A DNA stretch of 64,000 bases from Verrucomicrobiia bacterium (GTDB lineage Bacteria; Verrucomicrobiota; Verrucomicrobiia; Palsa-1439), in assembly GCA_041495285.1 (NCBI GenBank), contig JBGQCJ010000007.1, positions 534-64,533 on the forward strand, read 5' to 3'. The notes beneath the pieces were generated by a model. That model made no database searches. It had not been told where the DNA came from and saw nothing but the letters and a program-made list of their open reading frames with translations. A program made the translations under genes and the position numbers. Within the stretch, counting starts at the first letter, position 1, and every line of letters begins with the position of its first letter. Of the stretch, positions 1 to 64,000 are shown in pieces.

Positions 1-1764
1 CCATTCGCCCGAGAGTTGAAGCCGTCCTTCACGACATCGGATTGGGCGAAGCACGTCGTGTGGTATCAGATTTTTCCCGAACGATTTCGCAACGGCTCGA
101 CGCAGAACGATCCGCCGCACACCGTACCGTGGCGCTGGGATTGGTACAAGCCGACGGCGTGGGAACGGATGGTCGAAGGCAAGCCGTTCTCGAACGACTG
201 GTATGGCCGCCGGTTCGGCGGCGATTTTCAGGGCGTGATTGAGAAGCTGTCCTACTTCCACGAGATCGGCGTGACCGCGTTGTACTTCTGTCCCGTATTC
301 GAGTCGAATTCGAATCACGGTTACGACACGGTGGATTACCGGCACATCTCGCAGTATTTCGGAACGAAGGGCGACAATGAAAAGGTCATCAAGCGCGAGA
401 CTCTCGACCCGGCCACGTGGGAATGGACGCCATCGGACAAACTGTTCCTCGAATTCGTCAAGAAGGCCCACGCACAGGGGTTGAAGGTTATCGTGGACGG
501 CGTGTTCAATCACATGGGCCGGGGGAACTTTGCGCTCAACGACCTGCTCACCCACGGCCGGAAGTCGGCCTATGCCGATTGGTTTGATGTGAACGATTGG
601 GGTCCGCCCGTGAAGTACAAATCATGGGACGGCGGTGGCGCGATGCCGAACTTTCGTAAAGATGGCGCGAAAGGTTACGCGTCCGATTCGGCCAAGAAAT
701 ATATCTTCGACATCACGAAACGCTGGATGGACCCCAACGGCGACGGCGACTCGTCCGATGGCGTGGACGGTTGGCGGCTCGACGTGGCCGAGGACGTGCC
801 GCGCCCGTTCTGGCAGGATTGGCGCAAGCATGTGAAAGGCATCAACTCCAACGCCTACATCAGCGGGGAAGTTTGGGGGCCGGCCCCCTCGCATCTGCAA
901 GGCGACGAGTGGGACGCAGTGATGAACTATCAATTCGCTATGCGCGCCATCCGGTATTTCATTGACCAGAAACGCAAGATTTCCACAACCGAGTTCGACC
1001 GGCAACTCAAGGAACTGCTCGGCATGTACTCGATGCAGGTCAACTTCGTCATGCAGAATCTTTACGACTCGCACGACACCGACCGGCTCGCCAACATGAT
1101 CATCAATCCCGACCGCGACTACGACGGCTGCAATCGCCCGCAGGATGGTTGTCCATACAACGGCGCAAAGCCCGGCAACCAAGCCTACCGGGTGTTGAAG
1201 CTGATGGCCACGTTCCAGATGACCTTTCTCGGCGCGCCGATGATTTGGTACGGCGACGAAACCGGTATGTTCGGTGCCGACGATCCGACCGACCGCAAAC
1301 CGATGTTGTGGAAAGACCTCGAACCGTACGACAATGCCCAAGATCGCGTGATGCCCGACGTGCTCGACCACTACCGGCGCGTCATCGCCATCCGCAACAC
1401 GTACCGGGCGCTGCGAACCGGTCTGCTGCAAACCGTGCTCATGGATGATGCGAATAACCTCTACGGATTCACCCGCAGCCGCGGCGAAGAGATTGTCACG
1501 GTCGTTCTCAACAACGGCGCGAACGACCAAGTGGCCGTCGTGCCGTCACCGTACCCGAACGACACGCGAGTCGTGGACATCCTGACCGCTTCCGGGGAGT
1601 ACTACGACGCGCCAATGTCGAGTCTCGGCTTCCCGGCGTTTGCCAAGGACGCCAAAGTTCGCGCCTTCCGCGCCGCCGCCAACGCCCCCGCCTTCACCGT
1701 CCGCGACGGCAAGATTAGCGTGACCGTCCCGAAGAAGTCAGCAGTGGTTCTCGTGAGGCAATGA
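1..1764 (+). CDS. GH13-family alpha-glucan hydrolase (cyclomaltodextrinase/neopullulanase-like); probably N-terminally truncated by the window edge, no signal peptide, so likely intracellular
   Basis: ORF 16..1764 has an alternative TTG start and the frame is open back to nt 1. The WYQIFPERF motif sits at residues 16-24, whereas family members usually carry an ~120-aa N-domain before it. GH13 regions are readable: GVTALYFCPVFES, GWRLDVAEDV (catalytic Asp region), NHD-type motifs. The C-terminal beta-domain is present. Confidence 0.8.
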   Translation, partial: PFARELKPSFTTSDWAKHVVWYQIFPERFRNGSTQNDPPHTVPWRWDWYKPTAWERMVEGKPFSNDWYGRRFGGDFQGVIEKLSYFHEIGVTALYFCPVFESNSNHGYDTVDYRHISQYFGTKGDNEKVIKRETLDPATWEWTPSDKLFLEFVKKAHAQGLKVIVDGVFNHMGRGNFALNDLLTHGRKSAYADWFDVNDWGPPVKYKSWDGGGAMPNFRKDGAKGYASDSAKKYIFDITKRWMDPNGDGDSSDGVDGWRLDVAEDVPRPFWQDWRKHVKGINSNAYISGEVWGPAPSHLQGDEWDAVMNYQFAMRAIRYFIDQKRKISTTEFDRQLKELLGMYSMQVNFVMQNLYDSHDTDRLANMIINPDRDYDGCNRPQDGCPYNGAKPGNQAYRVLKLMATFQMTFLGAPMIWYGDETGMFGADDPTDRKPMLWKDLEPYDNAQDRVMPDVLDHYRRVIAIRNTYRALRTGLLQTVLMDDANNLYGFTRSRGEEIVTVVLNNGANDQVAVVPSPYPNDTRVVDILTASGEYYDAPMSSLGFPAFAKDAKVRAFRAAANAPAFTVRDGKISVTVPKKSAVVLVRQ

Positions 1765-1877
1765 CGTTCAAGTGAGCGACCGCCATAGACGGCGACGGTG
1801 GTGCCGCAAGGGGCGCATCCGAGCCCGCACCCCGCGTTGAGAGGAAGCGGTAGCGGCGGTTCGCCCGACTGATCCGG

Positions 1878-2392
1878 TCAGGCGGCAGGTGCATCTCGTT
1901 CATTATCAAGTTTACAAAGGCGTTCGTACTCTTCGCGTGCTTCTGCAGCAATCTTAACGCGTCTGGTGGCGTGGAATGCCATGAAGCACACCAGTACGCC
2001 AATAACTAGCCAACAGAAGAATACTATCCTACGGACGAAATCGATGCCCAAAGGGTTTGAACTGGATTGCTGATCTAACTTACCCATGGTATCTGCCGCA
2101 ACGGGGAAACAAATGAAGATTATGAGCATCCCGATAAAGCACAAAATTCTGATCGTGCAACGTATCAACTCCGCGAGCAGGAGATCTGGATGCTTGGCGA
2201 GGAGGTGTATACGCGTTTGCTCAGCAGCCAGTCGCCTGTCACGACGCACCCGGAAAGTAGTTGAAGTTAGGGCGGCTAGAGAGGAGATACCATCTCGCAA
2301 ATACGCCGCGAGCAAGCTAGCGAGTATGCCAATGAAAACCGCAGTGAACCACCAGCCGGGATCCTTGAACAATCTGATAATCGATTCCATTT
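1878..2392 (-). CDS. small integral membrane protein (about 171 aa, 3-4 predicted TM segments, charged coiled C-terminus) in a conspicuously AT-rich islet
   Basis: ATG at 2392 (MESIIRLFKDPGWWFTAVFIGILASLLAAYL...) lies inside the 229-aa ORF 1878..2567. Hydrophobic stretches FTAVFIGILASLLAAYL, ILCFIGMLIIFICFPVA and IVFFCWLVIGVLVCFMAF are followed by a charged tail RRVKIAAEAREEYERLCKLDNERD. Local GC is far below the window average. The upstream part of the long ORF overlaps the GNAT gene and is rejected. Confidence 0.35.
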
Positions 2393-2406
2393 GAGCGAGG
2401 CGACAC

Positions 2407-3024
2407 CTAACCCGAGCCGGCGTACTCTTCGTCGGTGATGAGGTCGCGGCCCATGAGGACGTAATCGTGGGAGATGGCCTGCATATCTTTGACGTAATCC
2501 GGCACAACCAGGATTTCGTGAAAGCCGAGTTCGGCAAACACGCGGCGGGCGCGGACTTGGTTGCCAAGGAATTCGGCTTCGAGTTTTTCGAGTCCGATGT
2601 CGCGAGCGATGTGGATCAATTCGTTGACCATCACTTTGGCGAGTCCTTTGCCGCGGGACTCAGGAAGGACGACGACGCTGATGCGACCGATGTGACGTTT
2701 CCAGCCGCCGAGCGTTTGGTGGAGCGACGCGTCGGCGACGATTTGCCGCCCTGACCCCTCGGCGTCTCGCGGACTCGGCTTGTCGCCGGACAGCGCGAGG
2801 AGGGGAAGGATTCTTCCGTAATCAATGTGCTGGCACCATTCGCGGATGACCTCGATTTCGGTGACGCGGTGCTTGAACAGAATGCGTTCGTTCGCCGGCA
2901 CGGCGACGAAGAATTGGTGAAACTGTTTCTCGTCGGTGGATTCCAGCGGCCGCAGCGTGGCCGACGAGTGGTCCTTGAGCGTGATGTTCTTCGGATAGTG
3001 TTCGAGAATATCATCCAGTTGCAT
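2407..3024 (-). CDS. GNAT family N-acetyltransferase
   Basis: Start moved to the ATG at 3024 (MQLDDILEHYPK...), which is preceded by GAGGTGG. The acetyl-CoA binding motif region (VVVLPESRGKGLAKVMVNELIHIARDIG) and the overall GNAT fold pattern are readable. The upstream extension to 3114 would run through a 25-bp hairpin arm. Confidence 0.75.
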   Translation of the reverse strand: MQLDDILEHYPKNITLKDHSSATLRPLESTDEKQFHQFFVAVPANERILFKHRVTEIEVIREWCQHIDYGRILPLLALSGDKPSPRDAEGSGRQIVADASLHQTLGGWKRHIGRISVVVLPESRGKGLAKVMVNELIHIARDIGLEKLEAEFLGNQVRARRVFAELGFHEILVVPDYVKDMQAISHDYVLMGRDLITDEEYAGSG

Positions 3025-3079
3025 TCGCCACCTCGCGCGCAGAGCGTAGCGAGGAGACAGTGTGATTGCAAGGGCGATG

Positions 3080-3156
3080 TTGTAGCCGCGAGCCTGCTCG
3101 CGGCAGAATGACAATGCCCCGTGAACAACGGGCCGCGAGCAGGCTCGCGGCTACAA
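3080..3156. repeat. perfect 25-bp inverted repeat (TTGTAGCCGCGAGCCTGCTCGCGGC / GCCGCGAGCAGGCTCGCGGCTACAA) with a 27-nt loop; GC-rich stem-loop between the stop of the giant GH gene and the GNAT gene
   Basis: Arms at 3080-3104 and 3132-3156 are exact reverse complements. No U-tract follows on either strand, so it is not a canonical intrinsic terminator. It resembles REP-type palindromes; compare the elements at 23054 and 48341, which also end in CTACAA. Confidence 0.8.
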
Positions 3157-3199
3157 TCGTCCCCAGCGTGATGGCGGTAACAAGATGCACCCGCCCGAA

Positions 3200-6100
3200 T
3201 TATGGCAGGACTTTTACTTTGTAATACTTGCGCGTGCCGGCAACCGATGAATCAGTATAACTGGTCGTGGCTCCAGCGGACGGGATGGGGCTGCCGTTGA
3301 GGGGCGTTGCTCCGAAGCCTGCTGCCAGGTCGGTGGTTGCGTATACGTTGTAGCTCTTGCCGGCTGCGCTCGTCCACGTGATCAGGTAACCGCCGCCGCT
3401 TGGCGCGATGCTGATGATGTGAAAATACGACGAGCTGTCTTTCGGATGCGTGCCGGCAATATATTCCTGCATGTTGGTCATGCCGTCGCCGTCGGGATCG
3501 CCGTTGGCGCCGTTGGCACCGGTCGGGTCATTGGGGTTGAGGCCGTGATCAATTTCCCACTGGTTGGGCAGACCATCGCCATCGTCATCGCCGTTCGGAT
3601 CGTAGGACCGCACGGCGCTCAACTCCAGAGCCAGGCTGAAGACTTGGCTTGTGCCCTGCAATTCAATCTGCTGTGTCTGCGCTTGATTGCGCATGTTGAT
3701 GGCGAAGATGTTGCCGCTGCCGTCGTCGGTGGCGCCAGCGTTGTAGTTGACGTTGCTGTGGCCGGCATCGGAATACCCAATTGATGCAGTTGCCACGGCA
3801 AGGGAGTTGGAATTGATGACCGTCACCTTGCCGCCGGCGGTTGCCGGGCCTTGCAGGCTGGTTTGGCCGAAGAAGAGCAGATTAAGCAGGTCAGGTGACA
3901 AGCCGTGCCGGACTTTCAACTGTTGCACCGGACTGGCGAGGGTGTAACCGGCTTCGAGCTTTGTCGAGTCCGTGCCGAGCGTGATGGTCTTGACGATCTT
4001 GCCATCGGAGCTGGTGAACTGCCAGCCGGTGCCGGTCGGCGCCGGCGACGCGGTGTAGAGGTCGTTGACGTACTGCGTGGTGCCGAAACCCGACGGCGTG
4101 TTGGTGACGGCGAACCAATCTTTGAACGCCGATGTCCGGTAGGCAACCACGGTGCTGCCGCTGAAGCTTACGTCGCCTTCGCGCTCGTCCTCGAACTCCG
4201 GCGTGCTGACGAGGTTGCCGACAATTTGATAGGCGTTGCTCGTCACGGTGTCGCGCGCGAACGCGGCGATCAACCGGCCGCCGATGCGTTCGAAGACGGC
4301 GTAGATGCGGTTGTTGGACAAGATGTACTCATTCTCGCCGTCGTGATCCACGTCTTGCGTGCCGTCGGCAACGGGCGAGGTAGACGGATTCGATGCCGCC
4401 CACGCGGCGGCGTGCGCGACGATGCTCGCCTGCCGGGTGGCGCGAGCCGCCGGCTTGAGGGCGAACTGAGCCAAGGAATCGAAAGACGCATCCGGTGACT
4501 TGTACTGGCCGGTGGAGAAGCGGTCGTAACCGCCATTGTCCTCGTTGTGGAACGCGGTCTCGAAGATGCCGTTGAGGTACACGAGCTTCGCGAGATTGCT
4601 GAGCGTACCGGACGCAGCTTGCACGTTCGCCCACGCGGACGCAAGGATGGTGCCGTTGGTCAATACGTGGCCGAGTTTCCAGGTCGCGTTGGTGACGTTG
4701 GGACGCAGGATCGGGAACTTGTTGAAGAAACTCTCCTCTTGCGCGCTGCCGTAATACCAATTGTCGTAGTTGGTCTCGCTGGCGTGCCGGACAAAGTCCT
4801 TGGATTGCATGTTGAAGTTGGCGGAGCCGCGATCAATCACGGTCGGGATATCGCCGCCCGGGCCGTTGATGGTGCCGTCATTGTTGATGTCCACCTGGCC
4901 GGCGGCAAATTTGTCGAGTGTGACGACCTTGATCCACGGATGGTTGGCGATCCAGCGCAGATTCAGATTGAACGTGTCCGGGTTACGCTTCGTGCCGTCC
5001 ACGCCACCGGCGGTCTCCCAGTTGTCGCCGAGAACGACGATTTGATCCCGGTTGCCGCTGAGCGCTTTGCGGATGAGCAGTTCACGCAGTGCGATGCTCG
5101 CGCCGAGGTCATTATTCAGGTACATCTGGTCGGACGCGCCGCTGATGAGGAACGCGCGCATATTGTTGAACTTGTTGATCCGGTAGCCGTCGTCGCTGAG
5201 CGCGGCACCGCGACCGTTGAACGTGCCGTAGAGTTGCTCGCCCCACCACCACAGATGCACCATCTGATCGAGGATGGTGAAGTTGTGTCCGCTGTTGGCG
5301 GCCAAATCGCTCAACGTCTTGCCGTCGGCGACGCGCTCGGCCAGATAGACCGGCGAGTTGGCGTTGACGGAGTTGTTGCCGTACACGGTGCGCATGATGT
5401 CGTCCTGCAACTGGATGCCGGCGCGGTTCACGGAGCCGGTAAAGCACGGCGCGACGTGATCGGCAAACATGCCGGATACGAGCGCGACCTGACCAGAGGC
5501 GACCATCGAAGCGATGCGTTGGTTGAACTTCGGTCCATCGCGCGATCCGGTGGGGTCGAGGGACGGATCACTCTTCGCCCACTGCAACGCCGAGATGAGC
5601 GAGCCGCTCAAGTGCAGGTTCAGCGACAGCTTGAAAACCTGAGCCGATTCGAGAGCGCGATAGTAGCCGGTCGGATTGTCGCCGGGGTCGAGCGAGCCGA
5701 CGATGTTGGTCGGCGTGCGTGATACCGCGTTGGAAACGAGGCCTTGGATGATGCTGGCCGGCAGAATGGATTGGTTGCCGTGCAACAGAACCGCCAGTTT
5801 GACGACGTTGGGCCGGTTGGTCACGCTGACGATGTTGTTGTTCGCGTTGTAGGCGCTCAGATTGATCGGGTTCTGATTGACCGTCGTGAACCAGTAGTGG
5901 AGCGTGTCGTTGGGCGGTGTCGGCGTGTCGCTTTCGGGAATGTCGTCATCGTAAATCGTGTCGGTAAAGTCGGAGCCGGACTTCGGCGTATCGCCGGCGC
6001 CGGGGCCGCCGCTGACGCAACTGTTGCAGGTGCCGTCGCGCGTCGTGGCCACTTGGAAATACAACGGCGACGAACCGTTCCAGCCAGCATCCGTGAGAGC

Positions 6101-9100
6101 TTTGCGGCTGATGGCAATCTCGCACGCATCAAGGTCGGAGCGGTAGTAACTGCCGAGGAACCCGCAATCGCCCGTGGTGCATCCCGGTGTATAGCCGCGA
6201 GTTTGGTAGGCGTCCAGCGTGGTGTCAACGCTCTGCCGCTTCACGTAGACGTGACCATTGTTTGCATCGTAAGCGGCCACGACCACCTTCCAGCCCATCT
6301 CGGTTTTTGTGTCCACTTCGTCGGGAATCGTGATGTTGGCGGTGGCCGGGTCGCCGGGAATGCCGAAGCTGATGATCACATAGATGTCCAGATGACCTTG
6401 TTCGGCTTGATATTGCAGGTCGTGGAAATCAACGCGGAAGTAATACTTGCCGTCCGCTCCTCCATCGCGCGCGTAGAACGCGAGGATGTCGCGCGACCAG
6501 TCGTAGCCGTCGTTCCACGGATACACGTCACGGCCGCGCTTGAGCGAGCCGGCACCGTCGTACTCATCGAGCGCCTTCAGGTCGTCCACCGTCCAATCCT
6601 GAAACTCCTCGTTCCACGTGACGCCGCCGGTCGTGCCGATGACGGGGCCGGCGCCGATGTTGATCGAGTTGGCTACTGGTGGCGGTATATCGTCGCGTAC
6701 TTGTGGGTCGGTGCGATTGTTGAACTCCTGCAAGTTGGTGAAACCGTCGCCATCGGGGTCGCCGTTCGCGCCGTTGGTGGTGTTGGTGATGATGGCGCCG
6801 GTGTGCATGTTGGTGTGGCCGATGATGCCGTCGTCCCATGGGTCGAGACCGTGTGCGGCCTCCCAGCCGTCGGGCAGGCCGTCGCCATCGGTGTCGGGAT
6901 TCAGCGGATCAGTCTCCAGCCAGACGGCGTTCGGGTATTGCGTCCGAAGCGCATCGCGATCGATGGCGCGCGATTTCATGCCGGTAAAGTTGATCGTTGG
7001 CGGGTTGGCGACATAGCCGGTAATGACGCCGCTGCCGTTAATCAGCCCGATGTCCACGCGCCCGTTGTGGTTGGCGTCCTCCGCTCCATCCAGCGCTCCG
7101 TCGCCATCGGTGTCGTTATTGCTTGGATCGGTTTCCAGCCACACGGCGTTGGGGAACTGCGAGATGATGGTGGTTCGATCATAGCGGGAACTGCCTTTGA
7201 CCGTCGGCGGGTGCGCGATGACATTGGTGACGACGCCGGCCGCGTTGGTCAGGCCAACGTCCATGCGTCCGTTGCGGTTGGCGTCTTCGATGCCGTCCAT
7301 CAGACCGTCAAAGTCTGTGTCGGGACTGTTCGGGTCGGTCACTGTGCCGGCGACAAGGTCGGTGCGCGGCGCGTTCTCGTCGTAGTTCCAGTAGCTGTAA
7401 CCCGGAGGCGGGTTACTGTTTGAGAATTGGCCGTTGTCGGGCTTGGTGTTGTAGCGCGGCGGGTCGGCATCGGCGATGAAGTTCTTGTACCCATCACCAT
7501 TCGTGTCGGCGTTGAGATCCGTGTTCGTGGCGATGCTGCCTTCCAGTCCGAGTTCCAGCGCGTCTGGCAGGCCATCGTTGTCGCTGTCGGGATTGGTCGG
7601 GTCAGTCTTGCCCGTGAAGAAGTAAGCGTGGACTTGTCCATTGCTCCACGACTGGGCTTCGGTGCCCGGCAGCGGGGTCTGCGTCGTCTCGGCGGAATCA
7701 CTCAAGCCGTCGTTATCGTCATCGTCGCTGTTCGGGTCGGTCGGCACGGTCTGATTGAAGACCACGTTGACGATGCGGAACGCCGTGTTCGAGCCGCCGC
7801 CGAGCGCGTCGGCGCGAATCGTGAACGTTCCTTGGAAGAGATTCGTCCAGGGGAAATTCCAACGCTTTGTGGTGCCAACAAAGGTTGTGTCGTTCGACGC
7901 GACGCCACCGGCGAAGGCGTTGGTGGTGATGTTGAAGCTGATGAGCACGTTGGTGACACTGGTGCTGGTCTCGGTGACGATGGTGTAGCTGCGCTCGGCC
8001 GGCACAGCATTGGTTTTGTCGGGCAACGTGATCGTGTACGGCGAGCGGCCCTGTGCGTCGGCGTTGGGCGGCTGGATAATGTCCACCGAGATGCCGGTCA
8101 GCGTGACGTTGACGTCGCTCGAGTCCTGCAGGTGCGTGTTTGAGCCGGTGTCGTCGTAGAAGAGCTCGATGTGATGCGGACCGGCGCTCATGCCGCCCCA
8201 GTCATAGCGCAACGCATGGGTGCCGCTACCGCAGGCCGCATCGTTGATGTAATAGAGCGGCGTGCCGTCAGGTTTGCGGCGAGCTTGCACCGACCCGTCA
8301 ATCTTGATGGTGAACTTGTCGATATTGCTATCCAGTGAGCCGTCGAAGCAGGTGACGATGGTGTAAGTGGAGTTCTGATCGAGCGAGATGTTGCGCCGGT
8401 CGTTGTTGAAGCAGTCAAGGTCAGGGCACCGCACCTCGAACACCAGCGCGGGCGCCGAACAATCTATCGTGCGCGTGATTTCTTTGACGCGATTGGTGAA
8501 GGCAGCGCTTGTCAGACCCTTGAGTCTAATTTTGATGGTCGCACTGCCGGTGCTGGGGATTCCGAGATAGCTGAACCGGTATTCGCGCGGGAAATTCGGG
8601 TACAGACCGCTGAGCGAGGGCAGGGGCGATACCTCCGTCGCCTTGGCGAAGGCCGGCAAGCCGTTGGTCAGACCATTGCCGAAGGCAGGATTATCGTTGC
8701 CGGCTTCGCCATCAATGATGTTGTACTCGACCTCCGTGACGTTCGGGTCGGCGCGCACGACGATGCCGTAGGATTTGCTGAAGAACGCGGTTTCGCCCGC
8801 TGCGGGGAAGGCGATGGCACCGTCCGGCAACGACGGGTCGTAGTAGAACGTCTGCAGGAACGTGTTGAAGACGCTGGACTTGCCGTCGCGCGGCAGAAAC
8901 GCGCGCGCCCGCACGATGTGGAAGCCGGGTTCGAGTCCGACCGTTGTCGAGTTGGTGTTCAGGTCGTCATGCAACCAGACTCGCACAGATTGCGGATTGA
9001 AATTGGTGATCGCCGCCTGCCGGAGCGCGTAATATTTCGATTGATCGGAGTTGGAAATCGTGGACGCGCCGCGTTTGAAGAGCGCGATTTTGTATTTAAC

Positions 9101-11956
9101 GGTACCGCTCGATTGCGCCGGGATCGTTGCCTTCCACCAATCCACGGTGCCGGTATCACTGCCGCCGGCGGCGCTGGTGTGATCGAACTGCAACGCGATG
9201 ACCTGAGTGGTTGTACCGGCTTTCGGCTGGCCGAATGCGCCTTCAGGATTCGTGCCGTCGGTGCTGTAGTAAACCGTGCCGGTATTGATTCCGAATTGGT
9301 AGCCGACCTTAACCCAAACGGTCACTGCATCGCTTGCGGTTGGGTTGAGCGGAACGCGTTGTGTCGCCGGGCCGCCGGTGACGCTGTCGGCCGGGTTGTG
9401 GTAAACCCAATTGGCGGTCTGGCCGTTGTACGCAAGGCCACCGCCGTTACCGGTCGCAATGGAGCTGCCGCCGCCGATGGTGTAGGCGTACGTTTCCGCG
9501 CCGAGCGAGACAACCGTGTCGTTGGCGATATTGGTGGCGGCGAATTTTTCCGGGCCGTTCAGGAATTGAAACTTCGTGTCCTCGTAGCCGAGGAACATGT
9601 CGTAGGTGAAGCCGGGCCGATTGTCGCGTCCGTCCACGAACCCGGTGGCGTTGTTGGTCCAGAGTTTGCCGAGTCCCATCTGGCTGTTGAGGTCGGTGCC
9701 GCCGTCGAGTTTGACGAGGACGTTGGTGGCCGAGCCGTCGGTGCGCACGAGGATGTCGAACAGATTGCTGTTGGTGATGACCGGGATGTCGATGGCGTAA
9801 GTGAGATTCGAGATGTTGCTGCCGATAATGACGTTGCCGTTGATGTCCACGCTGCCGCGCATCTTGAAGGGAAACAGCGGATTGTAGTTCACATCGCCGT
9901 CGGGGCCGGTCGAGCGGCGCACCGTCATGCGCGGGACTTCCACGCCGTTTTGGACGAACGTGATGGCGTTGTTCGACATCACGCCGCTGGCCGGACGGCT
10001 GGCCTGCGGACCTTCGTAGGCGTAAATCAGATAGCTGCCACGCGGGATCTTGAACTCGATCGCGCCGCCACCGGGCGGAACGAACTGTCCGCCGACGTAC
10101 ACGAGACGGTCAACAGGGTTTGAGGCGTTGATGCTGGCCTGTGCGGCGGCTAAGTTTAGCGTTACGTTGCGCACCAGAATCCTCGGGCAAGCGCGCTCTT
10201 TGTAAGGCGAATCGGCCATCTGCACGAGGATCGAACCGGGTGGGTAGCTGACCGCCAAGCCGACGCCGCGACTTGTCGGCGCGCCGTAACACGTGCTCGG
10301 CATACCGGAATCGTTCTGCGCGACGCCGTCGTCAAACGCGACATCGCCGCAGGTGTCGCCGCCGGAACTCGTGCAAAAGTTGTCGTTCATGACGAACAAC
10401 GCGACGTTCTGATCGATTTGGCTTCCGGCCTCGCGGTTGTCACGGCGTTCGAAAGCGACGATGTCGTTATCGCTCCAACGGGCTGTACTCTGGCCACGCG
10501 CGAGTTGATTGTGCAGGTAGGCGATGTCCGGCATCTTGTTGTCGCCGAACTCGCCGAGGTAGGAGGCGTTGGCGTTGCGCGGGAATTCGCCGCCGCATTG
10601 CGTGCAGTTGGCGGATTTGCGCCAGCCGTCGGAGTAGATCACCGGGATGCCTTCGCGCATGAACATGTACGCCAGTTCGATGGGGCGATGGCTTGGGTCG
10701 TAGAAACCGTTGTCATGACTCTGCACGAACATGACGCGGTTGGCCGCGTTGAAGTGCCCGTAGCCGTCATAGCTGCTCTGGTCGACGCCTTGGAGACCCG
10801 CGCTTGGATTTCCAATGAGGTGCGTGAAGCCCTCGAACGTGTTGATGAGCGGAGCGTCCACGAGCCGCATGCCGCGGCTTGTGTACTCGTCGAAGCTCGG
10901 CGGCTCGCCGAGATGTTCGCCGAAGATCAATGCGTCGTTGCGAATCTTCTCCGCATCGAAGCAGCTATCGCGGTTATTGGGAGCGTTGGTGCTGGCGGCG
11001 GTGGACTCGTTGTAGCCGCTGATCGGATTATTGTAACCGTAACCGTGCACCCAGTCGTACATGACTTGGATGGCCCCGGCGTAGCCATTGGGTGTGGCGG
11101 AATCGTCGCCGAAAAAACTGCTGGGCACATGTTTGACGGCGTCCAGCCGCAGGCCGTCGCACCTCGATTCGTTCATGAACCAGATTGCGGCGCGAATGAG
11201 ATAGGCGGCCGTATCCTCGACGACCGGGACGCCGTTGGTGCCGTTAAACGGATGCCACGAGCCGCTGCCGGGATCGATCTGCGGCAGGCTTGTATCCATA
11301 TAATACTCGGGGTTGTTCGGCTGGCGGATGAAGGACAGCTTGGGGCCGGTGCTGGCCAAAGTCGGACCGAAGTTCTCATTGACGTTGACCTCCTGCGCGA
11401 GGTCGCTCAGGTGGGAGAAGTTGATGTGCTGCACATCCCATGTGTTTTGCCAACTACCGCCACCGTCGTTCATGTCCGTCCATTGCCGGTAAAAACCGTC
11501 GGCAGTCGTTCGCAGATGGAAATCTTCTGGCAGCAGACCGGGGTAAACGGTGATCGGCGTGTTTGCATCGTAGCCCGGCACGTCGTAACTCCGGTGGTTC
11601 ATGATGTTGTCGAAATAGACGCGGATGCCGAACCGGTGGGCCATCTGCACCATGCGAATCAACTCGTCCTTCGTGCCGTACCGGGTGGCGATGGTGCCTT
11701 TTTGGTCTTTGTCGCCGAGGTCAAACGGATCGACGAGATCGTAACCGGCGGAGAATTGGCTGTTGGCCTTGGACGGGGGCGGTAGCCAGAGCGCGGTGTA
11801 GCCGGCCTCAGCAAGCTCCGGCATTTTCTGGCTGATTTCGTTCCAACTTTGGTTGAAGAGCTGGAGTACAGCCTCACCCCGGGCTTGCGCCAGGTACGCA
11901 AGCCCGAACGTGAGGCCGGCAAGAGCCTTCCGCATGCTCGCTTTACACAATTGCAC
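3200..11956 (-). CDS. giant (2918 aa) secreted multidomain alpha-glucan hydrolase: N-terminal GH13 catalytic domain, internal GH57-like region, Asp-rich TSP3-like repeats, shared C-terminal domain
   Basis: Largest ORF in the window. The likely start is GTG at 11956, preceded by AAGGTGAAGGGGAG. Signal-peptide-like N-terminus (MRKALAGLTFGLAYLAQA). GH13 regions I-IV are present: FDNIMNH, GLRLDAVKH, FGEHLG, FVQSHDN. An internal segment is paralogous to the 12059..15493 protein (WNEEFQDW...AFYARDGGADGKYYFRVDF; LNLHLSGSLISALQWA; YLAERV), interpreted as a beta-sandwich domain plus GH57-like region. Repeated DxDxDGxxDxxE motifs: NPDTDGDGLPDGWE, DPDGDGFTNLQEF, DPDGDGMTNMQEY. The C-terminus ends ...TSYTDSSVAGTRKYYKVKVLP*, matching the family tail. 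Confidence 0.85.
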   Translation of the reverse strand: MQLCKASMRKALAGLTFGLAYLAQARGEAVLQLFNQSWNEISQKMPELAEAGYTALWLPPPSKANSQFSAGYDLVDPFDLGDKDQKGTIATRYGTKDELIRMVQMAHRFGIRVYFDNIMNHRSYDVPGYDANTPITVYPGLLPEDFHLRTTADGFYRQWTDMNDGGGSWQNTWDVQHINFSHLSDLAQEVNVNENFGPTLASTGPKLSFIRQPNNPEYYMDTSLPQIDPGSGSWHPFNGTNGVPVVEDTAAYLIRAAIWFMNESRCDGLRLDAVKHVPSSFFGDDSATPNGYAGAIQVMYDWVHGYGYNNPISGYNESTAASTNAPNNRDSCFDAEKIRNDALIFGEHLGEPPSFDEYTSRGMRLVDAPLINTFEGFTHLIGNPSAGLQGVDQSSYDGYGHFNAANRVMFVQSHDNGFYDPSHRPIELAYMFMREGIPVIYSDGWRKSANCTQCGGEFPRNANASYLGEFGDNKMPDIAYLHNQLARGQSTARWSDNDIVAFERRDNREAGSQIDQNVALFVMNDNFCTSSGGDTCGDVAFDDGVAQNDSGMPSTCYGAPTSRGVGLAVSYPPGSILVQMADSPYKERACPRILVRNVTLNLAAAQASINASNPVDRLVYVGGQFVPPGGGAIEFKIPRGSYLIYAYEGPQASRPASGVMSNNAITFVQNGVEVPRMTVRRSTGPDGDVNYNPLFPFKMRGSVDINGNVIIGSNISNLTYAIDIPVITNSNLFDILVRTDGSATNVLVKLDGGTDLNSQMGLGKLWTNNATGFVDGRDNRPGFTYDMFLGYEDTKFQFLNGPEKFAATNIANDTVVSLGAETYAYTIGGGSSIATGNGGGLAYNGQTANWVYHNPADSVTGGPATQRVPLNPTASDAVTVWVKVGYQFGINTGTVYYSTDGTNPEGAFGQPKAGTTTQVIALQFDHTSAAGGSDTGTVDWWKATIPAQSSGTVKYKIALFKRGASTISNSDQSKYYALRQAAITNFNPQSVRVWLHDDLNTNSTTVGLEPGFHIVRARAFLPRDGKSSVFNTFLQTFYYDPSLPDGAIAFPAAGETAFFSKSYGIVVRADPNVTEVEYNIIDGEAGNDNPAFGNGLTNGLPAFAKATEVSPLPSLSGLYPNFPREYRFSYLGIPSTGSATIKIRLKGLTSAAFTNRVKEITRTIDCSAPALVFEVRCPDLDCFNNDRRNISLDQNSTYTIVTCFDGSLDSNIDKFTIKIDGSVQARRKPDGTPLYYINDAACGSGTHALRYDWGGMSAGPHHIELFYDDTGSNTHLQDSSDVNVTLTGISVDIIQPPNADAQGRSPYTITLPDKTNAVPAERSYTIVTETSTSVTNVLISFNITTNAFAGGVASNDTTFVGTTKRWNFPWTNLFQGTFTIRADALGGGSNTAFRIVNVVFNQTVPTDPNSDDDDNDGLSDSAETTQTPLPGTEAQSWSNGQVHAYFFTGKTDPTNPDSDNDGLPDALELGLEGSIATNTDLNADTNGDGYKNFIADADPPRYNTKPDNGQFSNSNPPPGYSYWNYDENAPRTDLVAGTVTDPNSPDTDFDGLMDGIEDANRNGRMDVGLTNAAGVVTNVIAHPPTVKGSSRYDRTTIISQFPNAVWLETDPSNNDTDGDGALDGAEDANHNGRVDIGLINGSGVITGYVANPPTINFTGMKSRAIDRDALRTQYPNAVWLETDPLNPDTDGDGLPDGWEAAHGLDPWDDGIIGHTNMHTGAIITNTTNGANGDPDGDGFTNLQEFNNRTDPQVRDDIPPPVANSINIGAGPVIGTTGGVTWNEEFQDWTVDDLKALDEYDGAGSLKRGRDVYPWNDGYDWSRDILAFYARDGGADGKYYFRVDFHDLQYQAEQGHLDIYVIISFGIPGDPATANITIPDEVDTKTEMGWKVVVAAYDANNGHVYVKRQSVDTTLDAYQTRGYTPGCTTGDCGFLGSYYRSDLDACEIAISRKALTDAGWNGSSPLYFQVATTRDGTCNSCVSGGPGAGDTPKSGSDFTDTIYDDDIPESDTPTPPNDTLHYWFTTVNQNPINLSAYNANNNIVSVTNRPNVVKLAVLLHGNQSILPASIIQGLVSNAVSRTPTNIVGSLDPGDNPTGYYRALESAQVFKLSLNLHLSGSLISALQWAKSDPSLDPTGSRDGPKFNQRIASMVASGQVALVSGMFADHVAPCFTGSVNRAGIQLQDDIMRTVYGNNSVNANSPVYLAERVADGKTLSDLAANSGHNFTILDQMVHLWWWGEQLYGTFNGRGAALSDDGYRINKFNNMRAFLISGASDQMYLNNDLGASIALRELLIRKALSGNRDQIVVLGDNWETAGGVDGTKRNPDTFNLNLRWIANHPWIKVVTLDKFAAGQVDINNDGTINGPGGDIPTVIDRGSANFNMQSKDFVRHASETNYDNWYYGSAQEESFFNKFPILRPNVTNATWKLGHVLTNGTILASAWANVQAASGTLSNLAKLVYLNGIFETAFHNEDNGGYDRFSTGQYKSPDASFDSLAQFALKPAARATRQASIVAHAAAWAASNPSTSPVADGTQDVDHDGENEYILSNNRIYAVFERIGGRLIAAFARDTVTSNAYQIVGNLVSTPEFEDEREGDVSFSGSTVVAYRTSAFKDWFAVTNTPSGFGTTQYVNDLYTASPAPTGTGWQFTSSDGKIVKTITLGTDSTKLEAGYTLASPVQQLKVRHGLSPDLLNLLFFGQTSLQGPATAGGKVTVINSNSLAVATASIGYSDAGHSNVNYNAGATDDGSGNIFAINMRNQAQTQQIELQGTSQVFSLALELSAVRSYDPNGDDDGDGLPNQWEIDHGLNPNDPTGANGANGDPDGDGMTNMQEYIAGTHPKDSSSYFHIISIAPSGGGYLITWTSAAGKSYNVYATTDLAAGFGATPLNGSPIPSAGATTSYTDSSVAGTRKYYKVKVLP

Positions 11957-12058
11957 TTCTCCCCTTCACCTTTAGACCCATCGTCAGCACTTCGCGCTCC
12001 AAAATAGCATCTTCACGCCACTTTGTCGAACCGCGTGGCGGCTGCTTCCCTATGTTTT

Positions 12059-15000
12059 TCAAGGGGTTGGAACAATTCCGACCCGGTAGTACCGGTGCGC
12101 GAGACCGAACGTGCCGGTCATAGAATTGGTGCTGGAGGTCGTCGCCAGAATACTGTCCGGCACGAGTAATTGCCACGAGTTGCTGGAATCGTCTTTGAAA
12201 TACACTTGGTATCGTTTGGTCGGCACGCAGCTCCAAGCAATCGAGAGTCCTCCGCCGGCCACCGGCGTGATACTCGTGATCTTGAAAACCGAATTCGCGT
12301 CCTTGGGATTCGTGCCGGCAAGGGATTCCTGCAAATTCGTCATACCGTCGCCATCGTCGTCGGCATTCGGGTCGCCGCCGGTTGCGGTGCCCCAATACTG
12401 ATACTCGAATCCATCCGGCATTCCGTCGCCGTCGATGTCCGGGTTCTCCGGCTGCGGATCCAACACGTTGGCCAAACCATCACCATCGATGTCGTTTGCG
12501 CTGGCAGGACTGAACGCCAGCCACGTCGTGAAATTGGTCGCGCCGCCGGAGTTAAACACTTCGACCTGCTCGACCAACGGCAAGCCGCGGTTCTGGTAAC
12601 CGGCTTGGTCGAGATTGCTGACGATGTTGAGCGTGTTGTTGGTGCCGCGTACGGCGTAGGCCGCACCGCCAACTTTGTTCGTGAGGCCGTAGAAGTACAA
12701 TGAATCGGTGTGGACAATGAGATTGGTGTCGCCGTGGTGCAACAAGTCCAGTTGATTTGGGCCAAGACCGTGGCGGATGTAGAGATTGCCAACGCCGGTG
12801 CCGAGCGTGTATTGCGCCTGCACCGCATCGCGACCGCTCGGCAAAGTAACCCGTTTGCGGATCTGGCCGTCGTTGGAAACGAATTCCCAGAAGTTCGAGC
12901 CTTGCACGGGCGAAGTGGGTGCCGCGTAATCCATGTCCACATAGCGATTGTCGCCGGGCGTGCTGGCGTACCGGTCCTTGAAAGCCGAACAACGGAGATT
13001 GTCGGCCTCTTCGGCATCGGTTTCCTCGGCGGGGTTGGCCACCGGTGCGCCGATGACTTGGTAAGCGTCTTGAGTTGCCGGGTCGTACACGAATGCGTAG
13101 ATGAGCCGCGCGCCCCAACGTTTGAAGCAAAGATAAACCTTGTTGTTCTTGAGCACGTACGAATTCCACACGTCGTCGTCGAGATTCGCGGCGACAGCAA
13201 CGGTGGTCGAACCTTGCACGCCGTTCTTTACGTCCTGCACCCACTGCGCGGCGTCCGCGAGGATGCCGAGCGTGCGCACGTGACCATGCAGCCGCAGCGC
13301 CCAGCCGGAAGTGTTGTCGTAGGTTGTGTCGGCTTGCGAGAACGTGCAGCCGTCGTTCACGTCGAAGTTCACCTGATAGTTGCGCGACTTGTAGTTGTCG
13401 GGGTTGGCGTCTTCGTCGTGCCACGCGGTCTCGTAAATCATCGCGGAGTACGCCCACTCGGCCAGCGTTTTGAGATTACCGGCGGGCATCCCGGCCACCT
13501 TGTCCCACGAGTCGCGAATCAAAGTGCCCGGTGTGTTCATGTCGCCGTAGACTTTCGCAGTCTGGACAACGCCGCTCGGGTCGACGCGGGGATGACGTTG
13601 AGAGAAATTCTCCTCCTGACCGGAGCCGTAGTACCAATGGTCGTAATCCTGTTCCGAGGCGCGTTTGAGCCACTCGTAGGTCTGCATGCTCAAGTTGGTC
13701 TGTGTGCCGTGATCCTCGTAAATCCAGCTCGGATCGCTCTGCGCCCACGTGACGACGTCTTTGAGATTCACGACCTGAATCCATTGGTGGTTGGCGGCCC
13801 AGCGAATCGTCTGATGCCATTGGTCGGCGTTGTTGTTCGGGGTGGGCGAGGCGAACGAATTGCCGGCGTACGCTTCCCAATCGTCAAACACCACGGTGAT
13901 TTGCGAGGGATCGGACGACAGAGCCTTATCGAGCAGCGTGTAGCGTGTGTCGTTCTGCATGCCGCCGTCATTGGGCCCGAATTTTTCCTGATCTTCCCGG
14001 TCGTTGATGAAGAAGCACAGGACGCCATTGATCTTGTGTAGCTTGTGATGGTAAGCGCGGTCGTTGCAGCCGCCGAAGCCGGCCCAGCGCTCGTTGCCGG
14101 TGGCGCAGCAATTGTTGAAAAAGTTCGTCTCGTCCGAATAGAACCACCAGTGCAGGTGCGAGACCTCGTCAAGGTAAGTGGCTGTGTAGCCACCGGCCTT
14201 GATGTCCTCGATCGGCTTGCCCTTGAGCGGGCCGTTTGGATTGGCGTGTGCCCAGCCGGTATCCGAGTGAATGACGCGCTCGGGCACGTGCATGACCTTC
14301 ATGTCGTTGGTGGTCAGCCCGAACACTGATTGTGCCAAGTCGTTGAACGCCGCGATCGAGCGCTGGTTCACATCGCCTTCGAAGTACGGCATGATGTGCT
14401 CGGCGTAGGTGCCACCGATGAGCGAGCCGGTACCGCTGTTGATGAAATTCTTGAGTCGCTGCAAAAAAGTCGGGCCATCGCGTTCGCCGAACGCGTAGTT
14501 CGGGTCGCTCGGGTCCTGCCGGGCCCACAAGAGCGAACTGATGAGCGAGCCGCTCAAGTGCATGTTCAGCGGGACATGGAGCATCTCATGTGTGTCGATG
14601 GTGCGGATGAAACCGGGATACAAATTCAAATCCGACCGCTTGGTGTAGATGTGCCCCTGCGTCTGCGCGCGTGTGCCAAGTGATTGATTCGCATGGGCAA
14701 TCGCCGCGTACTTCGCGCGATTGACGGTCGCGGTGGACGAAATCGACCCGTAGAGACGGCCAGTGCCGCCGCCCAAATCGCGTACGAGTCCGCCGCAGCC
14801 CGGGCAGACGATGGCGTCCACGATGTCGCTGCCGGGGATCTCGCCGGGGCCGCCGTTGGTGCCGTCGCGCGCCGTGAACACCTGGAAATGCAGCGGGCTA
14901 ACACCATCCCAGCCCGCATTGATCAGCACGGAGCGTTTGATGCCAAATTCCATGCTGTCCAAATCGCTGCGCCAGTAGGAAATGCCGCCGTTCTGGGACG

Positions 15001-15493
15001 CCACGAAGTTGTTGGTCACGCCACTGCCATTCCAGTTCGTGTCGTAGATTGAGCCGTGGTTGGTGTCGTACACGGCCACGCAAATCCGCCACGGGTTGTC
15101 GGTCTGCGTGTCGGTGAAATCTGGGAACCAAACCTGTCCGTTAGCATCGCCGGGTTGAGTGGCAATGGCCACGTACACGTCGACGCCACCGTTTTCCGCG
15201 CCAAGGAGCAAGTCGAAGAAGTCCACGCGAAAGTAGTAGTTGCCGTCGGCGCCGCCGTCGTGCGCGTAGAACGCGATGAGGTCGCAGCCGGGATCGTTCG
15301 CGTCGTTGAACTTATACTCGTCGTTATTGACGTCGAGGGCGCGCACATCGCTGGCCGACCAGTCTTGAAATTCCTCGTACCACGTCGTGCCGCGCTTGTC
15401 GGTGCCGATGGCCGGGCCCGGGCCGATGGTGATCGCGCGGGTGTTCAGCGCGCAAGCCAACGTGAGGGCGGCGAATACTGCCGGGCGAATCAC
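12059..15493 (-). CDS. secreted GH57-like glycoside hydrolase (about 1144 aa) with TSP3-like repeats and the shared C-terminal domain
   Basis: ORF 12059..15607. I place the start at GTG 15493, giving a good signal peptide MIRPAVFAALTLACALNTRA and removing a 111-nt overlap with the upstream gene, whose stop TAA ends at 15496. The N-terminal region is paralogous to the internal region of the 2918-aa protein. GH57-like motifs: MHLSGSLISSLLWA, HVPERV (WxPE-like), FDDWEAY. DIDGDGMPDGFE and DDDGDGMTNLQES repeats are present. The C-terminus ends ...TGTFGLAHRYYRVGIVPTP*. Confidence 0.8.
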   Translation of the reverse strand: MIRPAVFAALTLACALNTRAITIGPGPAIGTDKRGTTWYEEFQDWSASDVRALDVNNDEYKFNDANDPGCDLIAFYAHDGGADGNYYFRVDFFDLLLGAENGGVDVYVAIATQPGDANGQVWFPDFTDTQTDNPWRICVAVYDTNHGSIYDTNWNGSGVTNNFVASQNGGISYWRSDLDSMEFGIKRSVLINAGWDGVSPLHFQVFTARDGTNGGPGEIPGSDIVDAIVCPGCGGLVRDLGGGTGRLYGSISSTATVNRAKYAAIAHANQSLGTRAQTQGHIYTKRSDLNLYPGFIRTIDTHEMLHVPLNMHLSGSLISSLLWARQDPSDPNYAFGERDGPTFLQRLKNFINSGTGSLIGGTYAEHIMPYFEGDVNQRSIAAFNDLAQSVFGLTTNDMKVMHVPERVIHSDTGWAHANPNGPLKGKPIEDIKAGGYTATYLDEVSHLHWWFYSDETNFFNNCCATGNERWAGFGGCNDRAYHHKLHKINGVLCFFINDREDQEKFGPNDGGMQNDTRYTLLDKALSSDPSQITVVFDDWEAYAGNSFASPTPNNNADQWHQTIRWAANHQWIQVVNLKDVVTWAQSDPSWIYEDHGTQTNLSMQTYEWLKRASEQDYDHWYYGSGQEENFSQRHPRVDPSGVVQTAKVYGDMNTPGTLIRDSWDKVAGMPAGNLKTLAEWAYSAMIYETAWHDEDANPDNYKSRNYQVNFDVNDGCTFSQADTTYDNTSGWALRLHGHVRTLGILADAAQWVQDVKNGVQGSTTVAVAANLDDDVWNSYVLKNNKVYLCFKRWGARLIYAFVYDPATQDAYQVIGAPVANPAEETDAEEADNLRCSAFKDRYASTPGDNRYVDMDYAAPTSPVQGSNFWEFVSNDGQIRKRVTLPSGRDAVQAQYTLGTGVGNLYIRHGLGPNQLDLLHHGDTNLIVHTDSLYFYGLTNKVGGAAYAVRGTNNTLNIVSNLDQAGYQNRGLPLVEQVEVFNSGGATNFTTWLAFSPASANDIDGDGLANVLDPQPENPDIDGDGMPDGFEYQYWGTATGGDPNADDDGDGMTNLQESLAGTNPKDANSVFKITSITPVAGGGLSIAWSCVPTKRYQVYFKDDSSNSWQLLVPDSILATTSSTNSMTGTFGLAHRYYRVGIVPTP

Positions 15494-15495
15494 TT

Positions 15496-18400
15496 TTATG
15501 GGTTCACGCACCTGATCTTGTAGAACCGTTGCGTCCCGGCTGTGTTGTCGGTATGGGACAGGGTGATTTCGCCGGTTTGCGCGGTTTTCTGGATGAGAGA
15601 TTGCCAACCGCCGCCGAGCGAGTCGCAGTACATCACATCATAAGTCTTCCCTGGAACAGATGCCCACGTGATGGTGAACCCGCCGGCGACGGCTGGTTGA
15701 ATCTTCTGAATGACGAAATCTTTCGACGGTTCAAGACGATCGTAGATGCCATTGCCGTCGTTGTCGGTAATGGCAGGGATTGACAGCATGAGAAACTCGT
15801 TGCTTTCGATGTTGCCGTTGCCGTTACCTGCCGGCGCCTGGGCGACTAACGCGCCGTTTGGTGGAGAGTTCGTTGTGTTGTAAGCGGCGGCACAGACGTA
15901 GATGTTCGAGGGCATCGATCCGAACGCTTGGGCGAGATTAATTGTGCCTTCCATATAGCCGGCGTTGGTGGGCGCTTTGGCGAATTGGTTGGATGCGGTC
16001 ACGGCTGAGCCATCGAGGTTCTGCCAGCCGACGTAACCGTTATTGCTCTCACCACTCAGGAATGGCTTGGGACCGCTCGCGGCCATCGTGCCGGCCTTCG
16101 ACCACGTCGGAAACGCCGGTGACATCGGCGAGAGTTGGTCGGTGACGACAATGAAGTGATCGTTCTTGGTGGTGTCTCCGGGATAAATACCGGGCGACCA
16201 AGTGGCGACGTAAAGCATCTGACCGCGCACGGCGGCGTAGATCGTCATGCCGGGATTGCTCTGCAGATAATTCGTCGAATCGACGCTGTTGCCGTCGATG
16301 ACGAACGGCGGACTGAAATTCGGCGGCGGGGGATTGAACGTCGTGGCGCACGCGGACGGGGATGATTCGGCGGAGCTGTCGATGCTGTTCGTGGCGATGA
16401 TGGTGTAGCAGAATTGTGTGCTGGCCGGCAGCCCGATGTCGGAGTACGTGGTGGCCGAGGTCGTCGCGATCTGCGAGCCGGCACGTTTGACGATGTAACC
16501 GGTCGCGCCGCTCGACGCCGTCCACGAGACATTGATCTGGTTTGTCGCCGCGCCGGTCGCCGTGACGTTTTGTGGAGTGCCCGGCGTCGTCGGCGAACCG
16601 CTGGGGCCAACGAAAACATGTTGAATGGGCGAGTTGTAGGTGTTACCGCGGCTGTCGGTGGCACTGACGTAGTAGTCGACGTAGCCGCCCGTCAAGCCGG
16701 TCACTTTCGAGTAGTAGTAGTCCGCGATGTATTGCGGCGTGGAGCTGATGGCGGGCGCGACGGAGCGCTGGGTCATCGCCTGGCGAATCCAGGGCCCGGT
16801 GTTCGGCCCATCGGCGTAAACCTTGAACTGGTCTTGTGTTGGAGCGTAGGAGCCGTTGGAGCGATAGAGGAGGCTGACGTTCGTGATACCGGAAGCGTCG
16901 TAGGCGTATGTCCAAACCCAGAAATCGTTGTTGGCCGGCACGGTGACGTGGTAGCTGTACTGCGCGCCGAAGTTCGTCGTGCCGGGATTCCACGGATGCC
17001 GCTGCGGGATGAACAACGTCGGCGGCGTGTTGTCGAGCGAGGGGTTGCCGGTAACGATGGAGTTCACATTGCGCACGGCGTTGGATTGCGAAACGACGCA
17101 GCGGGCGCACTCGTCGCCGCCGCATCCGAAATATACAAACCCGCTGTCGAGTCCGCCGAGGTAGTAGTGCCAGCCGAGTTCGACCGCGCTCGGTGTCTGG
17201 CTGAAACTTCCCGGATCGCGAATCTGATCAATGCGATTAGTGTAGCCGGTGAGCGTGTTCTGGATTTGCTGCGCGGTCTTGACGCGATTCTCGGTCGCGA
17301 GTTGAACGCGTATCACGTCGGCCTTGCTGCTGGTGCCGACGCTGGGGTCGACGACGTTGACGCTGTTGGAGGTGATGCTCGGCGGCCAGTGCCAGCCGGT
17401 AAACAATGGCGAGCCGAAGTCGCCTCCCGCTTGATTGTTTACCCAGCCACCGTCTTCGACGTGAACGACGTCGTTGGAGTTCGGCGGCCAGTCATTAATG
17501 AATTGCTCGACGGTGGTCGGTTCGTAGCCGGCGGAGTTGGCCTGACCGGCAATGCTGTTGACCTGACTCATGTAATAGGTGAAGCCGCCGCTGAACGCGT
17601 TGTCGCCATCGTGCGCGAGGTAGACGAGGGCGGGCTTGGCAGGATCATTGTGCGCGCTCAGCGTGCCGAGGCTACTGATGTTCCAGGATTGTTCGCTGTC
17701 GAGATAACCGAGCGCCTGTTCGCTGGGAACGAGCATCAACATCGAAGCGGCGCCTGTGGACGGATTCACATACCGGCCGTAGTGCAACTGGTAGGCGAAC
17801 GGCAACGCGGCGGCCGGTTGACAACCGAGATTGTTGACGGAGACGCGTTGGTAGTTGCCGGCGCCTTGCGCTGGATTGATCTGGTCAGCCTTGTTCGGCA
17901 CATCGCAGTTGTCGCCGCTGAACGAGACCGGGTAATCGGAACAGGAGCGGGTCAAGTGAGTGTTGCCGACGACCGACCATTCAATACCGGCTTGTTTCAG
18001 GATCGGAATCATCCGCTCGGTGAAACAGGTCTCGGAAGGAAAATAGCCGCGCGACACCGCTGGACTCGTCGTCCAGAAAATCTCCATCTGTCGGCGGTGA
18101 ATCAGCAACTCCATCAGCAGCGTCTCGTCACTAATCAACGGAGCAAGCGAGTGATGGTAGTTGAAGTTCACGAGATCCATCCGGGGCTGGCTGCCGCTGG
18201 TCGTCCAATTGCGGGCTTGGATGTTCGAGTTGTTCCAGCCCGCGTTGTAACAACCCGAGCCGCCGCAGACGTTATGGCCGACGAGGCTCTGAACATTTTC
18301 AATCAGCGCGCCTGAGTAGCTGACTTGCGCACCGGCGTTGACAAAGTTGGTGACTGTACTGACGGAATCTCGTGGCCGGTATTGATAGGCCGCGATGCGG

Positions 18401-18669
18401 TCGTCGACGGTGAAGATATTGAGGACGGTTTCCGGATTCGGGTGCGGCCGGCCGCCATTCTGCTGCTGGATGGTATCCCATGCGCTCTCGTAATGATCGG
18501 CTGCATGGCCGGACGCGGCCTGATCCGGCCAATAGACGGGCTGGTGCAGATGCCAGTGCCAGGTCACATGGACGCTGTTGTTTGCTGAGGCAGGAAGACT
18601 GAGGGCAAGGGCTGCGGCGGTGAAAAAGCCGCATGCAATGTGCTTGGTACCGCGCTTCATTTCATTCAC
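15496..18669 (-). CDS. secreted GH57-family glycoside hydrolase (1057 aa) with fibronectin-III domain and shared C-terminal domain
   Basis: Signal peptide MKRGTKHIACGFFTAAALALSLPASA. GH57 signature regions: HWHLHQP (region 1), NYHHSLAPLI (HPILPL-like), FPSETCF (WxPE nucleophile region), LAHDGDNAF (region 4). An FN3-like segment is present (PQNVTATGAATNQINVSWTASSGATGYIVKR...). The C-terminus ends ...GTQRFYKIRCVNP*. Confidence 0.85.
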   Translation of the reverse strand: MNEMKRGTKHIACGFFTAAALALSLPASANNSVHVTWHWHLHQPVYWPDQAASGHAADHYESAWDTIQQQNGGRPHPNPETVLNIFTVDDRIAAYQYRPRDSVSTVTNFVNAGAQVSYSGALIENVQSLVGHNVCGGSGCYNAGWNNSNIQARNWTTSGSQPRMDLVNFNYHHSLAPLISDETLLMELLIHRRQMEIFWTTSPAVSRGYFPSETCFTERMIPILKQAGIEWSVVGNTHLTRSCSDYPVSFSGDNCDVPNKADQINPAQGAGNYQRVSVNNLGCQPAAALPFAYQLHYGRYVNPSTGAASMLMLVPSEQALGYLDSEQSWNISSLGTLSAHNDPAKPALVYLAHDGDNAFSGGFTYYMSQVNSIAGQANSAGYEPTTVEQFINDWPPNSNDVVHVEDGGWVNNQAGGDFGSPLFTGWHWPPSITSNSVNVVDPSVGTSSKADVIRVQLATENRVKTAQQIQNTLTGYTNRIDQIRDPGSFSQTPSAVELGWHYYLGGLDSGFVYFGCGGDECARCVVSQSNAVRNVNSIVTGNPSLDNTPPTLFIPQRHPWNPGTTNFGAQYSYHVTVPANNDFWVWTYAYDASGITNVSLLYRSNGSYAPTQDQFKVYADGPNTGPWIRQAMTQRSVAPAISSTPQYIADYYYSKVTGLTGGYVDYYVSATDSRGNTYNSPIQHVFVGPSGSPTTPGTPQNVTATGAATNQINVSWTASSGATGYIVKRAGSQIATTSATTYSDIGLPASTQFCYTIIATNSIDSSAESSPSACATTFNPPPPNFSPPFVIDGNSVDSTNYLQSNPGMTIYAAVRGQMLYVATWSPGIYPGDTTKNDHFIVVTDQLSPMSPAFPTWSKAGTMAASGPKPFLSGESNNGYVGWQNLDGSAVTASNQFAKAPTNAGYMEGTINLAQAFGSMPSNIYVCAAAYNTTNSPPNGALVAQAPAGNGNGNIESNEFLMLSIPAITDNDGNGIYDRLEPSKDFVIQKIQPAVAGGFTITWASVPGKTYDVMYCDSLGGGWQSLIQKTAQTGEITLSHTDNTAGTQRFYKIRCVNP

Positions 18670-18908
18670 CCGTCGTGGGGTTCATTTACCAGCGTAAACC
18701 GCTTTACCGAGCGGCTTCAAAAAAATGACCGACTCTCGAACTGCTTCCACAACTCCATCGGTCACTCACTTCTCTAACTCGGATTGAAAGCTAACAAAAA
18801 CGCCGTCCGAATGCAATGCCTATTTCGTGCCTTCTTCTTCGGCTGAGAATCCCCGGCGGCGACGGCATCTGAATTGCTCAACAGTGAATCTTCTGGTACT
18901 CTGGTGAG

Positions 18909-19616
18909 GTGATGAGAATTAGGATTGCATATGTTATTACAGCGGCGGCGCTCGTGCTGGCCGGAGCATCGGCTCGCGCCGGTGGCCAAGCGGCGACGGC
19001 GAAGAAGATTATCTCCCCTGACGAACAGTACGCGGTGCTGGCTGGAAATCTCCAACGGTCCGGTTGGAATTTCGATCAGATTTTTGCCGAGTTGTGCAAG
19101 ACCGTGCTCAGCAATTGTGACCGGAATCCGAAGTTACCGTTGGATGATCAGGCCAGAGCGATGTTCGGCGGCCTCTGGCTCTGGACGCGCAAGGGCGGTT
19201 CGCCGGTCTTGCAGGGCCAGAACGACAAGGCGCTGCATTTCATCGGCGGCGGCGCCTTCCAAGGATATTGGGACGTGGGGCGCTCCGCGGCGATCATCAA
19301 AGAGGAGATCGACAAGAGAGACCCCAACAATTTCTTCGACTTGGATGACATGGCCGCGACGATGATGGGCGCGCGCTGGGTGGATATCGCCACCAGTGAA
19401 AACCTTCAACAGAATCGCCGCTGGTTGGAACTCTGGGCCACGGGTCGGTACACACTTTCGCGTTCGTTGCCCAAGCTTGCGTTTGGACACATGGAGCCGG
19501 GCAAGAACGCATCCCCCGAAAGGATCAAAGCCGTTCGGGACGCAGTCAACGCAGCACTGACTCCGCCGAGTTCCGAACTGTCAGCAGCAACTCCGCCAGT
19601 TGCCGGGCCGCGCTAG
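18909..19616 (+). CDS. secreted hypothetical protein (235 aa)
   Basis: N-terminal signal peptide MMRIRIAYVITAAALVLAGASARA. Codon usage is typical of the window (G/C-rich third positions). No recognisable family. Transcribed divergently from the GH operon. Confidence 0.5.
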   Translation: MMRIRIAYVITAAALVLAGASARAGGQAATAKKIISPDEQYAVLAGNLQRSGWNFDQIFAELCKTVLSNCDRNPKLPLDDQARAMFGGLWLWTRKGGSPVLQGQNDKALHFIGGGAFQGYWDVGRSAAIIKEEIDKRDPNNFFDLDDMAATMMGARWVDIATSENLQQNRRWLELWATGRYTLSRSLPKLAFGHMEPGKNASPERIKAVRDAVNAALTPPSSELSAATPPVAGPR

Positions 19617-20398
19617 TTTCCCGGCAGGGCACCGAAGTTTTCTTGAGCGTTCGTCCTTGCGCAATCGCTGCCGCCAACGCCGATGCGTCCGCACAATCCA
19701 CAACGCTCCCGCTGGCTCCGTAATGACAATGAGAAATCACCCGGCACCCCGCCGCCTGCGCCTCGGCAATGGTCAGTCCATAGCTCTTATGCCGGGATGG
19801 CGACACGAACAGGATCGTCTCGCGCATTGGTGCCGAAGGCACGACGATCCGCGCGCTGGGCCGGACACAATCAAACTGCTTTTGAAAAGGCCAATCGCAA
19901 CACGTCGGGAAGCGCTCCGAACCAGCGGAACTTCGCCACGATTTCCGGCCGCACCACGCCGCGCAGGTAGAACTTCGTGAAAAACTCGACCACGTCCACA
20001 TGAAAGATCGTCACGATCCGGTAACCGCGTGCGCCCAATGCCGCAAAATCCGGTCCTTCGCTGATGTCGTTGCTCAGCACGACGCACTCGTGCGGATTGC
20101 GCCTCAGGATTTCGCCCGTACCGGCACACTCGAACTGCCGGCAGAACCGCGCGTATCCCAACTCGGTCAATTCGTGGAGGGGCGCGCTCCGTCGCGCCCG
20201 CCCCGGCTCGGCCACGACAGAGCGTGGCCCTCCAGGACCGGTCATCCCCAGCGAGCGCGGGCTCAGTACGGTGAGCGGAAATGGTTTTTGCTCGCGCCAT
20301 TCGCGAATCAGGTAATCGGCAACCGCCTTCCCGCCGCCGAGCGGCTCGGTGTCCGGGAACTCCGCGTGGGCCGCGCTGTAAACGACCTCGAAGTTCAC
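19546..20398 (-). pseudogene. GT4-like glycosyltransferase split over two frames (apparent frameshift near 19830-19880); possible pseudogene or sequencing error
   Basis: ORF 19871..20398 encodes the N-part (MNFEVVYSAAHAEFPDTEPLGGGKAVADYLIREW...). The conserved Glycos_transf_1 C-terminal motif region (ETILFVSPSRHKSYGLTIAEAQAAGCRVIS...ASALAAAI) is in a different frame within ORF 19546..20001. The two frames differ by +1. The combined length of about 284 aa is short for GT4. Confidence 0.4.
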
Positions 20399-21519
20399 GG
20401 CTGCGGAAAACGTTTATCGAGGAACCGGCCTTTGCGCTGGATGAGTTGGCCGTCCACGTAAATCTCGCCACCTTTGCGCAAATCGCAAACCATGTCCCAG
20501 TGCAACCCGCTCCGGTTCTTGTTGCCCGTCTCGGGGTAACCGGCACCCAGCGCGAGGTGGATCGTGCCGCCGATCTTCTCGTCGAAGAGCGTGTTCTTCG
20601 TGTAACGAGTGACGTGATAGTTCGTACCGATGGCGGCCTCGCCGAGGTAACACGAGCCGGCATCCATCTTGATCATCGCACGTAGAAACTCCTGACCCTT
20701 TTCAGCTTCCGCCTTCACGACCTTGCCGCGCTCGAACGTGAGCCGCGCGCCGTCCACTTCCCGGCCACCGTGCACAGCCGGGAAGCTGAACTTGACATGA
20801 CCTTCAACGCTGTCTTCGACCGGGCCGGTAAACACTTCGCCGTCGGGAAAATTGCAGTGGCCGTCGCAGTTGATCCATTTGCGGCCCTTCACGCGATACC
20901 GGATGTCGGTGTCTTCGGCGACGATGCGCACTTCGCGCGATTTGTTGAGGAAGTCGGTGAGCGATTGTTGTTCCTTCGAGATGCGCTTCCACGTTTTGAC
21001 AGGGTCGGCGTCGTTGAGGTGGCCGGCGCCGTACACGAAGTCCTCGTATTCCTCCAGCGACATCTCGGCATCCTGTGCACTGGCGTTGCACGGCCATTGG
21101 GTGCCGACCCAGCGGAGCTTCCCGCTGGCGCTGCGGTCCATGAAAATCTTGCTGAGAGGCTTCCGGGCTGCGGAGGTCGCCGCGAGCCGCTTCGGGTCAA
21201 CGTTGGTGAGCGCCTTGGTATTTTCGTCGGCCCAGACGCCGAGCGAAGCGTCAATGCGTTGGAGTTTGTGTTTGGCGAAGGGCGAGACCCATTTGAGCTG
21301 TTGGTCATTCGCCTCGGCGTAGAAAATCTCGGCAAGACTGTCGAGCGAGATGTCGCAAATCACGAACGCTCCACAACGCAGCGCGGCCCGGTAACATTCG
21401 CGAATCAACGGGGCGGCGATGGCTTCGCCATTGATGGCCACGATGTCGCGGGATTTGAGAGCAAGTGAGTAATTCGTAAGGAGACGGGCCAGCTTCTCGA
21501 TGCGCAGGTCTTTCATGGC
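20395..21519 (-). CDS. M29 family aminopeptidase (AmpS/PepS, aminopeptidase T-like)
   Basis: Start moved to MKDLRIEKLARLL at 21519. Full-length similarity to thermophilic metalloaminopeptidases across the 375 aa, e.g. HLALGAGYPETGNKNRSGLHWDMVCDL near the C-terminus. Confidence 0.85.
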   Translation of the reverse strand, partial: AMKDLRIEKLARLLTNYSLALKSRDIVAINGEAIAAPLIRECYRAALRCGAFVICDISLDSLAEIFYAEANDQQLKWVSPFAKHKLQRIDASLGVWADENTKALTNVDPKRLAATSAARKPLSKIFMDRSASGKLRWVGTQWPCNASAQDAEMSLEEYEDFVYGAGHLNDADPVKTWKRISKEQQSLTDFLNKSREVRIVAEDTDIRYRVKGRKWINCDGHCNFPDGEVFTGPVEDSVEGHVKFSFPAVHGGREVDGARLTFERGKVVKAEAEKGQEFLRAMIKMDAGSCYLGEAAIGTNYHVTRYTKNTLFDEKIGGTIHLALGAGYPETGNKNRSGLHWDMVCDLRKGGEIYVDGQLIQRKGRFLDKRFPQP

Positions 21520-21581
21520 GAAGTTTGTAGCTGAAAAGCGAGACGATTTCAAATCCGGTGTGTTACATTTATTGAAACGGC

Positions 21582-23030
21582 ATGAGCGCGCTGCAACCAT
21601 CTCAGACAATTCGCGATCGATGGGACAAGACGCTGGCCGCCCATCTGCTCAACCGTGCCGGGTTTGGCGGCTTGCCGGAGGACGTTGCTCAGGCTGCGAA
21701 CTGGGGAATGGAACGCACGGTGGATTACCTCCTCGACTTCGAAAAAACGCCGGAGAGTTTTCCTGTGCCCGAAACGCCGGAAACTCCCAAGCGTCCCAAG
21801 CAGATGTTTGCCGATCTCAGCAAGGAGGAACGCCAACAGAAAGTGAGGGAGTTGCTTCGTTCCAACCGGGAGGCGATCGAGGAGACGCGCGGTTGGTGGA
21901 TCAAGCGGATGCTGACAACCAAGCGGCCGCTGCAGGAAAAGATGACGCTGTTCTGGCACGGACACTTCGCCACCAGCGCCAACGACGTGAAGAGCGCCCG
22001 GCACATGCTGGTGCAGAACGAATTCCTGCGCAAAAACTGTCTCGGTCACTTCCGCACCTTATTGCGCGGCATCTCCCGCGACCCGGCCATGTTGAAGTAC
22101 CTCGACAACAACACCAATCGCAAGCAACACCCCAACGAGAACTACGCGCGCGAGTTCATGGAATTGTTCACGATCGGTATCGGCAACTACAGCGAAGACG
22201 ACGTGAAGGTCGCAGCCCGCGCCTTTACCGGCTGGACGTTTCGCGGCGACGAGTTCACGGTCATCGATCGGCAGCACGATTACGGAAGAAAAACATTTTT
22301 GGGTGTGACCGGCGATCTCGACGGCACGGACATCATTGACATCATTCTCAAACAACCGGCCACGGTGCGGTTCATGGCGAGGAAGTTGTTCGAGTTTTTT
22401 GTGTACAGCAACCCGGAGCCGCCGTTGGTCGAAGAACTCGCCGCGCTGTTGCGCCGGACCGACTATGAAATCAAACCGTTCCTGCGCACGCTGTTCACGT
22501 CCGAAGTGTTTTACTCGCCACCAGCGTACCGGACGCAGATCAAAAGCCCCGCACAACTCGTCGTCGGTTCGGTGCGCAATCTCGGCGTGACGATCAACGA
22601 GCGCGCCCTCGCCGTTGCGATGCGGATGCTCGGGCAGGACTTGCTCTATCCGCCCAACGTCAAAGGCTGGGACGGCGGCGAGGCGTGGATCAACACCAAC
22701 ACGTTGCTGATGCGCTACAACATGGCCGGCTACCTCGTCGAAGGAAAAATTCCCGAGGGCGGGCGCCAGCCACGGATTCAGGGACAGCGCGGAATGCGTC
22801 TCTCGCGTTTCGGATCGCCCAAGAGCACGCTGGACAAGATGTACGGCCCGGAAATCGCTGCGGACGCGCCAAAACTTGTGGACGCGCTCGTGGCGCGTCT
22901 GTTGCAAGCGCCGCTCGACGGCGCCGCGCGCAATATGCTAATCTCTTACACCGAGCGCGCCCGGGTCAGCGAGCGACCGGCCACGGTGGCGCATTTGATC
23001 ATGAGCATGCCGGATTACCAGCTTTGTTGA
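21582..23030 (+). CDS. DUF1800 domain protein
   Basis: WHGHFATS and ELFTIGIGNYSEDDVKVAARAFTGWTF are hallmarks of the DUF1800 family. It is paired with the downstream DUF1501 gene, as is typical in Planctomycetes and Verrucomicrobia. Confidence 0.8.
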   Translation: MSALQPSQTIRDRWDKTLAAHLLNRAGFGGLPEDVAQAANWGMERTVDYLLDFEKTPESFPVPETPETPKRPKQMFADLSKEERQQKVRELLRSNREAIEETRGWWIKRMLTTKRPLQEKMTLFWHGHFATSANDVKSARHMLVQNEFLRKNCLGHFRTLLRGISRDPAMLKYLDNNTNRKQHPNENYAREFMELFTIGIGNYSEDDVKVAARAFTGWTFRGDEFTVIDRQHDYGRKTFLGVTGDLDGTDIIDIILKQPATVRFMARKLFEFFVYSNPEPPLVEELAALLRRTDYEIKPFLRTLFTSEVFYSPPAYRTQIKSPAQLVVGSVRNLGVTINERALAVAMRMLGQDLLYPPNVKGWDGGEAWINTNTLLMRYNMAGYLVEGKIPEGGRQPRIQGQRGMRLSRFGSPKSTLDKMYGPEIAADAPKLVDALVARLLQAPLDGAARNMLISYTERARVSERPATVAHLIMSMPDYQLC

Positions 23031-23053
23031 CGCCAGCCACATCCAAATTCTCC

Positions 23054-23115
23054 CGTAGGAGCGGCCTCCCGGCCGCGATCGGCCCGGCCCGGTCGCGGCG
23101 TGGACGCCGCTCCTA
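23054..23115. repeat. GC-rich imperfect palindromic element (GTAGGAGCGGC...GCCGCTCCTAC) immediately after the DUF1800 gene; a second copy sharing a 28-bp identical core lies at 48341
   Basis: CCGTAGGAGCGGCCTCCCGGCCGCGATC at 23052-23079 recurs exactly at 48339-48366. The outer arms GTAGGAGCGGC and GCCGCTCCTAC are reverse complements and end in CTACAA, like the 3080 hairpin. Confidence 0.75.
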
Positions 23116-23133
23116 CAACACCAGGACGAAGCC

Positions 23134-24438
23134 ATGAATGAGACGATTCAAACCCGGCGCGAGTTCCTGCGAAAAAGTCTGTTCTTCCTCGCGACGAGCT
23201 ATAGCGCGCCGTTCTTTTTGACGCGCACGGTGCTCGCACTCGATTCTGCGCGCGCCAACGCAGCGACGGCCAGCATCCCCGGTATGCCCGACGATCGCAT
23301 CCTCGTCGTCATCCAAATGGGCGGTGGCAACGACGGACTGAATACACTCGTGCCGTACGCGATGGACGAGTATTACCGGGCGCGTCCACAACTCGGTGTG
23401 TCGAAGGACAAGGTTCTGACACTCAACGACACGGTCGGTCTGCATCCGAACTTGGACAAGCTGAAATCGCTCTACGACAACGGCCGCATGGCCGTGGTGC
23501 AGGGCGTCGGTTATCCGAACCCGGACCGCTCGCACTTCCGGTCGATGGAAATCTGGCATACCGCCGATCCGAAGAGCAAGGCGGTGCAATACGGCTGGCT
23601 TGGCCGGTACCTCGACAACACCTGTCCGGGCTGCGACCCGCGCACCAACCGCACCAACCCGCTCGGCGGTCTTAACGTCGGCTCATGGATGCCGGTCGCG
23701 CTCAAATCGCGGCGCGGCTTGAGCGTCGCGGTGGACAATCCCGATTCGTTCCGTTGGATTCCGACGGCCGCCGACGAGAACGATGCGCAGCAGGCCGAGA
23801 CGACCTTCGAGCGGTTGAACCGCGTCGTGGCGCAGAACCTCAAAGACCCGCAGGTCGCGCGGCTGGATTTCCTCTCGCGCGTGGCCATGGACGCACAGCT
23901 CAGCTCCGACCGACTTCGCGACGTGCTGAAGAAATCGAAGACCGCGCAGGCGACGTATCCGGCCAGCGGACTGGCCCGGCAACTCCAAATGGTTTCGCGG
24001 ATGATCGCCGGCGGCCTCGGCACGCGTGTCTATTACGTCTCGATGGGTGGGTTCGACACACATGCCAACCAGAAGGGGCCACACGAGCGTCTCATGACGG
24101 AGTTGGGCGAAGGCGTCGAGGCGTTCTACAACGACCTCGACAAACAAGGCAACCACGGCCGCGTGCTCACGATGACGTTCAGCGAATTCGGCCGGCGCGT
24201 CGCCGAGAACGCCAGCGGCGGCACCGATCACGGCACCGCTGCCCCGATGTTTGTGTTCGGCACGCGCATCAAAGCCGGTGTGTACGGCACGCATCCCGGC
24301 CTCAACGACCTCGACCGGGGCGACCTCAAATTCGCCACGGATTTTCGCAACGTGTACGCCACCATCCTCGAAAACTGGCTCGGCGCAAAGTCACAGCCGA
24401 TCCTTGGCAGCGACTTCAAGAAGCTGGCGTTCGTGTAA
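23134..24438 (+). CDS. DUF1501 domain protein (sulfatase-like fold) with twin-arginine signal
   Basis: Tat motif RREFLRKSLFFLATS at the N-terminus. DUF1501 signature regions (GGNDGLNTLVP..., GGFDTHANQ, DHGTAAPMFVFG). Partner of the DUF1800 gene. Confidence 0.85.
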   Translation: MNETIQTRREFLRKSLFFLATSYSAPFFLTRTVLALDSARANAATASIPGMPDDRILVVIQMGGGNDGLNTLVPYAMDEYYRARPQLGVSKDKVLTLNDTVGLHPNLDKLKSLYDNGRMAVVQGVGYPNPDRSHFRSMEIWHTADPKSKAVQYGWLGRYLDNTCPGCDPRTNRTNPLGGLNVGSWMPVALKSRRGLSVAVDNPDSFRWIPTAADENDAQQAETTFERLNRVVAQNLKDPQVARLDFLSRVAMDAQLSSDRLRDVLKKSKTAQATYPASGLARQLQMVSRMIAGGLGTRVYYVSMGGFDTHANQKGPHERLMTELGEGVEAFYNDLDKQGNHGRVLTMTFSEFGRRVAENASGGTDHGTAAPMFVFGTRIKAGVYGTHPGLNDLDRGDLKFATDFRNVYATILENWLGAKSQPILGSDFKKLAFV

Positions 24439-24460
24439 AGGAAGATTGCCGGCGCACTCG

Positions 24461-25069
24461 TCACGACTTGGTGGACTTGTTTCGTTTCAGGACGTAGGCA
24501 TGCTCTTCGACGAAAGCACCGGTGTCCGCGGCGTGCTTCGACAAGAAAGCCTCCCACTGTCTGGGGCTGGCAGTGAACAGAACGACACCATCCGGGTCAT
24601 TCATGTGGGGCAGGGAGAGTTTGTGCTTTTCGAGATTCTTCTTGAGCCAATCGTAATCGAGGGGTTTCAGTGCGAGCGCGTCGCCATTCAATTCAACCTT
24701 GCACACGGTGTGAACGGCCCGGACAGTCCACGTCCAGTATGAATTCATTTTCGTTTCGTCGCCGGGTTCTCCCGGCAGCACATCAACAAACATGTTCTTG
24801 CCGAGCTTGAAGAATCTCACGGCGAACGTCGCCCCGACGTTTTGCTTGTCGAACGCCTTCAGCGTGCAGTTCGTTGCCGCGTCGCCGCTAAACACCCAGG
24901 CGCGGATCGCATTGGTGGAAACGTCGTCGCCGAAATCCTTTTGCAGCGTCCATTCGCCGATGACTTCCCGGACGTAAACCATCGAGTTGTCGGTACAAAA
25001 TGGGCCAACCGACTGGACCACACAGCCGGCAAGGAACAGCAAAGACACGAGCAAGGCACGTTTCATCAT
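24461..25069 (-). CDS. lipoprotein, hypothetical (203 aa)
   Basis: Start set at the ATGATG at 25069, preceded by GGAGGAAT. Lipobox-type signal MMKRALLVSLLFLAGC. The longer ORF upstream to 25297 has no RBS and overlaps the ExeA-like gene. Confidence 0.55.
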   Translation of the reverse strand: MMKRALLVSLLFLAGCVVQSVGPFCTDNSMVYVREVIGEWTLQKDFGDDVSTNAIRAWVFSGDAATNCTLKAFDKQNVGATFAVRFFKLGKNMFVDVLPGEPGDETKMNSYWTWTVRAVHTVCKVELNGDALALKPLDYDWLKKNLEKHKLSLPHMNDPDGVVLFTASPRQWEAFLSKHAADTGAFVEEHAYVLKRNKSTKS

Positions 25070-25135
25070 CAATTCCTCCATCGAAACGGCAGCAGCGTAG
25101 CCCCAAAGGCGGTCGGGCGCAACGCAATTTGCGGC

Positions 25136-25990
25136 ATGGTGCGTGCTCAAAATAACGAGGGATACCAGGAGACGATTTTGTACCTGAACTACTACAACCT
25201 GCGCGAAGCGCCGTTCAACATCACGCCGGATCCGCGTTTTCTGTTCTTCAGCAACAAGCATCAGGAAGCGTTCAATCATTTGCTCTTCGGCATCCACGAA
25301 CGCAAAGGGTTCATCGAGCTGACCGGCGAAGTGGGCGCGGGCAAGACCACCATCTGCCGCAAACTACTCGAAGAACTCGGCCCCCGTTACAAGACCGCGC
25401 TGATTCTCAATCCATGCTTGAGCAGCCATCAACTCCTCAAAACCATCGTGCTGGAGTTCGGCCTCAAACCGCGCGGCATCGACCGCGTCGCCTACCTCGA
25501 ATCGCTCAACGAATTCGTCCTCAAAGAAGTCAACGCCGGCAGCGATGTGGTGCTCATCATTGACGAAGCGCAAGACCTCAGCGACGAATTGCTCGAACAA
25601 GTCCGGTTGCTTTCCAATCTCGAAACCGATCACCAAAAACTCATGCAAATCGTTTTGATGGGCCAGCCTGAACTCCGGGAAACACTCCGGCAACCCAAAC
25701 TCCGACAACTCCGTCAACGCATTACCGTTCGCTATCACCTTCAGCCACTCGACGTGGTCGAGACCGGCAACTACATCAACCACCGCTTGTCGCTGGCCGG
25801 TGCGAACGGGGCGCCGCGTTTCGATGAAGGCGCGATCAAATCAATCTACAAATACTCCGGCGGCATTCCGCGGCTGATCAACGCCGTGTGCGACAAAACG
25901 CTGCTGGCCGGATTCGTCATGCAGACCGGCCTGATCACGCGGAAGCTGGTGGATCTCGCCATCGAAGAACTGCAAGGAATCCCGGCATGA
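25136..25990 (+). CDS. ExeA/GspA/MshM-like AAA+ ATPase (AAA_22-type, secretion/pilus-biogenesis associated), short form without a peptidoglycan-binding domain
   Basis: ATG at 25136. Walker A GEVGAGKTT, Walker B VVLIIDEAQDL. Characteristic ExeA-family text: LYLNYYNLREAPFNITPDPRFLFFSNKHQEAFNHLLFGIHERKGFIELTGEVGAGKTTICRKL and HRLSLAGANGAPRFDEGAIKSIYKYSGGIPRLIN. Confidence 0.75.
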   Translation: MVRAQNNEGYQETILYLNYYNLREAPFNITPDPRFLFFSNKHQEAFNHLLFGIHERKGFIELTGEVGAGKTTICRKLLEELGPRYKTALILNPCLSSHQLLKTIVLEFGLKPRGIDRVAYLESLNEFVLKEVNAGSDVVLIIDEAQDLSDELLEQVRLLSNLETDHQKLMQIVLMGQPELRETLRQPKLRQLRQRITVRYHLQPLDVVETGNYINHRLSLAGANGAPRFDEGAIKSIYKYSGGIPRLINAVCDKTLLAGFVMQTGLITRKLVDLAIEELQGIPA

Positions 25991-26517
25991 GCCTGATCAA
26001 CGAAGCCCTGAAGCGCACCCGGGACGCCTCGTATCAAACGGCCGCCGCTCCGACAGCCCCCGCGCCGAGTTACCGGCTCGGCAACACCGCGGAGACGAGG
26101 GCGTTCAGCGCCAAAGGTGCGATGGTGTTGACGATTGCAGTGATCACGATCGCACTGGGGACCGTGGGCGTCGTCGCGTTTCGGCGAGTTGCGCCCATAC
26201 ACGCCGTACATGAGGCGTTGATTTCGACCGCGCCAGAAACGACACCACCACCGCCGGTCACTGAGCCAGTGCCAATCGTTCCGAATGTCCTACCGGCAAT
26301 CGAGAGCGCGGCTCCATCGCCACCGGCGCCAACGCGAGAGGCTCCGAAACTCGTGTTGCAGGGAATCACCATCGACGGCGCCGTGCGCGAGGCGATGATC
26401 AACGGCTTCAATCTGCGCGAAGGTGAAGACATCGAAGGCGCGCGCATCGTGGCCATTGAGAGCCGGCGCGTCACACTGCAGTTTGACGGCCGCGAGATTG
26501 TTCTGCGAATGCCCTGA
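25987..26517 (+). CDS. GspB/ExeB-like partner protein (N-terminal cytoplasmic segment, one TM, Pro-rich linker, C-terminal GspB-type domain)
   Basis: The ATG at 25987 overlaps the stop of the ATPase gene (ATGA), suggesting translational coupling. TM segment AMVLTIAVITIALGTVGVVAF, linker PETTPPPPVTEPVPIVP. The C-terminus LVLQGITIDGAVREAMINGFNLREGEDIEGARIVAIESRRVTLQFDGREIVL fits the GspB periplasmic domain pattern. Confidence 0.5.
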   Translation: MSLINEALKRTRDASYQTAAAPTAPAPSYRLGNTAETRAFSAKGAMVLTIAVITIALGTVGVVAFRRVAPIHAVHEALISTAPETTPPPPVTEPVPIVPNVLPAIESAAPSPPAPTREAPKLVLQGITIDGAVREAMINGFNLREGEDIEGARIVAIESRRVTLQFDGREIVLRMP

Positions 26518-26580
26518 CTGTCGATTCGTCGCCCGCCGCTTCTTCTCGCCAGTAGCTCTACGGTTGACTATATTCCGGTC

Positions 26581-27003
26581 ATGCGACACGTCCGGGACGA
26601 AGCACTGCTCAGACGAATGGAACACCGTCGGCAAGCGCGGCAAACGGAACGGAGGCTGGCGGTTCTCCTCGCCGTGGGTGTGTTGCTGGCGCTCATCGTT
26701 GTAGAACTTGGTCGCGGTCTTCTCGCCATGCACGAGCTGGAGCAATTTGTATCGACGATCGAGCAAACTCCGGCCGCCGAGGTGAAACGCGAGGTGGCGC
26801 GATGGGCGCAAAGGTTGAACGACATGGATCCGTTGGTGCGTAACGCAGCGATCAGCGCAATGAAAGTCGCGACTGGAAAGAATCTCGCGCCGATGTCCGG
26901 TGCTTGGATGGCTTGGTGGAGGGAGAACGAAGCCACGTGGCAATATCAACCGCCGCGATCTCACGCGGCACCTCCTCCAACGCAACAACCCGCGCAACCA
27001 TGA
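26581..27003 (+). CDS. hypothetical membrane-anchored protein with HEAT-like segment (140 aa)
   Basis: ORF with a TM segment LAVLLAVGVLLALIVV and DPLVRNAAISAMKVATG (HEAT-like). Ends with a Pro/Gln-rich tail. No family assignment. Confidence 0.4.
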   Translation: MRHVRDEALLRRMEHRRQARQTERRLAVLLAVGVLLALIVVELGRGLLAMHELEQFVSTIEQTPAAEVKREVARWAQRLNDMDPLVRNAAISAMKVATGKNLAPMSGAWMAWWRENEATWQYQPPRSHAAPPPTQQPAQP

Positions 27004-27200
27004 AACTTTTTCACTGGGGATTGTTGTTGCGCTACATGGTGTACGGTGTCTTGCCCCTGGTCGTGGGGTTTGTCATACTGGAGCGGCATGTCGGCGAAGG
27101 CGCGGCAGGCTCGATGTTTGTGATTCTGGCGTTCGTGCTGCCGTTCGTGGCGATGGGGTGGCTTGGCTGGCAGCATTTTCGGCATCGGAAACCAAGATAG
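27000..27200 (+). CDS. small 2-TM membrane protein (66 aa)
   Basis: The ATG at 27000 overlaps the upstream stop (ATGA). MKLFHWGLLLRYMVYGVLPLVVGFVILE and SMFVILAFVLPFVAMGWLGW are the two hydrophobic helices. Confidence 0.35.
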   Translation: MKLFHWGLLLRYMVYGVLPLVVGFVILERHVGEGAAGSMFVILAFVLPFVAMGWLGWQHFRHRKPR

Positions 27201-27224
27201 GTCGCGGGGAGAAGGAGAGGACAC

Positions 27225-28643
27225 ATGGCTCAGATAGCGCCAAGTGTCAGTTATAGTTTCACCATGCGGTTGCGCCTCGCGAACAAAACCGGGATGTTCG
27301 CGAAGATTCTGCACACCATCGCTCAACAAAGGGGCGACCCCGGTGCCGTGGACGTTGTGCGCGCCGACCGCGAGTTCAAAGTGCGCGACCTCACCGTCAA
27401 CGCCCGCGACGACGAACATTCCCGGGCCATCATCGAAGCGGTGAAACGCCTCAAAGGCGTCACGGTCGTCAACGTCTCCGACCGCGTTTTCCTCATGCAC
27501 CTGGGCGGCAAGATCCGCATTCAAAACAAAATCCCGCTTACCACCCGCGACGCGCTCTCGATGGCTTACACGCCCGGCGTCGCGCGCGTGTGCATGGCCA
27601 TCGCCGAAGACAAACGCAAGGCGAGCACGCTCACCATCAAGCACAACTCCGTCGCCGTCGTCAGCGACGGCACCGCCGTGCTCGGCCTGGGCAACATCGG
27701 CCCGGAAGCCGCCATGCCGGTCATGGAAGGCAAGGCGATGCTCTTCAAGGAATTTGGCGACATCGACGCCTATCCGATTTGCCTCCAGACGCAGGACACC
27801 GAGGAAATCATCAAAGCGGTGAAATGGATTTCGCCGGGTTTCGGCGGCATCAACCTCGAAGACATCAGTGCGCCGCGTTGCTTCGAGATCGAGGCGCGGC
27901 TGAAAAAGGAACTCGACATCCCGGTCTTCCACGACGACCAGCACGGCACCGCCGTCGTCGTTCTCGCCGCGGCCATCAATGCGCTGAAAATCGTGAAACG
28001 AAAGATGAGTAAGATCAAAATCCTCATCGTCGGCGCCGGCGCGGCAGGCGTCGCCGTCACGAAAATGCTTCAGGCGGCCGGTGCGCGACACATCGTCTGC
28101 TGCGACCGCAAGGGCATTATCTGCAAGAAACGGTTGCCGGACCTCGACTTCAGCAAAACGTGGCTGGCCGAGCATACCAACGAGCGCAACGTCACCGGCA
28201 GCATTGAAGACGCGGCGCGCGGCGCGCACCTGTTCATCGGCGTCAGCGGTCCCGGCGTGTTTCCGGTACGCGCACTGAAGAAGATGGCGAAGGATCCGAT
28301 TGTGTTTGCGCTCGCCAATCCTGTTCCCGAAATCATGCCGGAGCAAGCCGAGCAGTACGCGCGCATCATCGGCACCGGCCGGAGCGACTATCCGAATCAA
28401 ATCAACAACGTGCTCGGTTTCCCCGGCATCTTCCGCGGTGCGCTCGACGCCCGGGCCACCGACATCAACGAGCCGATGAAACTCGCCGCGGCCAAGGCCA
28501 TCGCCGGCTGCATTACCGCCGACGAACTCAGTGAGGAATACATCATCCCGAGCGTGTTCAACAAACAAGTCGGCCGCCGGGTGGCGCGCGCGGTCGAAGC
28601 CGCCGCGTACGCCAGTGGCGTGGCCAAAAGAAGAAGGGGTTAG
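27225..28643 (+). CDS. NAD(P)-dependent malic enzyme (ACT regulatory domain plus malic enzyme, no PTA domain)
   Basis: N-terminal ACT-like domain, then canonical malic-enzyme motifs: [67 protein letters not shown] (NAD-binding Rossmann), [10 protein letters not shown]. Confidence 0.9.
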
Positions 28644-28745
28644 CGTTTCACATCCGTGCTTGCGTATCCGGCATTCTGCGCGATACTCTGCCCGGCACAT
28701 CAGCGAAAGGCGTTGAACACGAAGTCAACAAACGGAGGCGGGTTC

Positions 28746-29705
28746 ATGAAAGTCAGAAACTTGAAGTGCATCATTTTGGTTTGCCTGTTGGCCATCGTCG
28801 CGACATTCCCGGTCGGCGCGTGGGACGGCACGGGGCACATGCTCGTGGCGCAGATCGCGCGCGACCGGCTTAACGACAAAGCGCGCGCGAAAGTGGACGC
28901 GTTGGCGGCGCAACTCGACAACAACGGGGTGCCATACAACGGCGTCAGCCTTGCCTGCTGGCCCGACGACATCAAAGACCGGAAATCGAAGTCACCATTT
29001 CAAGGACAGTTCAGACCATGGCACTATATCGATATCGGATGTTTGCCAACTGATCCCGATGTGCTCGCGCATCCGCCCACGTTGACCAAGACGAATGGCG
29101 ACGTGATTGTCGCGCTGAATCACTGCATCGATCTCATCAAGAACAAGAAAACTGACGAATTAGTGCCGAGCGAATCGGTGGCGCTGGCGTTGCTGATACA
29201 CTTCGCGGCCGACATCCATCAGCCGTTGCACACCACCGCGCGTTACAATCCCGACCCCAAACCGGACGACAAATATAAGGACGACGCGGGCGGCAACGGG
29301 GTCAGCCTCGCCAACCTCGCGGACACGCCGTGGGGAAAGAATCTTCACACGTTCTGGGACGAGGCGTACCGGCGCTATTATAAGGATGGCGAGGTCAAGG
29401 CGTTGCCCGAACTCAAAGAGGCGACCGCGCTGGGCAGCCCGGAGATGAAGGATTGGTTGAAGAAGCTTGAGTCCGACGCGCCGACCGGCAAGCCCGCGCT
29501 CGGATTCGACGCGAAGAACTGGGCGCTGGAGACGCACGAGATCGCTTGCCGGCAAGTGTACGGCACGCTCGACGCACCGTACGGCGCGCGCGACATCAAG
29601 CTGACGGAGAAGTACGTCACGGAAGCGACGCAGACCGCGCGCCAGCAGCTCGTGCTCGCCGGTTACCGGCTGGCGGCGCTGTTGAACGAGCTTTACGGGA
29701 AGTGA
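28746..29705 (+). CDS. secreted S1/P1-family nuclease
   Basis: Start at MKVRNLKCIILVCLLAIVATFPVGA (signal peptide). The mature N-terminus WDGTGHMLVAQIA matches the S1/P1 WGxxGHxxVAxIA zinc-ligand motif. Further His/Asp ligand regions are present (HFAADIHQPLH). Confidence 0.8.
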   Translation: MKVRNLKCIILVCLLAIVATFPVGAWDGTGHMLVAQIARDRLNDKARAKVDALAAQLDNNGVPYNGVSLACWPDDIKDRKSKSPFQGQFRPWHYIDIGCLPTDPDVLAHPPTLTKTNGDVIVALNHCIDLIKNKKTDELVPSESVALALLIHFAADIHQPLHTTARYNPDPKPDDKYKDDAGGNGVSLANLADTPWGKNLHTFWDEAYRRYYKDGEVKALPELKEATALGSPEMKDWLKKLESDAPTGKPALGFDAKNWALETHEIACRQVYGTLDAPYGARDIKLTEKYVTEATQTARQQLVLAGYRLAALLNELYGK

Positions 29706-29721
29706 AATCGGCCGGCGCGGG

Positions 29722-30186
29722 TCAGCGGGGCCGGGAGGATGGGCCGGACTCGCCGCCCATCTCGCGCACCGTCTCGATGTAACGCTGGAAACGCTCGACC
29801 GGGTCCGTAATGGCTTTCCATTTGAGCATGGCGCGCACGCGCTTCAGCAGGTCCGAGACGTCGATGGGTTTGGAAACGAAATCGTCGGCGCCAGCAATCA
29901 TCGATTCCACGAGATGCTCGCGCGATTGGGTGCCGGTGACGACAATGATCGGAATGTTCTGCGTGCGGTCGTCCGCCCGGATCGTCTTGCAGAAGGTGGC
30001 ACCAGTCATCCCCGGCAACCGCAGGTCCAGCAGGATCAAATCGGGCCGGAGATTCAGCGCTTGCTTGACGCCGTCCTCACCGTTGACCACTGTCTGAATG
30101 GTGAAATTGTCGGGCGCGAGAATGTCCTTGAGGAAATTCTGCATTTCCACATCGTCTTCAACGATCAAGATGCTTTCCGCTGACAT
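29722..30186 (-). CDS. single-domain response regulator (CheY-like receiver only)
   Basis: Start at MSAESILIVEDDVEMQ (ATG 30186). Receiver motifs: phospho-acceptor LILLDLRLPGMTG, PIIVVTG, K in VSKPID. The 371-aa ORF upstream of this Met is GC-skew noise with no domain. Confidence 0.75.
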   Translation of the reverse strand: MSAESILIVEDDVEMQNFLKDILAPDNFTIQTVVNGEDGVKQALNLRPDLILLDLRLPGMTGATFCKTIRADDRTQNIPIIVVTGTQSREHLVESMIAGADDFVSKPIDVSDLLKRVRAMLKWKAITDPVERFQRYIETVREMGGESGPSSRPR

Positions 30187-30367
30187 GCTCAGGGCTGCGA
30201 CTCCTCCGGCACGAGAATCCAATACTCCCGGCGTCCCGGCCTGACAAGAACTTTTCTCGCAGCGCGGAAGTGTCCTTGGCGGCCCGTGGCTGTAGAACCA
30301 CGCTGCGATTCCGTCCGCGTTCGGTCTTGCAGTTAAGCGGGCGCAGCGGTATTTAGCGGGTCGGAGG

Positions 30368-31945
30368 TTGCGAATGAAGAAACGAACAACTCTTCTTGCC
30401 GCACTGGCCGCATTGTTCTCGTGTGACCGGACATTCGTGAAGCAGCTCTTCGCGGTTTGGCTTTGTTGTTGCCTGCCCACATGGCTCTTGGCCGAGACGG
30501 GGTCACACGGCATCGAGAATTCCATCGTGAAGGTGTTCTCCACGATGCGGTATCCGGATCCGTACAAGCCGTGGACGAAGCAGGCGCCACGGGAAGTGTC
30601 CGGCAGCGGCGTCGTCATTGAAGGCAAACGTATTCTGACGTGCGCCCACATTGTCTTGTACGCGAGCCAGGTGCAGGTGCAAGCGAATGAGGCCGGTGAC
30701 AAGATCTCCGGGAGCGTCGAGGCGGTCGCACCGGGCATTGACCTCGCGGTGATCAAGCTCGATGACGACAAATTCTTCGAATCGCATCCGCCGCTGGCGC
30801 GTGCGCGTGGATTGCCGGACGTGAAGGATGCCGTCACGGCCTATGGGTATCCGGAGGGCGGAACGAGTCTTTCGATCACGAAGGGTGTGATCTCCCGCAT
30901 CGAATTTGTGCCGTACAATCATGAAGTCGCCGGCTTGCGGATTCAGATCGACGCGGCCATCAACCCCGGCAACAGCGGCGGACCGGCTATTGTCGGCGAT
31001 CGAATGATCGGGCTCGCGTTCCGTCGTCTGGGCGGCGCCGATAACATTGGCTACATCATCCCGAACGAAGAGATCGATCTATTTCTTCAGGACATTGCCG
31101 ACGGCCACTATGACGGCAAGCCAGCCCTGTTCGATGAACTGCAGACGCTGGAAAACCCGGCCTTGCGCGCGTTTCTGAAACTCGACGATTCAGTCAAAGG
31201 GATTGTCGTGCATCGGCCCGACCGCGATGACCCCGGCTATCCGCTCAAAGAATGGGACGTCATCACTCGGATAGGCGACACGCCCGTTGACGATCAAGGC
31301 ATGGTCAAGCTCGGTGCCAACCTGCGTGTGCATTTCCAATATCTTGTGCAGAGCGTCGCGAAGAACGGGAAGGTGCCGTTGACCGTCGTCCGCGCCGGTA
31401 AGGAGACCCACGTCGAAGTTCCCGTGTGGCCGACTTCACCACGCGTGATACCGGAGTTGGAAGGCACGTACCCGTCCTATTTCATCTATGGGCCGCTCGT
31501 ATTCTCAGCCGCCACGGTAGAATTCACCGAGGGCCTCGCGAAGACCAGTAAAGGCACCGACATTATCAGCCGGTTGAGCTACACTGGCAGTCTGTTGGTG
31601 AAGCGCATGGGCGAGAAGCCCGCGTTTGAGGGCGAGCGACTCGTTGTCGTGTCGTCGCCGTTCTTCCCGCACAAACTTTCCAAAGGCTATTCCGTCCCCA
31701 TCACACAGGTCGTTAGAACCGTGAATCACATTCCCATCCGAAACCTCAACCATCTCGTGGAAGTGCTGCGAGACTGCAGCGACGAGTTTATCACCATCGA
31801 GTTTGATAAACGCTACGATGAAGCGCTGGTGTTCTCGCGCGCCGAGATGATTGCCGCAACAGATGAGATTCTGACCGACAACGGCATTCGCAGCCAAGGT
31901 TCGCCGGATACGCTCGCCGTTTGGAACGCCAAGCCAAAACACTGA
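30368..31945 (+). CDS. secreted trypsin-like serine protease (S1C/Trypsin_2 domain) with about 300-aa C-terminal extension of unknown function
   Basis: Catalytic triad contexts TCAHIV (His), DLAVIKL (Asp), GNSGGPAI (Ser). Hydrophobic N-terminus. The C-terminal half has no recognisable PDZ signature. Confidence 0.8.
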   Translation: MRMKKRTTLLAALAALFSCDRTFVKQLFAVWLCCCLPTWLLAETGSHGIENSIVKVFSTMRYPDPYKPWTKQAPREVSGSGVVIEGKRILTCAHIVLYASQVQVQANEAGDKISGSVEAVAPGIDLAVIKLDDDKFFESHPPLARARGLPDVKDAVTAYGYPEGGTSLSITKGVISRIEFVPYNHEVAGLRIQIDAAINPGNSGGPAIVGDRMIGLAFRRLGGADNIGYIIPNEEIDLFLQDIADGHYDGKPALFDELQTLENPALRAFLKLDDSVKGIVVHRPDRDDPGYPLKEWDVITRIGDTPVDDQGMVKLGANLRVHFQYLVQSVAKNGKVPLTVVRAGKETHVEVPVWPTSPRVIPELEGTYPSYFIYGPLVFSAATVEFTEGLAKTSKGTDIISRLSYTGSLLVKRMGEKPAFEGERLVVVSSPFFPHKLSKGYSVPITQVVRTVNHIPIRNLNHLVEVLRDCSDEFITIEFDKRYDEALVFSRAEMIAATDEILTDNGIRSQGSPDTLAVWNAKPKH

Positions 31946-31979
31946 ATCGACGCTGAAGCCGGCCTCCTGCTAGGCCGTC

Positions 31980-32130
31980 CGGTAGCTGGAGAGGACCCAG
32001 TCGCTTAGGAATTTGTCGGGGTCGGCGAGGGCGGCCTTGGGAATGACGAACTCGGTCTGGCCGGTATTCGTTTTGATAAGGTTGAGGCCGAACTGGTAGT
32101 CTTTGAACAGCTCCCGGACACGCTGCCGCA
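31980..32130 (-). pseudogene. decayed duplicate of the 3-prime end of the ClpX-like gene (about 150 bp, about 95% identical to 33306..33443 plus 33557..33575)
   Basis: A direct DNA repeat CGGTAGCTGGAGA(G/C)GACCCAGTCGCT... is shared with the C-terminal coding end of 33296..34849. The copy carries a 113-bp internal deletion between AACTCCCGG short repeats and has no upstream reading frame. Confidence 0.6.
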
Positions 32131-32169
32131 GGCCATTCGCTGATTGGATAATTGCCGCCCGGCTTTGGA

Positions 32170-32955
32170 TTAGCGACGCGCCGTTCGCCGACGGGTGAAC
32201 GTGGCGACGCCCAGCCCACCAAGCACCACCAGCAGGAACGCGCTCGGCTCGGGGATGGTCGTCAGCGCAAATGCCATGTCGATGCTCTGGCCTTGGAACG
32301 GATGGCCGGGCGGATAGTGCATGTCGCGCCAGTTGGGCGGAAGCTGAGGCAAATCATCGAACACAGCGTCGTCGTTGAAGTGTTGGAGCGACGTCTTCCA
32401 GCCGAACAGGCCATTGGTCGTCATCACCGACACATCGAGCCAGTAGATGTTGCCGATCTGCTGCGTGAACGCATTCGCGGGATCGATGAAGAAGTTGTAT
32501 TGCCAAATCTCCGTGTCGGATCCGATGATTGCATTGACGTTGGGATCGTAGAAGCCCTCGTTGGCGTTGGTATAGAATCTTTCGATGAATTGGCCCGGTA
32601 CGAAGTTCGTGGCCCAAAGCTGCGCCCCCGGTTGACTCCAAGGTGTGAGCGCCCCCGCCGGGATGTCCGAGTGGAAGCTGATGTGGAAGTTGGTGATCGA
32701 ACCAACCCCTATGTTATTCAGCCACGAACCCCAGATGTGGATGTCGGTAATCTCCCCTGAGAAGGTGCACAGAAAATCATCGGCCAATATCTTTGGCGCC
32801 GTAGCCCGGACGTCCATGCCGAAGTTCTGGTCCGGCATCTGGACCCATTTTGCCGGGTCGCCGGGATTCCAATCGGCCCGCACCGGCGCCGCTATGCCCA
32901 CCAAAGCAATGATGGCCAGCACTGCGAAGTAGCTTCTGATGACTGATACGTTCAT
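32170..32955 (-). CDS. PEP-CTERM sorting-domain protein (secreted, 261 aa)
   Basis: Start at ATG 32955, preceded by GGAGGAA. Signal peptide MNVSVIRSYFAVLAIIALVGIAAPVRA. The C-terminus IPEPSAFLLVVLGGLGVATFTRRRTARR* is a textbook PEP motif plus TM helix plus Arg-rich tail, i.e. an exosortase substrate. Confidence 0.8.
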   Translation of the reverse strand: MNVSVIRSYFAVLAIIALVGIAAPVRADWNPGDPAKWVQMPDQNFGMDVRATAPKILADDFLCTFSGEITDIHIWGSWLNNIGVGSITNFHISFHSDIPAGALTPWSQPGAQLWATNFVPGQFIERFYTNANEGFYDPNVNAIIGSDTEIWQYNFFIDPANAFTQQIGNIYWLDVSVMTTNGLFGWKTSLQHFNDDAVFDDLPQLPPNWRDMHYPPGHPFQGQSIDMAFALTTIPEPSAFLLVVLGGLGVATFTRRRTARR

Positions 32956-33295
32956 AGCCTCGTTCCTCCATGGATAAGCTGGTTGTTTGTAGCTGATTTG
33001 GAGTACAACCACAGGTGGTTTGAGGCTACAACGATGCTACCCTGCTGAACAACGGAGTGCTTACCCAAATTGCCCCAGCAGGGGAAACTGCGGACATCTC
33101 GAAAATCGGCTCTCACCTTACTCTGGCCTCGCCATCCCATGACCAAACGCGTCGTGACGCTTCTCCTAAGAAGCAAAGTGTAGTCAAGCGTGTAAGCGAA
33201 AGTCAAGAACAAACCCTCGTCCGTTGAAAAGTTTCTTGAGCCGGCGGTCGCTGAGGCTGTTCTTGCGACAGATCGGACGCGGTTCAACGAGGCGA

Positions 33296-34849
33296 CTATT
33301 CCTTGCGGTAGCTGGAGACGACCCAGTCGCTGAGGAATTTGTCGGGGTCGGCGAGGGCGGCCTTGGGAATGACGAACTCGGTCTGGCCGGTATTGGTCTT
33401 GATAAGGTTGAGGCCGAATTGGTAGTCCTTGAACAACTCCCGGCAAAGGTCCGTCACGGATTTGTGCGCGTGTTGGGCGCGGTCAATGATTTCCTCGACA
33501 GCATCACTGTCGATCGAGACGCGCAGTTTGTGTTTTTCCTCAAACTTGCGCTCGAACTCCCGGACACACTGCCGCATCACTTCGCGTTGCTCGTAGGCCG
33601 GCTCGTGCAAGATGCGCTGCAATTCCTCGTGAGGATGCTCCACGAGTTCGCGGGTGACGACGAACTGGTGGATGTTCGAGGACGGCAGCTCGAACTTGAA
33701 GTCGCGCAAGACGTGCTCGCAGACGGTGAGCAGGCCGCGCGCGCCGGTATTCTCCAGAGCCGCTTTCTCGGCGATGGCGTGCAGTCCTTCGTCGGAGAAA
33801 ATCACATCAATGCCGAAGGAATGAAAACTAGACTCGTATTGCCGGACGACCGAGCCTTCGCTTTGCCGGAGAATGTTATACAGATCGTCCACGCCCAGTT
33901 TGTCGAGCACGACGCGGACCGGTAGGCGGCCAACGAACTCCGGCTCGAAGCCGAACTTGATGAAGTCCTCGGTCTGCGCCTGGCGCATCAGGTCGGCTTG
34001 GCCGATGTCTTCGGCGAGATGACCGCCGAAACCGATCTGCGATTCGCGCAGGCGGCGGCGGACAATCTCGAGCATCTGATCGAACGCGCCGCTGACGATG
34101 AAGAGGATGTGCTTGGTGTTGATTGTCTCCCGTTTGACTTTGCCGCCGTGACGCTGAAACTCGAACGCCGCCTGTAGTTGCGCCTGAATGTCGGTCGGTG
34201 AACGGAGCGGCACCTCGGTTTCTTCCATCAGTTTGAGAAGATTGGTCTGCACGCCGCGGCCGCTGACGTCCCGGCCGATGATGTTGGCCGGCGTGGAGAT
34301 TTTGTCGATCTCGTCGAGGTAAACGATGCCGTACTGGGCCAGACGAATATTGCCGTCGGCGCGGTGGACGAGTTCGCGGACCAAATCTTCGACATCGCCG
34401 CCGACGTAACCGGTCTCGCTGAATTTCGTGGCATCGGATTTCACAAACGGCACGCCGATGAGGTCGGCGATGATCTTGATGAGATAGGTTTTGCCAACGC
34501 CGGTCGGGCCGATGAGCAGGACGTTTTGCTTCACATAATCGCGAAGTTCCTCGCCTTGTTCAGTGGCCTTGACGTGGTTGTAATGGTCGCAGACGGCGAT
34601 GGCGAGCGCCTTCTTGGCGTCTTCCTGCCGGATGACGTAACGGTCGAGGTGCGCCTTCACGTCTTTGGGTTTGAGGTTGAAATCAAACTCGACCTTGCGG
34701 CGTTTCGGTTCTTCCGCGGGTGGCGTGGTCTCGATGGTTTCCGGCTGAGGCGTGCCGGCAAAGACCACCCGGTCGCCGAATTCTTTCTTCATGAATTCGG
34801 AGAGCTTTTTCTGAATCTCATCCGGCGTTGGCAGCGGCTGATCGCTCAT
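33296..34849 (-). CDS. ClpX/HslU-family AAA+ unfoldase (ClpX-like, no N-terminal zinc finger, Lys/Glu-rich N-terminus)
   Basis: Walker A LLIGPTGVGKT. The ClpX-type signature VPFVKSDATKFSETGYVGGDVEDLVREL, the sensor region and a C-terminal small helical domain are present. At 517 aa it is longer than canonical ClpX. Confidence 0.7.
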   Translation of the reverse strand: MSDQPLPTPDEIQKKLSEFMKKEFGDRVVFAGTPQPETIETTPPAEEPKRRKVEFDFNLKPKDVKAHLDRYVIRQEDAKKALAIAVCDHYNHVKATEQGEELRDYVKQNVLLIGPTGVGKTYLIKIIADLIGVPFVKSDATKFSETGYVGGDVEDLVRELVHRADGNIRLAQYGIVYLDEIDKISTPANIIGRDVSGRGVQTNLLKLMEETEVPLRSPTDIQAQLQAAFEFQRHGGKVKRETINTKHILFIVSGAFDQMLEIVRRRLRESQIGFGGHLAEDIGQADLMRQAQTEDFIKFGFEPEFVGRLPVRVVLDKLGVDDLYNILRQSEGSVVRQYESSFHSFGIDVIFSDEGLHAIAEKAALENTGARGLLTVCEHVLRDFKFELPSSNIHQFVVTRELVEHPHEELQRILHEPAYEQREVMRQCVREFERKFEEKHKLRVSIDSDAVEEIIDRAQHAHKSVTDLCRELFKDYQFGLNLIKTNTGQTEFVIPKAALADPDKFLSDWVVSSYRKE

Positions 34850-34870
34850 AATAGTCGTCTGACCATACCG

Positions 34871-36985
34871 TCAAATCTCCCAGTTTTCAACGCCGGCTGC
34901 CGGCCTGCCTTGCTGAAAACGCCGGACGGCTTCGGTCGTGCCGACGACCACGAGATGGTCGCCGGCGTTCAGGCGGGAGCGCGCCTGCGGTTGCTCGACG
35001 GAAGTTTTGCCGGTCACTGGGTCGCTGTGTTTGATCTGCAGCAATTGAATACCGTAATTGCTGGCCGGAGAGATTTCACCGATAGTCCGATCGACGAACG
35101 CTTCCGGCACGGCGATGCTTTGAATCTGGAAATCCTCCGGCAGTTCCACGTACACGCCGCGTTCGGCTTCTTTGCCGGTCATGGTGAAGCGGCTCATCAA
35201 CGGGCGTTTCTGCAGGATTTCCTGATTGTACACACCAATCAGGTCGCGCTTGGAAATCCAACCGAGCAGCTTACGACTTTGCTCGCCGTCCAGGACCGGC
35301 AATCGCTCCGAGTTCTGCTTCCAGAATTTCTCCATCGTGTCCGCCAGACATTGCTCGGGCGTCACGAAGGCGAACGATCCGTCAAGTAGATCGTAGGCAA
35401 TCACCGAATCGAGCGAATCCCCGTGGCGCAACATCTCTTTCAGTCCGTGCAACGAAATCGCGCCAAGGAACCGGTCAGTCCCGTCCACGACGTACAAATT
35501 GTTGTAGGACGATTTCAGAAACCGATCCATCACCATCGTGAACGGATCGGTTTGCTTTACCGCGTCCGCACCTTCGTGCATCAGGTCGCGCACGCGCAGG
35601 TTTTGCATGATGCTGGCTTCGGGACCGCTCGGCAACACGACGCCGCTTCGCCGCAACGATTCTTCGTGCAACGATTCCCGTTTCAACAGGCGCGCGGTCA
35701 GGTAGCTGATGATGCAGACGAACATCAGCGGCAGAATAATCTGCAAGGAGTTCGTCTGTTCGAAGATCATCACAATGGACATAATCGGGGCGTGCGTCGT
35801 ACCGGCGATGATCGCGCCCATGCCGACCAGCGCGTACGCGCCCTGATCGGCGGTGTGTTGCGGAAACAAATGGTGCACGCCGTACCCGAATGCGCCGCCC
35901 AGCAACGCGCCGATCATCAATGACGGCGTGAACAGACCGCCCGCGCCGCCGGAGCCTCGCGTCAACGCGGTGGCGACGAGTTTGGCCAGCGGTAAGATCA
36001 GCAACAGCCCGATGGACAATTTATCGTGCAGCGCCATGTTGGCGGCATCAAAGCCATTGCCGTACACATGGGGTAGCCAGATGCCGATGACGCCCACCAT
36101 CGCAAACCCGACCGCGGGCTTCGTGTAACGCGGGAGCGGTAACTTCTTGAACGCGTCCTCCGTCCAAAACAATGCCTTGGTGAACGCGACCGACACAATC
36201 CCACTCAGGATACCGAGCGCGAGGTAGCCGAACAGTTCCCAGCCGGACACCAGTTCGTAGCGCGGAATAATGAAACGCGGCAGGTCGCCCATGCCGGCGC
36301 GAAACACCAGCGTCGAAATGACCGACGAAATAACCACCGGCCCGAATATCTCCGGCGCAAAGTTGCCGATCAGAATCTCCAGCGTGAAGATCGTGCCGCC
36401 AAACGGCGCGTTATACACGGCCGCCAGCGCCGACGAGGCGGCGCAGCAAACCAGAATACGCAAGTGCTGCGTCGTGAGACGGCACCGGCGGCCCAGATAC
36501 GAGCCGTACGCCGAGGCGAATTGGATCATCGGGCCTTCTCGCCCCAGCGAGCCGCCGCTGGCGACGGTCACGATGCCGGCCAACACGCGCGGCATCGTTT
36601 GGCGCAGTGAAATCTCGCCGCCCTTCAACGCCAGTGCCTGAATCATACCGGCCGTGCTGTGACTGCTGGCATCGCTTCGAAGCAACCAGCCGAGCAGTCC
36701 GACCAAGGCACCGCCCGCCGCGAGGATTAGCACGCGCCAGTACCAGGGATACTGGAGCGCGGCGTCGAGATGGTGTTCCCCGCTTCCCCAAAACATATTC
36801 TGGAAGTAGGCGATGAGATGCGCGATGCCCATCGAAGTGAGGCCGGTCACCAGACCCACCAACGGGATGAGGATAAGAAATGCGTTCTCGCTGGGCGTGC
36901 GTCGGGCCAGTTGCGCCCAGACCAGCGTCTGAAACTTGTTGCCGACCGCCCGAAACCGTTGCACCAACGTTTGCATCAGCACCAC
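34871..36985 (-). CDS. ClC-family chloride channel/transporter with C-terminal CBS pair and TrkA-C-like domain
   Basis: Selectivity-filter motifs GSGIP-like (GGSLGREGP), GKEGP-like, GxFxP (GLFTPS). Multiple TM helices are followed by CBS-type segments and a C-terminal TrkA-C-like beta domain. Confidence 0.8.
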   Translation of the reverse strand: MVLMQTLVQRFRAVGNKFQTLVWAQLARRTPSENAFLILIPLVGLVTGLTSMGIAHLIAYFQNMFWGSGEHHLDAALQYPWYWRVLILAAGGALVGLLGWLLRSDASSHSTAGMIQALALKGGEISLRQTMPRVLAGIVTVASGGSLGREGPMIQFASAYGSYLGRRCRLTTQHLRILVCCAASSALAAVYNAPFGGTIFTLEILIGNFAPEIFGPVVISSVISTLVFRAGMGDLPRFIIPRYELVSGWELFGYLALGILSGIVSVAFTKALFWTEDAFKKLPLPRYTKPAVGFAMVGVIGIWLPHVYGNGFDAANMALHDKLSIGLLLILPLAKLVATALTRGSGGAGGLFTPSLMIGALLGGAFGYGVHHLFPQHTADQGAYALVGMGAIIAGTTHAPIMSIVMIFEQTNSLQIILPLMFVCIISYLTARLLKRESLHEESLRRSGVVLPSGPEASIMQNLRVRDLMHEGADAVKQTDPFTMVMDRFLKSSYNNLYVVDGTDRFLGAISLHGLKEMLRHGDSLDSVIAYDLLDGSFAFVTPEQCLADTMEKFWKQNSERLPVLDGEQSRKLLGWISKRDLIGVYNQEILQKRPLMSRFTMTGKEAERGVYVELPEDFQIQSIAVPEAFVDRTIGEISPASNYGIQLLQIKHSDPVTGKTSVEQPQARSRLNAGDHLVVVGTTEAVRRFQQGRPAAGVENWEI

Positions 36986-37135
36986 TGTACTAGCAAATCA
37001 GACCGGGCGGGTCAAACTACTGCGAGGTCACACGAAAGGCTTGCATTTCAAAAAGAAATGAGCGATAAAACAACTACGGTTGTCTCACTTCAAGGAGAGT
37101 GAGCGGCTGATCGAAGGAAGGAGGACGGCAGACGG

Positions 37136-37366
37136 ATGACTTACAGACAACCAACGCATCAGGAAATTGCAGCCCGCGCCTACCAGATTTATCTCGAACG
37201 CGGTCGAGGGGAGGGCCGCGACAAGGACGACTGGTTGCAGGCCGAGTATGAGCTGATGCAGTTGCCCGTGCGCAAGCTCGCCGAGATCGAACCGCCCAAA
37301 TCAAACGGCAAAGACACACGCAAGCGAAGGACTATCGTCGATTTGGTGCGAGCGGCAATGTATTGA
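37136..37366 (+). CDS. DUF2934 domain protein (76 aa)
   Basis: HQEIAARAYQIYLERGRGEGRDKDDWLQAEYEL matches the DUF2934 consensus. Preceded by AAGGAGGA. A 6-bp-stem hairpin lies in the 5-prime leader. Confidence 0.7.
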   Translation: MTYRQPTHQEIAARAYQIYLERGRGEGRDKDDWLQAEYELMQLPVRKLAEIEPPKSNGKDTRKRRTIVDLVRAAMY

Positions 37367-37491
37367 GGCAGCGAGTGTCGCGGAGCGGGTTTCGCGCTGA
37401 CAAACTCGCAGAGGCAAGGAATGTACGCCACGAAGCGGAGCGGGAGAATTTTGCGTCAGCGCCAAACTCGCCGTTGGTTGAATCCCGAACC

Positions 37492-37767
37492 ATGGAACAG
37501 CCCGAACGCAATCGGCCCAGCGCCCTCGAAGTACGCAACAAATATGGAATCACCTCAATCGGACTGCTTGTTTGGGTCATCTGGTGCATCCACGACGGCT
37601 GGTTCCATCCCGGTTACGAACACATTGCCTTCAGCCGTTTCATGGCTGCCATTTCAATTCCGATTCTGATTTTCTGTGCCGTCATGGCCGGTAGCGCGGC
37701 TCGCGCCGTGCGCCGCCAGCAACAACCACCGCCGCAAGAACCCCCCGATTCATCGCCTCCGGCATAG
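37492..37767 (+). CDS. small membrane protein, hypothetical (91 aa)
   Basis: Internal Met of ORF 37363..37767. Two hydrophobic helices (ITSIGLLVWVIWCIHDGW, AISIPILIFCAVMAGSAA). Weak evidence. Confidence 0.3.
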   Translation: MEQPERNRPSALEVRNKYGITSIGLLVWVIWCIHDGWFHPGYEHIAFSRFMAAISIPILIFCAVMAGSAARAVRRQQQPPPQEPPDSSPPA

Positions 37768-37777
37768 AATCACCACC

Positions 37778-38698
37778 ATGCGCATCGGCTTCATGATGCC
37801 GTACGATCCCGAGCGGATCAAATTCGCCCAGCAACACGGCTTCGGCAGCGTCGAGTTGCAGACAAGTCCCGGCTGCGGCTTCTTTCCCGGTGACGTTGGC
37901 TGGAAAGAGAAAGCCGACAAGGTGAAACACGCCTTCGCTGCTGCCGGCCTGAGGATTTCTTGTCTCGCCTGCTTTTACGTCAATCACATGGACGACCGCG
38001 AAGCCGACCGGCACAAGGAACTCGTTCGCAACTCAATCCTGCTCGCCGAAAAAATGGGTGTCGGCGTCGTCGGTGGATTCTCCGGTCGGATCATGGGCGA
38101 AGATTTGCCGAAGAGCCTGCCGAAGTTCCGCGAGATTTGGAGCGAACACGCCAAGTTCGCCGACGATCACGGCATCCGCATCGCATTCGAGCATTGCCCA
38201 ATGGGTTGGTACAACACACCTGCCAGCGGCAACAACATGATCTGCACGCCCGGCATCTGGGAACGCGCCTTCAACGAAGTGCCCAGCGACGCGCTCGGCT
38301 TGGAATGGGATGCCAGCCACCTCGTCTGCATGTTCATTGACCCGGTCGCCAACCTCCGCCAGTTCGGCAAACGCGTCTATCACGTCCACGCCAAAGACGC
38401 GCACGTCCACCGCGACCTGCTCGCCAAATACGGCTTCTGGCATCCCGGCGTCACCGAACACTGTTTCCCCGGCCTCGGCGACACCAACTGGGCGCTCGTC
38501 GTGAAAGAACTCCTTCGCCAAGGCTACACCAACGACCTCAACATCGAAGGCTGGCACGACGCCGTCTTCCGCGACCACAAAGACAAACCGCCACCCGACG
38601 TCGCCCAAAACGTTTCACAGACCGCCTTCCGTGACCTCGAAGACGCCGGCCTCCTCCTCGCCCTCAAACACCTCTCCCCATTCGTCCCGGCAGAATAA
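37778..38698 (+). CDS. sugar phosphate isomerase/epimerase (xylose-isomerase-like TIM barrel)
   Basis: Start at MRIGFMMPYD. The AP_endonuc_2/TIM-barrel pattern is present, with a conserved Glu/His/Asp metal-ligand spacing (IAFEHCP, HVHAKDAH, LNIEGWHD). Confidence 0.8.
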   Translation: MRIGFMMPYDPERIKFAQQHGFGSVELQTSPGCGFFPGDVGWKEKADKVKHAFAAAGLRISCLACFYVNHMDDREADRHKELVRNSILLAEKMGVGVVGGFSGRIMGEDLPKSLPKFREIWSEHAKFADDHGIRIAFEHCPMGWYNTPASGNNMICTPGIWERAFNEVPSDALGLEWDASHLVCMFIDPVANLRQFGKRVYHVHAKDAHVHRDLLAKYGFWHPGVTEHCFPGLGDTNWALVVKELLRQGYTNDLNIEGWHDAVFRDHKDKPPPDVAQNVSQTAFRDLEDAGLLLALKHLSPFVPAE

Positions 38699-38951
38699 CG
38701 CTCTGGTAGGGCGCGACCACGTGGAACGTGGCAAGCCGCCAGGCGCGCATCTCCGTTGTGCGCTGGTCTCCCGACCGCGCACGAATGTCGGCGTGAAGCT
38801 GAAGGATTCTGAAAGGGTCTCCACCGCCAAAGGCCATAATTTTCTTGCATTCACGGCTTTCGTTTGTTCTACTTCCGCCGCTAGGAGAAACACGGCGAGG
38901 CTGGCGTCACGTTTGCGTTTCCTCCTCCGTGTCGCTCCAGAGTCGCAGGGC
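38647..38951. repeat. dispersed duplicated block, copy 1: 3-prime end of the isomerase gene, block B, and a conserved 120-bp block X containing ATAATTTTCTTGCATTC; it lies upstream of the first beta-helix/CTD gene
   Basis: 38647-38697 is about 90% identical to 48728-48778. 38750-38787 is similar to 48447-48486. 38833-38951 is about 85% identical to 48790-48908, including ATAATTTTCTTGCATTC and GGCGTCACGTTTGCGTTTCCTCCTCCGT...CTCCAGAGTCGCAGGGCA. Confidence 0.75.
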
Positions 38952-39571
38952 ACAGTGACGTTCAACGTATCACGCGGGTCGCACCAAAGAGCGGTTCATC
39001 AGCGCGGAACTGTACCGTCGCGCCCTTTCTTCGCCACGATCGTGTTAAGCCTTGCACTCGTGGGACTTGCAGCCAAGTCATTCATTCCGGGGATTGTTGG
39101 CGATTTCGCGTGCCGGGTAGCCGCCGATTCCGGTAGCGCGACCACCGACGACAACGACGATGACGGCAAACCATCACCGGACAATGATTCCACCACCTGC
39201 AAGTTTGGCGATCTTACGAAGGCGATCCTTGTCACAGTTGACTTGGCGTTACCGCACTTGCTGATGCCTGTCCATGCCTTGGCGGTGCCTGATACGACCA
39301 CGGAAGCAGTTTTGCCGGATCATTTTCTGCCCAATGCCGAAATCGGGCCGCCAGGCGGTATCGCTCTTGGAGCGACCACGGGGCCACGTGCGGACTCGCT
39401 GCCGGGCACCGTCGGCACCGTGATACGCTCCGGCTGTTCGCGACGTGCACCCCTTCCTCACGCAGCAGTAACCCTCTGTGCTGCCGGCACCTATCCCAAT
39501 GACGTTGTCACGAACTACTGCGACCTCGGCGACGTGAAAAACGGAAAAGATACTGGAAGGGGAACACAATC

Positions 39572-42500
39572 ATGAACTCAAGACCGATGATCTTCTGGAT
39601 TGGATTGATGACGGCTGTTCTCGTTGCGCCGATGGCGCAAGCGGTCACCAACTTTGTGACCACCACCGCCGACAGCGGGGCCGGCTCGTTGCGCGAGGCC
39701 ATCTCCAACGCGAACAGCACGGCAGCGCTGGACTTCATTCACTTCAACATTTCGGGTACCGGGCCGTTTACCATCACCCCGGCCACCGCGCTGCCGACCA
39801 TCACCAATTCGGTGGTCATTGACGGTTACACACAGTCCGGCGCGAGTCAGAACACGTTGACGAATGGCGACGACGCGGTTCTGAAAATTGTGGTGCTCGG
39901 AACGCTGAATACGGATACTACCAACACCACGATCCGCGGGCTGGCGATCAAACAGATTCGCTTGGGCAATGAAGGCCCGTTGGGCGGCCACGTCGTCGAA
40001 GGAAACTTCATCGGACTCGATGCCACGGGCACGAACGACCTGGACGGAGGCGTCTTATCGGTCAACACTCCCAATAATCGAATTGGCGGCACGACGCCGG
40101 CGGCGCGCAATATTATCTCGGGTCACGGCACCCCTGTCAGCACGGCCGTCGGCATTGAGATGGCGGGACCGTTCGCCACGAACAATCTGATTCAAGGCAA
40201 CTTCATCGGCACGGACCGAACGGGCACCCTCGCCATCCCCAACACAGATCGCACCATTGTGTGCAATTCGTTCACCAAGAACAACACGATTGGCGGCACG
40301 AACAGCGGCGCGCGCAATGTCATCTCCGGCAACTCCGATCGCGGGATCGTGCTGGACGGCACCAACAACGTCGCGCAGGGCAATTTCATCGGCGTCGACG
40401 TGACCGGCGTGAATCCCTTGGGCAATACTCGCAGCGGTGTCGAGATTACCGGCTCCAACAATGTCTGCGGCGGGTTGGCCGCTGGTGCGGGAAATATCAT
40501 TGCTTATAACGGGGTGGGCGGAACGTCCAGCAATGGCGTTGAAGTCCAAAGCGGAGTGAAGTTCTATGTCATCCTCTCCAATTCGATCTACGACAACGCG
40601 GGTCTGGGGATCGACTTGTTTCCGCAAGGAGTCGTCAACTTGGGGTTTCCGGTCATCACGTCGGCCAGCAACTTGGTTGCGGGTACCGTCATCAAGGGAA
40701 CGTACACGCCCAGCGTCACCTCCCGCATCGAATTTTTTTCCAATCCTGACTGCGATTCCTCGGGCTTTGGCGAAGGCAAGACGTTGGTGATCTCGACCAA
40801 CCTCCTCGCCGACGCCGGCGGCAATTTCACCGTCACGTTGCCGACGATTCCGCCCGGTCTGTTCATGACCGCGACCGGGGGCGGCACTTCAGAATTTTGC
40901 CAGTGTCGGATGGTCGTCTTTGCCGGCAAGACGAATAGTTGGACCAACAGCGTCAGTGGCAACTGGAACAATGGCACCAACTGGTCGCTAGGCGGTCCGC
41001 CGTACATTTTGCTGGAGCAAGTCTTGATCACCAATGCGGCCAGCAAGACCGTCACCAACGACGGTGCGTTCCCCAGCACCATGAGCATCAGCAATCTCAC
41101 GATCAGCGCCCCGGGTGGGGCGGTCAACACGTTGTTGGTCAACGCCGGCACCAATACGCCATTGCGCATCGTCAACGCCTGCATCATTTCCAACGGCGGC
41201 GCGCTCGTGGTGACAAATTCGATCTGGCAGGTGGACGGGTTCGGCAGTATCTCCAACATCATCAACGGCAGCGCCACCGTGTTGGCCGGTTCCCGTTTGG
41301 TCTCCACACCCACCTACGTCGGCAGCGCTGCCGGCGCCAGTGGCACGCTCACCATCGCGGGCGGCAGCAATAGCGTGTTCGGCACACTCAGCCTCGGCTC
41401 GATCGCCAACGGGACCGGCACTGTCTGGGTGACCGACGGGAAATTGTTCCCGCCGTTGCTGCGCGTTGGGCAGTTCGGTTTCGGCCAGATGATTACTTCC
41501 AATGGCCTCGTGCAAAGCGGGGGCACGGTTTCATTTATCGGTTCGCAACCCGGCTCGCGCGGTCAGGTCACGGTAGCCGGTGGCACGAATATTTTTCCGT
41601 CGCTGACCATCGGCGAAATGAGCGGCGCGACCGGCTCCGTGTTAGTGAGCGACGGGCTGCTGCAAGTCAACGGCGACGTCCTGCATAGCCGCGGCACCTT
41701 CACCGTCGCCGGGGGCAACGCGAATCTCTTGGGAGAGTTTGACAATCGTCCGAGCAACATCGTGTGGATCACCGGCGGGCAAATGGCGGTGACTAACGGC
41801 AACATGTTCCCTGGACAGATCGTGGTTAGCAATGGCACGTTGCTGGCACGCGACCTGTTTCTCGGTAACTCTGTCGGTATCGCCATTCTGAGGGTTGACG
41901 GCGGAGTCGTCGCGCTGCCGAAAAGTTTCAACGGTCTGATTGTCGGTAACGGTTCCATCACCGGCAGTGTATGGCAAACCGGCGGGCAGATCATTCTGAC
42001 CAACACGACCCTGTCCATCGGTGGCCTGTTCGGTTCCGCAGTCGGCACCGTGACCGGCTCCAACGGCACGTTGCTGGCCAGCAACGTGTTTGTCGCGGCC
42101 ATCTCGAGCGGGCGCGGCACGTTCAACATTGCCGGCAGCACCAATCACGTCTACGCCAACCTGATTCTCGGCGACGAGTCCTGCATCGGCACCGGCATCG
42201 TCAACATGACCAGCGGCCAGCTCTTCGTGACCAACGCTGCCGGCAATGCCACCCTCGACGTTCGCAGCGGCACGCTCGCTATCAGCGGTGGTCTGTTGCA
42301 AGCCGACAAGATTATCATCACCAATCCCTGCGCACACTTCGTCAACAGCGGCGGCGCAGTCATTTACAACACCGCCGTGTTGCCGCCGAACGGCGACGCC
42401 GATGGTGACGGCATTCCCAACGGTTACGAGATCAGCCACGGCCTGAACGCGCTTGATCCCGCAAACGCGAATCAGGACACTGACGGCGATGGTCTGACCG

Positions 42501-42796
42501 ATTTGCAGGAGTACCTCGCCGGCACCGACCCGACCAACAGCGCGTCTGCATTTCGGGTCACGTCGATCGTCCGAACGAACAGCAACATCCGCATCACGTG
42601 GTCAACGGCCGGTGGTCACACCAATCGCGTGCTGATTGCAACGCCAGTGCCCGGCGGCAGCTTCACGAATGAGTTCAGCAATCTTAGCTCCTTCATTATC
42701 CTCCCCGGCTCGGGCGATACCAGCACCAACTACACTCACATTGGCGGCGCGACCAACTCCCCGTCGAACTACTACCGGATCCGTTTGATTCCATAG
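39572..42796 (+). CDS. secreted adhesin-like protein (1074 aa): N-terminal right-handed parallel beta-helix, PATR-like beta-strand repeats, TSP3-like repeats and the shared C-terminal domain
   Basis: Signal peptide MNSRPMIFWIGLMTAVLVAPMAQA. The N-terminus VTNFVTTTADSGAGSLREAISNANSTAALDFIHFNISGTGPFTITPATALPTITNSVVIDGYTQ is the classic beta-helix CASH-type start. Repeated (GTLTIAGGxNxV / GxGQMxxSNGxV)-like units follow. DADGDGIPNGYE and DTDGDGLTDLQEYLAGTDP repeats are present. Ends ...TSTNYTHIGGATNSPSNYYRIRLIP*. Confidence 0.85.
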   Translation: MNSRPMIFWIGLMTAVLVAPMAQAVTNFVTTTADSGAGSLREAISNANSTAALDFIHFNISGTGPFTITPATALPTITNSVVIDGYTQSGASQNTLTNGDDAVLKIVVLGTLNTDTTNTTIRGLAIKQIRLGNEGPLGGHVVEGNFIGLDATGTNDLDGGVLSVNTPNNRIGGTTPAARNIISGHGTPVSTAVGIEMAGPFATNNLIQGNFIGTDRTGTLAIPNTDRTIVCNSFTKNNTIGGTNSGARNVISGNSDRGIVLDGTNNVAQGNFIGVDVTGVNPLGNTRSGVEITGSNNVCGGLAAGAGNIIAYNGVGGTSSNGVEVQSGVKFYVILSNSIYDNAGLGIDLFPQGVVNLGFPVITSASNLVAGTVIKGTYTPSVTSRIEFFSNPDCDSSGFGEGKTLVISTNLLADAGGNFTVTLPTIPPGLFMTATGGGTSEFCQCRMVVFAGKTNSWTNSVSGNWNNGTNWSLGGPPYILLEQVLITNAASKTVTNDGAFPSTMSISNLTISAPGGAVNTLLVNAGTNTPLRIVNACIISNGGALVVTNSIWQVDGFGSISNIINGSATVLAGSRLVSTPTYVGSAAGASGTLTIAGGSNSVFGTLSLGSIANGTGTVWVTDGKLFPPLLRVGQFGFGQMITSNGLVQSGGTVSFIGSQPGSRGQVTVAGGTNIFPSLTIGEMSGATGSVLVSDGLLQVNGDVLHSRGTFTVAGGNANLLGEFDNRPSNIVWITGGQMAVTNGNMFPGQIVVSNGTLLARDLFLGNSVGIAILRVDGGVVALPKSFNGLIVGNGSITGSVWQTGGQIILTNTTLSIGGLFGSAVGTVTGSNGTLLASNVFVAAISSGRGTFNIAGSTNHVYANLILGDESCIGTGIVNMTSGQLFVTNAAGNATLDVRSGTLAISGGLLQADKIIITNPCAHFVNSGGAVIYNTAVLPPNGDADGDGIPNGYEISHGLNALDPANANQDTDGDGLTDLQEYLAGTDPTNSASAFRVTSIVRTNSNIRITWSTAGGHTNRVLIATPVPGGSFTNEFSNLSSFIILPGSGDTSTNYTHIGGATNSPSNYYRIRLIP

Positions 42797-42806
42797 GGAA
42801 CTGACA

Positions 42807-45125
42807 ATGAAGACATACCACATGATTGCAGCGGCAATCTTACTGGGCGCGATTCATCTGGACGAAGTCGAGGCGCAGAACAATAGTTGGACGAACATCA
42901 ACGCCGGCAAGTGGGAGACGAACGGCAACTGGTCGCTCGGCGTCGCGCCGGCGAGCACGCAATCCGGTACGTTCATCACGAATGCCTTCAGCAAGACGGT
43001 GACGATTGATTCAATCACGACCAACTTCCCCGGCACGATGACCATCAGCAATCTGACGGTGTCGGCGCCGTCGGTGCCCACCTCGTTCAACAGGCTGTCT
43101 CTGGATAACTCCGGCCTTGCGACGCCGCTGCGCATTCTCAATTTTCTCAAGGTGGACAGCGCGGGCACGTTGGTGGTGGGCACCAACTCGGTCCTGCAAG
43201 TGGACAATCCGACGTTCACCGGCTTTGTGAGCATTGATGGCGGCGGTTTTGTGATCGTCGTGGACGGCGGCACGCTCGCGGCCACCAATCAGACGACGTC
43301 CCTCGGTGGCCTCACCACGGGCGATATCCTTGTGAACAACGGCAACCTGAGGACCTTGAATCTTTCGATGGGCAACTTTCCCGGCGCAGTAGGCACATTG
43401 AGACTGCAAGCCGGTTTGGTCGAAGTGAAGTCCGTCTTGTCGCTCGGAGCCTCCGGAAGTTCGACCGCGGCGGTGTGGGTGACCGGCGGACAGCTCGTGG
43501 CGACCAACGCCACTACAACGATCGGGAATAGCAGTTCGGGCCGGTTGACCGTGTCGAACGGCACCGTGAATGCCGGAACTGTTACGGTGGCGCAAACGCC
43601 CGGCACAGCCGGGACGTTGACGGTGGCCGGCGGCACGTTCACGGCCGAGCGGCTCGTGGCGACGAACAGCAGCGCCACGATTCAGTTTCCCGCAGGCACG
43701 ATGACGCTGCGCGGCGCGGAGATCGGCAACAGTCTGGCGTTTGAGATTGGCGGAGCCGGGCAGACGGCGGTATTGAACCTTGTCGCCGGTACGAACCGCT
43801 TTGCCTTCAGCCTCTATGTCGGATCCTCGGCGAATGCCACCGGCACGTTGTGGATGACGGGCGGTCAATTGGTCGTCACCAACGCCATCACTTCCATCGG
43901 CGAGTCCGGTGTTGGACAGATGACGCTTTCTAACGGCATCTGGCTGGCAAATGGAGTCGTCGTTGGGAGAAATGCAGGTTCACAGGGGACGCTGACGATT
44001 GCGGGAGGTACGAATACCGTCATCAACGGTGGGGTGAGTGTCGGCCTCGGTTCGAATGCGGTCGGCGCGGTCTGGATTGTCGGCAACCAGGCGCGACTGG
44101 CGACAGTTACCACAAACGTTTCCAGCTCCATTTCACTCGGGGGCAACGACGGCACCGGGCAACTGAGCATTTCAAACGGCAGTGTCGAGACGTTGAGCTT
44201 GCTCATCGGGAGCGGCCTTCGGTCGCGCGGCACCGTAACGGTCGCGGGCGGTGAGTTGATCGTGCACGGCGCTTTGCCTGTTGGCCACCAACAAACCTCT
44301 ACCGGCACTGTTTGGATCACCAGCGGACAGCTCATCGTCACCAACGATTCCACTTTCGTTGGTAACCTTGGCAAAGGGCAAATGACCGTCTCCAACGGCA
44401 CGTGGCGGGCAACCGACGTGACTGTCGGCGGCGCGTCAGGCTCGCAAGGCACACTGGCCATCGCCGGCGGCATCAGCAGTGTGTACTCGAACCTAACGGT
44501 CGGTAATTTCGCCTGCAGCGCGACCGGCATCGTCAACGTCACCGCCGGCCAACTTCGCGTGACGAACAACGCCGCGAATGCCGTGCTCGAGGTGCGCAGC
44601 GGCACGTTGACCCAAAGCGGCGGCACGCTGGACGTTGACCGGCTCATCATCACGAACGACTGTGGCCGCTTCGTGCATACCGGCGGAACGCTGATCACCG
44701 GACTGATTACTCTCAGCCCGTTTGGTGATGCGGATGGCGATGGAATACCGAATGACTGGGAACTCGCGGCCGGGCTTGATCCATTCAATCCGAATGATGC
44801 CGGCTTGGACGAGGACGGCGATGGATTGACGAATCTGCAAGAGTACTTCACCGACACCGACCCGCATGATGCGACCAAGTACCTGCACATCACCTCGATT
44901 GTTCGCACCAACAACGATATTCGTATCACGTGGCCGACGGAAGAGTTCTATGGCCTCGGCATATTTTACCGGGTGCTATCGGGGACAAATCTGCTGACTG
45001 GTGTCACTAACAATTTGAGTCCAAATATCTTGGGCCCATTTGGCAGCTCGACCAATTACCTCGACGTCGGCGGCGCTACGAATTCCCCTCGTCGGTTCTA
45101 TCGTGTCCTCGGCAACATTGACTAG
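42807..45125 (+). CDS. secreted paralog (772 aa) with PATR-like beta-strand repeats, TSP3-like repeats and the shared C-terminal domain
   Basis: Signal peptide MKTYHMIAAAILLGAIHLDEVEA. Tandem ~40-aa units are present (TGTLWMTGGQLVVTNAITSIGESGVGQMTLSNGIWLANGVVVGRNAGSQGTLTIAGGTNTV...). DADGDGIPNDWE and DEDGDGLTNLQEYFTDTDP repeats follow. Ends ...SSTNYLDVGGATNSPRRFYRVLGNID*. It starts 11 nt after the previous gene. Confidence 0.85.
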   Translation: MKTYHMIAAAILLGAIHLDEVEAQNNSWTNINAGKWETNGNWSLGVAPASTQSGTFITNAFSKTVTIDSITTNFPGTMTISNLTVSAPSVPTSFNRLSLDNSGLATPLRILNFLKVDSAGTLVVGTNSVLQVDNPTFTGFVSIDGGGFVIVVDGGTLAATNQTTSLGGLTTGDILVNNGNLRTLNLSMGNFPGAVGTLRLQAGLVEVKSVLSLGASGSSTAAVWVTGGQLVATNATTTIGNSSSGRLTVSNGTVNAGTVTVAQTPGTAGTLTVAGGTFTAERLVATNSSATIQFPAGTMTLRGAEIGNSLAFEIGGAGQTAVLNLVAGTNRFAFSLYVGSSANATGTLWMTGGQLVVTNAITSIGESGVGQMTLSNGIWLANGVVVGRNAGSQGTLTIAGGTNTVINGGVSVGLGSNAVGAVWIVGNQARLATVTTNVSSSISLGGNDGTGQLSISNGSVETLSLLIGSGLRSRGTVTVAGGELIVHGALPVGHQQTSTGTVWITSGQLIVTNDSTFVGNLGKGQMTVSNGTWRATDVTVGGASGSQGTLAIAGGISSVYSNLTVGNFACSATGIVNVTAGQLRVTNNAANAVLEVRSGTLTQSGGTLDVDRLIITNDCGRFVHTGGTLITGLITLSPFGDADGDGIPNDWELAAGLDPFNPNDAGLDEDGDGLTNLQEYFTDTDPHDATKYLHITSIVRTNNDIRITWPTEEFYGLGIFYRVLSGTNLLTGVTNNLSPNILGPFGSSTNYLDVGGATNSPRRFYRVLGNID

Positions 45126-48100
45126 GTGAGAAAGGAAACTATGAAAAATATTTCGTATCGGCTCTTGTTGGTTGGAATGCTACTCTTTGGCAGCAACGTC
45201 GAAGGTGTGCTGACGACGAACAGTTGGTTTCTCTTCGGCGGGAAGTGGGAAGATGGCACAAAGTGGTCGGCGGGCTCCCCGTCCCTCTTAAATGCTGTAA
45301 ACACTATCACCAACGATTTGTCGGCCATCACCGTCACCATCGACACCACCACGGTGACTCAGCACGTGATGGCCCTTACCAGCCTGACCGTCAGCAACCT
45401 CTTTCTCGGGCGCGGCTCGGTCATTACGCATACGCTGTTCATGAATAACGCCAACAATACCCCCGGCAACATCGGCCTGACCATCCTGAGCAACTTCACT
45501 ATCAACGCCACCGGCATCCTCTCGATCACCAACTCCGACTTGCGGGTCACGAATCCGACCGGCGGGTTATTCATCAACGGCACCGCGTTGCACAACTTCG
45601 GAACGATCACCTGCACCAATCTGTCCGTTGGCCGAACCGGCGTGGGCACGATGACTGTCTCCAACGGCACATTGATCACTCGCAACCTGAATGTGGCCGA
45701 GCTTTCCGGCTCGCAAGGCACGTTCAACATCGCAGGCGGGTCGGTCACGTCTCGCAATATGCTCGTGGCGCTTTCGGGCCTGACCGGCACGGTGTGGATG
45801 ACCGGCGGCCAACTCACGGTCTCTAACGAATCCACAGCTTTGGGCGACCCCGGCGTCGGCCAAATGACGGTTTCCAACGGCACATGGGCGGCGAGCATCG
45901 TCTCGGTCCGGCAAGGCACACTGACCATCGCCGGTGGGACTCACAAGTTTTATAGCCTGGCCATTGCTTCAGGCGCCAGCACACTCACCGCAGCGGTGTG
46001 GATGGTTGGTGGCAACGTCGCGATCACCAACACGACAACGGCTTTCCCCGGTTTCACCAATGGTACCGCTGTGGGCTTGAATGGTTTCGGACAAATGACG
46101 ATGTCCAACGGCACATTCTTGGGGCGCGACATGTACGTCGGCACCAACACCGGCTCGGTCGGCACATTCACGATGGCCGGCGGCACCAACACGCTGACGT
46201 CGCTTCTCAGCGTGGGCGGACTGCCCGGCGCGACTGGCGCGGTCTGGATAACCGGCGGGCGGTTCGCTGTCACCAACAACAACACGCAGATCGGGGTCAG
46301 TGGTGTGGGGCAGATTACGCTCTCCAACGGCACGTGGCTGGCGCGGGATGTGTACGTCGGCGTCAATGCCAGCTCGCGTGGCACACTCACCTATGCCGGC
46401 GGCACCAACATCCTGTCGTCGGTGCTCCAACTCGGCATCAACAGCGGCGTGACCGGCACATTATGGATGACCGATGGACGACTTGTCGTGACCAACGTTG
46501 CATCCAGCGTTATCATCGGCTCCAGTGGCGTTGGTCAAATGGCTGTGTCCAATGGCGACTGGTTGGCCCGTGAAGTTTTCATCGCGACCAACGCCGGCTC
46601 GGCCGGCACGTTGAACATCGCCGGCGGCAGCGGCCTCGTGACTTCCAACATGATCCTCGGCAACTTTGCCTGCTCTTCGACCCCCATCGTCAACATGACC
46701 GCCGGCAGCTTGATTGTGTCCAACCCCAACCCGGTCATTGCCGCGAAACTGGAAGTGCGCAGCGGCACGTTCACTCACAGCGGCGGAGATTTGGTCCTGC
46801 GCAATCTCGTGATCACGAACGCTTGCGCCCGCTTTCTGCACACCGGTGGCACGCTAAAGATCACGGGAGTACTTATCCTCGATCCCAATATGGACGCCGA
46901 TGGCGACGGGATCCCCAACAACTACGAACTGTTCAGCCCCGTTCTGTTCCAATTGAACCCGAACGATGCCGGCGAAGATCCCGACGGCGACGGGTTCACG
47001 AACTTGGAGGAATACCTGAACGGCACCGATCCGACCGTAAACGATTTCCACATCACCGCCATCGCGCGGGAAGGAAACGATATTCGGATCACGTGGGCGA
47101 CGGTCGGCGGCACGACGAATCGCGTGCTCGTGTCCACGGGCGCGGCGGGCGGATCATTCACGAACAACTTCACCAACTTGAGTCCTCGCATCTTCGTTGC
47201 CGGCACCGGTGCAACCAGCACCAATTACCTCGACAGCGGCGGCGCGACCAACACGCCGGCGCGCTACTACCGCGTGCGGCGGAGTCTCGAGCCAGGCGGG
47301 GCGCGTTTCCTCTTCGACGCCGGCCACGCCCAGAGCGCCGGCAACGCGGATTGGGTCGTCGATGCCGACGTTCGCAACATCGTCTGGAACAGCTCGGGCA
47401 CGTTCACGACCGGTGGCAGCGACTCCAATGCGCAGCGCATCCCGACGCCGCCGGCCAGCGGAATCATTTCCAGCACGCCGGAGACGTATTGGGACGGCGG
47501 AATCTCCGCGTGGGCGGTGGACCTCGTCAAGCGCGGCCATTCCGTCGAGACACTGCCGGCAGGCGTGCAGTTCACCTACGGCACGGCCAACGCGCAAGAC
47601 TTGAGCAACAACTACGATGTCGTGGTCGTGGACGAGCCGAACATTCTGTTCACGCTCGTCGAGAAACAGGCGCTGCTCAGCTTCGTTACAAACGGCGGCA
47701 GTCTGTTCATGATTTCCGACCACACCAGCTCGGATCGAAATAGCGATGGCGTAGACTCGCCTGAAATCTGGATGGATTTTCTTACGAACAATCTGGTCGC
47801 GAACAATCCGTTCGGCATCGTGTTTCCGTCCTCGAGCGCGAGCGGGACAAACACGTTCAATCACAATATCGTCGGTGACCCGATCCTGAACGGCCCGGTC
47901 GGGCTGGCGACGAACACCGCCTATTTCGCCGGCAACCGATTCCAGATTGACCACACGAAGAATCCAACCGTGATCAGCCACATGTGGTTCGGCACCGCCG
48001 TCGATTCCAACAACCTGTGCGCGGTGGCCTCGTTGCGCTACGGCAATGGCCGCGTCGTGGTGGTCGGCGACAGTTCGCCGATCGAAGACGGTACGGGCGA

Positions 48101-48203
48101 CCCGGGCGATGGACTGTTCAACGGCTACACCGGCGACCTCGGCGAGACCAATCGCATTTGGATACTCAACGCCAGCGAATGGCTTGCCGCGCCCTTTCAG
48201 TGA
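45126..48203 (+). CDS. secreted paralog (1025 aa): PATR-like repeats, TSP3-like repeats and a complete copy of the shared CTD, followed by an extra ~300-aa C-terminal domain (class-I glutamine-amidotransferase/ThuA-like by inference)
   Basis: Signal peptide (MKNISYRLLLVGMLLFGSNVEG). The CTD is internal here (...ATSTNYLDSGGATNTPARYYRVRRSLEP at about aa 700) and is followed by ARFLFDAGHAQSAGNADWVVDAD...YDVVVVDEPNILFTLVEKQALLSFVTNGGSLFMISDHTS.... It starts 1 nt after the previous stop. Confidence 0.8.
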   Translation: MRKETMKNISYRLLLVGMLLFGSNVEGVLTTNSWFLFGGKWEDGTKWSAGSPSLLNAVNTITNDLSAITVTIDTTTVTQHVMALTSLTVSNLFLGRGSVITHTLFMNNANNTPGNIGLTILSNFTINATGILSITNSDLRVTNPTGGLFINGTALHNFGTITCTNLSVGRTGVGTMTVSNGTLITRNLNVAELSGSQGTFNIAGGSVTSRNMLVALSGLTGTVWMTGGQLTVSNESTALGDPGVGQMTVSNGTWAASIVSVRQGTLTIAGGTHKFYSLAIASGASTLTAAVWMVGGNVAITNTTTAFPGFTNGTAVGLNGFGQMTMSNGTFLGRDMYVGTNTGSVGTFTMAGGTNTLTSLLSVGGLPGATGAVWITGGRFAVTNNNTQIGVSGVGQITLSNGTWLARDVYVGVNASSRGTLTYAGGTNILSSVLQLGINSGVTGTLWMTDGRLVVTNVASSVIIGSSGVGQMAVSNGDWLAREVFIATNAGSAGTLNIAGGSGLVTSNMILGNFACSSTPIVNMTAGSLIVSNPNPVIAAKLEVRSGTFTHSGGDLVLRNLVITNACARFLHTGGTLKITGVLILDPNMDADGDGIPNNYELFSPVLFQLNPNDAGEDPDGDGFTNLEEYLNGTDPTVNDFHITAIAREGNDIRITWATVGGTTNRVLVSTGAAGGSFTNNFTNLSPRIFVAGTGATSTNYLDSGGATNTPARYYRVRRSLEPGGARFLFDAGHAQSAGNADWVVDADVRNIVWNSSGTFTTGGSDSNAQRIPTPPASGIISSTPETYWDGGISAWAVDLVKRGHSVETLPAGVQFTYGTANAQDLSNNYDVVVVDEPNILFTLVEKQALLSFVTNGGSLFMISDHTSSDRNSDGVDSPEIWMDFLTNNLVANNPFGIVFPSSSASGTNTFNHNIVGDPILNGPVGLATNTAYFAGNRFQIDHTKNPTVISHMWFGTAVDSNNLCAVASLRYGNGRVVVVGDSSPIEDGTGDPGDGLFNGYTGDLGETNRIWILNASEWLAAPFQ

Positions 48204-48221
48204 GCACGGCCCGACAATTAG

Positions 48222-48344
48222 ACGACCAACTTCGCCACCATCTTCGCTGTCACCAACGTTACCGGCACTAGGACCAGCTACCTCGACGTCGGCGCCGCCA
48301 CGAATAGGCCGAGTTTCTATTATCGGGTGCGATTGGTTCCGTAG
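48222..48344 (+). pseudogene. orphan remnant of the shared C-terminal domain (last ~40 codons, no upstream gene body)
   Basis: An open frame of only 41 codons translates to TTNFATIFAVTNVTGTRTSYLDVGAATNRPSFYYRVRLVP*. This reproduces the family tail (FTNxF..TN...TSTNYLDxGGATNxPxRYYRVRL) 19 nt after the stop of 45126..48203. Confidence 0.65.
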
Positions 48345-48405
48345 GAGCGGCCTCCCGGCCGCGATCCTCTGGGCCGGTCGCGACCGGGAGGTCGTTCCTA
48401 CAACC
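48341..48405. repeat. second copy of the GC-rich palindromic element (GTAGGAGCGGCCTCCCGGCCGCGATC...GTCGTTCCTACAA)
   Basis: The 28-bp core is identical to 23052-23079. Imperfect arms GTAGGAGCGGCCTCCCGGCCGCGA and TCGCGACCGGGAGGTCGTTCCTAC. It overlaps the stop codon of the CTD remnant. Confidence 0.7.
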
Positions 48406-48446
48406 GCGTCCGCCTCGTGCCGTAGTGATGAGGGCGCCACCGATAG

Positions 48447-48908
48447 GTGCGCTGTATCCTCTCCGTTATGCGCGGGTCTTCCGACCGCGCACAAGCTCCG
48501 GGTTGTAAGACCTCGCGTTCAACGCACACGTCGAGCACATGAGACCGTCGCCGAACATTGGAGGCGAGGAGGGGATGTTTGCGTTGACTTCTGCGCTTGA
48601 TGCATAGCACTACTATGTATCGTGTCTGCTCCGGCTCGCGTAAAGACTGAAGCAGCGCAATGCATCGCTATCCGACATATCAACACGGGCAACTGTCGGC
48701 TGAGGAGCGCCACGATCTCGAACACGACGGCCTCCTCCTCGCCCTCAAACACCTCTCCCAATTCGTACCCGCAGAGTAATTGTCTCGCAGGCTATAATTT
48801 TCTTGCATTCGGGGCCGCGTTCTGGTCAACTCCGCCATTCGGAGAAACGAAGGGGCTGGCGTCACGTTTGCGTTTCCTCCTCCGTATCCCTCCAGAGTCG
48901 CAGGGCAA
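48447..48908. repeat. dispersed duplicated block, copy 2 (rearranged: block B, isomerase-tail fragment, block X), upstream of the FG-GAP/CTD gene
   Basis: See copy 1 at 38647..38951. The order of sub-blocks differs between copies. The isomerase-tail fragment here (…LLLALKHLSQFVPAE*) has no gene body. Confidence 0.7.
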
Positions 48909-49545
48909 CGATGAAGACGAAGCTGATCGCGGTGGCTTCTTGGGCCGTGTTTCTCGTATCGGCCGGGTTGGAGTATGGGTTGGAGATCGACTTTCCTCTC
49001 ATGCCGCCGGTATGGTTGGTAATAGCAGTTTGTGCTTTGATAGGTGCCACCGCCCACGCCTCAATCAGTTCCACTAACCCTTCGCGCTTCATCATCAGCG
49101 CTGACGCGCTTGCGAAAAGCTGTGCATCGCCGATGCCGTTGAAAACAGCGCCCGCTGAAGCCGAGTTTGCAAGCCGAGTTAGACGAGACGCCGCTGTCGT
49201 GTGCGGCAAACGCGGCGGTGTCGTCTCTGCCGCAATCAGCGGGCCTACAAGACACGCAGATTTTGGGGCATTCGTTGTAGGTCGCGTGCCGAGTTTGACG
49301 AGACGCGATGATGCCGCTGGCTCATCGCAAACCTCCCGCGCCGTACGGCCGGTCATCTTTCTGGGCGCCGCGACAACACGAGGGCCTCCCTGCGCCGGTG
49401 ACCAGAGTCCGCGTCTGTTTGACGGCGCGCTGGACCCCCCGGCCCCGCACTTCTGCGCCGCCCCACCTTTCTCCGAGTTCCACCTTCGCGATTCATCGTC
49501 AGCACGCAACGTTACCCCTGCAGCCAATCCCGCAGCATCACTTGC

Positions 49546-51303
49546 ATGGAGGATCAGATGAGACTTCTCATTCGCAGTACACTGACCATTGCTTTAATTG
49601 CGCTGGCGATGAGCCTACCGGGCCTAACGGCCAACGCCCAACCCGCCCAGCAAGCCTATGTCAAAGCCTCCCACACCGCAATGGGCGGGGGGCGCCTGTT
49701 CGGTTACTCGGTGGCGGTATCGAGCGACACGATGGTGATCGGGGCGGAATCGGAGAACAGCAACGCCACCGGCGTGAACGGCGACCAGGCCAACAACAAC
49801 GCACTCGGCTCCGGCGCGGCTTACGTATTCGTGCGCAGTGGAACCAACTGGAGCCAACAGGCCTATCTCAAGGCCTCCAACACCGATGCGGGTGACCACT
49901 TCGGCTGGTCGGTGGCGATGTCAGACGACACGATGGTGATCGGCGCGCCTTATGAGTCCAGCAACGCCACCGGCGTGAACGGCGTCCAGACCAACAACGG
50001 CGCTGCTTTCTTCTCTGGCGCGGTCTACGTCTTCGTGCGGAGCGGTACGAACTGGAGCCAGCAGGCCTATCTGAAGGCCTCCAACACCGATGCGAATGAC
50101 CACTTCGGCTACTCGGTGGCGGTGTCGGGCGACACGGTAGTCGTCGGGGCGGACCAGGAGGCGAGCAACGCCACCGGCGTGAACGGCGTCCAGACCAACA
50201 ACAGCGCCGGATTCTCCGGTGCGGCCTACGTCTTCGTGCGCAGTGGAACGAACTGGAGCCAACAGGCCTATCTCAAGGCCTCCAACACCGGGCTCAGTGA
50301 CCAGTTCGGCTGGTCGGTGGCGGTGTCAGGCGACACGGTAGTCGTCGGGGCGTACACGGAGTCGAGCAACGCCACCGGTGTGAATGGCGTCCAGACCAAC
50401 AATCTCGCGAGCAACTCCGGCGCGGCCTACGTGTTCGTGCGCGGCGGAACCAACTGGAGCCAGCAGGCCTATCTCAAGGCCTCTAACACCGAGTCGGACG
50501 ACAGGTTCGGTACTTCGGTGGCGGTGTCAGGCGACACGGTGGTGGTGGGCGCGTTTCAGGAGGACAGCAACGCCACCGGCGTGAACGGCGTCCAGACCAA
50601 CAACAGCCTTACCAACCCCGGCGCAGCGTATGTGTTCGTGAGGAGCGGGACGAGCTGGAGCCAGCAGGCGTATCTCAAGGCCTCCAACACCGATGGGGGT
50701 GACTGGTTCGGCATTTCCGTGGCGGTGTCAGGTGACACGGTGGTCGTTGGGGCGTACGGTGAGGACAGCAACGCCACCGGCGTGAACGGCGTCCAGACCA
50801 ACAACGTTGCAAACGGCTCCGGCTCCGGCGCGGCCTATGTGTTCGTGCGGAGCGGTACGAGCTGGAGCCAGCAGGCGTATCTCAAGGCCTCCAACACCGG
50901 TGTGGGTGACGAGTTCGGCTACTCGGTGGCGGTGTCAGGCGACACGGTGGTGGTCGGGGCCATAGATGAGGCCAGCAACGCCACCGGCGTGAACGGCAAC
51001 CAGAGCGACAACAGCGCAACCAGCTCCGGCGCGGCCTACGTCTTCACCGGCTTAGTCACCTCAACACCTCTCAGCGTCAGCAGCCTTGCGCGCGTTGGCA
51101 ACTGCATTGGCGTAACGTGGAACACCGCACCCGGCATGACCAATGAGTTGCAGGCCACCGCGTGTGGTGGGGGTTACAGCACAAACAGCTTCACCGCCAT
51201 CTTCAGCGTCACAAATGCCGTTGGTTCGGTGACCAACTATCTCGACTGTGGCTGCGTAACCAATTCCCCCTCGCGCTTCTATCGGGTTCGGCTGGTGCAG
51301 TAA
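49546..51303 (+). CDS. secreted 7-bladed FG-GAP-like beta-propeller protein with the shared C-terminal domain (585 aa)
   Basis: Signal peptide MRLLIRSTLTIALIALAMSLPGLTANA. Seven ~67-aa repeats of the form QQAYLKASNTxxxDxFGxSVAVSGDTVVVGAxxExSNATGVNGVQTNNSxxxSGAAYVFVRSGTNWS. Ends ...VTNYLDCGCVTNSPSRFYRVRLVQ*. Confidence 0.8.
   Translation: MEDQMRLLIRSTLTIALIALAMSLPGLTANAQPAQQAYVKASHTAMGGGRLFGYSVAVSSDTMVIGAESENSNATGVNGDQANNNALGSGAAYVFVRSGTNWSQQAYLKASNTDAGDHFGWSVAMSDDTMVIGAPYESSNATGVNGVQTNNGAAFFSGAVYVFVRSGTNWSQQAYLKASNTDANDHFGYSVAVSGDTVVVGADQEASNATGVNGVQTNNSAGFSGAAYVFVRSGTNWSQQAYLKASNTGLSDQFGWSVAVSGDTVVVGAYTESSNATGVNGVQTNNLASNSGAAYVFVRGGTNWSQQAYLKASNTESDDRFGTSVAVSGDTVVVGAFQEDSNATGVNGVQTNNSLTNPGAAYVFVRSGTSWSQQAYLKASNTDGGDWFGISVAVSGDTVVVGAYGEDSNATGVNGVQTNNVANGSGSGAAYVFVRSGTSWSQQAYLKASNTGVGDEFGYSVAVSGDTVVVGAIDEASNATGVNGNQSDNSATSSGAAYVFTGLVTSTPLSVSSLARVGNCIGVTWNTAPGMTNELQATACGGGYSTNSFTAIFSVTNAVGSVTNYLDCGCVTNSPSRFYRVRLVQ
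49648..51070 (+). repeat. seven near-identical tandem DNA repeats of ~201-204 bp encoding the FG-GAP-like blades
   Basis: GGCCTATCTCAAGGCCTCCAACACCG... and GGTGTCAGGCGACACGGTGGT... recur with >85% nucleotide identity at ~200-bp spacing. Confidence 0.8.
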
Positions 51304-51314
51304 CACTGGACAAT

Positions 51315-52109
51315 TCAACCGCCCAGCTTCGCATGAACGGCCATGAAACGCTCGACACGTTTTGCGTCTGCAGGATTTGACCAGAGGCCGTCGACTTTGA
51401 AGTGTGAGCCGACGATGAAGCCGTCGGCGGCGGGATAGAAGTTCGCAAGATTCTCAACAGTCACACCGGAACCGAGGATTACCGGCAAGTGGCAATGCTG
51501 CTTGGCGTCGGCGATATCGTCGAGTTGTGGCGGATCACCGGTCACCGAGCCGGTAATGATGACTGCATCGCCGCGCATGAATTCGACTGCTTCGGCTGTC
51601 GCACCGATGCCGATGTCGGCGGTGATGGCGTGCGAACTGTGTTTCTTCTTCACGTCGGCCCAGACTTGCACGCGGTCGGCACCAATCTCTTTCCGGTAGC
51701 GCAACAGTTTCGCCGCGCAAGACTGAATGAGTCCTTCGTCGGCCACGTGGGCGAACGCGAATCCTTCCGCGCGGATGAAGTCGAGTCCGGCAGCGTGAGC
51801 GACCGCCATCGCTTCGTGATTCGCGCCGGCCAGAATCTGGATGCCGCACGGCAGATCGCAGACTTCTTTCACCGCGCACGCAAGGGCAGTCATTATCGTC
51901 GTGATCTCCGGTCCGACTTCGCCCCGCAAGTACGGCGTGTCGTGCATGTTTTCGATGGCGACACCGTGAACGCCACTATCCCGGTAAATCTTGGTCTCGC
52001 GTACCGCCTTCGCCTCGATCTCGCGCACGCTCAACCGACTCGCGGGCGTGCCGGGTAGCGCCTCGACGTGAATCATTCCAATCACCGGCTTCTTGGAGGA
52101 GAAAAGCAT
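51315..52109 (-). CDS. BtpA/SgcQ-family TIM-barrel protein
   Basis: Start at ATG 52109 (MLFSSKKPVIGMIHVEALPGTP...). MIHVEALPG and VHGVAIENMHDTPY are BtpA-family signatures (PF03437-like). The 400-aa ORF upstream of this Met is Arg/Gln-rich noise. Confidence 0.7.
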   Translation of the reverse strand: MLFSSKKPVIGMIHVEALPGTPASRLSVREIEAKAVRETKIYRDSGVHGVAIENMHDTPYLRGEVGPEITTIMTALACAVKEVCDLPCGIQILAGANHEAMAVAHAAGLDFIRAEGFAFAHVADEGLIQSCAAKLLRYRKEIGADRVQVWADVKKKHSSHAITADIGIGATAEAVEFMRGDAVIITGSVTGDPPQLDDIADAKQHCHLPVILGSGVTVENLANFYPAADGFIVGSHFKVDGLWSNPADAKRVERFMAVHAKLGG

Positions 52110-52277
52110 TGCGGGATTATAGCCATCCGTCCACACAAGCCAAGCCTTTGACCGGCAAACTCTAATCTGGAGGGCCACGCTCCGTCGTGGCCGCATCCCG
52201 TTCACGGACGCGACGGAGCGCGTCCCTCCAAACCTCCGGAACAGTTTTATCCCTTGTGACCGAGCGCGCATCATGCT

Positions 52278-54134
52278 TTGCTTTTGGGTATGGCGAGAGA
52301 GACGAACGATTCGGCAACCGGCCAGTCCAACTGGGATGTGACGCGGCGACTGTTGGCGCTGACGTGGCGTTACCGGGCGGGCTGCGTCAAGGTGTTCGTT
52401 TATCAGTTGGTGTTGCTCGTGATGGGGCTTACCGTGCTCGGGTTGACCGGCCTCGGCATTGATTTCATTCGCCACCAGTTGGACCCGACCGCCCCCGCGC
52501 CATACTGGCCGTTTCATCTGGTGCCGCCGGCGGATTGGTCGCCGATGAGGGTCATCACCGTGATAGCGGGCGTGATGTTATTGCTGGCGCTGGTGCGGGC
52601 GTGGTTGAATTATCTTTACGCCGTCAAGAGCGCGGAGTTGATCGAGCAAGACATCGTCGTCGAGTTGCGCTCGCAAGTGTACGACAAACTCCAGCGGCTG
52701 AGCTTTCAGTTCTTCGACGCCAACGCCAGCGGTTCGATCATCAACCGCATCACCGGCGACTCGCGCGCCGTCGCCAACTTTGTCAACAACGCCATGCTAC
52801 AGGGCATCATTATGTTTCTGTCGCTGGCCGTGTACCTCAGTTACATGCTGGCCATTCACGCGAAACTCACGCTCGCGTGTCTCGCCACGACACCATTCCT
52901 GTGGTTGACCGCGACGATTTTCTCGCGGCTTGTCCAACCGGCCTACATGCGCAACCGGGAGTTGTCGGACCGGATGGTGCTCACGCTCGCCGAAACCGTG
53001 CAAGGCATGCAGACAATCAAAGGCTTCGCGCGCGAGCGTGAACAGTTCGAACTGTTTCAATCCGAGAACCACGCGGTACGCGATCAGCAGCAATCCATTT
53101 TCCGCCGCGTCAGTGTGTTCGTGCCGTCCATCGGTTTCTTCACGCAGGTCAATATCTTCGTGCTGCTGCTCTACGGCGGCCATCTCGTCATTAATGGAAC
53201 ATTGCCACTCGGCACCGGCATGATTGTGTTCGCGGGACTGCTCCAACAATTCTCCGGACAAATCTCCAACGTCGCGCAGATCGCCAACACCGTGCAGCAG
53301 AGTCTGACCGGTGCGCGCCGCGTGTTCGAGGTGCTCGACACGCCGGTCACCATCCTGAACACGACGAATCCAGCGCCGTTGCGTCGCGCCAAAGGTGCCG
53401 TGCGATTCGAAGGCGTCACCTTCGCCTACAACTCGTCCGAGCCGGTACTGCAAGACATCACGTTCGAAACTCGTCCCGGCGAGTGTGTGGCAATTCTCGG
53501 TGCGACCGGTGCTGGTAAGACGACGTTGCTGAGTTTGATTCCGCGCTTTTACGACCCGACGCGAGGTCGCGTGTTGGTGGACGGCACGGACGTGCGCGCG
53601 CTCGATCTCGACGATCTGCGTCGCAACATCGGCTTGGTGTTTCAGGAAAGTTTCTTTTTCAGCAACACCGTCGCGGCGAACATCGCGTTCGGCCATCCCA
53701 ACGCGACTCGCGAGGAGATCGAACGCGCCGCGAAGATTGCTTGCGCGCACGAGTTCATCACTGAGTTGCCGCAAGGGTACGACACGGTGCTGGGTGAAGC
53801 CGGCAAGGATTTGTCGGGCGGTCAACGGCAGCGGCTCGCCATCGCGCGCGCGATTCTGCTCGATCCGGCCATTCTGCTGCTCGATGATCCGACCGCGTCG
53901 GTTGACCCGCAAACGGAAACGGAGATTTTGCAGGCGATTGAGAATGCGATGCGTGGGCGCACGACGTTGATCATCGCGCACCGGGTGAGCACCGCGCGCC
54001 GCGCCAACCGGGTCATCGTGCTGGAGCAGGGGCGCATCGTGCAGGTCGGCACGCACGCGGAGCTGATTCGCATCAACGGCCCGTACCGGCGTGCGGCGGA
54101 GCTGCAGTTTTCAGAACCGGAGCCCGTGGCATGA
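52278..54134 (+). CDS. ABC exporter, fused permease/ATPase subunit (MsbA-like), first of a heterodimeric pair
   Basis: Six-TM domain followed by an NBD: Walker A GATGAGKTT, signature LSGGQRQRLAIARA, Walker B ILLLDDPTASVD, H-loop IAHR. Confidence 0.85.
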   Translation: MLLGMARETNDSATGQSNWDVTRRLLALTWRYRAGCVKVFVYQLVLLVMGLTVLGLTGLGIDFIRHQLDPTAPAPYWPFHLVPPADWSPMRVITVIAGVMLLLALVRAWLNYLYAVKSAELIEQDIVVELRSQVYDKLQRLSFQFFDANASGSIINRITGDSRAVANFVNNAMLQGIIMFLSLAVYLSYMLAIHAKLTLACLATTPFLWLTATIFSRLVQPAYMRNRELSDRMVLTLAETVQGMQTIKGFAREREQFELFQSENHAVRDQQQSIFRRVSVFVPSIGFFTQVNIFVLLLYGGHLVINGTLPLGTGMIVFAGLLQQFSGQISNVAQIANTVQQSLTGARRVFEVLDTPVTILNTTNPAPLRRAKGAVRFEGVTFAYNSSEPVLQDITFETRPGECVAILGATGAGKTTLLSLIPRFYDPTRGRVLVDGTDVRALDLDDLRRNIGLVFQESFFFSNTVAANIAFGHPNATREEIERAAKIACAHEFITELPQGYDTVLGEAGKDLSGGQRQRLAIARAILLDPAILLLDDPTASVDPQTETEILQAIENAMRGRTTLIIAHRVSTARRANRVIVLEQGRIVQVGTHAELIRINGPYRRAAELQFSEPEPVA

Positions 54135-55924
54135 AGAAGGTTTCCATCACTCATGTCCAACACGACCCCGAGTGGGCGAGGGAACGGCCGCTGGAGTTCG
54201 GGTTGATCTGGCGGATGTTCGGCTACACGCGTCCGTATGCGCGCAAACGCAACTGGCTCTTCGCGCTGGTGATCTTGCGCTCGATTCAGTTGCCGGTGCT
54301 GGCGTGGATGATTGGCGCAATCATTAACGGGCCGATTGCCCGGCACGGCACAAGTGGAGTGGTTTGGGGTGCGGTCGGATTCTTGGCGTTCGCGTCCATC
54401 ACGCAATTCTGTTTTCACTTCCGGCAGCGGCTGGCGCTGGAACTCGGCGAGGCGGTCGTGCACGACATGCGCCGCGATATTTTCCAGCATTTGCTGCGCA
54501 TGCCGATGAGTTACTACAACCGCACCAAGATCGGCCGCATCATCAGCCGGTTCACGTCCGACGCCGAGGCCGTGCGGGCCGGCGTGCAGGACGTGTTCTT
54601 CATCACGGCGGTGCAAGGCGGGCAGATGATTGTGTCCGCGTTGCTGATGTTGTGGTACGACCGGGTGTTGTTTCTGGTCGTGCTCGCCATGGCGCCGGTC
54701 TTGGTCGCGCTGAACTACCATTTCCGGCGAACGCTCAGCCGCGCGCAGCGAGTCATCCAGGAAAGTTGGAGTCGCGTGACGGCGACGATCGCGGAATCGG
54801 TCAGCGGCATTCGCGTGACACAGGGATTTGTGCGTCAGGAAGTCAATGCCGGTCTGTTTGCCGACCTGATCGCCGACCACGCGCGCAACAACCTCGGCAG
54901 CGCGCGCGCTTCGGGCGTGTTTCTGCCGATCCTCGATTTGAACAGCCAGGTATTCACCGCGGCGTTGCTCGTGCTCGGTGGTTACCGGGTATTGCAACCC
55001 GCCATCGCCATGCCGATCGGCAATCTGATTCAGTTCTTCTTTCTCGCGAACATTTTCTTCAGCTCGATCCAACCCATCGGCCAGCAGTTTAACCAAGCGC
55101 TCACGGCGATGGCCGGTGCGGAACGAGTGTTTCGCACGCTCGACTCCAAGCCCGATTGGGAAGAACCGCCGACCGCCGTGGAGTTGCCGCGCATTCAAGG
55201 CCGCGTCGAATTCCGGGAAGTCTCATTCGGTTATGGCACGGACCGGCCGGCGTTGCGCGAGATGAGTTTCGTCGTCGAACCGGGGCAGACCGTTGCGCTC
55301 GTCGGTCACACCGGCAGCGGGAAAAGTTCCATCGTCAATCTCATTACGAAGTTTTACCTGCCGAACGAGGGCGCGGTGTTGATTGACGGTCGCGGCACGC
55401 GCTCGATCAAGGGCGATTCGCTGCACCGGCAAATGGGCATCGTGAGCCAGCAAAATTTCCTCTTCACCGGCACGGTCATGAACAACATCCGGGTTGGGCG
55501 GCCTAATGCGACGGACGAGGAAGTCACGGATGCGGTACGCAAGCTCGACTTCCTCGATATCATCGGTTCGTTGTCCGCGGGTTTCGCAACGCAAGTTGGC
55601 GAACGCGGCGCGAATCTCTCGCTTGGACAACGGCAACTCATTTGTTTCGCGCGCGCGATGATCGCTGACCCGCGAATTCTCATTCTCGACGAAGCGACGA
55701 GTTCGGTGGACTCGGTGACCGAAGCGCGCGTGCAGCGGGCACTGGTCGCGTTGGTGCGCGGGCGAACGAGTTTTGTCGTGGCGCACCGGCTCAGCACGAT
55801 TCGGCATGCCGACCTTGTGCTGGTGCTGGATCATGGCCGGATCGTCGAACGCGGCACCCATGTGCAACTGTTGCGGGCCGACGGCGTGTACGCGCAGCTT
55901 TACCGGCAGTTTGTGAGCGCGTGA
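54131..55924 (+). CDS. ABC exporter, fused permease/ATPase subunit, second of the heterodimeric pair
   Basis: Overlaps the upstream stop (ATGA). Walker A GHTGSGKSS, signature LSLGQRQLICFARA, Walker B ILILDEATSSVD, H-loop VAHR. Confidence 0.85.
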   Translation: MKKVSITHVQHDPEWARERPLEFGLIWRMFGYTRPYARKRNWLFALVILRSIQLPVLAWMIGAIINGPIARHGTSGVVWGAVGFLAFASITQFCFHFRQRLALELGEAVVHDMRRDIFQHLLRMPMSYYNRTKIGRIISRFTSDAEAVRAGVQDVFFITAVQGGQMIVSALLMLWYDRVLFLVVLAMAPVLVALNYHFRRTLSRAQRVIQESWSRVTATIAESVSGIRVTQGFVRQEVNAGLFADLIADHARNNLGSARASGVFLPILDLNSQVFTAALLVLGGYRVLQPAIAMPIGNLIQFFFLANIFFSSIQPIGQQFNQALTAMAGAERVFRTLDSKPDWEEPPTAVELPRIQGRVEFREVSFGYGTDRPALREMSFVVEPGQTVALVGHTGSGKSSIVNLITKFYLPNEGAVLIDGRGTRSIKGDSLHRQMGIVSQQNFLFTGTVMNNIRVGRPNATDEEVTDAVRKLDFLDIIGSLSAGFATQVGERGANLSLGQRQLICFARAMIADPRILILDEATSSVDSVTEARVQRALVALVRGRTSFVVAHRLSTIRHADLVLVLDHGRIVERGTHVQLLRADGVYAQLYRQFVSA

Positions 55925-56066
55925 GTGAAAGGGCGGAGGGGGCGAGATATTCACGCACAGGTGTGTCCGTTTCTGGCGGTGACGCTTGGAGCTATTGTGG
56001 CGTTTGCACTCTCCTGCATCTTTCCAGCATTGACGTATCAGGGGAAGTGGAAGTAGTCTCAAGGTC

Positions 56067-57380
56067 ATGGGGAAGTTGCCGGGGCCTTGGGTTCGCTGGA
56101 TTGTATGCATCTTGCTGGCGGTGCTGTTTCTAACGGAGACGAAAGCCGAGGAGTTTTCTACCACCAACCGAGACTGCCTCGCGCATTTCTGGGTCGCGGC
56201 TGAGGGCGGTAAGAGACCGGTCACGGTTGTCTCCTTTGGTGATTCGATGGCCGACTCCTACCAGTCGGTCACTTATTCTTTGATTAACTCTCTGGCCGGT
56301 CGTTTGGGTGTTGCCGGGTATTCTCTGAACAATTACGCCAACGCAACCGAGTATCGCCTGACCAATGGTGCACAGTACGTCGTAGGTCCAACACAATTCT
56401 GGTTCACAGACCATTATCGGCTGCCAAGCGGCGGCGGATTGTGGTGGGAAGCGCAGAATTCTCCCGGCGGCGTTTACTCGGATGCGGTGGGTGTGTTCTG
56501 GGTCTCGCAACCGCAAGGCGGCTGGTTCACGCTGTCCGTCTCGACCGCAGGTCAGGCGTGGACGCCGGTCGTAATGCTCAGCGGCAACGGGAGTACACCG
56601 GAAGGTCATTTCGCAAGAGTCTTCTTGGCGCCTGACTTCCATAGGGTCCGCGTGGATGGCGTTTCGGGTATCAACTACATCATCGGACCCCAACTGCTGT
56701 CACAGAAGACGGGCGGTGTGCACGTTGTGTTCATGGACAAGGGCGGAATTGGTCTGGACTCGGTGACAAACATCCCGATTTCCATACGCCAGCCGATTCT
56801 GGCGGCGTTGAACCCCGACCTGATCGTCTGGCACATGAAGGAAGACGGTTCTGTGGCGACCAGCAACCGGATGCTGGAATGCGAGAACTGGTGGTCCAAC
56901 GCCGCGCCGGCCTGTGATATCGCCTACATTGGCACACCCTATACGGCGTATGATACCAATACCACGACTACGATCGATCAGAACCGGCTCGTGCGGAACA
57001 TCGCTGTTACCAAACACCGGACGTATGAGGATCTGATGCAACCCAGCGTGAGTTACAATTGGCTGTATGCCCAAGGATACATGGTGGACGCAGTCCACCT
57101 CAATGTCACCGGAGGGAAGTATCTGGCTAACATCATGTGGAACGATTTGGGGTTCTTTGCCCTCAATGTTCCTCGGACATTGACCCTGAAGTTCTCGGGG
57201 CAGAAACTGACAGCCGAATACCCCACGGTCACCGGGGTTTACTACGCGCTGGAGATGTCCACAAATTGGGTTAACTGGTTGCCGATCGTCAGCGCACCGG
57301 GCAGCGGCCAGAAGTTGTCTACCAACGTCCCGGCGAGTTCTCGGAATGCTTTCTTCCGACTCAGGCTCTCACCCAACTGA
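56067..57380 (+). CDS. secreted SGNH/GDSL-family hydrolase with a C-terminal domain related to the shared CTD (437 aa)
   Basis: Signal peptide MGKLPGPWVRWIVCILLAVLFLTETKA. GDS motif block VTVVSFGDSMADSY. The C-terminal ~80 aa (TLKFSGQKLTAEYPTVTGVYYALEMSTNWVNWLPIVSAPGSGQKLSTNVPASSRNAFFRLRLSPN*) matches the family tail pattern (..IxW......G..........TN......FFRLRL). Confidence 0.75.
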   Translation: MGKLPGPWVRWIVCILLAVLFLTETKAEEFSTTNRDCLAHFWVAAEGGKRPVTVVSFGDSMADSYQSVTYSLINSLAGRLGVAGYSLNNYANATEYRLTNGAQYVVGPTQFWFTDHYRLPSGGGLWWEAQNSPGGVYSDAVGVFWVSQPQGGWFTLSVSTAGQAWTPVVMLSGNGSTPEGHFARVFLAPDFHRVRVDGVSGINYIIGPQLLSQKTGGVHVVFMDKGGIGLDSVTNIPISIRQPILAALNPDLIVWHMKEDGSVATSNRMLECENWWSNAAPACDIAYIGTPYTAYDTNTTTTIDQNRLVRNIAVTKHRTYEDLMQPSVSYNWLYAQGYMVDAVHLNVTGGKYLANIMWNDLGFFALNVPRTLTLKFSGQKLTAEYPTVTGVYYALEMSTNWVNWLPIVSAPGSGQKLSTNVPASSRNAFFRLRLSPN

Positions 57381-57495
57381 TCGGTTTCACAGCGAGGCAA
57401 GGGCAGCACGAAAGCACCGTGGCAGAGACGAAGCAAGAATCGCCTGCGGAATTCGGCGCATAGCCAGCAAGAACGGAACAAATGCATTCAGCAGA

Positions 57496-57530
57496 AAAAA
57501 CGCCTAGACCGGCAACACTACCCTAGCGGA
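57496..57530 (-). terminator. weak candidate intrinsic terminator downstream of tRNA-Ser (short CTAG-containing stem followed by UUUUUU on the minus-strand transcript)
   Basis: Minus-strand reading gives CCGCTAGGGTAGTGTTGCCGGTCTAGGCGTTTTTT. Only about 4-5 bp of stem, hence low confidence. Confidence 0.25.
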
Positions 57531-57629
57531 TGATCAGTCCAAAGTTCACCGGAGATGCAACATCGATCAATTCTACTGTCGGTCTGAGCAATAGCAGAGG
57601 CAGAATTGTGGTTTGCTGCGCAGATAGAA

Positions 57630-57721
57630 TGGCGGAGGGGGCGAGATTCGAACTCGCGAGGGCCTTTGCAGACCCCACACGCTTTCCAGGCGTGCGCATT
57701 AGACCACTCTGCCACCCCTCC
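57630..57721 (-). tRNA. tRNA-Ser (anticodon GGA), type II with long variable arm, CCA encoded
   Basis: Minus-strand read: GGAGGGGTGGCAGAGTGGTCTAATGCGCACGCCTGGAAAGCGTGTGGGGTCTGCAAAGGCCCTCGCGAGTTCGAATCTCGCCCCCTCCGCCA. The acceptor stem GGAGGGG/CCCCTCC is 7 bp. The anticodon stem CACGC/GCGTG is perfect, with loop CTGGAAA (anticodon GGA). The T-arm is GCGAG-TTCGAAT-CTCGC. Confidence 0.85.
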
Positions 57722-57753
57722 GAGCGGAAAGCGCGATTACTTTAACGCGCTCG

Positions 57754-57939
57754 CTATTCCTGCGCAAGCCCGCCTTCGGTCAATTGCCGCAGCAGCCATT
57801 CTTCCTCCAACGGGTTCAGATCAAATTGGAGTGCGGTTTGCTCGACAGCCCGCACCTTCTCCATGCCGGGATGCTCTTTCAAGAGTGTGTTGACCCAGTC
57901 CAATGCTTTCGCGCGTTTCTCAGCGTCCGCCTTGCTCAT
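57754..57939 (-). CDS. small hypothetical protein (61 aa)
   Basis: Start at ATG 57939, preceded by GAGGTG. Its first codons overlap the stop of the Sua5 gene (ATGA), suggesting coupling. MSKADAEKRAKALDWVNTLLKEHPGMEKVRAVEQTALQFDLNPLEEEWLLRQL. No family assignment. Confidence 0.45.
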   Translation of the reverse strand: MSKADAEKRAKALDWVNTLLKEHPGMEKVRAVEQTALQFDLNPLEEEWLLRQLTEGGLAQE

Positions 57940-58916
57940 GGTTTCACCTCGATGCCGGCCGCGCGCATCAACCGATCGCGCACGGCGAGGCCGATGCCGC
58001 GTGCCGGCGGTAGCGCGCAAAGGATTACGTCCACGGCTTGTGCGTCCAACTCGCGCAACCGTGCGAAGAGTGTGCGCGCCATGGCATCGAGGTCTTCCTC
58101 ACATCGAACGATACCGATTCGTCGTCCCTGAGCTTCCAACTCCCGACCACGCGCGCTCAAAGCATCCGCGTCTTCAAACAGCTCGACGCGCGCGCGTGGC
58201 GCGTAGTGTTTGATTGTCATACCGGGGCTGGCGAGACCTTTCTTCGCGAGCTCTTCGGTGACGTTTTGTCCGATCACCACATCTCCCAACGCTGCCTTCA
58301 ACTGTTCGTGGCTGACGCCGCCGGGGCGCAAGATGGCTGGCGGCGATTGCGTCAAATCGAGTACCGTGGATTCGACGCCGAGCGGTGTCGGCCCGGCATC
58401 CAGAATCAAATCAACCCGGTCGCCCAAATCGGCGAGGACATGTTCCGCGCGGGTTGGGCTGGGACGGCCGAACTTGTTGGCGCTCGGTGCCGCGATGGGA
58501 AGTTTTGCGGCGGCAAGCAGCGCGGCAGCGACCGGATGCCACGGCATGCGCAACGCGATGGTCGGTCGGCACGCAGTTACTTCGTCGGGAACACACAGCG
58601 CTTTCTCGACGACGAGCGTGAGCGGTCCCGGCCAGAACTTGCTCGCCAACAATTCAAACGTCGGCGCCAGCCGCTTCATCAACGGACGCGCCATCCCCAT
58701 GTCGCGTACGTGAACGATCAGCGGATCCCAATCGGGCCGGTCCTTCGCGGCGAAAATCTTCTGCACGGCGGTCTTGTCCAGAGCGTGCGCGCCGAGTCCG
58801 TACACCGTTTCCGTCGGGAACGCGACGAGTCCGCCGGTCTGTAGAATCTTCGCCGCGCGTTGGATCGCGGCGCGATCCGGGAAGCGCGCATCCACGGTGA
58901 CGACGTTGCGTTTCAT
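57936..58916 (-). CDS. L-threonylcarbamoyladenylate synthase, Sua5/YwlC type (TsaC domain plus Sua5 C-terminal domain)
   Basis: Start at ATG 58916 (MKRNVVTVDAR...). TsaC/YrdC motifs are present: GGLVAFPTETVYGLGAHALD, KIFAAKDRPDWDPLIVHV, SANKFGRPSPT. A C-terminal Sua5 domain follows. Confidence 0.85.
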   Translation of the reverse strand: MKRNVVTVDARFPDRAAIQRAAKILQTGGLVAFPTETVYGLGAHALDKTAVQKIFAAKDRPDWDPLIVHVRDMGMARPLMKRLAPTFELLASKFWPGPLTLVVEKALCVPDEVTACRPTIALRMPWHPVAAALLAAAKLPIAAPSANKFGRPSPTRAEHVLADLGDRVDLILDAGPTPLGVESTVLDLTQSPPAILRPGGVSHEQLKAALGDVVIGQNVTEELAKKGLASPGMTIKHYAPRARVELFEDADALSARGRELEAQGRRIGIVRCEEDLDAMARTLFARLRELDAQAVDVILCALPPARGIGLAVRDRLMRAAGIEVKP

Positions 58917-58958
58917 CGTTGGCAAGATAAGCGTGTGTGCTACGATGGGCGAGTCTAA

Positions 58959-59795
58959 ATGAAGAACACGGCGATTTTGTTGATTGATTGTCCGGACCGC
59001 AAAGGGATCGTTGCGGCGGTGGCGGATTTTCTGTACGGACACGACGCGAATATTGTACATGCCGACCAGCATCAGGATGCGGAGAAGAAGCTGTTTCTGA
59101 TGCGGGTGGAATGGGAGTTGGCGGATTTCAGATTGCAGATCTCGGATTTCAAACCGACATTCGCGCCGGTCGCCGAGAAATTTCAGATGCGGTGGCGCTT
59201 GGAGTTGTCGGCGGCGCGGCCGCGGATGGCGATCATGGTCTCGTCGCATCTGCACTGTCTGGCGGACTTGCTCTACCGGCACGAGAGCGGTGAGTTGGCC
59301 TGTGAGATACCGGTGATCATCAGTAATCATGACGACGCGCGCCGGCTGGCGGAGTTTCACCGGATCCCGTTCGAGTGCTTCCCCGGCAAGGTCGAGAAAC
59401 GGCAACTGGCAGTGCTGGAACGGCACAATGTGGATTTTATCGCGCTGGCGCGTTACATGCAGATTTTATCCGGTGACTTCGTGAACCGGCATCCCCAGCG
59501 CATCATCAATGTGCATCACTCCTTCCTGCCGGCGTTTCCCGGGGCCCGGCCTTATCACCGGGCGTTCGAGCGTGGGGTGAAGTTGATTGGGGCGACGAGT
59601 CATTACGTGACGGAGGCGTTGGACGAGGGACCGATTATCGAGCAGGATGTGGTGCGCATCTCGCACCGGGATCAACTGGAGGATTTGATGCAGAAGGGGC
59701 GCGACTTGGAGAAGGCGGTGTTGTCGCGGGCAGTGCGGTGGCATATTGACCACCGGATTTTGGTGTACGCAGGAAAGACCGTGGTGTTCGACTGA
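58959..59795 (+). CDS. purU: formyltetrahydrofolate deformylase
   Basis: N-terminal ACT domain (AILLIDCPDRKGIVAAVADFL) plus a formyltransferase domain with the PurU pattern (IISNHDDARRLAEFHRIPF, INVHHSFLPAFPGARPYHRAFERGVKLIGATSHYVTEALDEGPII). Confidence 0.85.
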   Translation: MKNTAILLIDCPDRKGIVAAVADFLYGHDANIVHADQHQDAEKKLFLMRVEWELADFRLQISDFKPTFAPVAEKFQMRWRLELSAARPRMAIMVSSHLHCLADLLYRHESGELACEIPVIISNHDDARRLAEFHRIPFECFPGKVEKRQLAVLERHNVDFIALARYMQILSGDFVNRHPQRIINVHHSFLPAFPGARPYHRAFERGVKLIGATSHYVTEALDEGPIIEQDVVRISHRDQLEDLMQKGRDLEKAVLSRAVRWHIDHRILVYAGKTVVFD

Positions 59796-59954
59796 GCCTG
59801 GTGGTGACAAGATAGATGAGTGGCCGGGCGTTTCCGAAACGCGCGCGGCGGCGACCGTCGAAGGCCGAGCAAGCCCCGAAGAAACTCACCATCCCCACGC
59901 CCACGCTGGGCAAGTTGGATGCCGTGGACGCACTGGGGCGACAAGCTAATCCCC

Positions 59955-60257
59955 ATGGCCGGTCGGGTCGTAACGGTGCAGGGTGTGGTGATTCGGACTC
60001 ACCACGATGAGAAAGGCGGCACGCGATTTTTCAATTTTGACAAGAATCGGGACAGGTTCAGTTTCGTGATGTTCGAGTCCGCCACGAAACTGTTTCAGGC
60101 GCAGGGCGAGTCGACGGAGGACTACCTGCAGAAAAAGATTCAAGTCACGGGCGTTTTGACGATTCACAAGGGCCGGCCAAGTATGGTGGTCAACAAGCCC
60201 GAGCAGATTGTGCTGGTGCGGCGAATCTCGTGTCAACACTGGCATCGGGCGTGCTAA
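59955..60257 (+). CDS. hypothetical small protein (100 aa), weak call
   Basis: Internal Met (MAGRVVTVQGVVIRTHHDEKGGTRFFNFDKNRDRFSFVMF...) of ORF 59820..60257. No RBS was evaluated and there is no family. The alternative frame 59816..60010 is Arg/Pro-rich noise. Confidence 0.3.
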   Translation: MAGRVVTVQGVVIRTHHDEKGGTRFFNFDKNRDRFSFVMFESATKLFQAQGESTEDYLQKKIQVTGVLTIHKGRPSMVVNKPEQIVLVRRISCQHWHRAC

Positions 60258-60273
60258 TGAAAATGGATGGCCC

Positions 60274-60717
60274 ATGAAACGACGAGCCCACGCCCACAAG
60301 CCCAAGACCGTGTTGATTGCGGAAGACGACGAGGCGATGGGCCATCTGGTTGCCGAAGCGCTGCAAGAAGCGGGATTTCATCCGCACTGGGTCAGTGACG
60401 GAATTGAAGCGCTGAACTTCATCCTGCAATCAAAGCCCGACATTGTCGTCCTCGATCTGAATCTCCCGCGACTTCCCGGCTACGAGATCTGTTCGATGCT
60501 CCGCAAAGCCGTTCCCGTCCGCCACACGCCGGTCATCGTTATGTCCGGGCTCAGCCATTGGGACAACAAACTTCAGGCCTTCGAACTCGGCGCGGACGAT
60601 TACGTGACCAAACCGTTCCACATGGACGAATTGGTGGCGCGCGTCGAAGCCGTGCTGCGTCGCACCCGTTTCAGTCATCAGCCGACACCTTTCCTCTCGC
60701 ACGGCCTCGCCGCGTAG
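60274..60717 (+). CDS. single-domain response regulator (CheY-like receiver only)
   Basis: Start at MKRRAHAHKPKTVLIAEDDEAMGHLV. The phospho-acceptor context IVVLDLNLPRLPGYE, PVIVMSG and the K in VTKPF are readable. Confidence 0.75.
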   Translation: MKRRAHAHKPKTVLIAEDDEAMGHLVAEALQEAGFHPHWVSDGIEALNFILQSKPDIVVLDLNLPRLPGYEICSMLRKAVPVRHTPVIVMSGLSHWDNKLQAFELGADDYVTKPFHMDELVARVEAVLRRTRFSHQPTPFLSHGLAA

Positions 60718-60728
60718 CCGGTGAAACC

Positions 60729-60805
60729 TGGTACGCCCGGAGGGATTTGAACCCCCAACCCTCGGTTCCGAAGACCGGCGCTCTGTCCAGTTGAGCTACG
60801 GGCGC
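60729..60805 (-). tRNA. tRNA-Arg (anticodon TCG), CCA encoded
   Basis: Minus-strand read: GCGCCCGTAGCTCAACTGGACAGAGCGCCGGTCTTCGGAACCGAGGGTTGGGGGTTCAAATCCCTCCGGGCGTACCA. Acceptor stem GCGCCCG/CGGGCGT (G1-U72). D-arm GCTC...GAGC. Anticodon loop CTTCGGA (anticodon UCG). T-arm GGGGG-TTCAAAT-CCCTC. Confidence 0.8.
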
Positions 60806-61770
60806 ACAAGCTTTGTAAATACTGACATTACTGACGTATTATCATCCTGCCAATTCCACTTGAAGCAAACATTTTGCAAACATGAACAAAAGGTTACCCC
60901 CCAAAATAACGACGGGTATCGCAAAATACTTTCCTTCTGTCCCTTCACGGACAGCCACACTATCAAACGCTCAAACTTTGTTCAATGTTGCGAACTTAAA
61001 AACCGACCTGAGCGCTTCCCCGATTTTTCCGAGTCTCCTCAGTAAATTCTGCAATTCCTTACAGAATAAGGCTCACAAGGCAACCGGCCACTCGGCAACA
61101 ACGGGCAACGACAGACATCTTAATTGCCAATTTTTGCCAAGTGGAATCCGCAGTTAATCTACTGTTTGCAAAGTGTAAGGGTCAAAGTTTGCCGCGCTCG
61201 CGCCAGGTTCTCCCAAACAGCTGACGCAAATACATGCTCTACGTCATCGAACATCGTGGTGGCGGTAGGATTGACTTTTCACCCGGAATTGACACCGTGA
61301 GTCGCGACGGAAACAACTCCTGAATCTGCGAACGACCCCAACATGGCGGACCACCGAGGAAACAGCCGTCGCGAGGCGCGAGCCATATGACACGGGCCGC
61401 TCAACTTTTTCTGTGGCAAAATCGGGTTTGACGGGGCCACACGCGTTGGTTTGATGTGTGAGTGTTGCAGGTTCGAACCCGACCGTGGGCTCCACTACAC
61501 CTTCACAATCCAGCCATTACACCCTTACTACACCGTCAAAACTCCCTTGACAAGCGATTGGTCGAGTTCTGATTTCTTTATTGGTTCGGTAGTGTCTGAT
61601 GCCGCAGGATGGCGAGACCCTAATACTACGTCTCAGATCTAACGAACTGCCTCTTGACACCGCGCCTTGCTCGACAGCCTCTCTAGCAGTCAACCTACAG
61701 ACTGCAGTCTTGCATAACTGGGCAGTTTCGCCGAGTCTTGTTTAAGACAACAAGGAATTGTGTGGTTCAC

Positions 61771-63021
61771 ATGAAGGAGTTCCTCAAAAAGCCTGCAGGA
61801 CGGTTAGGTTGCGCAGGTTTGATATGTGTATTTGTGTGCAGTGGTTGTGGCGAACCGTCAACGAATACTCCTTCGACGGATTCCGCAAGCAAATCTCCGC
61901 CGCACACTGTTGCCGCGAATCTTCCGCACGTATCCGAGCAGCCGGGCTTCAACCGGCACAAGACCAATTCACCTCTTCGCGAAGTCTCGCTGTGGGAAAC
62001 GAATTCAGCGGTCCCATCCAAACCCAGTCCACGGACCGCTCCTCCAGCCGGTACATCAGCCTCCATGTCCATGACGCCCGGGTCCTCAAGCGTCGCGCAG
62101 GGGTTGCTGACTCGATTGGCCCATCTCAAATTCAGCGGCGGCAACATCTCTGCGGACCAAGCCAACGAGGTGAACCAGTTGTTGCAGCAATTGAGAGAAC
62201 AGGGCGCGGTGGCCATCCCCGCCATTCGGGAGTACCTGCAACAGAACCAGGATTTCAGTTTCGACGACTTCGCGGGTGGCAACCTCGTGAATTACGGAAC
62301 GCTGCGGGTCGGTTTGATCGACGCGCTGCAACAGATTGGCGGCGCCGATGCGATCCAGTTGTCCTTGGCCACGCTCCAACAGACCGCCGATCCTCTGGAG
62401 ATTGTCTTGTTGAGTTCCTACCTTGAAAGTCAACAACCGGGACAGTTTCGTCAATTCGAATTGGCGGCAGCGCAAGAGGTGCTGATCCAGGCGGCGAACG
62501 GTCCAGTGCCGGGTCGCGACATGAGCCCGCTGTTTGAATTGCTCCAAGCGTACGGCAGTACCAATATTGTTCCCGACTTGGAGAGGGCGGTCTCGCGATG
62601 GAATTACTATGCGACACTGGCGCTGGCCGGACTTCCCGATGGTGCCGGCATCCCAACACTGATCAAGCTCGCCCAAGACCCATCCGTCAGCTCTCTGGGA
62701 AACGGCGACTTTGCATTGCGACCGCTTGCGCAAGCCGCTCTGCAGTACCCCGCTGCGGCGGCCGCCTTGGTCGACGACGCCCGGCAGAACCGAGTCCCGG
62801 ATACGGCTTGGTCCACAATAGCCGCGGCGTTGTCCGGCAGCTACATCCAATACGGCAACCAGATCTTCGGCACCACCGCGCCCGCACAGAATTGGTCGCC
62901 AGACCAAATCAGCCAACGAATTGCGCTGATTAACCAAATGTTGGCGGTCACCACGAGTCCCACCGGCCGACAGGCGCTGCAAAACGCCCTGACATCAGTC
63001 ACCAGCCGGCTCCCAAAATAG
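61771..63021 (+). CDS. lipoprotein with HEAT/ARM-like helical repeats, hypothetical
   Basis: Start at MKEFLKKPAGRLGCAGLICVFVCSGC (lipobox). A low-complexity Ser/Pro linker is followed by helical repeat-like segments (LLQQLREQGAVAIPAIREYL, LAGLPDGAGIPTLIKLAQDP). Confidence 0.5.
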   Translation: MKEFLKKPAGRLGCAGLICVFVCSGCGEPSTNTPSTDSASKSPPHTVAANLPHVSEQPGFNRHKTNSPLREVSLWETNSAVPSKPSPRTAPPAGTSASMSMTPGSSSVAQGLLTRLAHLKFSGGNISADQANEVNQLLQQLREQGAVAIPAIREYLQQNQDFSFDDFAGGNLVNYGTLRVGLIDALQQIGGADAIQLSLATLQQTADPLEIVLLSSYLESQQPGQFRQFELAAAQEVLIQAANGPVPGRDMSPLFELLQAYGSTNIVPDLERAVSRWNYYATLALAGLPDGAGIPTLIKLAQDPSVSSLGNGDFALRPLAQAALQYPAAAAALVDDARQNRVPDTAWSTIAAALSGSYIQYGNQIFGTTAPAQNWSPDQISQRIALINQMLAVTTSPTGRQALQNALTSVTSRLPK

Positions 63022-63026
63022 ACGGG

Positions 63027-63317
63027 TTACGGTTCGTTCCAGCCCATCAACTGTGCGATCGTGGCCGCTACGGCGGGATCGTCGGGAAAGATGACTGGCA
63101 ATTCCTTCACGCGAACCGACTTCTCCCCCACCCGCCGCACCACAGCCTTTACCGGACAACCACACGCACTATAAAGGAACGTCGCTTCGCGCTCGGCGAC
63201 ATCCGGCCAGAAGTCTTGCACAGGTAATGCCAAATCCCGAACGACAGCATCCAGAATTAAACCCGATGTTTCGGAGCCATCCAGCAGGTAGGGTTTGCCG
63301 TGACCGTCATCGAGCAT
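63027..63317 (-). CDS. hypothetical protein (96 aa), weak call
   Basis: ORF MLDDGHGKPYLLDGSETSGLILDAVVRDLALPVQDFWPDVAEREATFLYSACGCPVKAVVRRV.... An in-frame stop lies immediately upstream. No family. Possibly a fragment. Confidence 0.3.
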   Translation of the reverse strand: MLDDGHGKPYLLDGSETSGLILDAVVRDLALPVQDFWPDVAEREATFLYSACGCPVKAVVRRVGEKSVRVKELPVIFPDDPAVAATIAQLMGWNEP

Positions 63318-63728
63318 GATGAGCAGGTTCTTACCGGCAAAGCTGGAACTCGGTGGATGAGTTACCGGTATGATTTAGGATCTCCACAGTATCTCGCCGG
63401 TGCGGCGAAACCCCAGTTGGCCAACGCCCGGCTTCTCCGTGCTGACGTGCATGGAGATGTGCAGCTTGCCATCGGCAGTTGGCTCATCGTACGCATCGAG
63501 GATCGCAAAAGTGCGTCCGCGACCGTCGTCGGGTGTGGAACGCCGCTCAATCTAACCGAGTGCCTCGGTGATTGTGGGCGGCTTCTGGTCTAAGTCGAGT
63601 TTGGCCGTGACGATCACCGCCTGAGCGACTTCCATCGTGGGCAGATTCGTTTCTTGGGCGGAGGCCTTTCCAACCAAGAGACAAACCAAGATCACTCGAA
63701 ACATACCGGTGTCCTTAACACAGTCGGC

Positions 63729-63766
63729 AAAAAAGTGAGACGGTCGAAGCGATCCGGCCGTCTCAC
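63729..63766 (-). terminator. rho-independent terminator for the minus-strand CTD gene that enters the window at 64000
   Basis: A 9-bp perfect stem GTGAGACGG / CCGTCTCAC (63735-63743 and 63758-63766) with a 14-nt loop. On the minus strand it is followed by TTTTTT (A-run 63729-63734). It lies 22 nt downstream of the stop at 63788. Confidence 0.65.
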
Positions 63767-63787
63767 TTGCGTTACGAGCGAATGCTC

Positions 63788-64000
63788 CTATGGGCAGTTC
63801 GGCGTCCCGGATGACAACCGGATGCGGTAGTACCGCGACGGTACGTTGGTCGCACCGCCGACATCCACCCAGTTGGTGGTGACGGCGCCGCTGCCGGACA
63901 CGAACAACGTGGCGAGACTAATGTAGTTGTTTGTGTAGTTGCCGCTGATGATCGGGTTCGCCAGTTGCACGACGTTGGTCGAACCGCCGACGGTCAGCCA
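63788..64000 (-). CDS. C-terminal end of a further CTD-family protein; the gene continues beyond the window
   Basis: The minus-strand frame is open to the window edge. The tail ...VTTNWVDVGGATNVPSRYYRIRLSSGTPNCP* carries the family signature (TN..DVGGATN.P.RYYRIRL). Confidence 0.7.
   Translation of the reverse strand, partial: WLTVGGSTNVVQLANPIISGNYTNNYISLATLFVSGSGAVTTNWVDVGGATNVPSRYYRIRLSSGTPNCP

Follow-up and report, generated by a model that had tools for sequence, protein, structure and literature searches.

We analysed a window of 64,000 nucleotides (the whole stretch of DNA under study) from an uncultured Verrucomicrobiia bacterium, in which three genes, here called g1, g2 and g3, stand in tandem on the + strand, as do all features given below except one palindromic element. 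The open reading frames listed in an earlier sequence-only reading of this DNA were all found at the coordinates it gave. The first gene, g1 (39572..42796, 1074 aa), has a start codon that overlaps the preceding ORF's stop (ATGA) and encodes a signal peptide, beta-helix repeats, then a TSP3 repeat and a terminal CTD (42551-42793), as well as an extra N-terminal region of ~430 aa, a GSLREAI-type beta-helix that is absent from g2 and g3. The second, g2 (42807..45125, 772 aa), encodes a signal peptide, beta-helix repeats, a TSP3 repeat and a terminal CTD (44883-45122) with a tail, FYRVLGNID, that is unusual for this domain, and the exact g2 protein also occurs on two other public contigs. The third, g3 (45126..48203), is a complete gene in which a beta-helix body with signal peptide and TSP3 repeats (45126..47045, aa 1-640; TSP3 at ~46890-47045) is followed by an internal CTD (47046..47282, aa 641-719), a linker and a DUF4350-like domain. 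Of the intergenic distances first reported, the 10 nt between g1 and g2 stands, and the 0 nt between g2 and g3 applies only with the g3 start at GTG 45126; public gene calls place that start at ATG 45141, for a protein of 1020 aa. The beta-helix proteins encoded here are Sec-exported, and their genes form an old tandem array that recombines; each protein closes with a TSP3 repeat and an ~80-aa beta-sandwich CTD, to which g3 has further residues appended.

The three genes are paralogs, as had been claimed, with highly significant pairwise matches (g2/g3, 42% identity over 665 aa, E 1e-113; g1/g2, 40%, E 2e-83; g1/g3, 39%, E 2e-94). The accompanying claim of local gene amplification holds for tandem paralogy but not for a recent event, given ~40% identity, saturated four-fold sites and comparable arrays in related genomes. 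Because synonymous sites are saturated (four-fold divergence between array paralogs 0.48-0.50) and amino-acid identity is 39-42%, the duplication must be ancient. That the genes instead arose by recent local amplification, with the CTD stub described below as a by-product, would suit their tandem order on one strand with 0-10 nt spacers, but DNA repeats in the array are just 60-80% identical and other species possess comparable arrays without closer one-to-one orthology, and we regard this alternative as very improbable. The comparison with related genomes that had been recommended yielded comparable arrays and the L003 and L106 fusions discussed below, but no closer one-to-one orthology.

Beta-helix repeats were confirmed in the gene bodies, although their period is ~73 aa, built of three ~25-aa motifs, and not the ~40 aa first proposed. 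Their assignment to PATR repeats did not hold up, as Pfam PATR (PF12951) was not detected at E<=0.01, and TIGR04393 (T5SS/PEP-CTERM-associated repeat) matched g2 only, just under its cutoff (21.3 vs 23). The array proteins share with TIGR04393/PATR proteins G, T, N, S-rich beta-helix bodies and motifs of the GTLTIAGG and VSNG kind, but unlike them possess no autotransporter barrel or PEP-CTERM anchor at the C-terminus. The bacterial TSP3 repeat, PF18884, passes its cutoff of 25 in g1 (25.8) and stays under it in g2 (22.9) and g3 (19.3), which carry the same DxDxDG motifs as g1; TSP3 repeats bind calcium. Tripartite C-terminal sorting signals consist of a signature motif, a transmembrane helix and a basic tail, and we rejected a PEP-CTERM or other signal of this type for the array, whose C-termini end in a beta-strand, YYRVRLVP, with no hydrophobic helix.

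The ~300 residues that had been noted after the internal CTD of g3 number 306. This CTD is complete (119.5 bits vs the CTD profile), and it is followed by an unconstrained linker of 8 aa, RSLEPGGA (47283..47306), and by the last 298 residues, a mature DUF4350-like (GATase1/GIFT-fold) domain (47307..48203) that ends EWLAAPFQ-TGA. Stand-alone proteins with this domain consist of a signal peptide, the domain and a tail; Verrucomicrobiia have this same CTD as the tail, Bacteroidota a T9SS CTD. The C-terminal part of g3 is 72% identical to one such stand-alone protein, SP-DUF4350-CTD protein P0003, 69-70% identical to P0004, and 50-54% identical to ~405-aa Bacteroidota proteins ending in a T9SS CTD. 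It begins at the residue after the signal-peptide cleavage site of its stand-alone relatives (...YYRVR-RSLEPGGA-RFLFDAGH in g3 vs ...VANVEA/ARFLFDADH); in the ancestral layout of two genes, the stretch now taken by the linker held a CTD tail end, a stop codon, a spacer between the genes and a signal peptide. Gene g3 is a fusion of a beta-helix paralog with a neighbouring, normally stand-alone secreted DUF4350-like gene, an event that went unseen in the sequence-only reading. The fusion arose by a deletion between the paralog and its neighbour that took away the stop codon along with the final codons of the CTD before it and the spacer and signal peptide after it. In this way the paralog's complete CTD came to be joined, via 8 linker residues, to mature residue +1 of the DUF4350-like domain.

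The appended domain had been read as class-I glutamine-amidotransferase-like or ThuA-like, and a class-I GATase-like fold of the ThuA/GIFT kind is borne out by a sub-threshold DUF4350 match together with Foldseek. Pfam DUF4350 (PF14258, GATase1-like clan) matched aa 792-985 with 27.2 bits against a gathering cutoff of 30.4 (E 5.7e-6); DUF4350, ABC_transp_aux and GldG are all weak matches with scores under curated cutoffs, and a sequence search found no PDB relative. The predicted model (pLDDT 86.5, pTM 0.90) retrieved OST48, IFT52-N GIFT domains, STM3548, 3rht (GATase1-like) and 4e5v (ThuA-like) in Foldseek, with probabilities of 0.99-1.0 and TM of 0.4-0.5. ThuA itself (PF06283) gave no Pfam match and ThuA-like 4e5v stands at Foldseek rank 50 (E 6e-4, TM 0.38); judged by its predicted model, the domain would belong to the same superfamily as ThuA-like proteins. 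All 34 of 34 invariant family residues are present in g3. Other GIFT/class-I GATase-like domains (GldG, IFT52 N-terminal, OST48/Wbp1; DUF4350, ABC_transp_aux, ThuA) match the fold predicted for the g3 domain, but unlike GIFT domains the g3 family is extracellular, with a sorting-type tail and its own invariant motifs (GNADWV.DAD, DEPN, SDH..SDRN.DG, GDSSP.DDGTGD). Sugar binding has been proposed for GIFT domains (PMC7226087), and the DUF4350-like domain is putatively glycan-binding.

Related genomes connect the two fused partners further. A DUF4350-CTD gene, a 205-aa gene and three beta-helix genes lie in a row in L004, L005 and L007, while L006 encodes SP-DUF4350::beta-helix-TSP3-CTD as a single 819-aa protein, a fusion in the reverse order. 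Fusions in both orders and adjacency in relatives together make a Rosetta-stone link between DUF4350-like and beta-helix proteins. Rosetta-stone fusions likewise join in one genome what are separate neighbours in another; unlike typical cases, g3 leaves a normally terminal domain internal and drops its partner's own copy. The linkage with beta-helix genes is limited to one Verrucomicrobiia subclade, and no beta-helix gene association was seen around P0007 or around a Chryseobacterium homologue.

The g3 fusion recurs in L003 and L106 (each one short metagenomic contig), and g3 stops just past the DUF4350-like domain at a TGA codon common to the three lineages. Purifying selection maintains the fusion in all its parts, with dN/dS of 0.11-0.13 (DUF4350-like domain), 0.26-0.29 (TSP3) and 0.28-0.34 (internal CTD).

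Past the g3 stop, an 18-nt spacer (48204..48221) that ends with an in-frame TAG (48219-48221) leads into an orphan CTD stub, stub 1 (48222..48344), which has no start codon and comprises the last 40 codons of a CTD, TTNFATIFAVTNVTGTRTSYLDVGAATNRPSFYYRVRLVP, and a TAG. An orphan CTD tail had been reported after g3, and it indeed matches positions 663-703 of the 703-position paralog family profile (E 2e-13). Stub 1 shares the g3 reading frame, with TGA 48201 and TAG 48219 between, its first ~40 CTD codons are wholly missing, and it is the sole paralog-like sequence within 48204-49560. Its stop codon is overlapped by a repeated palindromic (REP-like) element (48339..48404), a GC-rich hairpin with a stem of ~25 bp, of which a second copy lies at 23053-23119; the predicted folding energy of 48330-48440 is -64.7 kcal/mol (z -4.8). 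Directly readable after this element is stub 2 (48405..48425), 6 codons encoding RVRLVP plus TAG, which the earlier reading had overlooked. Stub 2 differs from stub 1 in 5/6 sense codons and every difference is synonymous, which indicates an origin in another, formerly functional gene. A 216-aa ORF follows (48911..49561; gene callers disagree on it), the first 53 aa of which are homologous to the 205-aa gene of relatives, and because that gene lies behind the stand-alone DUF4350-CTD there, the ORF serves as a synteny marker. Stub 1, between the DUF4350-like domain and this homologue, occupies the exact place expected of the CTD of DUF4350 itself. Next comes an FG-GAP repeat protein (49546..51303), an unrelated gene body that carries a terminal CTD (51073-51300).

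Could this layout be an artefact, with a sequencing or assembly error having split a terminal CTD off g3 or misjoined two genes? Stub 1 does lie in the g3 frame and the source is a metagenome assembly, but three assemblies (the window, a JGI metagenome contig and MAG GCA_041488115.1) are identical over the stub region, the other two having 4 and 9 SNPs relative to the window and no mismatch or indel from 48002 to the end of the compared region. This excludes the error that had been named as a refutation, a remnant joined in frame to g3. Two in-frame stops precede stub 1, the first ~40 CTD codons are gone, the DUF4350 part of g3 has no signal-peptide coding sequence, and the same junction occurs in L003 and L106, from other samples, making an artefact extremely improbable.

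Stub 1 had been taken for the footprint of a past rearrangement, and we concur that it is a real scar, near-intact and fitting a recently lost, separately translated CTD gene. Its score of 66.6 bits falls at the 6.6th percentile of functional tails, and in simulated neutral decay this score was retained, stop-free, in 47%, 10%, 0.2% and 0% of runs at K = 0.05, 0.1, 0.2 and 0.36. The three lineages with the common TGA show four-fold differences of 0.25-0.37, and the shared codon implies that, on this lineage, translation of the sequence downstream ceased at least about 0.13-0.25 substitutions per site ago, presuming an ancestral TGA and no renewal of stub 1 by gene conversion. Most likely, we infer, stub 1 is what is left of an array member that lay downstream and was lost recently, within the last ~0.1 substitutions per site, and stub 1, the REP-like hairpin and stub 2 would be scars of deletions that took one or two more CTD-bearing genes. 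Relatives hold fragments as well: in L003 the orphan head of a fourth paralog lies 45 nt past the fusion gene, at the place equivalent to stub 1, and in L007 a 9-codon stub, PFYRVRLVP plus stop, lies 18 nt upstream of a paralog start. CdiA-CT/Rhs orphans are likewise promoterless 3' fragments downstream of a large secreted beta-helix gene, but stub 1 is a conserved tail of only 40 codons rather than a variable toxin tip, and neither an immunity gene nor paralog-like sequence follows it, with no sign of reuse by recombination.

A competing origin, possible though doubtful in our view, makes stub 1 the vestige of the terminal CTD of DUF4350 itself: in a beta-helix-CTD::DUF4350-CTD ancestor, a frameshift or deletion made the TGA and cut off the terminal CTD, the first half of which was then lost. 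Stub 1 lies in the g3 frame 18 nt past the g3 stop, L004 and L007 have the DUF4350 CTD between the domain and the 205-aa gene whose homologue lies downstream in the window, the P0003 tail is 70% identical to stub 1, and proteins with internal plus terminal CTDs are common in the family (20/149 best representatives). Set against this, given the age of the shared TGA, <=0.2% of neutral-decay runs leave a tail so intact, the candidate 5' vestige, 10 nt of the spacer that match CTD-start codons in a relative, falls short of significance (p about 0.09), and downstream DNA of the three lineages is not alignable. Stub 1 is also equally near (70%) a beta-helix tail; with stand-alone DUF4350 (P0003) and this beta-helix tail tied at 70% among its closest tails, the search for a donor that had been suggested names no single one.

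The CTD itself matches 2,799 representative clusters (50% identity) at E<=1e-3; among the 149 best representatives, 142 carry it C-terminally, and 20 of those 142 have internal copies as well. Eight genes in the window end in a CTD, on eight different bodies. A Pfam search with 8 CTDs gave no match, even at E<=10, nor does the CTD match NCBIfam at E<=1, and a fold search returned generic beta-sandwich matches only. The stub had been put forward as direct evidence of modular exchange of the CTD, and we do not find it to be such evidence; modularity follows instead from the eight bodies and from divergence from an orthologous fusion, which rises sharply at the TSP3/CTD boundary. A close parallel is the T9SS type A CTD (PF18962 Por_Secre_tail / TIGR04183), likewise an ~80-aa beta-sandwich ending many unrelated secreted proteins, which in Bacteroidota and WOR-3 DUF4350-like orthologues sits exactly where Verrucomicrobiia have this CTD. 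T9SS models match the Bacteroidota orthologues but not this CTD, and hhalign against T9SS tails gave no profile-profile similarity (probability 0.3%, E 0.21, 11 columns aligned). The motifs also differ (PNP and G.Y in T9SS tails; W17, TNYLD and YYRVRLVP-COOH here), and unlike the T9SS CTD, this one is mostly preceded by TSP3 repeats and tolerated internally under selection: g1, g2 and the FG-GAP gene have it C-terminally, as in T9SS cargo, whereas g3 has it internally.

These comparisons bear on a dilemma posed earlier, that g3 is either non-functional for sorting or shows the CTD to work internally. Purifying selection on the internal CTD (dN/dS 0.28-0.34) speaks against the first part, indicating that function is retained without a free C-terminus, and the conservation of a fusion that lacks a terminal CTD speaks for a tag that is more than a disposable terminal signal. 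The CTD may be a surface-retention or sorting module for which a free C-terminus is not strictly required, in which case the fusion would mount the DUF4350-like domain on a CTD-bearing beta-helix stalk. Alternatively, the CTD could be a true secretion signal needing its C-terminal place like the T9SS CTD, with g3 mis-sorted, periplasmic or being lost. Its terminal position in 142/149 best representatives, the strong conservation of the extreme end YYRVRLVP, its taking the place that the T9SS CTD has in DUF4350 orthologues from Bacteroidota and WOR-3, and the role of T9SS CTDs as C-terminal beta-sandwich export signals (PMC4804311, PMC8545088) all lean that way. We nevertheless consider it unlikely, since the fusion without a terminal CTD is kept in three lineages under the selection reported above, the CTD has neither a Por_Secre_tail match nor profile similarity to T9SS tails, and T9SS is reported only in Bacteroidetes, the phylum of the host not being known for it (PMC5445135).

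Taken as a whole, an old array with a functional g3 fusion, downstream deletion scars and a CTD that acts as a retention or sorting module is the account we hold to be rather probable. The locus itself reflects the ordinary way in which genes of a secreted repeat-protein family arise, are lost and fuse, and an uncharacterised secreted protein, DUF4350-like with a GIFT fold and possibly glycan-binding, is linked to beta-helix proteins by fusions in either order. The wider interest lies in the CTD, abundant, nearly always C-terminal and without a Pfam or NCBIfam model, which has a putative sorting or anchoring role and which, because it replaces the T9SS CTD in orthologous proteins, is a concrete candidate for a Verrucomicrobiota sorting/anchoring tag. 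We tentatively suggest that TSP3 plus CTD might form the cargo tag of an undescribed Verrucomicrobiota outer-membrane sorting/anchoring pathway, analogous but not homologous to T9SS. If so, g3-type fusions would be natural experiments in which the tag works internally or has a second, binding role.

Checking the ORFs and their translations, we found that the tandem array noticed by a sequence-only reading of 39572–48344 is real and that its three genes lie where that reading had placed them: g1 (39572–42796), g2 (42807–45125) and g3 (45126–48203), all on the plus strand and all encoding beta-helix/TSP3 proteins with an ~80-aa tail domain ending YYRVRLVP (the CTD), which in g3 is internal (47046–47282). 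The claimed spacer of 10 nt between g1 and g2 stands, and that of 0 nt between g2 and g3 holds if GTG 45126 is the start codon of g3, where public gene calls have ATG 45141. Paralogy was confirmed by BLASTP for all three pairs (g2/g3, 42% over 665 aa, E 1e-113; g1/g2, 40%, E 2e-83; g1/g3, 39%, E 2e-94), and each protein plausibly begins with a Sec signal peptide, as read by eye from the translations. The repeat unit, taken to be ~40 aa, proved instead to be ~73 aa, with three motifs per unit (GxGQMxVSNG, GTLTIAGG, VWxTGGQ) that each return every 66–82 aa. The suggested PATR repeats went undetected by Pfam in g1–g3, where the only matches were to TSP3_bac, plus a sub-threshold DUF4350 in g3; NCBIfam TIGR04393 fell slightly under its cutoff in g2. 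The first gene also carries an extra N-terminal region of ~430 aa (39644–40930, residues ~25–450) with a GSLREAI motif and NxIxGN-type coils, which is missing from g2 and g3 and matches no Pfam or NCBIfam model.

Seeking the same DNA elsewhere, we found the exact g2 protein in two other assemblies, a JGI metagenome contig (3300053058) and MAG GCA_041488115.1, from which the window differs over the shared region by 4 and 9 SNPs, respectively, and by zero indels. From 48002 to the end of the compared region there are zero differences from either assembly, and therefore the stop codons of g3 and the orphan CTD tail behind it are not an assembly error, the possibility that had been named as the one that would refute the observation. 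The MAGs yielding related loci are labelled Verrucomicrobiia.

We then evaluated the DUF4350-like domain appended to g3 (47307–48203), for which residues 720–1025 as query recovered 1,722 homologues. The closest stand-alone relatives (P0003, 410 aa; P0004, 397 aa; 69–72% identity) consist of a signal peptide (…VANVEA|ARFLFDADH…), the domain (…EWLAAPF), a linker and the same CTD ending …PSRFYRVRLVP. Among the homologues the domain is constant and the tail varies between phyla: hundreds of ~405-aa Bacteroidota proteins (50–54% identical) continue into a T9SS type A sorting domain (PF18962), WOR-3 and Hydrothermia proteins into a T9SS-like tail, Planctomycetota proteins into dockerin-like DxDGxGxVDGxDL repeats, and those of another Verrucomicrobiota MAG into TSP3 plus a CTD variant. 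Aligning 62 family members gave 34 invariant positions, every one of which g3 preserves; a sequence search of the PDB found no relative of the domain. Its AlphaFold model is confident (pLDDT 86.5, pTM 0.90) and matches GATase1-like/GIFT structures (OST48, the IFT52 N-terminal domain, STM3548, the GH42 trimerisation domain, 3rht and ThuA-like 4e5v), so that the assignment as class-I GATase/ThuA-like is borne out at the level of the predicted fold. Sugar binding has been proposed for GIFT domains (PMC7226087); for DUF4350 we found nothing functional in the literature.

The junction identifies g3 as a gene fusion and this protein family as the partner, which is the main addition to a sequence-only interpretation that was right in part. 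Reading …YYRVR-RSLEPGGA-RFLFDAGH… against the stand-alone VANVEA|ARFLFDADH, the appended part therefore opens with residue +1 of the stand-alone protein in its mature form; gone are the stop codon of the paralog, the intervening spacer and the signal peptide of the partner. The same architecture occurs on two metagenomic contigs, L003 (DUF4350 part 85% identical) and L106 (92%), with linkers of similar length (8 and 7 aa) and, in all three fusions, a TGA at the same position one codon past EWLA[AE]PF. In the comparison with L003, dN/dS was 0.13 for the DUF4350 part (dS 0.72), 0.34 for the internal CTD, 0.29 for TSP3 and 0.44 for the beta-helix, the 8-aa linker being unconstrained; with L106 it was 0.11 for the DUF4350 part and 0.28 for the internal CTD. 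With values of 0.28–0.34, the internal CTD has therefore escaped decay, and, judged from these sequence comparisons, the g3 fusion is conserved and functional. A metagenome scan for further fusion relatives returned none beyond the loci already described here.

Evaluating gene neighbourhoods, we found that three related loci (L004, L005, L007) carry a DUF4350-CTD gene and, after it, one of 205 aa, behind which three beta-helix/TSP3/CTD genes (936, 717 and 684 aa) stand in tandem. In L006, from another Verrucomicrobiia MAG, positions 2049–4508 encode the reverse-order fusion as one 819-aa protein (SP-DUF4350::beta-helix-TSP3-CTD), in which DUF4350 lacks its CTD and the paralog its signal peptide, with another paralog following it. 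Two fusion orders and one adjacency thus occur within one subclade, as evidence of the Rosetta-stone kind; around more distant DUF4350 homologues (P0007, Chryseobacterium) there were no beta-helix neighbours. The window ORF at 48911–49561 has its first 53 residues in common with the 205-aa gene (E 3e-12). Gene callers differ over 48862–49561, with a 164-aa minus-strand ORF in one record and a 216-aa plus-strand ORF in another, the latter conserved with relatives over its first 53 residues only and overlapping the start of the FG-GAP gene by 16 nt at its end.

Downstream of the fusion, an orphan CTD tail (stub 1, 48222–48344, plus strand) retains the final 40 CTD codons and a TAG, lacks a start codon and shares the reading frame of g3, from which a TGA and a TAG separate it; no other paralog-like sequence was found in 48204–49560. 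Aligning it to the CTDs, as had been proposed for finding its donor, gave a tie at 70% (the P0003 DUF4350 tail and the L004 beta-helix tail), with lower values for the FG-GAP tail (57.5%) and the internal CTD of g3 (50%), and a best local match of 31/40 residues to consensus-like tails that is uninformative on the donor; similarity does not discriminate between the candidates. That stub 1 is DUF4350's own tail is possible, if doubtful: it adjoins g3 in frame and, by synteny with the 205-aa gene, sits where that tail would be. However, the TGA is common to three lineages differing by 0.25–0.37 at four-fold sites, and stub 1, with changes at two of seven near-invariant positions, still scores as functional tails do (66.6 bits, 6.6th percentile). 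When neutral decay was simulated, the share of runs keeping such a score without a stop was 47% at K = 0.05, 10% at 0.1, 0.2% at 0.2 and 0% at 0.36. L003, moreover, has an orphan head of a further paralog 45 nt past its fusion gene (~1603–1930; signal peptide and ~105 residues, then unrelated sequence), known from this single metagenomic contig. Together these points therefore favour, by a modest preference, stub 1 as the tail of a recently deleted downstream CTD gene. Two candidates were rejected: a 10-nt match of GTGAGCACGG, within the spacer behind g3, to the CTD-start codons of the stand-alone DUF4350 gene as a vestige of DUF4350's own CTD (173 of 2000 shuffles did as well), and a paralog head at 48697–48810 that appeared in uncorrected tblastn only, was gone with default statistics and scored -3.9 with the family HMM. 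Aligning the DNA past the stop codon among the window, L106 and L003 revealed no homology.

Overlapping the stop of stub 1 and extending immediately downstream is a palindromic, REP-like element (48339–48404), with a second copy in another intergenic region (23053–23119). The element is ~66 nt and GC-rich (CCGTAGGAGCGGCCTCCCGGCCGCGATC…TCCTACAAC) with a predicted ~25-bp hairpin; both copies are intergenic and directly past a stop codon, and 48330–48440 folds as RNA at -64.7 kcal/mol (z = -4.8). It was absent from the related loci fetched and matched nothing in Rfam, an Rfam scan of 47900–49700 returned nothing, and a promoter and terminator scan gave nothing useful. Directly 3' of the element, we read from the sequence a second stub, RVRLVP-TAG (48405–48425, plus strand), which differs from stub 1 in five of six sense codons, all synonymously, and which therefore represents the terminus of another gene, once functional, and not a target-site duplication. 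A 9-codon stub, PFYRVRLVP and a stop, also occurs in L007 (11865–11897; same in L004 and L005), inside the 205-aa annotated gene at its 3' end, out of frame, and 18 nt before the start of the first beta-helix paralog. This suggests that 3' stubs recur where array genes have been deleted.

The array had been attributed to local gene amplification; it proved old and mosaic. Identity is 33–44% for every pair of paralogs, whether from one genome or from two, with no clear one-to-one orthology, and four-fold-site divergence of g3 from g1 or g2 is at saturation (0.48–0.50). With every pair in that identity range, one-to-one orthology of g1–g3 with the L004 or L006 arrays was not resolvable. Against L106, a single short metagenomic contig, nucleotide identity steps from ~0.6 to ~0.8 near aa 625, and four-fold divergence is 0.54 for the beta-helix and 0.60 for TSP3 versus 0.30 for the CTD and 0.25 for DUF4350 (pooled counts, 34/61 vs 46/176; Fisher p = 4e-5). 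Orthology therefore extends over the CTD-DUF4350 block, whereas the body upstream of it differs to the degree seen between paralogs. L106 versus L003 shows the same pattern, such that in every pair of the three the body (window 45126–47045) has paralog-level synonymous divergence and the block is far closer. An elevated synonymous rate or a hypervariable repeat region would be an alternative explanation of the body's divergence; replacement of the g3 body through recombination at the TSP3/CTD boundary fits these patterns.

Finally, we assessed the CTD itself with a profile built from 8 CTDs, which matched 2,799 representative clusters at E<=1e-3 (1,357 of them at E<=1e-10). Among the best 149 representatives the CTD was C-terminal only in 122, terminal and internal in 20 (many resembling A-CTD::B-CTD fusions) and internal only in 7, one of these being the g3 orthologue P0148. 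Eight genes within the window end in a CTD, beyond which the internal copy of g3 and the stub also match. They include g1, g2, the FG-GAP gene, a gene running off the window end (63788–64000, minus strand; CTD then a 7-residue extension, …YYRIRLSSGTPNCP and a stop) and three giant minus-strand genes (3200–11956, 2918 aa; 12059–15607, 1182 aa; 15496–18669, 1057 aa) with alpha-amylase, GH57, fn3 and TSP3 matches, whose tails are divergent copies of the same CTD (…YYKVKVL, …YYRVGIVP, …FYKIRCV). The FG-GAP gene also contains, at 49699–51011, six tandem DNA repeats of 201–207 nt, 65–84% identical, that correspond to its FG-GAP blades.

The CTD is analogous in position to the T9SS CTD (PMC4804311, PMC8545088), with homology undetectable: it matches no Pfam or NCBIfam model, its predicted six-to-seven-strand beta-sandwich (pLDDT 88.8) has only generic, non-significant PDB matches, and profile-profile comparison with T9SS tails was negative (probability 0.3%). 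We found no description of it in the literature. Its terminal position, promiscuous attachment and tail swap in orthologues lead us to infer a role in sorting or anchoring. The locus illustrates evolutionary processes that are already known; of greater interest as a lead is the CTD family.
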